DNA of 64,000 bases from the human T2T-CHM13v2.0 reference genome, Homo sapiens (GCF_009914755.1 NC_060940.1), one strand, 5' to 3'. Counted from the stretch's first letter, positions 1-64,000 are shown. Notes: a model not told the origin generated them from the letters alone. Made by a program: numbers and translations.

Positions 1-3000
1 GTGCAATTTGCAAGTGGAGATTTCAAGCGCTTTGATGCCAATGGTAGAAAAGGATATATCTTCGTATAAAAACAAGACAAAATCTTTCCCAGAATCTGTG
101 TAGTGATCTGTTTGTTTAACTCACAGAGTTTAACCTTTCTTATCATACAGCATTCTGGAAACCCTCAGTTTGTAAAGTCTGCAAGTGGATATTTGGACCT
201 CTTAGATGCCTTCGTTGGAAACGGGATTTCTTCATATAATGCTAGAGGGAAGAATTCTTAGTAACTTCTTTGTGTTGTGTGTATTCAACTGACAGAGTTG
301 AACCTTCCTTTAGACAGAGCAGATTTGAAACACTCTTTTTGTGGAATTTCCAAGTGGAGACTTCAAGCGCTTTGAGGTCAAAGGCAGAAAAGTTATTATC
401 TTTGTATAAAAACCAGACAGAATCATTCTCAGAAACTGCTCTGTGATGTGTGCGTTCAACTCACAGAGTTTAACTTTTCTTTTCATTCAGCAGTTTGGAA
501 ACACTCTGTTTGTAAAGTCTGCACGTGGATATTTTGACCTCTTTGAGGCCTTCGTTGGAAACGGGTTTTTTTCATGTAATTCTAGACAGAAGAAATCTCA
601 GTAACTTCCTTGTGTTGTGTGTATTCAACTGCCAGAGTTGAACCTTCCTTTAGACAGAGCACATTCGAAACACTCTTTTTGTGCAATTTGCAAGTGGAGA
701 CTTCAAGCGCTTTGAGGCCAAAGGCAGAAGAGGAAATATCTTCGTATAAAAACCAGACAGAATAATTCTCAGAAACTGCTCTGTGATGTGTGCGTTCAAC
801 TCACAGAGTTTAACTTTTCTTTTCATTCAGCAGTTTGGAAATGCTCTGTTTGTAAAGTCTGCAAGTGGATATATTGGCCTCTTTGAGGCCTTCGTTGGAA
901 ACGGGTTTTTTTCATGTAAGGCTAGACAGAGGAATTCCCAGTAACTTCCTTGTGTTGTGTGCATTCAACTCACAGAGTTGAATGATTCTTTACACAGAGC
1001 AGATTTGGACACTCTTTTGGTGGAATTTGTAACTGGAGAAATCAGCAGCTTTGAGGTCAATGTTAGAAAAGGAAATATCTTCGTATAAAAACTAGACAGA
1101 ATGATTCTCAGAAACTGTTTTGTGATGTGTGGGTTCAACTCACAGATTTTAACCTTTCTTTTCACAGAGCAGTTAGGAAACACTCTGTTTGTAAAGTCTG
1201 CAAGTGGATATTCAGTCCTCTTTGAGGCCTTCGTTGGAAACGGGATTTCTTCACATTATGCTAGACAGAAGAAATCTCAGTAACTTCCTTGTGGTGTGTG
1301 TATTCAACTCACAGAGTTGAACAATCCTTTACACAGAGCAGATTTGAAACACTCTTTTTCTGGAATTTGCAAGTGGAGATTTCAGCCGCTTTGAGGTCAA
1401 TGTTAGAAAAGGAAATATCTTCGTATAAAAACTAGACAGAATGATTCTCAGAAAATGTTTTGTGATGTGTGCGTTCAACTCACAGAGTTTAACCTTTCTT
1501 TTCATAGAGCAGTTAGGAAACACTCTGTTTGGGAACTCTGCCAGTGGATATTCGGACCTCTTTGAGGCCTTCGTTGGAAACGGGATTTCTTCATATTATG
1601 CTTGACAGAAGATTTCTCAGTAACTACTTTGTGTTGTGTGTATGCAACTCACAGAGTTCAACCTTCCTTTAGACAGAGCAGATTTGAAACACTCTTTTTT
1701 TGGAATTTGCTAGTGGAGATTTCAAGCGCTTCGATGCCAATGGTAGAAAAGGATACTTCTTCGTATAAAAACAAGACAAAATCATTCCCAGAATCTGCGT
1801 AGTGATGTGTGTGTTTAACTCAAAGAGTTTAACCTTTCTTTTCATACAGCATTCTGGGAACACTCTGTTTGTAAAGTCTGCAAGTGGATATTTGGACCGC
1901 TTAGATGTCTTCATTGGAAACGGGATTTCTTCATATAATGTTAGAGGGAAGAATTCTTAGTAACTTCTTTGTGGTGTGTGTATTCAACTCACAGAGTTGA
2001 ACCATCCTTTACACAGAGCAGATCTGAAACACTCTTTTTGTGGAATTTGCAAGTGGAGATTTCAGCCACCTTGAGGTCAATGTTAGAAAAGGAAATATCT
2101 TCGTATAAAAACTAGACAGAATGATTCTCAGAAAGTGTTTTGTGACGTGTGCGTTCAACTCACAGAGTTTAACCTTTCTTTTCATAGAGCAGTCAGGAAA
2201 CACTCTGTTTGTGAAGCCTACCAGTGGATGTTCGGACCTCTTTGAGGCCTTCGTTGGAAACGGGATTTCTTTATATTATGCTAGACAGAAGATTTCTCAG
2301 TAACTACTTTGTGTTGTGTGTATGCAACTCACAGAGTTCAACCTTCCTTTAGACAGAGCAGATTTGAAACACTCTTTTTGTGGAATTTGCAAGTGGAGAT
2401 TTCAAACGCTTCGATGCCAATGGTAGAAAAGGAAATATCTTCGTACAAAAACAAGACAAACTCGTTCCCAGACACTCCGTAGTGATGTGTGTGTTTAACT
2501 CACAGAGTTTAACCTTTCTTTTCATACAGCATTCTGGAAACCCTCTGTTTGTAAACTCTGCAAGTGGATATTTGGACCTCTTAAATGCCTTCGTTGGAAA
2601 CGGGATTTCTTCATATAATGCTAGAGGGAAGAATTCTTAGTAACTTCTTTGTGTTGTGTGTATTCAACTGACAGAGTTGAACTTTCCTTTAGACAGAGCA
2701 GATTTGAAACTCTCTTTTTGTGGAATTTGCAAGTGGAGATTTCAAGCGCTTTGAGGCCAAAAACAGAAAAGGAAATATTTTCCTATAAAAACTAGACAGA
2801 ATCATTCTCAGAAACTGCTCAGTGATGTGTGCGTTCAACTCACAGAGTTTAACTTTTCTTTTCATTCAGCAGTTTGGAAACACTCTGTTTGTAAAGTCTG
2901 CACGTGGATATTTTGACCTCTTTGAGGCCTTCGTTGGGAACGGGTTTTTTTCATGTAATGCTAGACAGAAGAAATCTCAGTAACTTCCTTGTGTTGTGTG

Positions 3001-6000
3001 TATTCAACTGCCAGGGTTGAACCTTCCTTTAGACAGAGCAGATTCGAAACACTCTTTTTGTGCAATTTGCAAGTGGAGACTTCAAGCGCTTTGAGGCCAA
3101 AGGCAGAAAAGGAAATATCTTCGTATAAAAAACAGACAGAATCATTCTGAGAAACTGCTCTGTGATGTGTGCGTTCAACTCACAGAGTTTAACTTGTCTT
3201 TTCATTCAGCAGTTTGGAAACACTCTGTTTGTAAAGTCTGCAAGTGGATATATTGGCCTCTTTGAGGCCTTCGTTGGAAACGGGTTTTTTTCATGTAAGG
3301 CTAGACAGAGGAATTCCCAGTAACTTCCTTGTGTTGTGTGCATTCAACTCACAGAGTTGAATGATTCTTTACACAGAGCAGATTTGAGACACTCTTTTGG
3401 TGGAATTTGTAAGTGGAGAATTCAGCCGCTTTGAGGTCAATGGTAGAAAACGAAATATCTTCGTATAAAAACTAGACAGAATGATTCTCAGAAACTGTTT
3501 TTGATGTGTGCGTTCAACTCACAGAGTTTAACCTTTCTTTTCACAGAGCAGTTAGGAAACACTCTGTTTGTAAAGTCTGCAAGTGGATACTCAGACCTCT
3601 TTGAGGCCTTCATTGGAAAAGGGATTTCTTCATATTATGCTAGACAGAAGAAATCTCAGTAACTTCCTTGTGGTGTGTGTATTCAACTCACAGAGTTGAA
3701 CCATCCTTTACACAGAGCAGATCTGAAACACTCTTTTTGTGGAATTTGCAAGTGGAGATTTCAGCCGCTTTGAGGTCAATGGTAGAAAAAGAAATATCTT
3801 CGTATAAAAACTAGACAGAATGATTCTCAGAAACTCCTTTGTGATGTGTGCGTTCAACTCACAGAGTTTAACCTTTCTTTTCACAGAGCAGTTAGGAAAC
3901 ACTCTGTTTGTGAAGCCTGCCAGTGGATATTCGGACCTCTTTGAGGCCTTCGTTGGAAACGGGATTTCTTCATATTATGCTAGACAGAAGATTTCTCAGT
4001 AACTTCTTTGTGTTGTGTGTATGCAACTCACAGAGTTCAACCTTCCTTTAGACAGAGCAGATTTGAAACACTCTTTTTGTGGAATTTGCAAGTGGAGATT
4101 TCAAACGCTTCGATGCCAATGGTAGAAAAGGAAATATCTTCATACAAAAACAAGACAAACTCGTTCCCAGACACTGCGTAGTGATGTGTGTGTTCAACTC
4201 ACAGAGTTTAACCTTTTTTTTTCATACAGCATTCTGGAAACCCTCTGTTTGTAAACTCTGCAAGTGGATATTTGGACCTCTTAAATGCCTTCGTTGGAAA
4301 CGGGATTTCTTCATATAATGCTAGAGGGAAGAATTCTTAGTAACTTCTTTGTGTTGTGTGTATTCAACTGACAGAGTTGAACTTTCCTTTAGACAGAGCA
4401 GATTTGAAACTCTCTTTTTGTGGAATTTGCAAGTGGAGATTTCAAACGCTTTGAGGCCAAAAACAGAAAAGGAAATATTTTCCTATAAAAACTAGACAGA
4501 ATCATTCTCAGAAACTGCTCAGTGATGTGTGCGTTCAACTCACAGAGTTTAACTTTTCTTTTCATTCAGCAGTTTGGAAACACTCTGTTTGTAAAGTCTG
4601 CAAGTGGATATTTTGACCTCTTTGAGGCCTTCGTTGGGAACGGGTTTTTTTCATGTAATGCTAGACAGAAGAAATCTCAGTAACTTCCTTGTGTTGTGTG
4701 TATTCAACTGCCAGGGTTGAACCTTCCTTTAGACAGAGCAGATTCGAAACACTCTTTTTGTGCAATTTGCAAGTGGAGACTGCAAGCGCTTTGAGGCCAA
4801 AGGCAGAAAAGGAAATATCTTCGTATAAAAAACAGACAGAATCATTCTCAGAAACTGCTCTGTGATGTGTGCGTTCAACTCACAGAGTTTAACTTTTCTT
4901 TTCATTCAGCAGTTTGGAAACAGTCTGTTTGTAAAGTCTGCAAGTGGATATATTGGCCTCTTTGAGGCCTTCGTTGGAAACGGGTTTTTTTCATGTAAGG
5001 CTAGACAGAGGAATTCCCAGTAACTTCCTTGTGTTGTGTGCATTCAACTCACAGAGTTGAATGATTCTTCACACAGAGGAGATTTGAGACACTCTTTTGG
5101 TGGAATTTGTAATTGGAGAAATCAGCAGCTTTGAGGTCAATGGTAGAAAAGGAAATATCTTCGTATAAAAACTAGACAGAATGATTCTCAGAAACTCCTT
5201 TGTGATGTGTGCGTTCAACTCACAGAGTTTAACCTTTCTTTTCACAGAGCAGTTAGGAAACACTCTGTTTGTAAAGTCTGCCAGTGGATATTCAGACCTC
5301 TTTGAGGCCTTCGTTGGAAACGGGATTTCTTCCTATAATACTACACAGAAGAATTCTCAGTAACTTCCTTGTGTTGTGTGTATTCAACTCACAGAGTTGA
5401 ACCATCCTTTACACAGAGCAGATCTGAAACACTCTTTTTGTGTAATTTGCAATTGGAGATTTCAGCCGCTTTGAGCTCAATGGTAGAAAAGGATATATCT
5501 TCTTATGAAAACTAGACAGAATGATTCTCAGAAACTCCTTTGTGATGTGTGCATTCAACTCACAGAGTTTAACCTTTCTTTTCATAGAGCAGTTAGGAAA
5601 CACTCTGTTTGTGAAGTCTGCAAGTGTATATTCGCACCTCTTTAAAGCCTTCGTTGGAAACGGGATTTCTTCATATTATGCTAGAGAGAAGATTTCTCAG
5701 TAACTTCTTTGTGTTGTGTGTATGCAACTCACAGAGTTCAACCTTCCTTTAGACAGAGCAGATTTGAGACACTCTTTTTGTGGAATTTGCTAGTGGAGAT
5801 TTCAAGCGCTTCGATGCCAATGGTAGAAAAGGGAATATCTTCGTATAAAAACAAGACCAAATCATTCCCAGAAACTGCGTAGTGATGTGTGTGTTTAACT
5901 CACTGAGTTTAACCTTTCTTTTCATACAGCATTCTGGAAACACTCTTTTTGAAAATTCAGCAAATGGATATCTGGACCTCTTAGATGCCTTCTTTGGAAA

Positions 6001-9000
6001 CGGGATTTCTTCATATAATGCTAGAGGGAAGAATTCTTAGTAACTTCTTTGTGTTGTGTGTATTCAACTGACAGAGTTGAACCTTCCTTTAGACAGAGCA
6101 GATTTGAAACACTCTTTTTGTGGAATTTGCAATTGGAGATTTCAAGCGATTTGAGGCCTAAGGCAGAAAAGGAAATATTTTCGTCTAAAAACTAGACAGA
6201 ATCATTCTCAGAAACTGCACCGTGATGTGTGCGTTGAACTCACAGAGTTTAACTTTTCTTTTCATTCAGCAGTTTGGAAACAGTCTGTTTGTAATGTCTG
6301 CAAGTTGATATATTGACCTGTTTGAGGTCTTCGTTGGAAACGGGTTTTTTTCATGTAAGGCTAGACAGAAGAATTCGCAGTAATTTCCTTGTGTTGTGTG
6401 CATTCAACTCACAGAGTTGAACGTTACTTTAGATAGAGGAGATTTGAAACACTCTTTTTGTGCAATTTGCAAGTGGAGATTACAAGCGCTTTAAGGTCAA
6501 TGGCAGAAAAGGAAATATCTTCGTTTCAAAACTAGACAGAATCATTCCCACAAACTGCGTTGTGATGTGTGCGTTCAACTCTCAGAGTTTAACCTTTCTT
6601 TTCATAGAGCCGCTTGTAAACGCTCTGTTTGTCAAGTCTGCAAGCGGATATTCTGACCTCTTTGTCGCCTTTGTTGGAAACGGGATTTCTTCCTATAATA
6701 CTAGACAGAAGAATTCTCAGTAACTTCCTTGTGTTGTGTGTATTCATCTCACAGAGTGGAACCTTCCTTTAGACAGAGGAGATTCGAAACAGTCTTTTTG
6801 TACAATTTGCAAGTGGAGATTTCAAGCGCTATGAGGCCAAAGGCAGAAAAGGAAATATCTTCGTATAAAAACTGGACAGAATCATTCTCAGAAACTGCTC
6901 AGTGATTTGTGCGTTCTACTCACAGAGTTTAACTTTTCTTTTCATTCAGAAGTTTGGAAACACTCTGTTTGTAAAGTCTGCAAGTGGATATATTGACCTC
7001 TTTGAGACCTTCGTTGGAAACGGGTTTTTTTCATGTAAGGCTAGACAGAAGAATTCCCAGTAACTTCCTTGTATTGTGTGTATTCAACTCACAGAGTTGA
7101 ACGTTCCTTTAGATAGAACAAATTTGAAACACACTTTTTGTGGAATTTGCAAGTGGTGAATTCAAGCGCTTTGAGGTCAATGGTACAAAAGGGAATATCG
7201 TCGTATAATAACTAGACAGAAGGATTCTCAGAAACTCCTTTGGGATGTGTGCGTTCAACTCACAGAGTTTAACCTTTCTTTTCATAGAGCAGTTAGGAAA
7301 CACTCTGTTTGTGAAGTCTGCCAGTGGATATTCGGACCTCTTTAAAGAATTCGTTGGAAAAGGGATTTCTTCATATTATGCTAGACAGATGATTTCTCAG
7401 TAACTACTGTTTGTTGTGTTTATGCAACTCACAGAGTTCAACCTTCCTTTAGACAGAGCAGATTTCAAACACTCTTTTTGTGGAATTTGCAATTGGAGAT
7501 TTCAAGCACTTCAATGCCAATGATAGAAAAGGATATATCTTCGTATAAAAACAAGACAAAATCATTCCCAGAATCTGCGTAGTGATGTGTGTGTTTAACT
7601 CACAGAGTCTAACCTTTCTTTTCATGCAGCATTCTGGGAACACTCTGTTTGTAAAGTCTGCAAGTGGATATTTGGACCTCTTAGATGCCTTCGTTGGAAA
7701 CGGGATTTCTTCATATAATGCTAGAGGGATGAATTCTTAGTAACTTCTTTGTGTTGTGTGTATTCAACTGACAGAGTTGAACCTTCCTTTAGACAGAGCA
7801 GATTCGAAACACTCTTTTTGTGCAATTTGCAAGTGGAGACTTCAAGAGCTTTGAGGCCAAAGGCAGAAAAGTTATTATCTTCGTATAAAAACCAGACAGA
7901 ATCATTCTCAGAAACTGCTCTGTGATGTGTGCGTTCAACTGACAGAGTTTAACCTTTCTTTTCATAGAGCCGTCTGTAAGCGCTCTGTTTGTCAAGTCTG
8001 CAAGTGGATATTCTGACCTCTTTGTGGACTTCGTTGGAAACGGTGTTTCTTCCTATAATACTAGACAGAAGAATTCTCAGTAACTTCCTTGTGTTGTGTG
8101 TATTCAACTCACAGAGTTGAACGATCCTTTACACAGAGCAGATTTGAGACACTCTTTTTGTGGAATTTGTAAGTGGAGATATCAGTCGCTTTGAGCTCAA
8201 TGGTAGAAAAGGAAATATCTTCGTATAAAAACTACACAGAATGATTCTCAGAAACTGCTTTGTGATGTGCCCGTTCAACTCACAGAGTTTAACCTTTCTT
8301 TTCATAGAGCAGTTAAGAAACACTCTGTTTGTAAAGTCTGCAAGTGGATATTCAGACCTCTTTGAGGCCTTTGTTGGAAACGGGATTTCTTTAATTTATG
8401 CTAGACAGAAGAATTCTCAGTAACTTCCTTGGGTTGTGTGTATTCACAACACAGATTTGAACCATCCTTTACACAGAGCAGATCTGAAACACTCTTTTTG
8501 TGGAATTTGCAAGTGGAGATTTCAGCCACCTTGAGGTCAATGGTAGAAAAGGAAATATCTTCGTATAAAAACTAGACAGAATGATTCTCAGAAACTGTTT
8601 TGTGATGTGTGTGTTCAACTCACAGAGTTTAACCTTTCTTTTCATAGAGCAGTTAGGAAACACACTGTTTGTGAAGCCTGCCAGTGGATATTCGGACCTC
8701 TTTGAGGCCTTCGTTGGAAACGGGATTTCTTCATATTATGCTAGACAGAAGATTTCTCAGTAACTTCTTTGTGTTGTGTGTATGCAACTCACAGAGTTCA
8801 ACCTTCCTTTACACAGAGTAGATTTGAAGCACTCTTTTTGTGGAATTTGCAAGTGGAGATTTCAAGCGCTTCAATGCCAATGGTAGAAAAGGAAATATCT
8901 TCGTATAAAAAGAAGACAAACTCGTTCCCAGACACTGCGTAGTGATGTGTGTGTTTAACTCACAGAGTTTAACCTTTCTTTTCATACAGCATTCTGGAAA

Positions 9001-9542
9001 CCCTCTGTTTGTAAAGTCTGCAAGTGGATATTTTTACCTCTTAGATGTCTTCGTTGGAAACGGGATTTCTTCATATAATGCTAGAGGGAAGAATTCTTAG
9101 TAACTTCTTTGTGTTGTGTGTATTCAACTGACAGAGTTGAACCTTCCTTTAGACAGAGCAGATTTGGAACTCTCTTTTTGTGGAATTTGCAAGTGGAGAT
9201 TTCAAGCGCTTTGAGGCCAAAAGCAGAAAAGGAAATATTTTCCTATGAAAACTAGACAGAATCATTCTCAGAAACTGCTCTGTGATGTGTGCGTTCAACT
9301 CACAGAGTTTAACTTTTCTTTTCATTCAGCAGTTTGGAAACACTCTGTTTGTAAAGTCTGCACGTGGATATTTTGACCTCTTTGAGGCCTTCGTTGGAAA
9401 CGGGTTTTTTTCATGTAAGGCTGGACAGAAGAAATCTCAGTAACTTCCTTGTGTTGTGCGTATTCAACTGACAGAGTTGAACCTTCCTTTAGACAGAGCA
9501 GATTCGAAACACTCTTTTTGTGCAATTTGCAAGTGGAGACTT
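1..9542 (+). repeat. Alpha satellite, suprachromosomal family 1 (J1/J2 dimers); degenerate 10-mer (~1.7 kb) HOR, D16Z2-like array edge
   Basis: ~340-bp dimer period. Five recurrent dimer types, marked by 'gaagatttctcag..tatgcaactc', 'gctagagggaagaattcttag', 'gaagaaatctcag', 'gaggaattcccag..aatgattctt' and 'accatccttt', recur in the same order. Homologous ORFs are offset by 1699 bp (2121/3820, 2380/4079). Family and array assignment rest on recalled consensus features. Confidence 0.9.
210..9405 (+). promoter_or_regulatory. Periodic CENP-B boxes (CTTCGTTGGAAACGGG[A/T]) in every second monomer
   Basis: Box positions at 210, 550, 890, 1229, 1569 ... 9049, 9389 (28 sites counted by eye). About 9 have a change in an essential NTTCGNNNNANNCGGGN base (1909, 2929, 3608, 4629, 5989, 6669, 7349, 8029, 8369). 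Confidence 0.9.
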
Positions 9543-12500
9543 GGATAGCTTCGAGGATTTCGATGGAAACGGGATTATCTTCATATAAAAAGTAGACGGA
9601 AGCCTTCTGGGAAGCGACTTTGTGATGTTTCCATTCAAGTCTCAGAGTTAAACATTCCCTTTCATAGAGCAGGTTTGAAACACTCTTTTTGTAGTATCTG
9701 GAAGTGGACATTGGGAGCACTTTGAGGCCTACGGTGGAACAGGAAACTTCTTCCCTTAAAAACTAGACAGAAGCATTCTCAGAAACTTGTTTGTCATGTG
9801 TCTACTCAACTAACAGAGTTGAACCTTTCTTTTGGTAGAGCAGATCGGGAACACTCTGTTTGTAGAATCTGCAAGTGGATGTTTGGATAGCTTTGAGGAT
9901 TTCGTTGGAAACGGGAATGTCATCATATAAAATCTAGACAGATTCATTCTCTGAAACTTCTTTATGATGGTTGCATTCGAGTCACAGGGTTGAACATTCC
10001 CTTTCACAGAGCCGGTACAAAACCCTCTTTTTGTAGAATCTGGAGCGCTTTGCAGCCTGCGGTGAAAAAGGCTGTCTCTTCCCATAAAAAGTAGACAGAA
10101 GCATTCTCCAAAACTTGTTTTTTGATGTGTGTACTCAACTAACAGAGTTGAAGCTTTCTTTTGATAGAGTAGTTTTGAAACACTCTTGTTATAGGATCTG
10201 CAAGTTGATATTTGGATTGCTCTGAGGGTTTCGTTGGCAACGGGATTATCTCCATATGAAAAGAAGAAGCATTCTCGGAAACTTCGTCGTGATGTTTGCA
10301 TTCAAGTCACAGAGTTGAGCATTCCCTTTTACAGAGCAGGTTTTGAAACAGTCTTTTTCTAGTATCTGGAAGTGGACATTTGGAGCGCTGTGAGGCCTAC
10401 GGCGAAAAAGGAAACATCTTCCCATAAAAGCTAGACAGAAGCATTCTCAGAAACTTGTTTGTCATGTGTGTACCCCACTAACAGTTTTGAAGCTTTCTTT
10501 TAATAGAGCAGATTTCAAACTCTCTTTTAGAAAAATCTGCAAGTGTATATTTGGATAGCTTTGAGGATTCCGTTGGAAACGGGAATATCGTCATATAAAA
10601 TCTAGACAGATGAATTCTCAGAAACTTCTTTATGGTGATTGCATTCAAGACACAGAGTTGAACATTCCCTTTCACAGAGCCGGTATGAAACACTCTTTTT
10701 GTAGAATCTGGAAGTGGATATTTGGAGGGCTTTGGGGCCTACGGTGAAAAAGGATATCTCTTCCCATAAAAACTAGACAGAAGCATTCTCAGAAACTTGT
10801 TTGTGATGTGTGTACTCAACTAACAGAGTTGAACCTTTCTTTTGAGAGAGCAGTATTGAAACACTCTTTTTGTAGTATCTGGAAGTGGATATTTGGATAG
10901 CTTTCAGGATTTCGTTGGAAACGGGAATATCATCATATAAAATCTAGACAGATGCATTCTCAGAAACTTCTTTATGATGATTGCATTCAAGTCACAGAGT
11001 TGAACATTCCCTTTCATAGAGCAGGTATGAAACACTCTTTTTGCAGAATCTGGAAGTGGACATTTGCAGTGCTTTGAGGCCTATGGTGAAAAAGAAATCT
11101 CTTCCCATAAAAACTAGACAGAAGCTTTCTCAGAAACTTGTTTTTGATGTGTTTACTCAACTAACAGAGTTGAACCTCTCTTTTGATAGAGCAGTTATGA
11201 AACACTCTTGTTATAGAATCTGCAAGTGGATATTTGGATTGCTTTGAGGATTTCGTTGGAAACGGGATTATCTCCATATGAAAAGAAGAAGCATTCTCAG
11301 AAACTTCTTTGTGATCTTTGCATTCAAGTCACGGAGCTGAGCATTCCCTTTTACAGAGCTGGTATGAAACAGTCTTTTTGTAGTGTCTGGAAGTGGAGAT
11401 TCCGAACGCTTAGAGGCCTATGGTGGAAAGGGAAGTATCTTCCCATAAAAACTAGACATATGCATTCTCAGAAACTTGTTTGTGATGTGTGTACTCAAAT
11501 AACAGTGTTGAACCTTTCTTTTGAGAGACCAGTTTTGAACCACTCTTTTTCTAGGATCTGCAAGTGGATATTTGCATAGCTTTTAGGATTTCAGAGGAAA
11601 CGGGAATATCTTTATATGAAAAGTAGACAGAAGCATTTTCAGAAACTTCTTTGTGATGTATGCATTCAAGTCCCAGAGTTGAACATTCCCTTCCATGGAG
11701 CAGGTTTGAAACACTCTTTTTCTTGTATCCGCAAGTGGACATTTGGAGCGCTTTGAGGCCTACGGTGAAAAAGGAAACTCCTTCCCATAAAAACTAGACA
11801 GAAACATTCTCAGAAACTTGTTTGTCATGTGTGTACTCAACTAACAGTGTTGAAGCTTTCTTTTAATAGAGCAGATTTCAAACTCTCTTTTAGAAGGATC
11901 TGCAAGAGGATATTTGGATACCTTTGAGATTTTCGTTGGAAACGGGAATAGCTTCATATAACGTCTAGACAGAAGTATTCTCAGAAACTACTTGGTGATG
12001 TTTGCATTCAAGTCACAGAGTTCAATATTCCATTTCATAGAGCAGGTTTGTAACCCTCTTTTTATAGTATCTGGAAGTGGACCTTTGGAGCGATTGAGGC
12101 CTAAGGTGAAAAACAAAAATTCTTCCCATAAAAACTAGACTGAAGCACTCTCAGAAACTTGTTCCTGATGTGTGTACTCAACTAACAGAGTTGAACCTTT
12201 CTTTTGATAGAGCAGTTTTGAAACACGCTTTTTGTGGAATCTGCAAGTGGATACTTGGATGGCTTTGAGGATTTCGTTGGAAACGGGAATATCTCTCTAT
12301 GAAAAGAAGAAGCATCCTCAGAAACTTCTTTATGAGGTTGGCATTCAAGTCATATTGTTGAACATTCCCTTTCACAGAGCAGGTTTGAAACATTCTTTTT
12401 ATAGTATCTGGAAGTGGACATTTGGAGTGCTTTGAGGCCTTTGGTGAAAAAGGAAATATCTTCCCATAAAATGTAGACAGAAGGATTCTCAGAAACGTGT

Positions 12501-15500
12501 TCGGGATGTGTGTACTCCAGTAAAAGTGTTGAACCTTTCTTTTGATAGAGCAGCTTTCGAACACACTTTTTGTAAAATCTGAAAGTGGATATTTGGATAG
12601 CTTTGAGGATTTCATAGGAAACGGGATTATCTTCATATAAAAAGTAGACAGAACCCTTCTGGGAAACGACTTTGTGATGTTTCCATTCAAGTCTCAGAGT
12701 TGAATATTCCCGTTCATAGAGCAGGTTTGAAGCACTCTTTTTGTTGTATCTGGAAGTGGACATTTGGAGCACTTTGACGCCTATGGTGGAATAGGAAATG
12801 TCTTCCCATCACAACTAGACAGAAGCATTCTCAGAAACTTGTTTGTCATGTGTCTACTCAACTAACAGAGTTGAACCTTGCTTTTGATAGAGCAGATTGG
12901 AAACACTCTGTTTGTAGAATCTGCAAGTGGATATTTGGATAGCTTTGAGGATTTCGTTGGAAACGGGAATATCATCATATAAAATCTAGACAGATGCATT
13001 CTCAGAAACTTCTTTATGATGATAGCATTCAAGTCCCAGGGTTGAACATTCCCTTTCACAGAGCCGGTACGATACACTCTTTTTGTAGAATCTGGAAGTG
13101 GACATTTGGAGCGCTTTCAGGCCTACGGTGAAAAAGAAATATCTTCCCATAAAAACTAGACAGAAGCATTCTCAGAAACTTGTTTCTGATGTGCGTACAC
13201 AACTAACAGAGTTGAACCTTTCTTTTGATAGAGCAGTTTTGAAACACTCTTGTTATAGAATCTGCAAGTGGATATTTGGATTGCTTTGAGGATTTCGTTG
13301 GAAACGAGATTATCTCCATATGAAAAGAAGAAGCATTCTCAGAAACTTCGTAGTGATGTTTGCATTCAAGTCACAGTGTTGAGCATTCCCCTTTAAAGAG
13401 CAGGTTTTGAAGCAGTCTTTTTCTAGTATCTGGAAGTGAACATTCCGAACGCTTTGAGGCTTATGGCGAAAAAGGAAATCTCTTCCCATAAAAACTAGAC
13501 AGAAGCATTCTCAGAAACTTGTTTGTGATGTGTGTACTCAACTAACAGAGTTGAACCTTTCTTTTGAGAGAGCAGTATTGAAAAACTCTTTTTGTAGGAT
13601 CTGCAAATGGATTTTTGGATAGCTTTGAGGATTTCGTTGTAAACGGGAATATCATCATAGAAAATCTAGACAAATGTATTCTCAGAAACTTCTTTATGAT
13701 GATTGCATTCAAGTCACAGAGTTGAACATTCCCTTTCACAGAGCCGGTATGAAACACTCTTTTTGTAGAATCTGGAAGTGGACATTTGGAGCGCTTTGAG
13801 GCCTATGGTGAAAAAGAAATATATTCCCATAAAAACTAGACAGAAGCATTCTCAGAAACTTGTTTCTGATGTGCATACTCAACTAACAGATTTGAACCTT
13901 TCTTTTGAGAGACCAGTTTGGAAACACTCTTTTTGTAGCATCTGCAAGGGGATATTTGCATAGCTTTGAGGATTTCAGAGGAAACGGGAATAACTTTATA
14001 TAAAAAGTAGACAGAAGAATTTTCAGAAATTTCTTTGTGATGTATGCATTCAAGTCAAAGAGTTGAACATTCCCTTCCACGGAGCAGGTTTGAAACTCTC
14101 TTTTTGTTGTATTCGGAAGTGGACATTTGGAGCGCTTTGAGGCCTACGGTGAAAAAGGAAATATCTTCCCATAAAAACTAGACAGAAGCATTCTCAGAAA
14201 CTTGTTTGTGATGTGTATACTCAACAAACAGAGTTGAACCTTTCTTTTGAGAGAGCAGTATTGAAACACTCTTTTTGTAGGATCTGGAAGTGGATATTTG
14301 GATAGCTTTCAGGATTTCATTGGAAACGGGAATATCATCATATAAAATCTAGACAGATGCATTGTCAGAAACTTCTTTATGATGATTGCATTCAAGTCAC
14401 AGAGTTGAACATTCCCTTTCATAGAGCAGGTATGAAACACTCTTTTTGTAGAATCTGGAAGTGGGCATTTGGAGTGCTTTGAGGCCTATGGTGAAAAAGA
14501 GATCTCTTCCCATAAAAACTAGACAGAAGCTTTCTCAGAAACTTGTTTTTGATGTGTGTACTCAACTAACAGAGTTGAACCTCTCTTTTGATAGAGCAGT
14601 TATGAAACACTCTTGTTATAGAATCTGCAAGTGGATATTTGGATTGCTTTGAGGATTTCGTTGGAAACGGGATTATCTCCATATGAAAAGAAGAAGCATT
14701 CTCAGAAACTTCTTTGTGATCTTTGCATTCAAGTCACGGAGCTGAGCATTCCCTTTTACAGAGCTGGTTTGAAACAGTCTTTTTGTAGTATCTGGAAGTG
14801 GAGATTCCGAACGCTTAGAGGCCTATGGTGGAAAGGGAAGTATCTTCCCATAAAAACTAGACATAAGCATTCTCAGAAACTTGTTTGTGATGTGTGTACT
14901 CAAATAACAGTGTTGAACCTTTCTTTTGAGAGACCAGTTTTGAAACACTCTTTTTCTAGGATCTGCAAGTGGATATTTGCATAGCTTTTAGGATTTCGGA
15001 GGAAAGGGGAATATCTTTATATAAAAAGTAGACAGAAGTATTTTCAGAAACTTCTTTGTGATGTATGCATTCAAGTCCCAGAGTTGAACATTCCCTTCCA
15101 CGGAGCAGGTTTGAAACACTCTTTTTCTTGTATCCGGAAGTGGACATTTGGAGCGCTTTGAGGCCTACGGTGAAAAAGGAAACTCCTTCCCATAAAAACT
15201 AGACAGAAGCATTCTCAGAAACTTGTTTGTCATGTGTGTACTCAACTAACAGTGTTGAAGCTTTCTTTTAATAGAGCAGTTTTCAATCTCTCTTTCAGAA
15301 GAATCTGCAAGTGGATATTTGGATAGCTTTGAGGATTTCCTTGGAAACGGGAATAGCTTCATATAAAATCTAGACAGAAGTATTCTCAGAAACTACTTGG
15401 TGATGTTTGCATTCAGGTCACAGAGTTCAATATTCCATTTCATAGAGCAGGTTTGAAACCCTCTTTTTATAGTATCTGGAAGTGGACCTTTGGAGCGATT

Positions 15501-16661
15501 GAGGCCTATGGTGAAAAACAAAAATTCTTCCCATAAAAACTAGACTGAAGCACTCTCAGAAACTTGTTCCTGAGGTGTGTACTCAACTAACAGAGTTGAA
15601 CCTTTCTTTTGATAGAGCAGCTTTCAAACACACTTTTTGTAAAATCTGCAACTGGATATTTATATCTTCGATTATTTCGTTGGAAACAGGATTATCGTCA
15701 TTTAAAAAGTAGACGGATGCCTTCTGGGAAACGACTTTGTGATGTTTCCATTCAAGTCTCGGAGTTCAACATTCCCTTTCATAGAGCAGGTTTGAAACAC
15801 TCTTTTTGTAGTATCTGGAAGTGGACATTTGGAGTGCTTTGAGGCATACGGTGGAATAGGAAATCTCTTCCCATAAAAACTAGACAGAAGCATTCTCAGA
15901 AACTTGTTTGTCATGTGTGTACTCCACTAACAGTGTTGAAGCTTTCTTTTAATAGAGCAGTTTTCAAACTCTCTTTTAGAAGTATCTGCAAGTGGATAAT
16001 TGGATAGCGTTGAGGATTTCGTTGGAAACGGGAATAGTTTCATTTAAAATCTAGACAGAAGTATTCTCAGAAACTACTTTGTGATGTTTGCATTCAAGTC
16101 ACAGAGTTCCATATTCCAGTTCATAGAGCAGGCTTGAAACCCTTTTTTTATAGTATCTCCAAGTGGACATTTGGAGCGCTTGAGGCCTATGGTGAAAAAT
16201 AAAAATTCTTCCCATAAAAACTAGAGTGAAGCATTCTCAGAAACTTGTTCCTGATGTGTGCACTCAACTAAGAGATTTGAACCTTTCTTTTGATAGAGCA
16301 GTGTTGAAACACGCTTTTTGTGGAATCTGCAAGTGGATACTTGGATGGCTTGGAGGATTTCGTTGGAAACGGGAATATCTCTCTATAAAAAGAAGAAGCA
16401 TCCTCAGAAACTTCTTTATCATGTTTGCATTCAAGTCACAGAGTTGAACATTCCCTTTCACAGAGCAGGTTGGAAACATTGTTTTTATAGTATCTGGAAG
16501 TGTACATTTGGAGCGCTTTGAGTCCTATGGTGAAAAAGGAAATATCTTCCCATAAAATGTAGACAGAAGGATTCTCAGAAACTTGTTTGGGATGAGGGTA
16601 CTCAACTAACAGTGTTGAACCTTTCTTTTTATAGAGCAGCTTTCAAACACACGTTTTGTAA
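9543..16661 (+). repeat. Alpha satellite, SF2-type (D1/D2 dimers), forward orientation
   Basis: Monomers with 'ggatagctttgaggatttcgttggaaacggga' (B box) alternate with 'tggacatttggagcgctttgaggcctayggtgaaaaagg' (A box); 'gcattcaagtcacagagttgaacattccctttca' is typical of SF2. Internal direct repeat at offset 3405 (ORFs 11226 and 14631). Confidence 0.8.
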
Positions 16662-19641
16662 CCTCAAAGCGTAGGCCTCAAAGCGCTCCAAATGTCCACT
16701 TCCAAATACAACAAAAAGAGAGTATCAAACCTGCTCCGTGGAAGGCAATGTTCAACTCTTTGACTTGAATGCATACATCACAAAGAAGTTTCTGAAAATG
16801 CTTCTGTCTACTTTTTGTCTAAAGTTATTCTCGTTTCCTCTGAAATCCTCAAACCTATGCAAATATCCACTTGCAGATCCTACAAAAAGAGTGTTTCCAA
16901 ACTGGTCTCTCAAAAGAAAGGTTCAACTCTGTTAGTTGAGTAGATACATGACAAACAAGTTTCTGAGAATGCTTCTGTCTGGTTTTAATGGGAAGACATT
17001 TCCTATTCCACAATAGGACTCAATGTGCTCCAAATCTCAACTTCCATATACTAGAAAAAGACTGTTTCAAAACCTGCTCTGTTAAAGGGAATGCTCAACT
17101 CTGTGACTTGAATGCCATAATCATAAAGAAGTTTCTGAGAATGCATCTGTCTAGATTTTATATGATGATATTCCCGTTTCCAACGAAATCTTGAAATCTA
17201 TCCAAATATCCACTTGCAGAGTCTACAAACAGAGTGTTTCTGTCTAATTTTTATGGGAAGAGATTTCCTATTTCACCGTATGCCTCAAAGTGCTCCAAAT
17301 GTCCACTTCCAGATTCTACAAAAAGAGTGTATCGTACCGGCTCTGTGAAAGGGAATGTTCAACCCTGGGACTTGAATGCTATCATCATAAAGAAGTTTCT
17401 GAGAATGCATCTGACTAGATTTTATATGATGATATTCCCGTTTCCAACGAAATCCTCAAAGCTATCCAAATATCCAGTTGCAGATTCTACAGAGTGTTCC
17501 CGATCTGCTCTATCAAACAAAAGGTTCAACTCTGTTAGTTGAGTAGACACATGACAAACAACTTTCTGAGAATGCTTCTGTCTAGTTTTTAAGGGAAGAG
17601 ATTTCCTATTCCACCATAGGCCTCAAAGCGCTCCAAATGTCCACTTCCAGATACTACAAAAAGAGTGTTTCAAACCTGTTCTATGAAAGGGAACGTTCAA
17701 CTCTGAGACTTGAATGGAAACATCACAAAGTCGTTTCCCAGAAGGCTTCCGTCTCCTTTTTATATGAAGATAATCCCGTTTCCAACGAAATCATCGAAGC
17801 TATCCAAATATCCACTTGCAGATTTTACAAAAAGTGTGTTTGAAAGCTGCTCTATCAAAAGAAAGGTTCAACACTGTTAGGTGAGAACACACATCCCAAA
17901 CAAGTTTCTGAGAATCCTTCTGTCTACATTTTATGGGAAGATATTTCCTTTTTCACCATAGGACTCAAAGCGCTCCAAATGTACACTTCCAGGTACTATA
18001 AAAAGAATGTTTCAAACCTGCTCTGTGAAAGGTCATGTTCAACACTGTGACTTGAATGCAAACCTCATAAAGAAGCTTCTGAGGATGCTTCTTCTTTTTA
18101 TAGAGAGATATTCCCGTTTCCAAAGAAATCCTCAAAGCCATCCAATTATACACTTGCAGATTCCACAAAAAGCGTGTTTCAAAACAGGTCTACCATAAGG
18201 AAGGTTCAACTCTGTTAGTTTCGTACACACATCAGGAACAAGTTTCTGAGAGTGCTTCAGTCTAGTTTTTATGGGAAGAATTTTTGTTTTTCACCATAGG
18301 CCTCAATCGCTCCAAAGGTCCACTTCCAGATACTATAAAAAGAGGGTTTCAAACCTGCTCTATGAAATGGAATATTGAACTCTGTGACCTGAATGCAAAC
18401 ATCACCAAGTAGTTTCTGAGAATACTTCTGTCTAGATTTTATATGAAGCTATTCCCGTTTCCAAGGAAATCCTCAAAGCTATCCAAATATCCACTTGCAG
18501 ATTCTTCTGAAAGAGAGATTGAAAACTGCTCTATTAAAAGAAAGCTTCAACACTGTTAGTTGAGTACACACATGACAAACAAGTTTCTGAGAATGCTTCT
18601 GTCTAGTTTTTATGGGAAGGAGTTTCCTTTTTCACCGTAGGCCTCAAAGCGCTCCAAATGTCCACTTCCGGATACAAGAAAAAGAGTGTTTCAAACCTGC
18701 TCCGTGGAAGGGAATGTTCAACTCTGGGACTTGAATGCATACATCACAAAGAAGTTTCTGAAAATACTTCTGTCTACTTTTTATATAAAGATATTCCCCT
18801 TTCCTCCGAAATCCTAAAAGCTATGCAAATATCCACTTGCAGATCCTAGAAAAAGAGTGTTTCAAAACTGGTCTCTCAAAAGAAAGGTTCAACACTGTTA
18901 TTTGAGTACACACATCACAAACAAGTTTCTGAGAATGCTTATGTCTAGTTTTTATGGGAAGATACTTCCCTTTCCACCATAGGCCTCTAAGCGTTCGGAA
19001 TCTCCACTTCCAGATACTACAAAAAGACTGTTTCAAACCAGCTCTGTAAAAGGGAATGCTCAGCTCCGTGACTTGAATGCAAAGATCACAAAGAAGTTTC
19101 TGAGAATGCTTCTTCTTTTCATATGGAGATAATCCCGTTTCCAACGAAATCCTCAAAGCAATCCAAATATCCACTTGCAGATTCTATAACAAGAGTGTTT
19201 CATAACTGCTCTATCAAAAGAGAGGTTCAACTCTGTTAGTTGAGTACACACATCAAAAACAAGTTTCTGAGAAAGCTTCTGTCTAGTTTTTATGGGAAGA
19301 GATCTCTTTTTCACCATAGGCCTCAAAGCACTCCAAATGCCCACTTCCAGATTCTACAAAAAGAGTGTTTCATACCTGCTCTATGAAAGGGAATGTTCAA
19401 CTCTGTGACTTGAATGCAATCATCATAAAGAAGTTTCTGACAATGCATCTGTCTAGATTTTATATGATGATATTCCCGTTTCCAACGAAATCCTGAAAGC
19501 TATCCAAATATCCACTTCCAGATCCTACAAAAAGAGTGTTTCAATACTGCTCTCTCAAAAGAAAGGTTCAACTCTGTTTGTTGAGTATACACATCACAAA
19601 CAAGTTTCTGAGAATGCTTCTGTCTAGTTTTTATGGGAAGA
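14164..19641. repeat. ~1.4-kb near-identical inverted repeat (arms ~14164-15573 and ~18232-19641)
   Basis: Identical translated ORFs on opposite strands: 14461-14652/19153-19344, 14631-14984/18821-19174 and 14956-15147/18658-18849; paired coordinates sum to 33805. The arms share rare variants (attgtcagaa, tcaacaaaca, gtgggcattt). Confidence 0.9.
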
Positions 19642-22600
19642 GATATCCTTTTTCACCGTAGGACACAAAGCGATCCAAATGTCCACTTCCAGATTCTACA
19701 AAAACAGTGTTTCATACCAGCTCTGTGAAAGGGAATGTTCAACTCTGTGACTTGAATGCAATCATCATAAAGAAGTTTCTGAGAATTCATCTGTCTAGAT
19801 TTTATATGACGATATTCCCGATTCCAACGGAATCCCCAAAGCTATCCAAATATCCACTTGCAGATTCTTCTAAAAGAGAGTTTGAAATCTGCTCTATTAA
19901 AAGAAAGCTTCAACACTGTTAGTTGGGTACACACATGACAAACAAGTTTCTGAGAATGCTTCTGTCTAGTTTTTATGGGAAGATGTTTCCTTTTTCACCG
20001 TAGGCCTCAAAGCGCTCCAAATGTCCACTTCCGAATACAACAAAAAGAGTGTTTCAAACCTGCTCCATTGAAGGGCATGTTCAACTCTTTGACTTGAATG
20101 CATACATCACAAAGAAGTTTCTGAAAATGCTTCTGTCTACTTTTTATGTAAAGATATTCCCGTTTCCTCTGAAATCCTCAAAGCTATGCAAATATCCACT
20201 TGCAGATCCTACAAAAAGAGTGTTTCAAAACTGGTCTCTCAAAAGAAAGGTTCAACTCTGTTAGCTGAGTACACACATCACAAACAAGTTTCTGAGAATG
20301 CTTCTGTCTAGTTTTTATGGGAAGAGATTTCCCTTTTCACCATAGGCCTCTAAGCGTTCGGAATCTCCACTTCCAGATACTACAAAAAGACTGTGTAAAC
20401 CCAGCTCTGTAAAAGGGAAGGCTCAGCTCCGTGAATTGAATGCAAACATCACAAAGAAGTTTCTGAGAATGCTTCTTCTTTTCATATGGAGATAATCCCT
20501 TTTCTAACGAAATCCTCAAAGTAATCCAAATATCCACTTGCAGATTCTATAACAAGAGTGTTTCAAAACTGCTCTATCAAAAGAGAGGGTCAATTCTGTT
20601 AATTGAGTACACACATCAAAAACAAGTTTCTGGGAAAGCTTCTGTCTAGTTTTTATGGGAAGAGATTTCTTTTTCACCATAGGCCTCAAAGCACTCCAAA
20701 TGTCCACTTCCAGATTCTACAAAAAGAGTGTTTCATACCTGCTCTATGAAAGGGAATGCTCAACTCTGTGACTTGAATGCAAACATCACTACGAAGTTTC
20801 CGAGAATGCTTCTTCTTTTCATATGGAGATAATCCCGTTTCCAACGAAATCCTCAGAGCAATCCAAATATCCACTTACAGATCCTATAACAAGAGTGTTC
20901 CAAACTGCTCTATCAAAAGAAAGGTTCAACTCTGTTAGTTGTGTACACACATCAAAAAACAAGTTTCGGAGAATGCTTCTGTCTACTATTTATGGGAAGA
21001 GACAGCCTTTTTCACCGTAGGCCTCAAAGCGCTCCAAATGTCCACTTCCAGATTCTACAAAAAGAGGGTTTCATACTGGCTCTGTGAAAGGGAATGTTCA
21101 ACCGTGTGACTTGAATGCAATCATCATAAAGAAGTTTCTGAGAATGCGTCTGTCTAGATTTTATATGATGATATTCCCGTTTCCAACGAAATCCTCAAAG
21201 CTATCCAAATATCCAGTTGCAGATTCTACAGAGTGTTCCCGATCTGCTCTATCAAACAAAAGGTTCAACTCTGTTAGTTGAGTAGACACATGACAAACAA
21301 CTTTCTGAGAATGCTTCTGTCTAGTTTTTAAGGGAAGAGATTTCCTATTCCACCGTAGGCCTCAAAGCGCTCCAAATGTCCACTTCCAGATACTACAAAA
21401 AGAGTGTTTCAAACCTGTTCTATGAAAGGGAACGTTCAACTCTGAGACTTGAATGGAAACATCACAAAGTCGTTTCCCAGAAGGCTTCCGTCTCCTTTTT
21501 ATATGAAGATAATCCCGTTTCCAACGAAATCATCGAAGCTATCCAAATATCCACTTGCAGATTTTACAAAAAGTGTGTTTGAAAGCTGCTCTATCAAAAG
21601 AAAGGTTCAACACTGTTAGGTGAGAACACACATCCCAAACAAGTTTCTGAGAATCCTTCTGTCTACATTTTATGGGAAGATATTTCCTTTTTCACCATAG
21701 GACTCAAAGCGCTCCAAATGTACACTTCCAGGTACTATAAAAAGAATGTTTCAAACCTGCTCTGTGAAAGGTCATGTTCAACACTGTGACTTGAATGCAA
21801 ACCTCATAAAGAAGCTTCTGAGGATGCTTCTTCTTTTTATAGAGAGATATTCCCGTTTCCAAAGAAATCCTCAAAGCCATCCAATTATACACTTGCAGAT
21901 TCCACAAAAAGCGTGTTTCAAAACAGGTCTACCATAAGGAAGGTTCACCTCTGTTAGTTTCGTACACACATCAGGAACAAGTTTCTGAGAGTGCTTCAGT
22001 CTAGTTTTTATGGGAAGAATTTTTGTTTTTCACCATAGGCCTCAATCGCTCCAAAGGTCCACTTCCAGATACTATAAAAAGAGGGTTTCCAACCTGCTCT
22101 ATGAAATGGAATATTGAACTCTGTGACCTGAATGCAAACATCACCAAGTAGTTTCTGAGAATACTTCTGTCTAGATTTTATATGAAGCTATTCCCGTTTC
22201 CAAGGAAATCCTCAAAGCTATCCAAATATCCACTTGCAGATTCTTCTGAAAGAGAGATTGAAAACTGCTCTATTAAAAGAAAGCTTCAACACTGTTAGTG
22301 GAGTACACACATGACAAACAAGTTTCTGAGAATGCTTCTGTCTAGTTTTTATGGGAAGATGTTTCCTTTTTCGCCGTAGGCCTCACAGCGCTCCAAATGT
22401 CCACTTCCAGATACGGCAAAAAGAGTGTTTCAAACCTGCTCCATGGAAGGGAATGTTCAACCCTGGGACTTCAATGCATACATCGCAAAGAAGTTTCTGA
22501 AAATGCTTCTGTCTACTTTTTATATAATGATATCCCCGTTTCCTCCGAAATACTCAAAGCTATCCAAATATCCACTTGTAGATACTACAAAAAGGGTGTT

Positions 22601-25600
22601 TCAAAACTGCTCTCTCAAAAGAAAGGTTCAACTCTCTTAGTTGAGTACACACATCACAAACAAGTTTCTGAGAATGCTTCTGTCTAGTTTTCATGGGAAG
22701 AGATTTCCTTTTTCACCATGGGCCTCAGAGCCTTCGGAATGTCCACTTCCAGATACTAGAAAAAGACTGTTTCAAAACCTGCTCTGTAAAAGGGAATGCT
22801 CAACTCTGTGAGTTGAATGCAAACATCACTACGAAGTTTCCGAGAATGTTTCTGCTTTTCATATGGAGATAATCCCTTTTCCAACGAAATCCTCAGAGCA
22901 ATCCAAATATCCACTTACAGATCCTACAACAAGAGTGTTTCAAAACTACTCTATCAAAAGAAAGGTTCAACTCTGTTAGTTGTGTACACACATCAAAAAA
23001 CAAGTTTCGGAGAATGCTTCTGTCTACTTTTTGTGGAAGAGATAGCCTTTTTCACCATAGGCCTCAAAGCGCTCCAAATGTCCACTTCCAGATTCTACAA
23101 AAAGAGGGTTTCGTACCTCATCTGTGAAAGGGAATGTTCAACCCTGGGACTTGAATGCATACATCACAAAGAAGTTTCTGAAAATGCTCCTGTCTACTTT
23201 TTATATAAAGATATTGCCGTTTCCTCTGAAATCCTCAAAGCTATCCAAATATCCACTTGCAGATTCTACAAACAGAGTGTTCCCGATCTGCTCTATCAAA
23301 CGAAAGGTTCAACTCTGTTAGTTGAGTAGACACATGACAAACAAGTTTCTGAGAATGCTTCTGTCTAGTTTTTAAGGGAAGAGATTTCCAATTCCACCGT
23401 TGGCCTCAAAGCGCTCCAAATGTCCACATCCAGATACTACAAAAAGAGTGTTTCAAACCTGTTCTATGAATGGGAATGTTCAACTCTGAAACTTGAATGG
23501 AAACATCACAAAGTCGTTTCCCAGAAGGCTTCCGTCTCCTTTTTATCTGAAGATAATCCCGTTTCCAACGAAATCCTCGAAGCTATCCAAATATCCACTT
23601 GCAGATTTTACAAAAAGTGTGTTTGAAAGCTGCTCTATCAAAAGAAAGGTTCAACACTGTTAGTTGAGCACACACATCCCAAACAAGTTTCTGAGAATCC
23701 TTCTGTCTACATTTTATGGGAAGATATTTCCTTTTTCACCATAGGACTCAAAGCGCTCCAAATGTACACTTCCGGATACTATAAAAAGAATGTTTCAAAC
23801 CTGCTCTGTGAAAGGGAATGTTCAACACTGTGACTTGAATGCAAACCTCATAAAGAAGCTTCTGAGGATGCTTCTTCTTTTTATAGAGAGATATTCCCGT
23901 TTCCAAAGAAATCCTCAAAGCCATCCAATTATACACTTGCAGATTCCACAAAAAGCGTGTTTCAAAACAGGTCTACCATAAGGAAGGTTCACCTCTGTTA
24001 GTTTCGTACACACATCAGGAACAAGTTTCTGAGAGTGCTTCAGTCTAGTTTTTATGGGAAGAATTTTTGTTTTTCACCATAGGCCTCAATCGCTCCAAAG
24101 GTCCACTTCCAGATACTATAAAAAGAGGGTTTCCAACCTGCTATATGAAATGGAATATTGAACTCTGTGACCTGAATGCAAACATCACCAAGTAGTTTCT
24201 GAGAATACTTCTGTCTAGATTTTATATGAAGCTATTCCCGTTTCCAAGGAAATCCTCAAATCTATCCAAATATCCACTTGCAGATTCTTCTAAAAGAGAG
24301 ATTGAAAACTGCTCTATTAAAAGAAAGCTTCAACACTGTTAGTTGAGTACACACATGACAAACAAGTTTCTGAGAATGCTTCTGTCTAGTTTTTAGGGGA
24401 GAATGTTTCCTTTTTCACCGTAGGCCTCACAGCGCTCCAAATTTCCACTTCCATACACAGCAAAAGAGTGTTTCAAACCTGCTCCATGGAAGGGAATGTT
24501 CAACCCTGGGACTTCAATGCATACATCACAAAGAAGTTTCTGAAAATGCTTCTGTCTACTTTTCATATAAAGATATTCCCGTTTCCTCTGAAATCCTCAA
24601 AGCTATCCAAATATCCACTTGCAGATTCTACAAACAGAGTGTTCCCGATCTGCTCTATCAAACGAAAGGTTCAACTCTGTTAGTTGAGTAGACACATGAC
24701 AAACAAGTTTCTGAGAATGCTTCTGTCTAGTTTTTAAGGGAAGAGAATTCCAATTCCACCGTGAGCCTCAAAGCGCTCCAAATGTCCACATCCAGATACT
24801 ACAAAAAGAGTGTTTCAAACCTGTTCTATGAATGGGAATGTTCAACTCTGAAACTTGAATGGAAACATCACAAAGTCGTTTCCCAGAAGGCTTCCATCTC
24901 CTTTTTATCTGAAGATAATCCCGTTTCCAACGAAATCCTCGAAGCCATCCAAATATCCACTTGCAGATTTTACAAAAAGTGTGTTTAAAGCTGCTCTATC
25001 AAAAGAAAGGTTCAACACTGTTAGTTGAGTACACACATCCCAAACAAGTTTCTGAGAATCCTTCTGTCTACATTTTATGGGAAGATATTTCCTTCTTCAC
25101 CATAGGACTCAAAGCGCTCCAAATGTACACTTCCGGATACTATAAAAAGAATGTTTCAAACCTGCTCTGTGAAAGGGAATGTTCAACACTGTGACTTGAA
25201 TGCAAACCTTATAAAGAAGCTTCTGAGGATGCTTCTTCTTTTTATAGAGAGATATTCCCGTTTCCAAAGAAATCCTCAAAGCCATCCAATTATACACTTG
25301 CAGATTCCACAAAAAGCGTGTTTCAAAACAGGTCTACCATAAGGAAGGTTCACCTCTGTTAGTTTCGTACACACATCAGGAACAAGTTTCTGAGAGTGCT
25401 TCAGTCTAGTTTTTATGGGAAGAATTTTTGTTTTTCACCATAGGCCTCAATCGCTCCAAAGGTCCACTTCCAGATACTATAAAAAGAGGGTTTCCAACCT
25501 GCTCTATGAAATGGAATATTGAACTCTGTGACCTGAATGCAAACATCACCAAGTAGTTTCTGAGAATACTTCTGTCTAGATTTTATATGAAGCTATTCCC

Positions 25601-28600
25601 GTTTCCAAGGAAATCCTCAAAGCTATCCAAATATCCACTTGCAGATTCTTCTGAAAGAGAGATTGAAAACTGCTCTATTAAAAGAAAGCTTCAACACTGT
25701 TAGTGGAGTACACACATGACAAACAAGTTTCTGAGAATGCTTCTGTCTAGTTTTTATGGGAAGATGTTTCCTTTTTCGCCGTAGGCCTCACAGCGCTCCA
25801 AATGTCCACTTCCAGATACGGCAAAAAGAGTGTTTCAAACCTGCTCCATGGAAGGGAATGTTCAACCCTGGGACTTCAATGCATACATCGCAAAGAAGTT
25901 TCTGAAAATGCTTCTGTCTACTTTTTATATAATGATATCCCCGTTTCCTCCGAAATACTCAAAGCTATCCAAATATCCACTTGTAGATACTACAAAAAGG
26001 GTGTTTCAAAACTGCTCTCTCAAAAGAAAGGTTCAACTCTCTTAGTTGAGTACACACATCACAAACAAGTTTCTGAGAATGCTTCTGTCTAGTTTTCATG
26101 GGAAGAGATTTCCTTTTTCACCATGGGACTCAGAGCCTTCGGAATGTCCACTTCCAGATACTAGAAAAAGACTGTTTCAAAACCTGCTCTGTAAAAGGGA
26201 ATGCTCAACTCTGTGAGTTGAATGCAAACATCACTAGGAAGTTTCCGAGAATGCTTCTGCTTTTCATATGGAGATAATCCCTTTTCCAACGAAATCCTCA
26301 GAGCAATCCAAATATCCACTTACAGATCCTACAACAAGAGTGTTTCAAAACTACTCTATCAAAAGAAAGGTTCAACTCTGTTAATTGTGTACACACATCA
26401 AAAAACAAGTTTCGGAGAATGCTTCTGTCTACTTTTTGTGGAAGAGATAGCCTTTTTCACCGTAGGCCTCAAAGCGCTCCAAATGTCCACATCCAGATAC
26501 TACAAAAAGAGTGTTTCAAACCTGTTCTATGAATGGGAATGTTCAACTCTGAAACTTGAATGGAAACATCACAAAGTCGTTTCCCAGAAGGCTTCCGTCT
26601 CCTTTTCATCTGAAGATAATCCCGTTTCCAACGAAATCCTCAAAGCTATCCAAATATCCACTTGCAGATTTTACAAAAAGTGTGTTTGAAAGTTGCTCTA
26701 TCAAAAGAAAGGTTCAACACTGTTAGTTGAGTACACACATCCCAAACAAGTTTCTGAGAATCCTTTTGTCTACATTTTATGGGAAGATATTTCCTTCTTC
26801 ACCATAGGACTCAAAGCGCTCCAAATGTACACTTCCGGATACTAAAAAAAGAATGTTTCAAACCTGCTCTGTGAAAGGGAATGTTCAAATCTGTGACTTG
26901 AATGCCAACCTCATAAAGAAGTTTCTGAGCATGCTTCTTCTTTTTATAGAGAGATATTCCCGTTTCCAACGAAATCCTCCAAGCCATCCAAGTATCCACT
27001 TGCAGATTCCACAAAAAGCGTGTTTCAAAACTGCTCTATCAAAAGAAAGGTTCAACTCTGTTAGTTGAGTACACACATCAGGAACAAGTTTCTGAGAGTG
27101 CTTCAGTCTAGTTTTTATGGGAAGAATTTTTGTTTTTCACCACAGGCCTCAATCGCTCCAAAGGTCCACTTCCAGATACTATAAAAAGAGGGTTTCAAAC
27201 CTGCTCTATGAAATGGAATATTGAACTCTGTGACCTGAATGCAAACATCACCAAGTAGTTTCTGAGAATACTTCTGTCTAGATTTTATATGAAGCTATTC
27301 CCGTTTCCAAGGAAATCCTCAAAGCTATCCAAATATCCACTTGCAGATTCTTCTGAAAGAGAGATTGAAAACTGCTCTATTAAAAGAAAGCTTCAACACT
27401 GTTAGTGGAGTACACACATGACAAACAAGTTTCTGAGAATGCTTCTGTCTAGTTTTTATGGGAAGATGTTTCCTTTTTCGCCGTAGGCCTCACAGCGCTC
27501 CAAATGTCCACTTCCAGATACGGCAAAAAGAGTGTTTCAAACCTGCTCCATGGAAGGGAATGTTCAACCCTGGGACTTCAATGCATACATCGCAAAGAAG
27601 TTTCTGAAAATGCTTCTGTCTACTTTTTATATAATGATATCCCCGTTTCCTCCGAAATACTCAAAGCTATCCAAATATCCACTTGTAGATACTACAAAAA
27701 GGGTGTTTCAAAACTGCTCTCTCAAAAGAAAGGTTCAACTCTCTTAGTTGAGTACACACATCACAAACAAGTTTCTGAGAATGCTTCTGTCTAGTTTTCA
27801 TGGGAAGAGATTTCCTTTTTCACCATGGGACTCAGAGCCTTCGGAATGTCCACTTCCAGATACTAGAAAAAGTCTGTTTCAAAACCTGCTCTGTAAAAGG
27901 GAATGCTCAACTCTGTGAGTTGAATGCAAACATCACTACGAAGTTTCCGAGAATGTTTCTGCTTTTCATATGGAGATAATCCCTTTTCCAACGAAATCCT
28001 CAGAGCAATCCAAATATCCACTTACAGATCCTACAACAAGAGTGTTTCAAAACTACTCTATCAAAAGAAAGGTTCAACTCTGTTAGTTGTGTACACACAT
28101 CAAAAAACAAGTTTCGGAGAATGCTTCTGTCTACTTTTTGTGGAAGAGATAGCCTTTTTCACCGTAGGCCTCAAAGCGCTCCAAATGTCCACTTCCAGAT
28201 TCTACAAAAAGAGGGTTTCGTACCTCATCTGTGAAAGGGAATGTTCAACCCTGGGACTTGAATGCATACATCACAAAGAAGTTTCTGAAAATGCTCCTGT
28301 CTACTTTTTATATAAAGATATTGCCGTTTCCTCTGAAATCCTCAAAGCTATCCAAATATCCACTTGCAGATTCTACAAACAGAGTGTTCCCGATCTGCTC
28401 TATCAAACGAAAGGTTCAACTCTGTTAGTTGAGTAGACACATGACAAACAAGTTTCTGAGAATGCTTCTGTCTAGTTTTTAAGGGAAGAGATTTCCAATT
28501 CCACCGTTGGCCTCAAAGCGCTCCAAATGTCCACATCCAGATACTACAAAAAGAGTGTTTCAAACCTGTTCTATGAATGGGAATGTTCAACTCTGAAACT

Positions 28601-31600
28601 TGAATGGAAACATCACAAAGTCGTTTCCCAGAAGGCTTCCGTCTCCTTTTTATCTGAAGATAATCCCGTTTCCAACGAAATCCTCGAAGCCATCCAAATA
28701 TCCACTTGCAGATTTTACAAAAAGTGTGTTTGAAAGCTGCTCTATCAAAAGAAAGGTTCAACACCGTTAGTTGAGCACACACATCCCAAACAAGTTTCTG
28801 AGAATCCTTCTGTCTACATTTTATGGGAAGATATTTCCTTTTTCACCATAGGACTCAAAGCGCTCCAAATGTACACTTCCGGATACTATAAAAAGAATGT
28901 TTCAAACTTGCTCTGTGAAAGGGAATGTTCAAATCTGTGACTTGAATGCCAACCTCATAAAGAAGTTTCTGAGGATGCTTCTTCTTTTTATAGAGAGATA
29001 TTCCCGTTTCCAACGAAATCCTCCAAGCCATCCAAGTATCCACTTGCAGATTCCACAAAAAGCGTGTTTCAAAACTGCTCTATCAAAAGAAAGGTTCAAC
29101 TCTGTTAGTTGAGTACACACATCAGGAACAAGTTTCTGAGAGTGCTTCAGTCTAGTTTTTATGGGAAGAATTTTTGTTTTTCACCACTGGCCTCAATCGC
29201 TCCAAAGGTCCACTTCCAGATACTATAAAAAGAGGGTTTCCAACCTGCTCTATGAAATGGAATATTGAACTCTGTGACCTGAATGCAAACATCACCAAGT
29301 AGTTTCTGAGAATACTTCTGTCTAGATTTTATATGAAGCTATTCCCGTTTCCAAGGAAATCCTCAAAGCTATCCAAATATCCACTTGCAGATTCTTCTGA
29401 AAGAGAGATTGAAAACTGCTCTATTAAAAGAAAGCTTCAACACTGTTAGTGGAGTACACACATGACAAACAAGTTTCTGAGAATGCTTCTGTCTAGTTTT
29501 TATGGGAAGATGTTTCCTTTTTCGCCGTAGGCCTCACAGCGCTCCAAATGTCCACTTCCAGATACGGCAAAAAGAGTGTTTCAAACCTGCTCCATGGAAG
29601 GGAATGTTCAACCCTGGGACTTCAATGCATACATCGCAAAGAAGTTTCTGAAAATGCTTCTGTCTACTTTTTATATAATGATATCCCCGTTTCCTCCGAA
29701 ATACTCAAAGCTATCCAAATATCCACTTGTAGATACTACAAAAAGGGTGTTTCAAAACTGCTCTCTCAAAAGAAAGGTTCAACTCTCTTAGTTGAGTACA
29801 CACATCACAAACAAGTTTCTGAGAATGCTTCTGTCTAGTTTTCATGGGAAGAGATTTCCTTTTTCACCATGGGACTCAGAGCCTTCGGAATGTCCACTTC
29901 CAGATACTAGAAAAAGACTGTTTCAAAACCCGCTCTGTAAAAGGGAATGCTCAACTCTGTGAGTTGAATGCAAACATCACTAGGAAGTTTCCGAGAATGC
30001 TTCTGCTTTTCATATGGAGATAATCCCTTTTCCAACGAAATCCTCAGAGCAATCCAAATATCCACTTACAGATCCTACAACAAGAGTGTTTCAAAACTAC
30101 TCTATCAAAAGAAAGGTTCAACTCTGTTAGTTGTGTACACACATCAAAAAACAAGTTTCGGAGAATGCTTCTGTCTACTTTTTGTGGAAGAGATAGCCTT
30201 TTTCACCGTAGGCCTCAAAGCGCTCCAAATGTCCACATCCAGATACTACAAAAAGAGTGTTTCAAACCTGTTCTATGAATGGGAATGTTCAACTCTGAAA
30301 CTTGAATGGAAACATCACAAAGTCGTTTCCCAGAAGGCTTCCGTCTCCTTTTTATCTGAAGATAATCCCGTTTCCAACGAAATCCTCGAAGCTATCCAAA
30401 TATCCACTTGCAGATTTTACAAAAAGTGTGTTTGAAAGCTGCTCTATCAAAAGAAAGGTTCAACACTGTTAGTTGAGCACACACATCCCAAACAAGTTTC
30501 TGAGAATCCTTCTGTCTACATTTTATGGGAAGATATTTCCTTTTTCACCATAGGACTCAAAGCGCTCCAAATGTACACTTCCGGATACTAAAAAAAGAAT
30601 GTTTCAAACCTGCTCTGTGAAAGGGAATGTTCAAATCTGTGACTTGAATGCCAACCTCATAAAGAAGTTTCTGAGGATGCTTCTTCTTTTTATAGAGAGA
30701 TATTCCCGTTTCCAACGAAATCCTCCAAGCCATCCAAGTATCCACTTGCAGATTCCACAAAAAGCGTGTTTCAAAACTGCTCTATCAAAAGAAAGGTTCA
30801 ACTCTGTTAGTTGAGTACACATATCAGGAACAAGTTTCTGAGAGTGCTTCAGTCTAGTTTTTATGGGAAGAATTTTTGTTTTTCACCACAGGCCTCAATC
30901 GCTCCAAAGGTCCACTTCCAGATACTATAAAAAGAGGGTTTCCAACCTGCTCTATGAAATGGAATATTGAACTCTGTGACCTGAATGCAAACATCACCAA
31001 GTAGTTTCTGAGAATACTTCTGTCTAGATTTTATATGAAGCTATTCCCGTTTCCAAGGAAATCCTCAAAGCTATCCAAATATCCACTTGCAGATTCTTCT
31101 GAAAGAGAGATTGAAAACTGCTCTATTAAAAGAAAGCTTCAACACTGTTAGTGGAGTACACACATGACAAACAAGTTTCTGAGAATGCTTCTGTCTAGTT
31201 TTTATGGGAAGATGTTTCCTTTTTCGCCGTAGGCCTCACAGCGCTCCAAATGTCCACTTCCAGATACGGCAAAAAGAGTGTTTCAAACCTGCTCCATGGA
31301 AGGGAATGTTCAACCCTGGGACTTGAATGCATACATCGCAAAGAAGTTTCTGAAAATGCTTCTGTCTACTTTTTATATAATGATATCCCCGTTTCCTCCG
31401 AAATACTCAAAGCTATCCAAATATCCACTTGTAGATACTACAAAAAGGGTGTTTCAAAACTGCTCTCTCAAAAGAAAGGTTCAACTCTCTTAGTTGAGTA
31501 CACACATCACAAACAAGTTTCTGAGAATGCTTCTGTCTAGTTTTCATGGGAAGAGATTTCCTTTTTCACCATGGGCCTCAGAGCGTTCGGAATGTCCACT

Positions 31601-31965
31601 TTCAGATACTAGAAAAAGACTGTTTCAAAACCTGCTCTGTAAAAGGGAATGCTCCACTCTGTGACTTGAATGCAAACATCACTATGAAGTTTCCGAGAAT
31701 GCTTCTTCTTTTCATATGGAGATATTCCCGTTTCCAAAGAAATCCTCAAAGCCATCCAAGTGTCCACTTGCAGATTCCACAAAAAGCGTGTTTCAAAACT
31801 GGTCTACCAAAAGGAAGGTTCACCTCTGTTAGTTGAGTACACACATCAGGAACAAGTTTCTGAGAGTGCTTCAGTCTAGTTTTTATGGGAAGAATTTTTG
31901 TTTTTCACCCTAGGCCTCAATCGCTCCAAAGGTCCACTTCCAGATACTATAAAAAGAGTGTTTCA
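16662..31965 (-). repeat. Alpha satellite, SF2-type, inverted block (~15.3 kb)
   Basis: Same monomer family read as reverse complement ('tcccgtttccaacgaaa', 'gtttctgagaatgcttctgtctag') from 16662 up to the L1 5' end. Confidence 0.93.
21100..31600 (-). repeat. Homogeneous SF2 HOR patch with 12-mer (2044 bp), 8-mer (1361 bp) and 10-mer (1702 bp) variants
   Basis: Landmark ORFs at 21704, 23748, 25109, 26811, 28855 and 30557 (spacings 2044, 1361, 1702, 2044, 1702). Identical 96-aa translations at 22397, 25802, 27504 and 29548. Boundaries are approximate. Confidence 0.88.
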
Positions 31966-32869
31966 GAGGAGGAGCCAAGATGGCCGAATAGGAACAGCCC
32001 CGGTCTACTGCTCCCAGCGTGAGCGAAGCTGAAGACGGGTGATTTCTGCATTTCCATCTGAGGTACCGGGTTCATCTCACTAGGGAGTGCTAGACAGTGG
32101 GCGCAGGCCAGTGTGTGTGCGCACCGTGCGTGAGCCGAAGCAGGGCGAGGTATTGCCTCACCTGGGAAGCGCAAGGGGTCAGGGAGTTCCCTTTCCGAGT
32201 CAAAGAAAAGGGTGACGGACGCACCTGGAAAATCGGGTCACTCCCACCCGATTATTGCGCTTTTCAGACCGGCTTAAGAAACGGCGCACCACGAGACTAT
32301 ATCCCACACCTGGCTCAGAGGGTCCTACGCCCACGGAATCTCGCTGATTGCTAGCACAGCAGTCTGAGATCAAACAGCAAGGCGGCAACGAGGCTGGGGG
32401 ATGGGCGCCCGCCATTGCCCAGGCTTGCTTAGGTAAACAAAGCAGCCGGGAAGCTCGAACTGGGTGGAGCCCACCACAGCTCAAGGAGGCCTGCCTGCCT
32501 CTGTAGGCTCCACCTCTGGGGGCAGGGCACAGACAAACAAAAAGACAGCAGTAACCTCTGCAGACTTAAGTGTCCCTGTCTGACAGCTTTGAAGAGAGCA
32601 GTGGTTCTCCCAGCACGCAGCTGGAGATCTGAGAACCGGCAGACTGCCTCCTCAAGTGGGTCCCTGACCCCTGACCCCCGAGCAGCCTAACTGGGAGACA
32701 CCCCCCAGCAGGGGCACACTGACACCTCACACGGCAGGGTATTCCAACAGACCTGCAGCTGAGGGTCCTGTCTGTTAAAGGAAAACTAACAACCAGAAAG
32801 GACATCTACACTGAAAACCCATCTGTACATCACCATCATCAAAGACCAAAAGTAGATAAAACCACAAAG
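31966..32869 (+). promoter_or_regulatory. L1 5'UTR: CpG-rich internal sense promoter with YY1 site, plus antisense promoter region
   Basis: YY1 motif CAAGATGGCCG at ~31976-31986; ~900-bp GC/CpG-rich UTR matching the L1HS layout. Activity cannot be determined from sequence. Confidence 0.85.
32200..32415 (-). CDS. ORF0: L1 ORF0 (71 aa), open reading frame intact
   Basis: MAGAHPPASLPPCCLISDCCASNQRDSVGVGPSEPG...RHPFL lies inside the 32200-32484 ORF; ATG (cat) at 32413-32415; 216 nt including stop. Confidence 0.85.
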   Translation of the reverse strand: MAGAHPPASLPPCCLISDCCASNQRDSVGVGPSEPGVGYSLVVRRFLSRSEKRNNRVGVTRFSRCVRHPFL

Positions 32870-33886
32870 ATGGGGAAAAAACAGAACAGAAAAACTGGAA
32901 ACTCTAAAACGCAGAGCGCCTCTCCTCCTCCAAAGGAACGCAGTTCCTCACCAGCAACAGAACAAAGCTGGATGGAGAATGATTTTGACGAGCTGAAAGA
33001 AGAAGGCTTCAGACGATCAAATTACTCTGAGCTACGGGAGGACATTCAAACCAAAGGCAAAGAAGTTGAAAACTTTGAAAAAAATTTAGAAGAATGTATA
33101 ACTAGAATAACTAATACAGAGAAGTGCTTAAAGGAGCTGATGGAGCTGAAAACCAAGGCTCAAGAACTACGTGAAGAATGCAGAAGCCTCAGGAGCCGAT
33201 GCGATCAACTGGAAGAAAGGGTATCAGCAATGGAAGATGAAATGAATGAAATGAAGCGAGAAGGGAAGTTTAGAGAAAAAAGAATAAAAAGAAATGAGCA
33301 AAGCCTCCAAGAAATATGGGACTATGTGAAAAGACCAAATCTACGTCTGATTGGTGTATCTGAAAGTGATGTGGAGAATGGAACCAAGTTGGAAAACACT
33401 CTGCAGGATATTATCAAGGAGAACTTCCCCAATCTAGCAAGGCAGGCCAACGTTCAGATTCAGGAAATACAGAGAACGCCACAAAGATACTCCTCGAGAA
33501 GAGTAACTCCAAGACACATAATTGTCAGATTCACCAAAGTTGAAATGAAGGAAAAAATGTTAAGGGCAGCCAGAGAGAAAGGTCGGGTTACCCTCAAAGG
33601 AAAGCCCATCAGACTAACAGTGGATCTCTCGGCAGAAACCCTACAAGCCAGAAGAGAGTGGGGGCCAATATTCAACATTCTTAAAGAAAAGAATTTTCAA
33701 CCCAGAATTTCATATCCAGCCAAACTAAGCTTCATAAGTGAAGGAGAAATAAAATACTTTATAGACAAGCAAATGCTGAGAGATTTTGTCACCACCAGGC
33801 CTGCCCTAAAAGAGCTCCTGAAGGAAGCGCTAAACATGGAAAGGAACAACCGGTAGCAGCCGCTGCAAAATCATGCCAAAATGTAA
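32870..33886 (+). pseudogene. ORF1: L1 ORF1p with premature stop (Y329*; 328 of 338 aa)
   Basis: MGKKQNRKTGNSK...REKG...ARREW...YPAKLS. TAG at 33854-33856 replaces TAC; the rest (QPLQNHAKM*) stays in frame to TAA at 33884-33886. Confidence 0.93.
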
Positions 33887-33925
33887 AGACCATCGAGACT
33901 AGGAAGAAACTGCATCAACTAATGA

Positions 33926-37777
<3,852 letters not shown>

Positions 37778-37820
37778 ACAATGAGATCACATGGACACAG
37801 GAAGGGGAATATCACACTCT

Positions 37821-37854
37821 GGGGACTGTGGTGGGGTCGGGGGAGGGGGGAGGG
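37821..37854 (+). other. L1 3'UTR G-rich tract (potential G-quadruplex)
   Basis: ggggactgtggtggggtcgggggaggggggaggg has at least 4 G-runs; this is a known feature of young L1 3'UTRs. Confidence 0.75.
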
Positions 37855-37979
37855 ATTGCGTTGGGAGATATACCTAATGCTAGATGACACATTAGTGGGT
37901 GCAGCGCACCAGCATGACACATGTATACATATGTAACTAACCTGCACAATGTGCACATGTACCCTAAAACTTAGAGTAT

Positions 37980-38015
37980 AATAAAAAAAAAAAATTTAAA
38001 AAAAAAAAAAAAAAA
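37980..38015 (+). terminator. L1 polyadenylation signal and poly(A) tail
   Basis: AATAAA at 37980-37985, then an A tract interrupted by TTT at 37995-37997. The last ~5 A's may belong to the alpha target (aaaaactagac). Confidence 0.9.
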
Positions 38016-41000
38016 CTAGACTGAAGCATTCTCAGAAACTTGTTCCTGATGTGTGTACTCAACTAACAGAGTTGCACCTTTCTTTTGATAGAACAGTTTT
38101 GAAACACTCTTGTTATAGAATCTGCAAGTGGATATTTGGATTGCTTTGAGGATTTCGTTGGAAATGGGATTATCTCCATATGAAAAGAAGAAGCATTCTC
38201 AGAAACTTCTTTGTGATGTTTGCATTCAAGTCACAGCGTGGAACATTCCCTTTCACAGAGCAGGTTTCAAACATTCCTTTTATAGTATCTGGAAGTGGAC
38301 ATTTGGAGCGTTTTGAGGCCTATGGTGAAAAAGGAAATATCTTCCCATAAAATGTAGACAGAAGGATTCTCAGAAACTTGTTTGGGATGTGTGTACTCCA
38401 CTAAAAGTATTGAACCTTTCTTTTGATAGAGCAGCTTTCAAACACTCTTTTTGTAAAATCTACAAGTGGATATTTGGATAGCTTTGAGGATTTCTTTGGA
38501 AACGGGATTATCTTCATGTAAAAAGTAGACAGAAGCCTTCTGGGAAACTTCTTTATGATGATTGCATTCAAGTCACAGAGTTGAACATTCCCTTTCATAG
38601 AGCAGGTTTGAAACACTCTTTTTGTAGGATCTGCAAGTGGATATTTGGATGGATTTGAGGATTTCGGAGGAAACGGAAATATCTTCCTATAAAAAGTAGA
38701 CAGAAGCATTTTCAGAAACTTCTTTGTGATGAATGCATTCAAGTCCATGAGTTGAATATTCCCTTCCATAGAGCAAGTTTGAAACACTCTTTTTGTTGTA
38801 TCTGGAAGTGGATATTTGGAGCGCTATGAGACCTATGGAGAAAAAGGAAACATCTTCCCATAAAAACTAGACAGAAGCATTCTCAGAAATTTGTTTGTCA
38901 TGTGTCTACTCAACTAACAGAGTTGAACCATTCTTTTGATAGAGCAGATCAGAAACACTCTGTTTGTAGATTCTGCAATTGGATATTTGGGTAGCTTTGA
39001 GGATTTCGTTGGAAATGGGAATATCATCATATAAAATCTAGACAGATGCATTCTCAGAAACTCCTTTATGATGATTGCATTCAAGTCACAGAGTTGAACA
39101 TTCCCTTTCATAGAGCAGGTTTGAAACACACTTTTTGTAGAATCTGGAAATGGACATTTGGATCGCTTTGAGGCCTATGATGAAAAAGAATGTCTCTTCC
39201 CTTAACAACTAGACAGAAGCATTCTCAAAAACTTGTTTTTGATATGTGTACTCAACTAAGAGAGTTGAACCTTTTTTTTGATAGAGCAGTTTTAAAGCAC
39301 TCTTGTTATAGAATCTGCAAGTGGATTTTTGGATTGCTTTGAGGATTACGTTGGAAAAGGGATTATCTCCATATGAAAAGTAGAAGCATTTTCAAAAAAT
39401 TCTTTGTGATATATGCATTCAAGTCCCAGAGATGAACATTCCCTTTCATAGAGCAGGTTTGAAAAACTCTTTTTGTAGAATCTGGAAGTGGACATTTGGA
39501 GCGCTTTGAGGCCTATGGTGAAAAAGAAAATCTCTTCCCTTAACAACTAGACAAAAGAATTCTCAGAAACTTTTTTTTGATATGTGTAGTCAACTAACAG
39601 AGTTGAACCTTTCTTTTGATAGAGCAGTTTTGAAACACTCTTGTTATAGAATCTGGAAGTGTATATTTGGATTGCTTTGAGGATATCGTTGAAAAGTGAT
39701 TTTTTCCATATTAAAAGTAGAAGCATTCTCAGAAACTTCTTTGTGATATATGCATTCAAGTCCCAGACGTGAACATTCCCTTTCATAGAGCAGGTTTGAA
39801 ACACTCTTTTTATAGTATCTGGAAGTGGACATTTGTAGCACTTCGAGGCCTATGGTTTTAAATAAAATTTCTTCCCATAAAAACTAGACTGAAGCATTCT
39901 CAGAAACTTCTTTCTGACTTGTGTACTCAACTAACAGATTAGAACTTGTCTTTTGTTAGAGCATTTTTGAAAGACTCCTGTTATAGAATCTGCCAGTGTA
40001 TATATTTGGATTGCTTTGAGTATTTCGTTGGAAAGGGATTATCTCCATATGAGAAGTAGAAGCATTCTCAGAAACTTCTTTGTGATATATGCATTCAAGT
40101 CCCAGAGTTGAACCTTCCCTTTCATAGAGCAGGTTTGAAACACTCTTTATAGTATCTGGAAGTGGACATTTGGAGTGCTTTGAGGCCTATGGTGAAAAAT
40201 AAAATTTCTTCCCATAAAAACTAGACTGAAGCATTCTCAGAAACTTGTTGCTGATGTGTGTACTCCACTAACAGAGTTGAACCTTTCTTTTGATAGAGCA
40301 GTTTTGAAACACCCGTTTTGTGGAATCTGCAAGTGGATATTTGGATTGCTTTGAGGATTTCGATGGAAACGGGAATATCTCTATATAAAAAGCAGAAGCA
40401 TCCTCAGAAATTTCTTTGTGATGTTTGGATTCAAGTCACAGAGTTTAACATTCCCTTTCATAGAGCAGGTTTGAAACACTACTTTATAGTATCTGGAAGT
40501 GGTCATTTGGAGCGTTTTGAGGCCTATGGTGAAAAAGGAAATATCTTCCCATAAAATCTAGACAGAAGGATTCTCAGAAACTTGTTTTGGATGTTTTTAC
40601 TCAACTAATAGTGTTGAACCTTTCTTTTGATAGAGCAGCTTTCAAACACACTTTTTGTAAAATCTACAAGAGGATATTTGGATAGATTTGAGGAATTCGT
40701 TGGAAATGGGATTATCTTCATATAAATGTAGATGGAAGCCTTCTCAGAAAAGTCATTGTGATGTTTGCGTTCAACTCCGAGAGTTGAACATTCCCTTTCA
40801 TAGACCAGGTTTTAAACACTCTTTTTGTAGTATCTGGAAGTGGACATTTGGAGCGCTTTGAGGCCTATGGTGGAATAGGAAAACTCTTCCCATAAAAACT
40901 AGACAGAAGCATTCTCAGAAACTTGTTTGTCATGTGTCCACTCAACTAACAGAGTTGAACCTTTCTTTTGATAGAGCAGATCGGAAACACTCTGTTGGTT

Positions 41001-44000
41001 GAATCTTCATGTGGATATTTGGATAGCTTTGAAGATTTCGTTGGAAACGGGAATATCATCATATAAAATCTAGACAGATGCATTCTCAGAAACTTCTTTA
41101 TGATGATTGCATTCAAGTCACAGAGTTGAACATTCCCTTTCATAGAGCAGGTATGAAACACTCTTTTTGTAGGATCTGGAAGTGGACATTTGGAGCGCTT
41201 GAGGCCTATGGTGAAAAATAAAAATTCTTCCCATAAAAAGTAGACAGAAGCATTCTCCGAAACTTGTTTTTTGATGTGTGTACACAACTAACAGAGTTGA
41301 ACCTTTCTTTTGGTAGAGCAGTTTTGAAACACTCTTGTTATAGAATCTGCAAGTGGATATTTGGATTGCTTTGAGGATTTCGTTGGAAAAGGGATTATGT
41401 CCATATGAGAAGAAGAAGCATTCTCAGAAACTTCTTTGTGATATATGCATTCAAGTCCCAGAGTTGAACATTCCCTTTCATAGAACAGGTTTGAAACACT
41501 CTTTATAGTATCTGGAAGTGGACATTTGGAGCGCTTTGAGGCCTATGGTGAAAAATAAAATTTCTTCCCATAAAAACTAGACTGAAGCATTCTCAGAAAC
41601 TTGTTTCTGATGTGTGTACTCCACTAACAGAATTCAACCTTTCTTTTGATAGAGCATTATTGAAACACTCTTTTTGTAGGATCTGCAAGTGGATATTTGG
41701 ATAGCTTTGAGGATTTCGGAGGAAACGGGAATATCTTCATATAAAAATAGACAGAAGCATTTTAAGAAACTTCTTTGTGATGAATGCATTCATGTCCATG
41801 AGTTGAATATTCCCTTTCATAGAGCAGGTTTGAAACACTCTTTTTGTTGTATCTGGAAGTGGACATTTGGAGTGCTATGAGGCCTATGGTGAAAAGGGAA
41901 ATATCTTCCCATAAAATCTAGACAGAAGGATTCTCAGAAACTTGTTTTGGATATTTTTACTCAACTAACAGTGTTGAACATTTCTTTTGATAGTGCAGCT
42001 TTCAAACACTCTTTTTGTAAAATCTGCAAGTGGATATTTGGATAGCTTTGAGGATTTCGTTTTAAACGGGAATATCATCATATAAAATCTAGAGAGAAGC
42101 ATTCTCAGAAACTTCTTTGTGAAGTGTGCATTCAAGTCACAGAGTTTAACATTCCCTTTCGTAGAGCAGGTTAGAAACTCTCTTTTTGTAGTATCTGGAA
42201 GTGGACATTTTCAGCGCTTTTAGACCTATGGTGAAAATGGAATTGTCTTCCCATAAAAACTAGACTGAAGCATTCTCAGAAACTTGTTTGTGATGTGTGT
42301 ACTGAACTAACACAGTTGAAGCTTTCTTTTGATAGAGCAGTCCTGAAACACACTTTTTGTAGAATCTGAACGTGGATATTTGGAAAGATTTGAGGATTTC
42401 GTTGGAAACGGGAATATCTTCATTTAAATCTGGATATATTTATTCTCAGAAACTTCTTTGTGATGTTTGTATTCAAGTCACAGATTTGAACATTCCCTTT
42501 TACAGAGCAGGCTTGAAACACTCTTTTTGTAGTATGTGGAAGTGGACATTTTTAGCACTTTGAGGCCTATGGTGTAAAAGGTCATCTCTTCCCATAAAAA
42601 CTGGACTGAAGCATTCTCAGAAACTTGTTTCTTATGTGTGTACTCAACTAACAGAGTTGAACCTTTCTTTTGATAGAGCAGTTTTGAAACACGCTTTTTG
42701 TAGAATCTTCAGGTGGATATTTGGATTACTTTGAGGATTTCGTTGGAAACGGGAATATCTCCATATAAAAAGAAGAAGCATTCTCGGAAAGTTCTATGTT
42801 ATGTTTGTATTCAAGTAACAGAGTTGAGAATTCCCTTTCACAGAGCAAGTTGGAAACAGTCTTTTTGTAGTATCTGGAAGTGGACATTTGGAACTCTTTG
42901 AGGCCTATGATGAAAAAGGAAATATCTTCCAATTAAAACTAGACAGAAACATTCCCAGAAACTTGTTTGTGATGTGTGTACTCAAGTAACAGAGTTGAAC
43001 CTTACTTTTGATAGAGCAGAGCTGAAACACTCTGTCTGTTGAATCTGAAAGTGGATATTTGGATAGCTTTGAGGATTTCGTTGGAAACAGGATCATATAA
43101 AATCTAGACAGAAGCATTCTCAGAAACTTTTTATGATGATTGCATTCAAGTGACAGAGTTGAAATTTCCCTTTAATATAGCAGGTTTGAAAAACTCTTTT
43201 TGTAGTATCTGGAAGAGGACATTTGGAGCGCTTTGACGACTAAGGTGAAAAAGGAAAGCTCTTCCCCTAAAAACTAGACAGAAGCCTTCTCAGAACCTTC
43301 TTTGTGATGTGTGTACTCAACTAACAGAGTTGATCCTTTCTTTTGATCGAGCAGTTCTGAAACACTCTTTTTGTAGAATCTGAACGTGTATATTTTGATA
43401 GCTTTGATGATTTCGTTGGAAACGGGAATATCTTCATAAAAAATCTAGACAGAAATATTCTCATAAACTTCTTTGTGATGTTTTTATTCAAGTTACAGAG
43501 TTTAACATTCCCTTTCATAGAGCAGGTTTGAATCTCTCTTTTTGTAGTATCTGGAAGTTGACATTTTTAGCGCTTTTTGGTCTATGGTGAAAAAGGAAAT
43601 CAATTCCCATAAAAACTAGACTGAAGCATTCTCAGAAACTTGTTTCTGATGTGTGTACTCAACTAACAGAGTTGAACCTTTGTTTTGATAGAGCAGTTTT
43701 GAAACACTCTTGTTGTGGAATCTTCAAGTGGATATTTGGATTGCTTTGAGCATTTCGTTGGAAATGGAAATATATCCATATATAAAGAAGAAGCAGTCTC
43801 AGAAACTTCTTTGTGATGTTTGCATTCATGTAACAGAGTTGAACATTCCCTTTCACAGAGCCGGTTTGAAACAGTCTTTTTGTAGTATCTGGAAGAGAAC
43901 ATTTGGAGTGCATTGAGGCCTATGGTGAAAAAGGAAAAATCTTCCCCTAAAAACTACATAGAAGCTTTCTCAGAAACTTGTTTGTGATGTGTGTACTGAA

Positions 44001-47000
44001 GTAACAGTTTTGAAACTTTCGATTAATAGGGCAGTTTTCAATCTCTCTTTTTGTAGAATCTGCAATTGGATATTTGGATAGCTTTGAGGATTTCATTGGA
44101 AATGGGAATACCTTCGTATAAAATTTATACAGAAGGATTCTCAGAATCTACTTTGTGATGTTTGCATTCAAGTCACAGAGTTTAACATTCCCTTTCATAG
44201 AGCAGGTTTGAAACACTATTTTGTAGTATCTGGAAGTGGACATTTGGGCGTTTTGAAGCCTTTTTTTCAATAGGAAATATCTTCCCCTAAAAACTAGACT
44301 GAAGAATTCTGAGAAACTTGTTTGTTATGTATGTGCTGAAATAACAGACTTGGACCTTTGTTTTGATAGGGCAGTTCTGAAACACTCTTTTTGTTGAATC
44401 TGAACGTGGATATTTTGATAGGTTGGAGGATTTCGTTGGAAATGGGAAAATGTTCATATAAAATCTAGACAGAATTATTCTCAGAAACATCTGTGTGATG
44501 TTTGTATTCAAGTCACAGAGTTGAGCCTTCCCTTTCACAGAGCAGGTTTGAAACAGTCTTTCTGTGGTATCTGGATGAGGATATTTGGAGCGTTTTGAGG
44601 CCTATGGTGAACAAGGAAATCTCTTCCCATAAAAACTACACAGAAGCATTCTCAGAAACTCCTTTGTGATGTGTCTACTCAACTAACAGAGTTGAATCTT
44701 TCTTTTGATAGAGTAGTTTTGAAACACTCTTTTTGTAGAATCTGCAACTGGATATTTGGATAGCTCTGAGGATTTCGGTGGAAACGGAATATCTTCATAA
44801 AAAAAGTAGACAGAAGCATTTTCAGAAATTTATTTGTGATGTTTGCATTCAAGTCCCAGAGTTGAATATTCCCTTTCATAGAGCAGGTTTGAAAAACTCT
44901 TTTTGTGGTATCTGGAACTGGACATTTGGAGCGCTTTGAAGCCTATGGTGAAAAAGGAAAATCTTCCCATAAAAACCAGAAAGAAGCATTCTCAGAAGCT
45001 AGTTTGTGACGTGTGTACTGAACTAACAGTGTTGACGCTTTCTTTTAATAGAGCAGTTTTCAAACTCTCTTTCTGTTGAATCTGCAAGTGTATATTTGGA
45101 TAGCTTTGAGGATTTCGTTGGAAACTGGAATATCTTCATATAAAAAGTAGAAAGCAGCCTTCTCAGAAACTTCTTTGTGATGTTTACATTCATGTAAGGG
45201 AGTCGAACATTCCCTATCATAGAGGAGGTTTGAAACACTCTTTTTGTAGAATCTGGGAGTGGACTTTGGGATCACTTTGAAGCCTAGGGTGAAAAAGGAA
45301 ATCTCTTCCCATGAATACTAGAGAGAAGCATTCTCAGAAAGTTGTTTGTTATGTGTGCATTCTACTAACAGAGTTGAACCATTCTTTTGATACAGAAGTT
45401 CTGAAACGCTCTTTTGTAGAATCTGCAAGTGGATATTTGGATAGCTTAGAGACTTTCGTTGGAAAACAGAATATCTTTATATAAAATCTAGACAGAAGCA
45501 TTCTCAGAAAGTTCTTTGTGTTGTTTGCATTCCAGTCGCAGAGTTGAACATTCCCTTTCATAGAGCAGGTTTGAAACACTCTTTTTGTAGTATCTGGAAT
45601 TGGACATTTGGAGCTCTTTTACGTGTAAGGTGGAAAAGGAAATCTGTTTTCATGAAAACTAGACAGAAGCATTCTCAGAAACTTGTTTGTGATGTGTGTA
45701 CTCAACTAACAGAGTTTATCCTTTCTTTTGATAGAGCAGTTTTGAAACACTCGTGTTGTAGAATCTGCAAGTGGATATTTGGATAGCTGTGAGGAATTCA
45801 TTGGAAACGGGAATATCTTCATATAAAAAGTATAAGCATTCTCAGAAACTACTTTTTGATGTTTGCATTCAAGTCACAGAGTTGAACATTGCCTTTCACA
45901 GAGCAGATTTGAAACAGTCTTTTGTACTTTCTGGAGGTGGACATTTGGAGCGCTTTGGGGCCTATGGTGAAAAAGGGAATCTCTTCCATTAAAAACTAGA
46001 CAGAAGCATTCTCAGAAACTTGTTTGTGATGTGTGCACTCAACTAACACTGTTGAACCTTTCTTTTGATAGAGCAGTTCTGAAACTCTGTTTTTGTGGAA
46101 TCTGCACGTGGATATTTGGATAGCTTTGAGGATTTCGTTGGAAACGGGAATATTTACATATAGAAAGTGGAAGCATTCTCAGAAATTTCTTATTGTTGTT
46201 TGCATTCAAGTCACAGTTGAACATTCCCTTTCATAGAGCAGGTTTGAAACACTCTTTTTGTAGTATCTGGATGTGGACATTTGGAGCGCTTTGAGGCCAG
46301 TGGTGAAAAAGGGAATCTCTTCCCGTAAAAAGTACACAGAAGCATTCTCAGAAACGTGTTTGTGATGTGTGTACTCAACCAACGGAGTTGAAGCTTTCTT
46401 TTGATAGAGCAGTTCTGAAACACTCTTTTTGTAGAATCTGCACATGGGTGTTTTTGATGGCTTTGAGGATTTCATTGGAAACGGGAATATCTTCATATGA
46501 AACCTAGATAGAAACATTCCCAGTAATTTCATTAAGATGATATCATTCAAGTCAGACAGTTGAACCTTTCCTTTCACAGAGAAGGTTTGAAAAACTCTTT
46601 GTAGTATCTGGAAGTGTAAATTTAAAGCGCTTTGAGGCCTAGGATGAAAAAGGAAATATCTTCCCATAAAAACCTGACCGAAGCATTCCTAGAAACTTGT
46701 TTGTGATGTGTGTACTCAACTAACAGTGTTGAACGTTTCTTTTGATTGAGCAGTTTTGAAACACTCTTTTTGTGTAATCGGCAAGTGGATATTTGGATAG
46801 CTTTTAGGATTACATTGGTAACGGGAATATGTTCATATAAAACTGGACAGAAGCATTCTGAGATACATATTTGTGATGTTTGCATTCAAGTCACAGTGTT
46901 GAACACTCTTTTTCATAGAGCAGGTTTCAAATTCTCTTTTTTTGTTATCTGGAAGTGGACATTTGGAGTGCTTTGAGGCCTGTGTTGAAAAAGGAAATAT

Positions 47001-47244
47001 CTTCCCATAAAAACTAGACAGAAGCATTCTCAGAAACTTGTTTGTGAAGTGTGTACTCAACTAACGGAGTTGAACCTTCCTTTTGGTGGAGTAGTTTTGA
47101 ATCTCTCTTTTTGCAGAATCTGCAATTGGATAGTTGGATAGCTTTGAGGAATTCTTTGGAACGGGAATATCGTCATATAAAATGTAGACAGAAGCATTCT
47201 CAGGAACTTCTTTGTGATGTTTGCATTCAAGTCACAGAGTTGAA
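38011..47244 (+). repeat. Diverged SF2-like dimeric alpha satellite without a clean HOR, forward orientation
   Basis: Same A-box/B-box alternation and monomer signatures as 9.5-16.6 kb up to ~42 kb, then progressively more substitutions and small indels. Many B boxes are mutated. Confidence 0.88.
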
Positions 47245-48828
47245 TGGACTCGAATAGAATCATGAAATGAATCGAATGGAATCATCATCGAAGGTAATCC
47301 AATGGAATCAACATCGAATTGGTTCTAATGGAATCATCATCGAATGGAATCTGAAAGAATCATCCTCAAATGTATTCAAAAGGAATCATCAATGAATGGA
47401 ATGGAATGGAATTATTCAATGGAATCTAACGGAATCATCATTGAATAGAACAGAACGGAATCATCCTCAAATGGAAACTAACGGTGTCATCATTGAATGG
47501 ATTTGAATGGAATCATCATCGAATGTCTCCAAACGGAATCATCATCGAATGGAATCGAATGGAATCATCATCAAATTGAATCAAATGGAATCATCAAATG
47601 GAATCAAACCGAATCATCTAATGGACTCGAAAGGAATATTCATCAAATTGAATAAAATAGAATCATCTTTGAATGGACTCGAATGGAATCATTGAATGGA
47701 GTCGAATGCAAACGTCGTCAATGGAATCGAATGGAATCATCATCAAATGGAGTCAAAAGGAATCATCATTGAAAGGAAACGAATGGAATCATCATCAAAT
47801 GGAATCAAAAGGAAGCATCATCAAATGGAATCAAATGGAATCATCATCAAATGGAATCAAAAGGAAGCATCATCAAATGGAATCAAATGGAATCATCATT
47901 CAATAAAATTGAAAGGAATCATCAAATGGAATCAAATGGAATCATCATCAAAAGGAATCAAAGAGAGTCATCAAATGGAATTGAACTGAATCATCAAATG
48001 GTATCGAATGGAATCATCATCAAATGGACTGGAATGGAATCACCATCGAATGGAATAGAATGGAATCACTGAATGAAGTCGAATGGAATCATCATCCAAT
48101 GGACTCAAATGGAATTATCATCTAATGGAATCAAATGGAATTATTGAATGGACTTGATTGGAATCATTGAATGTACACAAATGGAATCATCATCGAATGG
48201 ACTCAAATGGAATGATCAAATGGACTCGAATGGAATCATTGATTGGGCCCAAATGGAATTATCGAATGGGCTCGAATGGAAATATCGAATGGACTCTAAT
48301 GGAATCATTATCAAACGGAATCAAATGGAATCATCAAAAGGAATTGAATAGAATCATCGAATGGACTAGATCAGAATCATGATCGAATGGAATCAAATGG
48401 AATCATCGAATGGAAACTATTGCAGTCATCATCAAATGGAACTGAATGGAATGATCATCAAATAAAATCGAATGGAATTATTGAATGGATTCGAATGGAA
48501 TCATCATCGAATGTAATCGAAAGGAATCATCATTGAATAGAATAGAATGGAATTATCAAATGTAATCAAATGGAATCATCGTCGAATGGAATTGAATGGA
48601 ATCATCAAATGGAATCCAATGGAATCATCATTGAATGGAATCGAATGGAATCATTATCAAATAGAATCAAATGGAATCATTGAAAGGTATCATCATCAAA
48701 TGGAGTCCAATGGAATCATCGAATTGACTCGAATGGAGTCATCATCGAATGGAATCAAATAGAATCATCGAATGGAATCGAATGGAATCATCATCAAATG
48801 GAATTGAATGATATCATGGAATGCTCTT

Positions 48829-49402
48829 GAATGGAATCATCAACGAATGGAATTGAATGGTATCATCCAATGGAATCGAATGGAATCATCTTTGAGTGGA
48901 ATCTAAAGGATTCACTAAGTGGACTCCAATGGAATAATCATCAAATGGAATCAAATGGAATTATCGAATGTACTCAAATGGTATCATCGAATGGAATCAA
49001 ATGGAGTCATCAAATGGATTTGAATGGTATAGTCATCGAATGGAATAACGTGGAATGATCAAAAGGACTCAAATGGAATCATGAACGGATTTGAATGGAA
49101 TCATCAAATACACTCGAATGGAATCATCAACGAATGGAATTGAATGGTTTCATCCAATGGAATCGAATGGAATCATCTTTGAGTGGAATCTAAAGGATTC
49201 ACTAAGTGGACTCCAATGGAATAATCATCAAATGGAATCAAATGGAATTATCGAATGTACTCAAATGGTATCATCGAATGGAATCAAATGGAGTCATCAA
49301 ATGGATTTGAATGGTATAGTCATCGAATGGAATAACGTGGAATGATCAAAAGGACTCAAATGGAATCATGAACGGATTTGAATGGAATCATCAAATACAC
49401 TC
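48829..49402 (+). repeat. Near-perfect 287-bp tandem duplication in HSat2
   Basis: Copies at 48829-49115 and 49116-49402 share the distinctive string tttgagtggaatctaaaggattcactaagtggactcc. One mismatch noticed (tggtatcatcc vs tggtttcatcc). Confidence 0.9.
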
Positions 49403-50909
49403 GAATGGAATCATCATCAAATGGAAATGAATGGAATCATCAAATGGAAATGAATGGAATCATTGTCAAATGGAATCATACGGAATCATCAAATGGACTC
49501 GAATGCAATCATTGAATGGACTCGAATGGATTCGTCATCGAATGGAATTGAATAGAATCATCGAATGGACTCGAATGGAGTGATCAAAAGGACTTGAAAG
49601 GAATTATCAAATGGACTCGAATGGAAGCATCGAATGGACCCTAACGGAATCATCATCAAATGGAAAAGAATGGAATAGTCAGATGGACTTGAATGGAATC
49701 ATCGAATGGACTCGAATGGAATCATCGAATGGAGTCTAAAGGAATCACCATTGAAATGAATCGAAAGGAATCATCAAATAAAATCGAATGTAATCGTCTA
49801 ATGGAATCTAACGGAATAATCTTCTAATGGAATCAAAAGGAATCACTGAATGGGATCGATAGCAATAATCATCGAATGGAATCAAATGGAATCATCATCG
49901 AATGGAAAGGAATAGAATCACCAAATGCACTCAAATATAATCATCATCGAAGGGAATCGAATGGAATCATCAATTGGAATCGAATGGAGTCATCATCAAA
50001 TGAAATTGAATGGAGTTATCAAATGTCATTGAATTGAATCATCACCAAATTGAGTTGGATGGAATCATCGAATGGACTCGAATGGAATCATCATTGAATG
50101 GAATCGAATGGATTCATCAAATGGACTCGAATGGAATTGTCATTGAATGGAATTGAATGGAATCATCAAATCGACTCAAATGGAGTCATCATCAAATGTA
50201 ATTGAATGGAATCATCAAATGAACACGAGTGGAATCATCATCAAATGAAATCGAATGGAATCATCGAATGGACATGAATAGAATCATCATCGAATGGAAT
50301 CAAATGGAATGATCAATTGGAGTCCAATGGAATCATCGAATGGACTCGAATGGAATCATCATCAAAACGAATCAAAAGAAATCATCATCAGATGGAATCA
50401 AATGGAAACCTCACTGAATGGAATCGAATGGAATCATCGAAGGGAAAGTGATGGAATCATCATCGAATGAAATCAAATAGAAGTATTGAATGAAATCAAA
50501 TTGAAACATAGTCAAACGGAATCGAATGGAAACATCATCGAATGGACTCAAAAGGAAACATCGTGGAATGGAATCGAGTGGAATCATCATCGAATGGAAT
50601 TGAATGGCAACATCATTGAATTGAATCAAATGGAATCATCATGGAATTGAATCAAATGGCTCATTGTCAAATGGAATCAAATGGAATCGTCAAATGGAAT
50701 CATCGAATGGAATCAAATGGATTAATCATCCAATGGAATCGAATGGAACCATCGACAAATCAAATGGAATCATCTTCAAATGGAGTCGAATGGAATTATC
50801 ATCAAATGGAATCTAATGGAATCATCAAAAATGGGAATTGAAAGGAATCATCATAGAATGGAATCGAATGGAATCATCAACGAATGGAATTGAATGGAAT
50901 CATCAACGA

Positions 50910-51670
50910 ATGGAATCGAATGGAATCATCATAGAAAGGAATCACAAGAAATCATTGAAAGGAATCGAACGGGATCATTAAATGGAATCAAATGGAATCA
51001 TCCTTGAATGGAATAAAATGGAGTCATCAAATGGACACGACTGTAATAATTAAATGGACTCGAGTGGAATCATAGAATGGAACCGAATGGAATCATCGAT
51101 TGGACTCGAATGGAATCATCATCAAATGGAATCGGATGGAATCAACGAAGGGAGTTGAATGGAATAATCGAATGGATTTGAATGGAATCAGCATCAAATG
51201 GAATCAAATAGAATCATTCAATGGACTCGAGTGGAATCATCATAGAATGGAATCAAATGAAATCATCATCAGATGGAATCGAATGGAATCATCAACGAAT
51301 GGAATCATCATAGAAAGAAATCATAAGGAATCATTGAAAGGAATCAAACGAGATCATCAAATGGAATCAAATGGAATCATCATTGAATGGAATCAAATAG
51401 AGTCATCAAATGGACACGAATGTAATAATTAAATGGACTCGAATGGAATCATGGAATGGAACTGAATGGAATCATCGATTGGACCTGAATGGAATCATCA
51501 TCAAATGGAATCGGATGGAATCAATGAAGGGAGTTGAATGGAATAATCGAATGGATTTGAATGGAATCAGCATCGAATGGAATCAAATAGAATCATTCAA
51601 TGGACTCTAGTGGAATCATCATAGAATGGAATCAAATGAAATCATCTTCAGATGGAATCGAATGGAATCA
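50910..51670 (+). repeat. Older ~379-bp tandem duplication in HSat2
   Basis: Landmarks atagaaag (50931/51310) and gggagttgaatggaataatcg (51150/51529) are both offset by 379. Several mismatches; boundaries approximate. Confidence 0.8.
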
Positions 51671-54600
51671 TCACTGAACAGAATCGAATGGAATCATCGA
51701 ATGGACTCGAATGGAATAATTGAATGGACTGGAGTGGAATCATATAATGGAATCAAACGGAATCATCTAACGGACTTGAATGGAATCATCGAATGGACTC
51801 GAATGGAATCATCATCAAATGGAATCAAATGGAATTATCAAATGGAATTGAATGGAATCATCATCGAATGAAATCGAATAGAAGCATCGAATGGAATCGA
51901 ATGGAATCATAGAATGGAATCAGACGGAATCATCATTGAATGGAATCGAATAGAAGCATTGAATGAAATCAAATAGAATCATCATCAAACGGACTCATAT
52001 GGAATCATCATCGAATGGACTCAAAGGGAATCATCGTTGAATGGATTCCAATGGAATCATCATCGAATGGAATCGAATGGAAACATCATCTAATTGAATC
52101 AAATAGAATCATCATGGAACTGAATCGAATTGCTCACCATCGAGTGGAATCGAATGGAATCATCGAATGGAATCGAATGGAATCATCATCAAATGGACTC
52201 GAATGGAATCATCATCGAATGGAATCAAATGGAATCATCATCGAATGGAATTGAAAGGAGTCATCATCGAATGGAATAAAATGGAATCATCCAATGGAAG
52301 AGAATTGAATCATCATCGAATGGAATCAAATAGAATCATCGAATGAAATCGAATGGAACCATCATCGAATAGAATTGAATGGAATCAACATCGAATGAAA
52401 CTGAATGGAATCATCATCGAATGGAATCGAATGGAATCATCATCGAATGGAATCAAATGGAATCATCCAATATAATAGAATTGAATCATCATTGAATGGA
52501 ATCAAATAGAATCATTGAATGAAATCAAATGGAATCATCATCAAATGGAATCAAATAATCAATTAACGGAATCGAATGGAATCATAGAATGGAATCCAAT
52601 ATAATCATCATTGAATTGAACCCAATGGAATCATTAAATGGCCTCGAATGGAAACATTGAAAGGACTCGAATGGAATCATCATCGAATGGAATAGAATGG
52701 AATCATCAAATGGAATCGAATGGGATCATCATCGAATGTAATCAAATGGAATCATCGAATGGACTCGAATGGAATCATCATTGAATGGAATTGAATGGAA
52801 TCATCGAATGGACTCGAATGGAATCATCATCGAATGGAATTGAAAGGAATCATCAAATGGACTTGAATGGAATCATTGAATGGACTCAAATGGAATCATC
52901 ATCGAATGGAATTGAAAGGAAACATTGAATGGACTCGAAAGGAATCATCATTGAATGGAATGGAATGGATTCACCAAATGGACATGAATGGAATCATCAT
53001 CTAATAGCATCGAATGGAATCATCGAATGGACTCGAATGGAATATCAGCAAATGGAATTAAATGCAATCATCGAATGGACTCCAATGGAATTATCGAATG
53101 GACTCGAATGGAATCACTATCGAATGGACTCAAATGGAATGATTGAATGGTGTTGAATGGAATCATCAATTGGACTCAAAAGGAATTATCGAATATCCTC
53201 GAATGGAATTATCAAATGGACTCGAATGGAATCATTATCTAATGGAATCAAAAGGAATCATCAAATGGAATCGAATGGAATCATTGAATGCAATTGATCA
53301 GAATCATCATCAAATGGAATCAAATGGAATCATCAAATGGAATCATTGAATGCAATTGATCAAAATCATCATCAAATGGAATCAAATGGAATCATCAAAT
53401 GGAATCGAATGCAGTCATCATCGAATGGAATCGAGTGGAATCATCATCGAATAGAATCGAATGGAATCATCAAATGGAAGCGAATGGAATCATCGTTGAA
53501 TGTAATCAAATGGAATCATCGAATGGAATTGAATGGAATCAGCATCGAATCAAATCAATTGGAATCATCATAGAATAGAATCGAATGGAAGTATAGAATG
53601 GAATCATCATCAAATGGAACCGAATGGTATCATTGAATGCACTCTAAAGGAATCATCAATGAATGGTATCGAATGGTACCATCAAATGGAATTGAATGGA
53701 ATAATGTTCAATTGGCAACGAAAGCAATCACCGAATGGACACGAATGGAATACTCATCGAAAGGAATCGAATGGAATCATCCAATGGAATCGAATGGAAT
53801 CATCACTGAATGGACTAGAGTGGAATCATTGAATGGACTAGAATGGAATCATCATTGTATGGAATCAAATGGAATCATCAAATGGAATCAAATGGAATCA
53901 TCATTGAATGTAATCAAATGGAATCATCATCGAATGAAATCAAATGGAATCATCATCAAATGGAATTGAAATGAATTAACGTTAAATGGAGTGGAATGGA
54001 ATCATTATCGAATGGAATCCAAAGGAATCATCATCGAATGGAAACGAATGGAATCGTCATCGAATGGAAATGAAAGGGGTCATTATCAAATGGAATTGCA
54101 TGGAATCATCATCGAATGAAATTGAATGGAATCATCATCAAATGGAATCTAATGCATGCATCGAATGGAATTGAATGGAATCATCATCGAATGAATTGAG
54201 TGGAATCATTGAATGGTCTCGAACGGAATTATTATCAAATGGAAATGGAAGTATTCACCGAATAGAATCGAATGGAATAATCATCAAACGGACTCGAATG
54301 GAATCATCATCAATTGGAATCGAAAGGAATTATTGAATGGAATTGAATTGAATCACCAAATGGACTTGAATGGAATCATCAAATTGAATGGAATGGAATA
54401 ATCAATGAACACGAAAGGAATCATCATTGAATGGAAACAAATGGAATCATCAAATGGAATCAAATGGAGTCATCATCGAATGGAATCAAAAATAATAATC
54501 ATCAAATGGAATTGAATGGAAACATCATTGAACAGAATCCAAATGAATCATCATCGAATGTAACCAAATGGAATCATCATTGAATGGAACCAAAAGGAGA

Positions 54601-57600
54601 CATCATCGAAAGGATTCTGATAGAATCATCATCGAATGGAATCGAATGGAATTATCATCTAATGGAATCTATTGGAATCATTGAATGGAATTGAATGGAA
54701 TCATCATCGAATGAATTGAATGGAAACATCGAATGGTCTCGAATATAATATTCATCAAATGGAATCGAATGGAATCATCAAATAGAATCGAATGGAATAA
54801 TGATCGAATGGACTCGAATGTAATCAACATCAAATGGAATCGAATGGAATTATCAAATGGAATCAAATAGAATCATCGAACAGACTCGAATGGAATCATT
54901 GAATGGAATTGAATTGAATAATCTACGGACTCGAATGGAATCATCATCGAATTGAATCAAATGGAATCATCGAATGTACTCGAATGGAATCATCATCGAA
55001 AATAATAGAATGGAATCGTCATCGAATGGAATTGAATGGAATCATCATGAAATGGAATCAAATGGAATCATCGAATGGAGTTGAATGGAATCATCCTCGA
55101 ATGCAATCAAATGGAATCACCGAATGTATTAGAATGGAATCATCATTGAATGAAATCGAATGGAATCATTGAATTCAACCAAATGGAATCATTGAATGGA
55201 CTCAAATGGAATCATCATCGAATGGAATCTAATGGAATCATTGAAGGTACTTGAAAGGAATCATTGAATTGGCTCAAAAGGGAACATCATCAAGTGGAAT
55301 TGAATGGAATCATCAAATGGACTAGAAAGGAATCTTTGAATGTACTCCAATGGAATCATCATTGAATGGAATCTAATGGAATCATTGAATGGACTCGAAT
55401 GGAGTCCTCATCGAATGGAATCCAAGGGAATCACCGAATGGACTCAAATGGAATCATCGAATGGCCACGAATTGAATCATCATTAAATGGAATTGAATGG
55501 AATCATCTCACAGACTCGAATGTAATCATCAAATGGACACGAAAGGAATCATTACTGAGTGGATTCAAATGAAATCATTGAATGGACTTGAATTCAATCA
55601 TCAAATGGTCTCGAATGGAATCATCATCAAATGGAATCGAATGGAATCATCACATGGATTCGAATGGAATCATCATCGAATGGAATGGAATGAAAACATT
55701 GAATGGAATCGAATTGAATCATCATCAAATGGAATCGAAAGGAATAATCAAATGGAATTGAATGGAATCATTGAATGGACTCGAATGCAATCATCACAGA
55801 ATGGAATTGAATGGGGTCAAAGAGTGGACTCAAAGGGAATCTTTGAATGGACTCGAATGGAATCATCAAATGGAATCCAATGGGATCATCATCAAATGGA
55901 ATCGAATGGAATCAACAATGAATGGAATCAAATGGAATCAATGAATGAAATCCAGTGGAATCGTCATCAAATAGAAATGAATGGAATCATCGAATGGACT
56001 TGAATGGAATCATAATCGAATGGAATCTTATGGAATCATCAAATGGACTCACATGGATTCATCATCAAATGAAATCGAATGTAATCATAGAATAGAATCG
56101 AATGGAATCATCATTGAATGGAATAGAATAGAATCATCAAATGGAATCAAAAGGAATCATCAATGAATGGAATCGAATGGAATCATTTAATGGACTCGAA
56201 TGGAATCATCATCAAATAGAATTAGATGGAATCAACGAAGGGACTAGAATGGAATCATCAAATGGATTCGAATGGAATCATAATCAAATGGAATCAAAAG
56301 GAATCATGGAATGGAATCAAATGGAAACATTGCATGGAATCAAACGGAATCATCAAATGGAATAATCGAATGGAACCGAATGCAGTCATCCTCGAATGGA
56401 GTATTCAAATGGAACTGAATGCAGTTATCTTCTAATGGAATCGAATGGAATCATTGAACGGACTCGAACGGAAACATCATCGAATGGAATCGAATGGAAT
56501 CATTGACTGGAATCAAAGGCTATCATCGAATGGACACGAAAGGAATCATCATCGAATGGAATAGAATGGTATCATCGAATGGACTCGAATGGAATTACCA
56601 TTGAATGGAATTGAATGGAATCATCGAACGAACTCAAATGGAATCATCATTGAATGCAATCGTAAAGAATCATTGAATGGACTCGAATGCAATCATCGAA
56701 TGGACTCGAATGGAATTATCATGGAATGGAATCGAATGGAATCATCGAATGAACTCAAATGGAATCATCATCAAATGGAATCGAATGGAGTCATCGAATG
56801 GATTCGAATGGAATCATCATCAAATGGAATCATGTGGAATCGTCAAATGAACTCGAAATGAATCATAATCGAATGGCATCGAAAGGAACCATCATCGAAT
56901 GGAATCACATGGAATCATCATTGAATGAAATCATACGGAATCATCATAGACTGGAATCGAATGGAATCATCAGATGGACTCGAATGGAATCATCAAATGG
57001 ACTCAAAGGGAAGCACCGAATTGACTCAAACTGAATCATCATCAAATGGAATCGAATGGAATAATCAAAAGGACTCGAATCGAACCATCAAATGGACTCT
57101 AATGGAATCATTATAGAATGGAATTGAATAGAATCGTCAGATGGACTTGAATGGAATCATCATTGAATGGAACCGATTGGAATCATTGAATGCACTCAAA
57201 TGGAATCATCATCGAATAGAATTGAATGGCATTAGTGAATGGTCTCGAATGGAATCATCATCAAATAAAATCCATTGGAATCATTGGACGGAATCGAATG
57301 GAATTATCAAATGGAATTGAATGGAATCATCTTTGAATGGAATGGAATGGAATGAGCGAATGGAATCGAGTGCAATCATCATTGAATGGAATCAAATGGA
57401 ATCATTGAATAGCATCGAATTTAATCACCATTGAATGGACTCATATGGAATCATAATCGAATAGAATCAGAAGGAATCATTGAATGGACTCGAATGGAAA
57501 CATCATTGAATAGAATTGAATGGAATCATAGAATGGAATCTAATGGAATCATCCTCAAATGTAATTAAATGGAATCATTGAATGGAATCAAATGGAATCA

Positions 57601-60600
57601 TCATCAAGTGGAATCAAATAGAATCAGAGAATGAAATCGAATGGAATCACCTTCGAATGGAATTGAATGGAATCACAGAATGATATCGAATGTAATCATC
57701 ATCAAATGGAATCGAAAGGAATCATAGCGAATGGACTTGAAAAAAATCATTGAATGTACTCAAATACAAACATCGAATGGACTTGAATGGAATCTTCATG
57801 GTATGGGGTAGAATGGAATCATCGCATGGACCCAATTGGAATCATCATCGAATGGAATACAATGGAATCATCTAATTTACACGAATGGATTCATCATTGA
57901 ATGGAATAGAGTGGTAAGCATCATTGAATGGAATCAAATGGAATCATCTAATGGACCCGAATGGAATCATTGAATGGAATAGAATGGAATCATCATCGAA
58001 TGGAATATAATGGAATAATCTCGAATGGAATCAGATGGAATCATCTAATGGACCCGAATGGAATCATCATTGAATGGAATAGAATGGAATCATCATCGAA
58101 TGGAATATAATGGAATCATCATCAAATGGAATCCAAAGGAATCATCAAATGGATCTGAATGGAATCATCGTAGAATTCAATAGAATGGAATCATCATTTA
58201 ATGGAATGGAATGGAATCATGTAATGGACAGGAATATAATCATCATCGAATTGAAACATCTATTGTACCCGAATGGAATCATCATTGAATGCAATAGAAA
58301 TCAGCATCGAATGGAATCACATGGAATCACCAAACGGACTCGAATGGAATCATCATCAAATGGAATCAAATGTAATCATCAAATAGAATCATCATCGAAT
58401 GGAATCAAATGGAATCACTGAATGGACTCGAATGGAATCATCATCAAATGGAATAAAAGGGAATCATTGAATGCACCCAAATGGAATCAACATTGAATGG
58501 AATCAAATGGAATCCTCATCCAATGGAATCAAATGGAATCATTGAATGCACTCAAATGGAATGATCATAGAATGGAATCATATGGAATCAACTAACTGAC
58601 TCGAATGGAAGCACCATCAAATGGAATTGAATGGATTCATCGAATGGACACGAATTGAGTCATCATCAATTGGAATTGAATGGAATCATCAAATGGACTC
58701 GAGTGGAATCAGCATCAAATGAAATCAAATGGAATCATCGAATGGACACTAATGGAATCATCATCAAATGGAATCAAATGGAATCATCGTTTGGACACGA
58801 GTGGAATCATCAAATCGACTCTAATGGAATCATCATCGAGTGGAATCAAATGAAATTATCATCTGATGGAATCGAATGGAATCATCAATGAATGGAATCG
58901 AATGGAATCATCGAATGGAATGAGACGGAATCATCATCGAATGGAATCAAATAGAAGCATCGTATGAAATCCAAAGTAATAATCAATGAACGGACTCAAA
59001 TGGAAACATCAATGAATGGACTCGAATGGAATCATCATCGAATGCAATCTAATGGAATCATCATCGAATGGAATCAAATGGAAACATGATCGAATTGAAT
59101 CAAATGGAATCATGATGGAATTGAATTGAATGGCTCATAATTGAATGGAGTCAAATGGAATCATTGAATGGAATCAAATGGAATCATCTTCGAATGGCAT
59201 CAAATGGAATCATCGAATGGAATCGAATGGAATCATCATCGAAAGTAATCAAATGGAACCATTGAATGAAATCGAATGGATTCACCATCGAATGGAGTTG
59301 AATGGAATCATCATCGATTGGAATCTATTGGAATAATTAATTAAGAGAATCGAATGGAATCATCATCGAATGGTATCAAATGGAATCATCAATGAGTGGA
59401 ATCGAATGGATTCATCAAATGGAATCCCATGGAATCATCATCAAATGGAACCAAATGGAATCTTTGAATGGATTTGAATGGAATCATCATAGAATGGACT
59501 CTAATGGAATCATCATCGAATTGAATCGAAAGGTGTCATTGAGTGGACTCAAGTGGAATCATCAAATGGACTCGAATGGAAACATCATCGAATGGAGTCA
59601 AATGGAATCATCGAATGTCATTGAATAGCATCATCAATGAATGGAATCTAAGGGAATAATCGAATGGACTTGAATGGAATCATCAAATGGACTCGAGTGG
59701 AATCATCATCTTATGGAATCTCTGAATGGACTCAAATGGAATCTTCATCAAATGGAATTGAATGGAATCATCAAATGGACTCGAATGGAATCATTGGCAA
59801 ATGGAACCTAATGGAATCTTCAAATGGACTTGAATGGAATCATCATCAAATGGTATTGAACGGAATCTACGAATGGACTCGATTGAAATCTTCATAGAAT
59901 GCAGTCAAATGGAATCATCATCGAATGGATTCGAATGGAACCATCATTGAATGGAATTGAATGGAATCATCCAATGGAATAGAATTGTATCATCATCGGA
60001 TGGAATCAAATAGAATCATCGAATGAAATCGAACGAAATCATCATCGAGTGGAATTGATTGGAATAATCATAGTTTGGAATTGAAAGGAATCATCATCGA
60101 GTGGAATAAAAAGGAATCATCCAATGGAATCATCATCGAATGGAATCGAATAGAATCATCGAATGAAATCAAATGGAATAATAATCAAATAGAATCAAAT
60201 GGAATCATCATCGAATGGAATCGAATGGAATCAGCATCAAATGGAATCGAATGGAATCATCCAATGTGATAGAAGTGAATCACCATCGAATAGAATCATC
60301 GAATGAAATCAAATGGAATCATAATTGAATGGACTCAAATGGATTCATCGAATGGACTCGAATGGAATCATCGTCGAATGGAATACAAAGGAATCATCAA
60401 ATGGAATCAAATGGAATCATCATCAAATGAAATCAAATGGAATCATTGAATGGACTCGAATGGAATCATCATCAAGTGGAATCAAATAGAATCATTGAAT
60501 GTACTCGAATGGAATCATCATGGAATTGAATTGAAAGGAATCATCAAATGGACTTGAATGGAATCATTGAATGGACTCGAATGGAATCATCATCGAATGA

Positions 60601-63600
60601 AATCAAATGGAATCATTGAATGGACATGAATGGAATCATCATCAAATGGAATCAAATGGAATTATAGAATGGAATCGAATGGAATCATCATTGAATGGAA
60701 TCTAATGGAATCATCATCTAATGGAATTGAATGGAATCATCAACGAATGGAATCGAATGGAGAAATCGAATGGAATCTGCTGGAATCATCATTGAATGGA
60801 AACGAATGCCATCATCGAATGGAATCGAATGCAATCATCATCGAAAGGAATCAAAAGGAATCATAGAATGGAATCAAATGGAATCATCATCGAATGGACT
60901 CGAATGAAATTATCATAGAATGGAATTGAATGGAGTCATTGAATGGACTCGAATGGAATAAGTGAATGGACTCGAATGGAATAAGTGAATGGACTCGAAT
61001 GGAATAATCGAATGTACTACAATGGAATCATCGAATGGAATCGAAAGGAATGATTGAATGAACTCGAATGGAATCATCATCAAACGGAATCGGATGGAAT
61101 CATCAAATGGAATCGAATGGAATCATCAAATGGACTCGAATGGAGCTATCGAATGGTCTCGAATGGAATCATTAAAATGGACCTTAATGGAATCATCATT
61201 GAATGGAATCTAATGGAGTCATCAAATGGACTCGAATGGAATCATTGAATTGACTCAAATAAAAACATCAGATGGAATAGAATGGAATCATCTTTGAATG
61301 GAATCATATTGAATCCTCGAGTAGAATCAAATGCAATTATGAAATGGAATCGAATGGAATCATTGAATGGAATCAAAGGCAATCATCATCGAATGGAATC
61401 AAATGGAATCATCGAATGGAATTGAATGAAATCATCGTCAAGTAGAATTGAGTGTAATCATCGAATGGAATTGAATGGAATCATTGTCGAATGGAATGGA
61501 ATGGAATCAATGAATGTAATTGAATGGAATCACCAATGAATGGAATTGAATGGAATCATCATCGAATGGAATTCAATGGAATCATCATCGTATGGAATCG
61601 AGTGGAATCATCGAATGGACTCCTATGTAATCATTGGAGAATGGAATCAAATGGAATCATCAAATGGACTCGAATGGAATCATCATCAAATGGAATCAAA
61701 TGGAATCATTGAATGGACTCGAATGAAATCATCATCAAATGGAATCGAATGGAATCATTGAATGGAATCGAATGGAATCATCATCAAATGGAATTGAATG
61801 GAATCACGGAATGGACGCGAATGGAATCATAATCAAATGCAATCGAATGGAATCATCTAATGGACTCGAAAGGAATCATGATCGAATGAAATAGAATGGA
61901 ATCAATGAATGGACACGAATTGAATCATCATCGAATCAAATCTGATGGAATCACCGAATGGACTCGAATGGAATATCATCGAATGAAATCAAAAGTAATC
62001 ATCGAATGGACTCAAATGGAATTATCAAATGGATTCGAATGGAATCATCATCGAATGAAATAGGAAGGAATCATCGAATGGAATCATCATTGAAAGGAAT
62101 CGAATGGAATGTTCTAACAGACTCAAATGGAATCATTGTTGAATGGAATCGAAAGGAAACATCGAATAGACACGAATTGAATCATTATGGAATGGAATCA
62201 AATGGAGTCATCATCAAATGGAATCATATAGAATCCTCATCGAATGGAACTGAATGGAATCATCGAATGGAATAGAATATAATTATCTCTGAAAGGAAAC
62301 AAATGGAATCATCAAATGAAATCCAATGGAATCATTATCAAATGGAATCGAATGGAATCGTCATCAAATGGAATCGAGCAGAATCATCATCAAATGGAAT
62401 CGAACAGAATCATCATCAAATGGAATGGAATGGAATCATCGAATGGACTTGAACAGAATCATCATCGAATGGAATCAAATCTAAACTTCGAATGGACTCG
62501 AATGGAGTCATGATCGAATGGAATCGAATGTAATCTTCGAATGCACTCGAATGGAATAATCATTGAATGCAATCGAAGGGAATCAACATCGAATGGAATC
62601 GAATGGAATCCTCAAATGGAATAGAATTGAATCAACATCGAATGGAATCGAATGGAATCCTCGAATGGAACAGAATTGAATTAACATCGAATGGAATCGA
62701 ATAGAATCATCAAATGAAATCGAATGGAATCATCATGAAATGGAATCGAATGGAATCATCATCGAATGGAATCAAATCGAATCATCATCAAATGGAATCA
62801 AATGGAATCATCAAAAATGGAATCAAATGGAATCATCGTTGACAGGAATCGAATGGAATAATCAATGAATGGAATCAAATGGAATCATTGAATGGAATCC
62901 AATGTAATCATCATCGAATTGAACCCAATGGAATCATTACATGGAGTCAAATGGAATCACCAAATGGACTCAAATGGAATCATCATCAAGTGAAATCAAA
63001 TGGAATCATTGAATGGTCTCGAATGAAATCATCATCGAATGGAATCAAAAGGAATCATTGAATGGACTTGAATGGAATCACTGAATGGACTCAAAAGGAA
63101 TCATCATCGAATGGTATCAAATGGAATCATCGAATGGACACGAATGGAATCACCATCGAGTGGAATCAAATGGCATCATCAAATTGACTCTAATGGAATC
63201 ATCATCAAATGGAATCGAATGTAATAATCAAATGTACTCGAATGGAATCATCGAATGGACTGGAATGGAATTATCAACAAATGGAATCGAATGGAATTAT
63301 CGAATAGAATCAAATGTAATCATCAAATGAAATTGCATTAAATCATGGAATGGACAGGAATGGAGTCATCATCGAATGGAATCGAACGGAATCATCGAAC
63401 AGACTCGTATGGTATAATCATCGAATGGAATGGAGAGGAATCATCAAAGGAAATCAGTGGAATCATCATCGAATGATATCAAATGGAATAATTGAATGGG
63501 ATAAAATGGAATCATCATCGAATGGAATCAAATGGAATCTTCTAAAGGACACGAATGGAATACTCATTGAATGGAATTGAATGGAAACATCGAATGGACA

Positions 63601-64000
63601 CAAATGGAATCATCACCGAATGGAATTGAATGGAATCATTATGAAATCGAATCGAATAGAGTCGTCATTGAATGGAATCGAATGGAATCATCGCACGGAA
63701 GAGAATGGAATCATCATCGAATGGAATTGAATGGAATCATCATCGAATGGAATCAAATGGAATCATCATCGATTGGAAATGAATGGAATCGTAATCGAAT
63801 GGAATCGAATGAAATCATCAAATGGACATGAATGCAATCATCAACTGTGCTTCAATGGAATCATCATGGAATGGTATCGAATGGAATCATCGAATGGGCT
63901 CGAATGGAATCATCATCAAATGGAAACAGATGGAATCATAGAATGGACTTGAATGGAATCATCAAATGGACTCGAATGGAAACATCATCGAATGGAATCG

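What the first reader, a model, noticed from the sequence alone, without database searches (positions are those of the whole stretch)
31880..38100. Full-length L1HS with no TSD sits exactly on an alpha-satellite strand switch
Seen: alpha is minus-oriented up to 31965 and plus-oriented from ~38011. The 5' flank (tactat|aaaaagagtgtttca, 31951-31965) does not match the 3' flank (aaaaactagactgaag). The 5' flank reads TTTTT/AT on the bottom strand, and homologous monomers (cccat|aaaaactagac) imply the same motif at the 3' target. Established: L1 endonuclease nicks TTTT/A-type sites, and normal TPRT leaves a ~7-20 bp TSD with collinear flanks. Inference: the element either bridged a rearrangement during insertion (L1-mediated deletion or inversion), or it is a recombinant of two L1HS copies, with the 15-mer before the 5' end an orphan TSD. 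Either way a human-specific element would date this restructuring of the centromere margin.
Basis: partly seen in the sequence, partly recalled or inferred. Interest (0 to 1): 0.8.

Follow-up and report, generated by a model that had tools for sequence, protein, structure and literature searches.

The report
L1 element bridging a centromeric inversion
A full-length but dead human-specific L1 sits at one edge of a 15-kb flipped block of chromosome 16 alpha satellite, and its junctions suggest that the L1 insertion itself caused the flip, a mechanism so far documented mainly in cancer cells and cell models.

Summary
A 6,050-bp L1 (31966-38015) has minus alpha satellite on its 5' side, plus alpha on its 3' side, and no target-site duplication.

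New context:
- The minus alpha is one 15.3-kb block (16670-31965) in alpha that is plus for at least 120 kb to the left.
- The block's other edge (16661/16670) has no L1. It carries an 8-10-bp templated insertion.
- The L1 looks Ta-0-like, by recalled markers. It has three premature stops and about 0.85% private divergence. It shows no 5'/3' lineage switch.
- Both L1 flanks bear the endonuclease motif AT|AAAAA. On the 5' side the motif lies exactly 15 nt from the junction, which is true of 1.5-3% of positions in the block.
- Un-inverting the block brings its far end to within 24 bp of the L1 target site in repeat phase (chance about 14%).

Best reading (about 0.6): an L1 retrotransposition-mediated inversion. 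The cDNA-bearing end at the target was joined to the overhang end of a second, probably ORF2p-made, break. The two leftover ends were joined by alt-EJ.

Rejected or weak: inverted-L1 recombination, since no partner exists in CHM13; two-L1 deletion; and insertion at an older inversion.

This is a new member of a known kind. Population and ape haplotypes are needed to settle it.

The parts
1..9544 (+). Plus-oriented alpha satellite, HOR type 1 (dimeric, about 1.7-kb period). Not part of the rearrangement.
   Evidence: dimers here match each other at 90-99% with 1700-bp shifts and do not resemble block B. Overlapping HMM hits at 9506-9544 mark the change of HOR type.
9506..16661 (+). Plus-oriented alpha 'A2', the same HOR family as the inverted block. 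It ends at the proximal inversion breakpoint ('...cacgttttgtaa').
   Evidence: the last hit ends at dimer-HMM position 90. A2 dimers match B' dimers at 92-100%.
16662..16671 (.). Junction filler 'cctcaaagcg': an 8-bp templated insertion plus 2-bp 'cg' overlap. It is a direct copy of 16676-16685.
   Evidence: 12 of 13 homologous monomers in the block read '...cacc(g/a)t(a/t)GGCCTCAAAGCG' (one '...caccatgGGCCTCAGAGCG'). Here homology stops at 'cgta', and the preceding 8 bases repeat the adjacent sequence. No L1 sequence is present.
16670..31965 (-). Inverted (minus) alpha block, 15,296 bp. It has a young core of 99.7-100% identical 5-6-dimer units and older dimers at both edges.
   Evidence: 46 minus dimer hits. 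The reverse complement starts at HMM position 241 (at the L1) and ends at HMM 298 (at 16670).
31951..31965 (+). 15-nt stretch 'aaaaagagtgtttca' between an L1-endonuclease motif (tat|aaaaa, bottom strand TTTTT/AT) and the L1 5' end. Read as the preserved overhang of a second ORF2p cut.
   Evidence: T|AAAA at 7-20 nt occurs at 456 of 15,265 block positions (3.0%), and at 12-18 nt at 227 (1.5%). For T|AAAAA the figures are 1.3% and 0.66%. The homologous site was used by an L1 on chr2.
31966..38015 (+). Full-length L1 (Ta-0-like L1HS), 6,050 bp including the poly(A) A12-TTT-A18 (37983-38015). Collinear with other L1HS copies, with no internal inversion.
   Evidence: 98% identity to 39 other full-length copies, 51 private substitutions plus 1 indel column over about 6 kb, and ACA combined with G/C at the Ta-1 sites.
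32870..33856 (+). L1 ORF1, truncated to 328 codons by a premature stop.
   Evidence: stop at codon 329 of the 339-codon frame. Three of four comparators have 338 aa.
33950..37777 (+). L1 ORF2 frame. It is kept in frame but broken by two premature stops.
   Evidence: stops at codons 498 and 851, and the normal end at codon 1276.
38011..47240 (+). Plus-oriented older divergent dimeric alpha 'C'. Its first bases (aaaaa)ctagactgaag are the L1 target site (cccat|aaaaa in homologous dimers).
   Evidence: C starts at HMM about 323 (328 without the A's). C dimers are 84-93% identical to one another and to B.
47241..64000 (+). (GGAAT)n-type satellite (HSat2/3-like) abutting the alpha domain. Context only.
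   Evidence: the sequence changes at 47240, with about 75% self-identity at many shifts.
14115..15604 (+). Left arm of a near-perfect inverted repeat across the proximal breakpoint.
   Evidence: 1,490 bp at 99.4% to the reverse complement of 18201-19690. One mismatch in 14164-15573, and a perfect run of 1,254 bp.
18201..19690 (-). Right arm of the same inverted repeat, inside the inverted block.

Best explanation
An L1 retrotransposition-mediated inversion.

Proposed sequence of events:
1. The region was originally all plus-oriented alpha, in the order A2 - B' - C.
2. ORF2p nicked the bottom strand at cccat|aaaaactag at the B'/C boundary.
3. It reverse-transcribed a complete Ta-0 L1 RNA from that nick. 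This is shown by the poly(A) abutting the motif and by the full-length 5' end.
4. The nicked site became a double-strand break.
5. A second break lay about 15 kb upstream (by present-day length). It was probably also ORF2p-made, with staggered nicks 15 nt apart at ...tttca^ / tat|aaaaa.
6. The freed B' fragment flipped.
7. The 3'-overhang ('reciprocal') end of the upstream break captured the end of the full-length cDNA. This gave the TSD-less L1 5' junction at 31965/31966.
8. The two leftover ends were resected. These were the A-side end and the B' end next to the L1 target, which lost about 24 bp.
9. They were joined by microhomology/templated-insertion end joining at 16661-16671.
10. Later, the inverted HOR block kept homogenising, and a 1.4-kb patch was converted between the now-inverted arms.

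Shown: the layout, the junction sequences, the motifs, the phases, the L1 state and the absence of a partner.
Inferred: that the two junctions arose simultaneously, and that ORF2p made the second break.
For: 1. Only one minus block exists in 184 kb, and it is bounded by the L1 on one side and an L1-free junction on the other.
2. The L1 5' end is complete to within 1 nt, and minus alpha runs in phase up to the last base. So the junction was made at the cDNA end, not by a later random break.
3. The 3' junction has poly(A) on an AT|AAAAA site.
4. The 5' flank ends exactly 15 nt after an identical AT|AAAAA motif. That holds for 3.0% (7-20 nt) or 1.5% (12-18 nt) of block positions. Passages of PMC11702581 describe 12-18-bp TSDs for full-length inserts, and breakpoints 'proximal to an EN cut motif within the range of TSDs' as the signature of reciprocal ends.
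5. After un-inverting, the B' end (HMM 298) and the target nick (HMM 322/323) lie in the same monomer, 24 bp apart. The chance of a gap of 24 bp or less is 49/338, or 14.5%.
6. The L1-free junction has an 8-bp templated insertion with 2-bp microhomology, as expected for alt-EJ of resected ends.
7. The geometry is consistent: a plus L1 with its poly(A) towards C.
8. Both junctions are unique in CHM13. One of 66 matches and one of 40 matches span them.
9. The general mechanism is experimentally established: L1 cDNA ends ligate to distal breaks, and inversions are among the outcomes (PMC13526784 passages; PMC11702581 passages).
Against: - The A end (HMM 90, b-type dimer) and the B' start (HMM 241, e-type tail) are not contiguous. 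At least 150 bp must have been lost there, and about 1.2 kb if the canonical HOR order held.
- The C-side tail reads GACTGAAG, whereas the closest relatives of the last B' dimer read GACAGAAG. This is one base, so it is weak evidence.
- The two supporting coincidences (1.5-3% and 14.5%) were evaluated after seeing the data.
- Simultaneity cannot be shown from one haplotype.
- The evidence for two ORF2p cuts exchanging ends comes from over-expression and cancer systems, not the germline.
- The block contains 100% identical repeats and a 99.9% inverted-repeat patch, both far younger than the L1. The region has therefore been remodelled since, and edges could have been rewritten.
Confidence: 0.6

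Rival explanations
1. Older inversion plus one later L1 insertion with a target-site deletion. The minus block already existed. The L1 primed at the site in C, and its 5' end was joined upstream inside the minus block, deleting the old junction.
For: L1 insertion-mediated deletions are a known outcome (recalled: Gilbert 2002, Han 2005; also mentioned in PMC11702581 passages). Strand switches are common in divergent alpha (Altemose preprint passages). The inverted block has evolved a lot since.
Against: It needs the insertion to land within the deletion span of the only nearby switch. It does not explain the EN motif exactly 15 nt from the 5' junction (1.5-3%). It does not explain the 24-bp phase match with the other breakpoint (14.5%).
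Confidence: 0.08
2. Two direct-oriented L1HS insertions, one in the minus block with the TSD aaaaagagtgtttca and one in plus alpha C, recombined. The recombination deleted everything between them, including an older inversion junction, and left a chimeric L1 with orphan flanks.
For: Both flanks look like normal TPRT target sites. L1 recombination-associated deletions are known (recalled: Han 2008).
Against: - It requires four events, including two full-length Ta-0 insertions within a few tens of kb.
- There is no 5'/3' switch. At the 8 sites that separate the ACA pair from the ACG pair, this L1 sides 4:4 in interleaved order.
- Private substitutions are even along the element: 13, 9, 8, 5, 10, 6 per kb.
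- The 24-bp phase match would be chance.
- The test has low power, because only 4 comparators cover the 3' 3.6 kb.
Confidence: 0.07
3. Inversion by homologous recombination between two inverted L1s (retrotransposon recombination-mediated inversion).
For: This is a known class. PMC2603318 appeared in a search listing only.
Against: The other breakpoint (16661-16671) holds no L1 sequence. Nowhere in CHM13 is there an L1 preceded by the predicted TSD: 0 hits. Nor is there an L1 on chr16 followed by the 15-mer: 15 hits, 0 on chr16, and the 6 with L1 tails are all on chr2.
Confidence: 0.01
4. A normal L1 insertion in the minus block, followed by a later deletion from its poly(A) to an A-run in C (A-tract microhomology). 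The deletion removed the 3' TSD and an older junction.
For: It would explain the intact 5' TSD-like 15-mer. The 3' flank starts with A5.
Against: It needs an older inversion close by and a precisely placed deletion. The phase match with the other breakpoint would be chance (14.5%). I know of no precedent.
Confidence: 0.03
5. Assembly misjoin through a 6-kb L1 shared by two loci.
For: This could not be checked with reads here.
Against: This L1 is single-copy. Only the self match reaches 100%, and the 39 other scored matches are at 98%. It carries 51 private substitutions spread over its whole length. No other L1 lies in the 184 kb examined, and the complementary half-junctions do not exist in the assembly.
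Confidence: 0.03

Closest known systems
L1 retrotransposition-mediated rearrangements: exchange between ORF2p-made 'primary RT ends' and 'reciprocal ends' (PMC11702581, passages read; PMC13526784, passages read)
   Same: One junction has a polyadenylated L1 on an EN motif and no TSD. The partner breakpoint lies an EN-motif-plus-15-nt away, in the TSD range. The complementary junction has no retrotransposed sequence but shows end-processing marks.
   Different: - Those cases are somatic or induced (cell lines, tumours) and are mostly translocations, deletions or fold-backs.
- This one is a germline, assembled-reference, balanced 15-kb inversion inside a centromeric inactive HOR array.
- It carries a full-length rather than truncated L1.
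- Simultaneity is inferred, not observed.
Inversions and L1Hs insertions catalogued in T2T-CHM13 centromeres (Altemose et al. preprint 10.1101/2021.07.12.452052, passages read)
   Same: [quoted passage not shown] This locus is very probably among the entries of their Tables S6, S7 and S15.
   Different: In the passages I read, the two features are listed separately and no causal link or junction analysis is given. The supplementary tables were not readable here, so I cannot confirm the locus is listed.
Retrotransposon recombination-mediated inversion (PMC2603318, search listing only) and L1 recombination-associated deletion (recalled, Han 2008)
   Same: An L1 at a rearrangement breakpoint, with flanks that do not match.
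   Different: Those need a second L1. None is at the other breakpoint or elsewhere in the genome with matching flanks.
Twin priming (Ostertag and Kazazian 2001, recalled; discussed in PMC11702581 passages)
   Same: An inversion linked to L1 integration and use of the second target-site end.
   Different: Twin priming inverts the 5' part of the L1 itself and keeps the TSD. Here the L1 is collinear over 6 kb with one indel column, the flank is what is inverted, and there is no TSD.

Membership tests
L1HS (Ta-0) full-length element | About 6-kb element starting at the canonical 5'UTR start and ending in poly(A) | tested here: met
   6,050 bp. The start GAGGAGGAGCC compares with (G)GAGGAGGAGCC or GGGGGAGGAGCC in 29 comparators. 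Poly(A) is A12-TTT-A18.
L1HS (Ta-0) full-length element | Sequence identity to young L1 copies, plus subfamily-diagnostic bases (ACA and G in the 3'UTR; ancestral bases at the two Ta-1 sites). The definitions are recalled from Boissinot 2000, not taken from a call. | tested here: met
   98% identity to 39 full-length copies. It has ACA like L011 and L013, but G and C at element positions 5530 and 5533 like the ACG copies L010 and L014.
L1HS (Ta-0) full-length element | Intact ORF1 and ORF2 (needed for competence, not for membership) | tested here: not met
   Stops at ORF1 codon 329 and ORF2 codons 498 and 851.
Canonical TPRT insertion | 7-20-bp target-site duplication and collinear flanks | tested here: not met
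   The flanks share no sequence and lie on opposite alpha strands.
Canonical TPRT insertion | Poly(A) abutting an ORF2p endonuclease motif (bottom strand TTTT/A) | tested here: met
   The poly(A) is followed by ctagactgaag. Homologous dimers read CCCAT|AAAAACTAGAC. The pre-insertion sequence itself is inferred.
L1 retrotransposition-mediated rearrangement (RT end joined to a distal end) | The L1-bearing junction joins non-adjacent or non-collinear DNA without a TSD | tested here: met
L1 retrotransposition-mediated rearrangement (RT end joined to a distal end) | The distal breakpoint lies within TSD range of an EN motif (reciprocal-end signature) | tested here: met
   tat|aaaaa lies 15 nt from the junction. 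Background is 1.5-3.0%.
L1 retrotransposition-mediated rearrangement (RT end joined to a distal end) | A complementary junction joins the two remaining ends, and restoring it gives continuity at the target site | tested here: inconclusive
   The junction exists at 16661-16671 with a templated insertion. The gap at the target side is 24 bp, but at least 150 bp at the other side, and HOR order is not restored.
L1 retrotransposition-mediated rearrangement (RT end joined to a distal end) | Both junctions arose in one event | not testable with these tools
   This needs other human and ape haplotypes. Only CHM13 was searchable.
Recombination between two L1s (inversion or deletion) | A second L1 at the other breakpoint, or partner junctions elsewhere | tested here: not met
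   There is no L1 at 16661-16671. The predicted 5' partner gave 0 hits, and the predicted 3' partner gave 0 of 15 hits on chr16.
Recombination between two L1s (inversion or deletion) | Chimeric element with a 5'/3' lineage switch | tested here: inconclusive
   No switch was seen. However, only 4 comparators cover the whole length, and two Ta-0 parents would look alike.
Twin-primed L1 | Inverted 5' segment inside the L1, with the TSD kept | tested here: not met
   The element is collinear with 4 full-length copies, with one indel column, and has no TSD.

The most novel reading that the evidence does not exclude
This locus is a fixed germline example showing that ORF2p cuts, and not just L1 insertions, directly create alpha-satellite strand switches. 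If so, a measurable share of the many inversion breakpoints in divergent and inactive centromeric arrays would carry the same cryptic signature: an EN motif 12-18 nt from the break, with or without an L1. L1 activity would then be a driver that cuts segments off from homogenisation. Each such L1 would also give a subfamily-based date for a centromere-edge rearrangement.
Probability: 0.15. Interest if true: 0.7.

Novelty: new member of a known kind. Interest (0 to 1): 0.45.

Why it matters
Strand switches in pericentromeric alpha satellite are counted but rarely explained. Here both breakpoints of one inversion can be read at base resolution. They match a mechanism only recently demonstrated in L1-overexpressing cells and tumours.

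If population and ape data confirm that the inversion and the L1 always travel together, three things follow:
- It would be a natural germline instance of an L1-mediated balanced inversion.
- It would date this remodelling of the chr16 q-side centromere margin to the human lineage, after Ta-0 arose.
- It would justify a genome-wide search for endonuclease-motif signatures at satellite inversion breakpoints.

If they do not travel together, this is an ordinary old inversion that an L1 happened to hit.

Tried and rejected
- **Inverted duplication or fold-back centred on the L1.** The two L1 flanks are both 'e-type tail plus next dimer', but they are only 89% identical. That is far too diverged for arms made at the L1 event.
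- **Fold-back at 16661.** The near-perfect inverted repeat is a 1.4-kb patch with a 2.6-kb spacer. Its neighbours drop to about 93%, so it is a later conversion patch, not the arms of the event.
- **HOR-phase continuity across the un-inverted A/B' join.** The A end is a b-type head, but the B' start is an e-type tail. This gives no support.
- **Partner-L1 searches.** They found nothing on chr16. The chr2 hits are an unrelated amplified L1.
- **5' transduction or template switch onto alpha RNA as the source of the minus alpha.** Rejected. The block is 15.3 kb, it belongs to the local HOR family, and its far edge has no TSD.
- **Fetching 20 full-length comparators.** The chimera test is therefore weak.
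- **Altemose paper by a recalled PMC id.** Not held. The preprint's supplements, which may list this L1 and inversion, could not be read.
- **Literature searches.** Passages read gave no statement linking the chr16 inversion to an L1.
- **Technical failures.** The first MAFFT run timed out, and a first alignment mixed strands. Both were redone. In one search one comparator (L038) misaligned, showing 946 'private' columns, and is left out of the yardstick.

Full report
**What is there**

The window is chr16:37,820,001-37,884,000 of T2T-CHM13 (hub note; confirmed). It lies at the q-side edge of the chr16 alpha-satellite domain.

A monomer taken from the window, and then a 338-position dimer HMM built from it, give this layout:
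- Plus alpha, 1-16661.
- Minus alpha, 16670-31965.
- A plus-oriented L1, 31966-38015.
- Plus alpha, 38016-47240.
- A (GGAAT)n-type satellite to the end of the window.

I fetched 120 kb to the left of the window. It is uninterrupted plus alpha: 404 plus dimer hits from chr16:37,700,011 to 37,836,665. So the minus alpha is a single 15.3-kb inverted block, and the L1 sits at its distal edge.

**The L1**

- It is 6,050 bp long and begins GAGGAGGAGCC. That is within one base of the start seen in 29 other full-length copies.
- It ends in A12-TTT-A18.
- Its first 935 nt match 39 other full-length L1s at 98%. Only the self match reaches 100%. The tool scored 40 of 4,590 candidates.
- In the first 2.4 kb it has 25 private substitutions and 1 indel, against 3-19 private columns in 28 comparators. 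L038 misaligned and was dropped.
- Over the whole length it has 51 private substitutions plus one indel column, against 13-27 substitutions in four comparators. Only 6 of the 51 are CpG transitions. They are spread 13, 9, 8, 5, 10, 6 per kb.
- It carries ACA in the 3'UTR, like two comparators, but the bases of the ACG comparators at element positions 5530 and 5533. At the 8 sites separating the two comparator pairs it sides 4:4 in interleaved order. By my recollection of Boissinot 2000 this pattern is the older Ta-0 subset. It is not a sign of a chimera.
- It is dead. There is a stop at ORF1 codon 329 and stops at ORF2 codons 498 and 851, with no frameshift.
- Hoyt et al. (preprint passages) report that L1Hs in monomeric alpha are more diverged than elsewhere. 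This fits the roughly 0.85% private divergence.

**The satellite context**

Dimer-by-dimer comparison shows several compartments:
- 1-9544 is one HOR type with a 1.7-kb period.
- 9506-16661 ('A2') and the inverted block ('B' when reverse-complemented) belong to one other HOR family, with recurring dimer types I labelled a-e.
- B' has a young core. Four dimers at 22335-22676, 25740-26081, 27442-27783 and 29486-29827 are 100% identical in match columns. Older dimers lie at both of its edges.
- C (38016-47240) is older, at 84-93%.
- A 1,490-bp inverted repeat (14115-15604 against 18201-19690) straddles the proximal breakpoint. It is 99.4% identical, with one mismatch in 1,410 bp and a perfect run of 1,254 bp. 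That is much younger than the L1, so sequence has been exchanged between the arms after the inversion.

**The proximal breakpoint**

- Plus alpha stops at '...cacgttttgtaa' (16661, HMM position 90).
- Minus alpha homology starts at 'cgtaGGCCTCAAAGCG' (16670, HMM 298 in reverse complement).
- Between them lies 'cctcaaag', which together with 'cg' is a direct copy of 16676-16685.
- There is no L1 sequence here.
- This is the look of resected ends joined by microhomology-mediated repair with a templated insertion.

**The distal breakpoint and the two tests**

The 3' L1 junction is poly(A) on a site that reads CCCAT|AAAAACTAGAC in homologous dimers. That is TTTTT/AT on the bottom strand. The 5' flank is 'ctat|aaaaagagtgtttca' followed by the L1.

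Test 1, the motif next to the 5' junction:
- An identical AT|AAAAA motif lies exactly 15 nt before the junction.
- In the minus block, a T|AAAA motif lies 7-20 nt upstream of 456 of 15,265 positions (3.0%), and 12-18 nt upstream of 227 (1.5%). With T|AAAAA the figures are 1.3% and 0.66%.
- The same alpha position was used as a real L1 target on chr2.

Test 2, repeat phase after un-inverting:
- If the block is turned back, its far end (HMM 298) and the L1 target nick (HMM 322/323) fall in the same monomer, 24 bp apart.
- A gap of 24 bp or less has a chance of 49/338, or 14.5%.

Evidence that does not fit as neatly:
- The other restored join does not close cleanly. The A end is at HMM 90 in a b-type dimer, and the B' start is at HMM 241 in an e-type tail. 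At least 150 bp, perhaps about 1.2 kb, would have been lost there.
- One base in the 11-bp C-side tail (T, where relatives of the last B' dimer have A) does not match expectation. This is weak evidence.

**Mechanism**

Passages of PMC11702581 say that ORF2p makes staggered double-strand breaks with 3' overhangs. They also report the following:
- Full-length inserts have discrete 12-18-bp TSDs.
- 'Primary RT ends' and 'reciprocal ends' from two ORF2p breaks can be exchanged.
- Reciprocal-end junctions carry no insert but lie near an EN motif within TSD range.
- RT extensions can be lost by flap cleavage.

PMC13526784 shows experimentally that L1 cDNA intermediates ligate to distal breaks.

The chr16 structure maps onto this model one-to-one:
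- The RT end at the C-side target carries a full-length cDNA.
- That RT end is joined to the reciprocal end of a second cut, with its 15-nt overhang preserved.
- The remaining two ends are joined after resection.
- Because both breaks are on one chromatid, the result is an inversion.

I put 0.6 on this L1-bridged inversion. Within that, I favour an ORF2p-made second break over a spontaneous one because of the motif.

**Rivals**

- **Recombination between inverted L1s** is excluded for this genome. No L1 is at the other breakpoint. The predicted 5' partner junction gave 0 hits. The predicted 3' partner gave 15 hits, none on chr16. Six of the eight loci fetched have L1 tails and all six are on chr2. 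The other two are Alu-like tails.
- **A two-L1 deletion** would explain both EN-type flanks. It needs four events and leaves the phase match to chance. No lineage switch is seen, though the test is weak.
- **Insertion with deletion at an older inversion** explains neither coincidence.
- **A misjoin** is unlikely. The L1 is single-copy with private changes throughout. Both junctions are unique: one of 66 matches and one of 40 matches span them. The complementary halves do not exist in the assembly.

**Known or new**

[quoted passage not shown] This locus is probably in their tables, which I could not read.
- Shepelev 2009 (passages) used L1 ages to date alpha layers.
- Three full-text searches and the passages read turned up no statement tying the chr16 inversion to an L1, and no germline L1-bridged inversion in a centromere.
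- I file it as a new member of a known kind.
- The claim stands or falls on other haplotypes and apes, which no tool here could reach.

Noticed in passing
L002-L007 (G000:C2:94,008,885-94,309,454, six places): On chr2 near the centromere there are six copies of one structure: an L1 3' end (98.6% identical to this L1 over 485 nt), a short 3'-transduced tail, a poly(A) of varying length, and then minus alpha starting AAAGAGTGTTTCAAACC. They form two clusters of three, spaced 12.3 and 6.2 kb apart. So one L1 inserted at the homologous alpha endonuclease site was later amplified together with its satellite flank.
   Followed up: partly
window 14115-15604 and 18201-19690: A near-perfect inverted repeat lies across the L1-free breakpoint. 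It is 1,490 bp at 99.4%, with a perfect run of 1,254 bp and a spacer of about 2.6 kb. It is much younger than the L1, which suggests recent gene conversion between the inverted arms.
   Followed up: partly
window 22335-22676, 25740-26081, 27442-27783, 29486-29827: Four 340-bp dimers of the inverted block are 100% identical in HMM match columns. The block's core is built of 5-6-dimer units at 99.7-100% identity. This small 'inactive' HOR array has therefore been amplified or homogenised very recently, after it was inverted.
   Followed up: no
window 9506-9544: There is an abrupt change from one HOR type (1.7-kb period, 1-9544) to another (the A2/B family), with overlapping dimer-HMM hits. This is a junction between two array types with no strand change.
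   Followed up: no
window 47240/47241: There is a direct alpha to (GGAAT)n satellite junction in mid-monomer ('...gtcacagagttgaatgga|ctcgaatagaatc'), with no transposon or spacer.
   Followed up: no
G000:C16:35,830,933-35,847,330 and 39,396,522-39,518,588: Alpha dimers at 81-95% identity to the breakpoint flanks occur on the p-side of the chr16 array and as islands about 1.5 Mb into the q-side satellite. They may be mirror or older layers of the same family.
   Followed up: no
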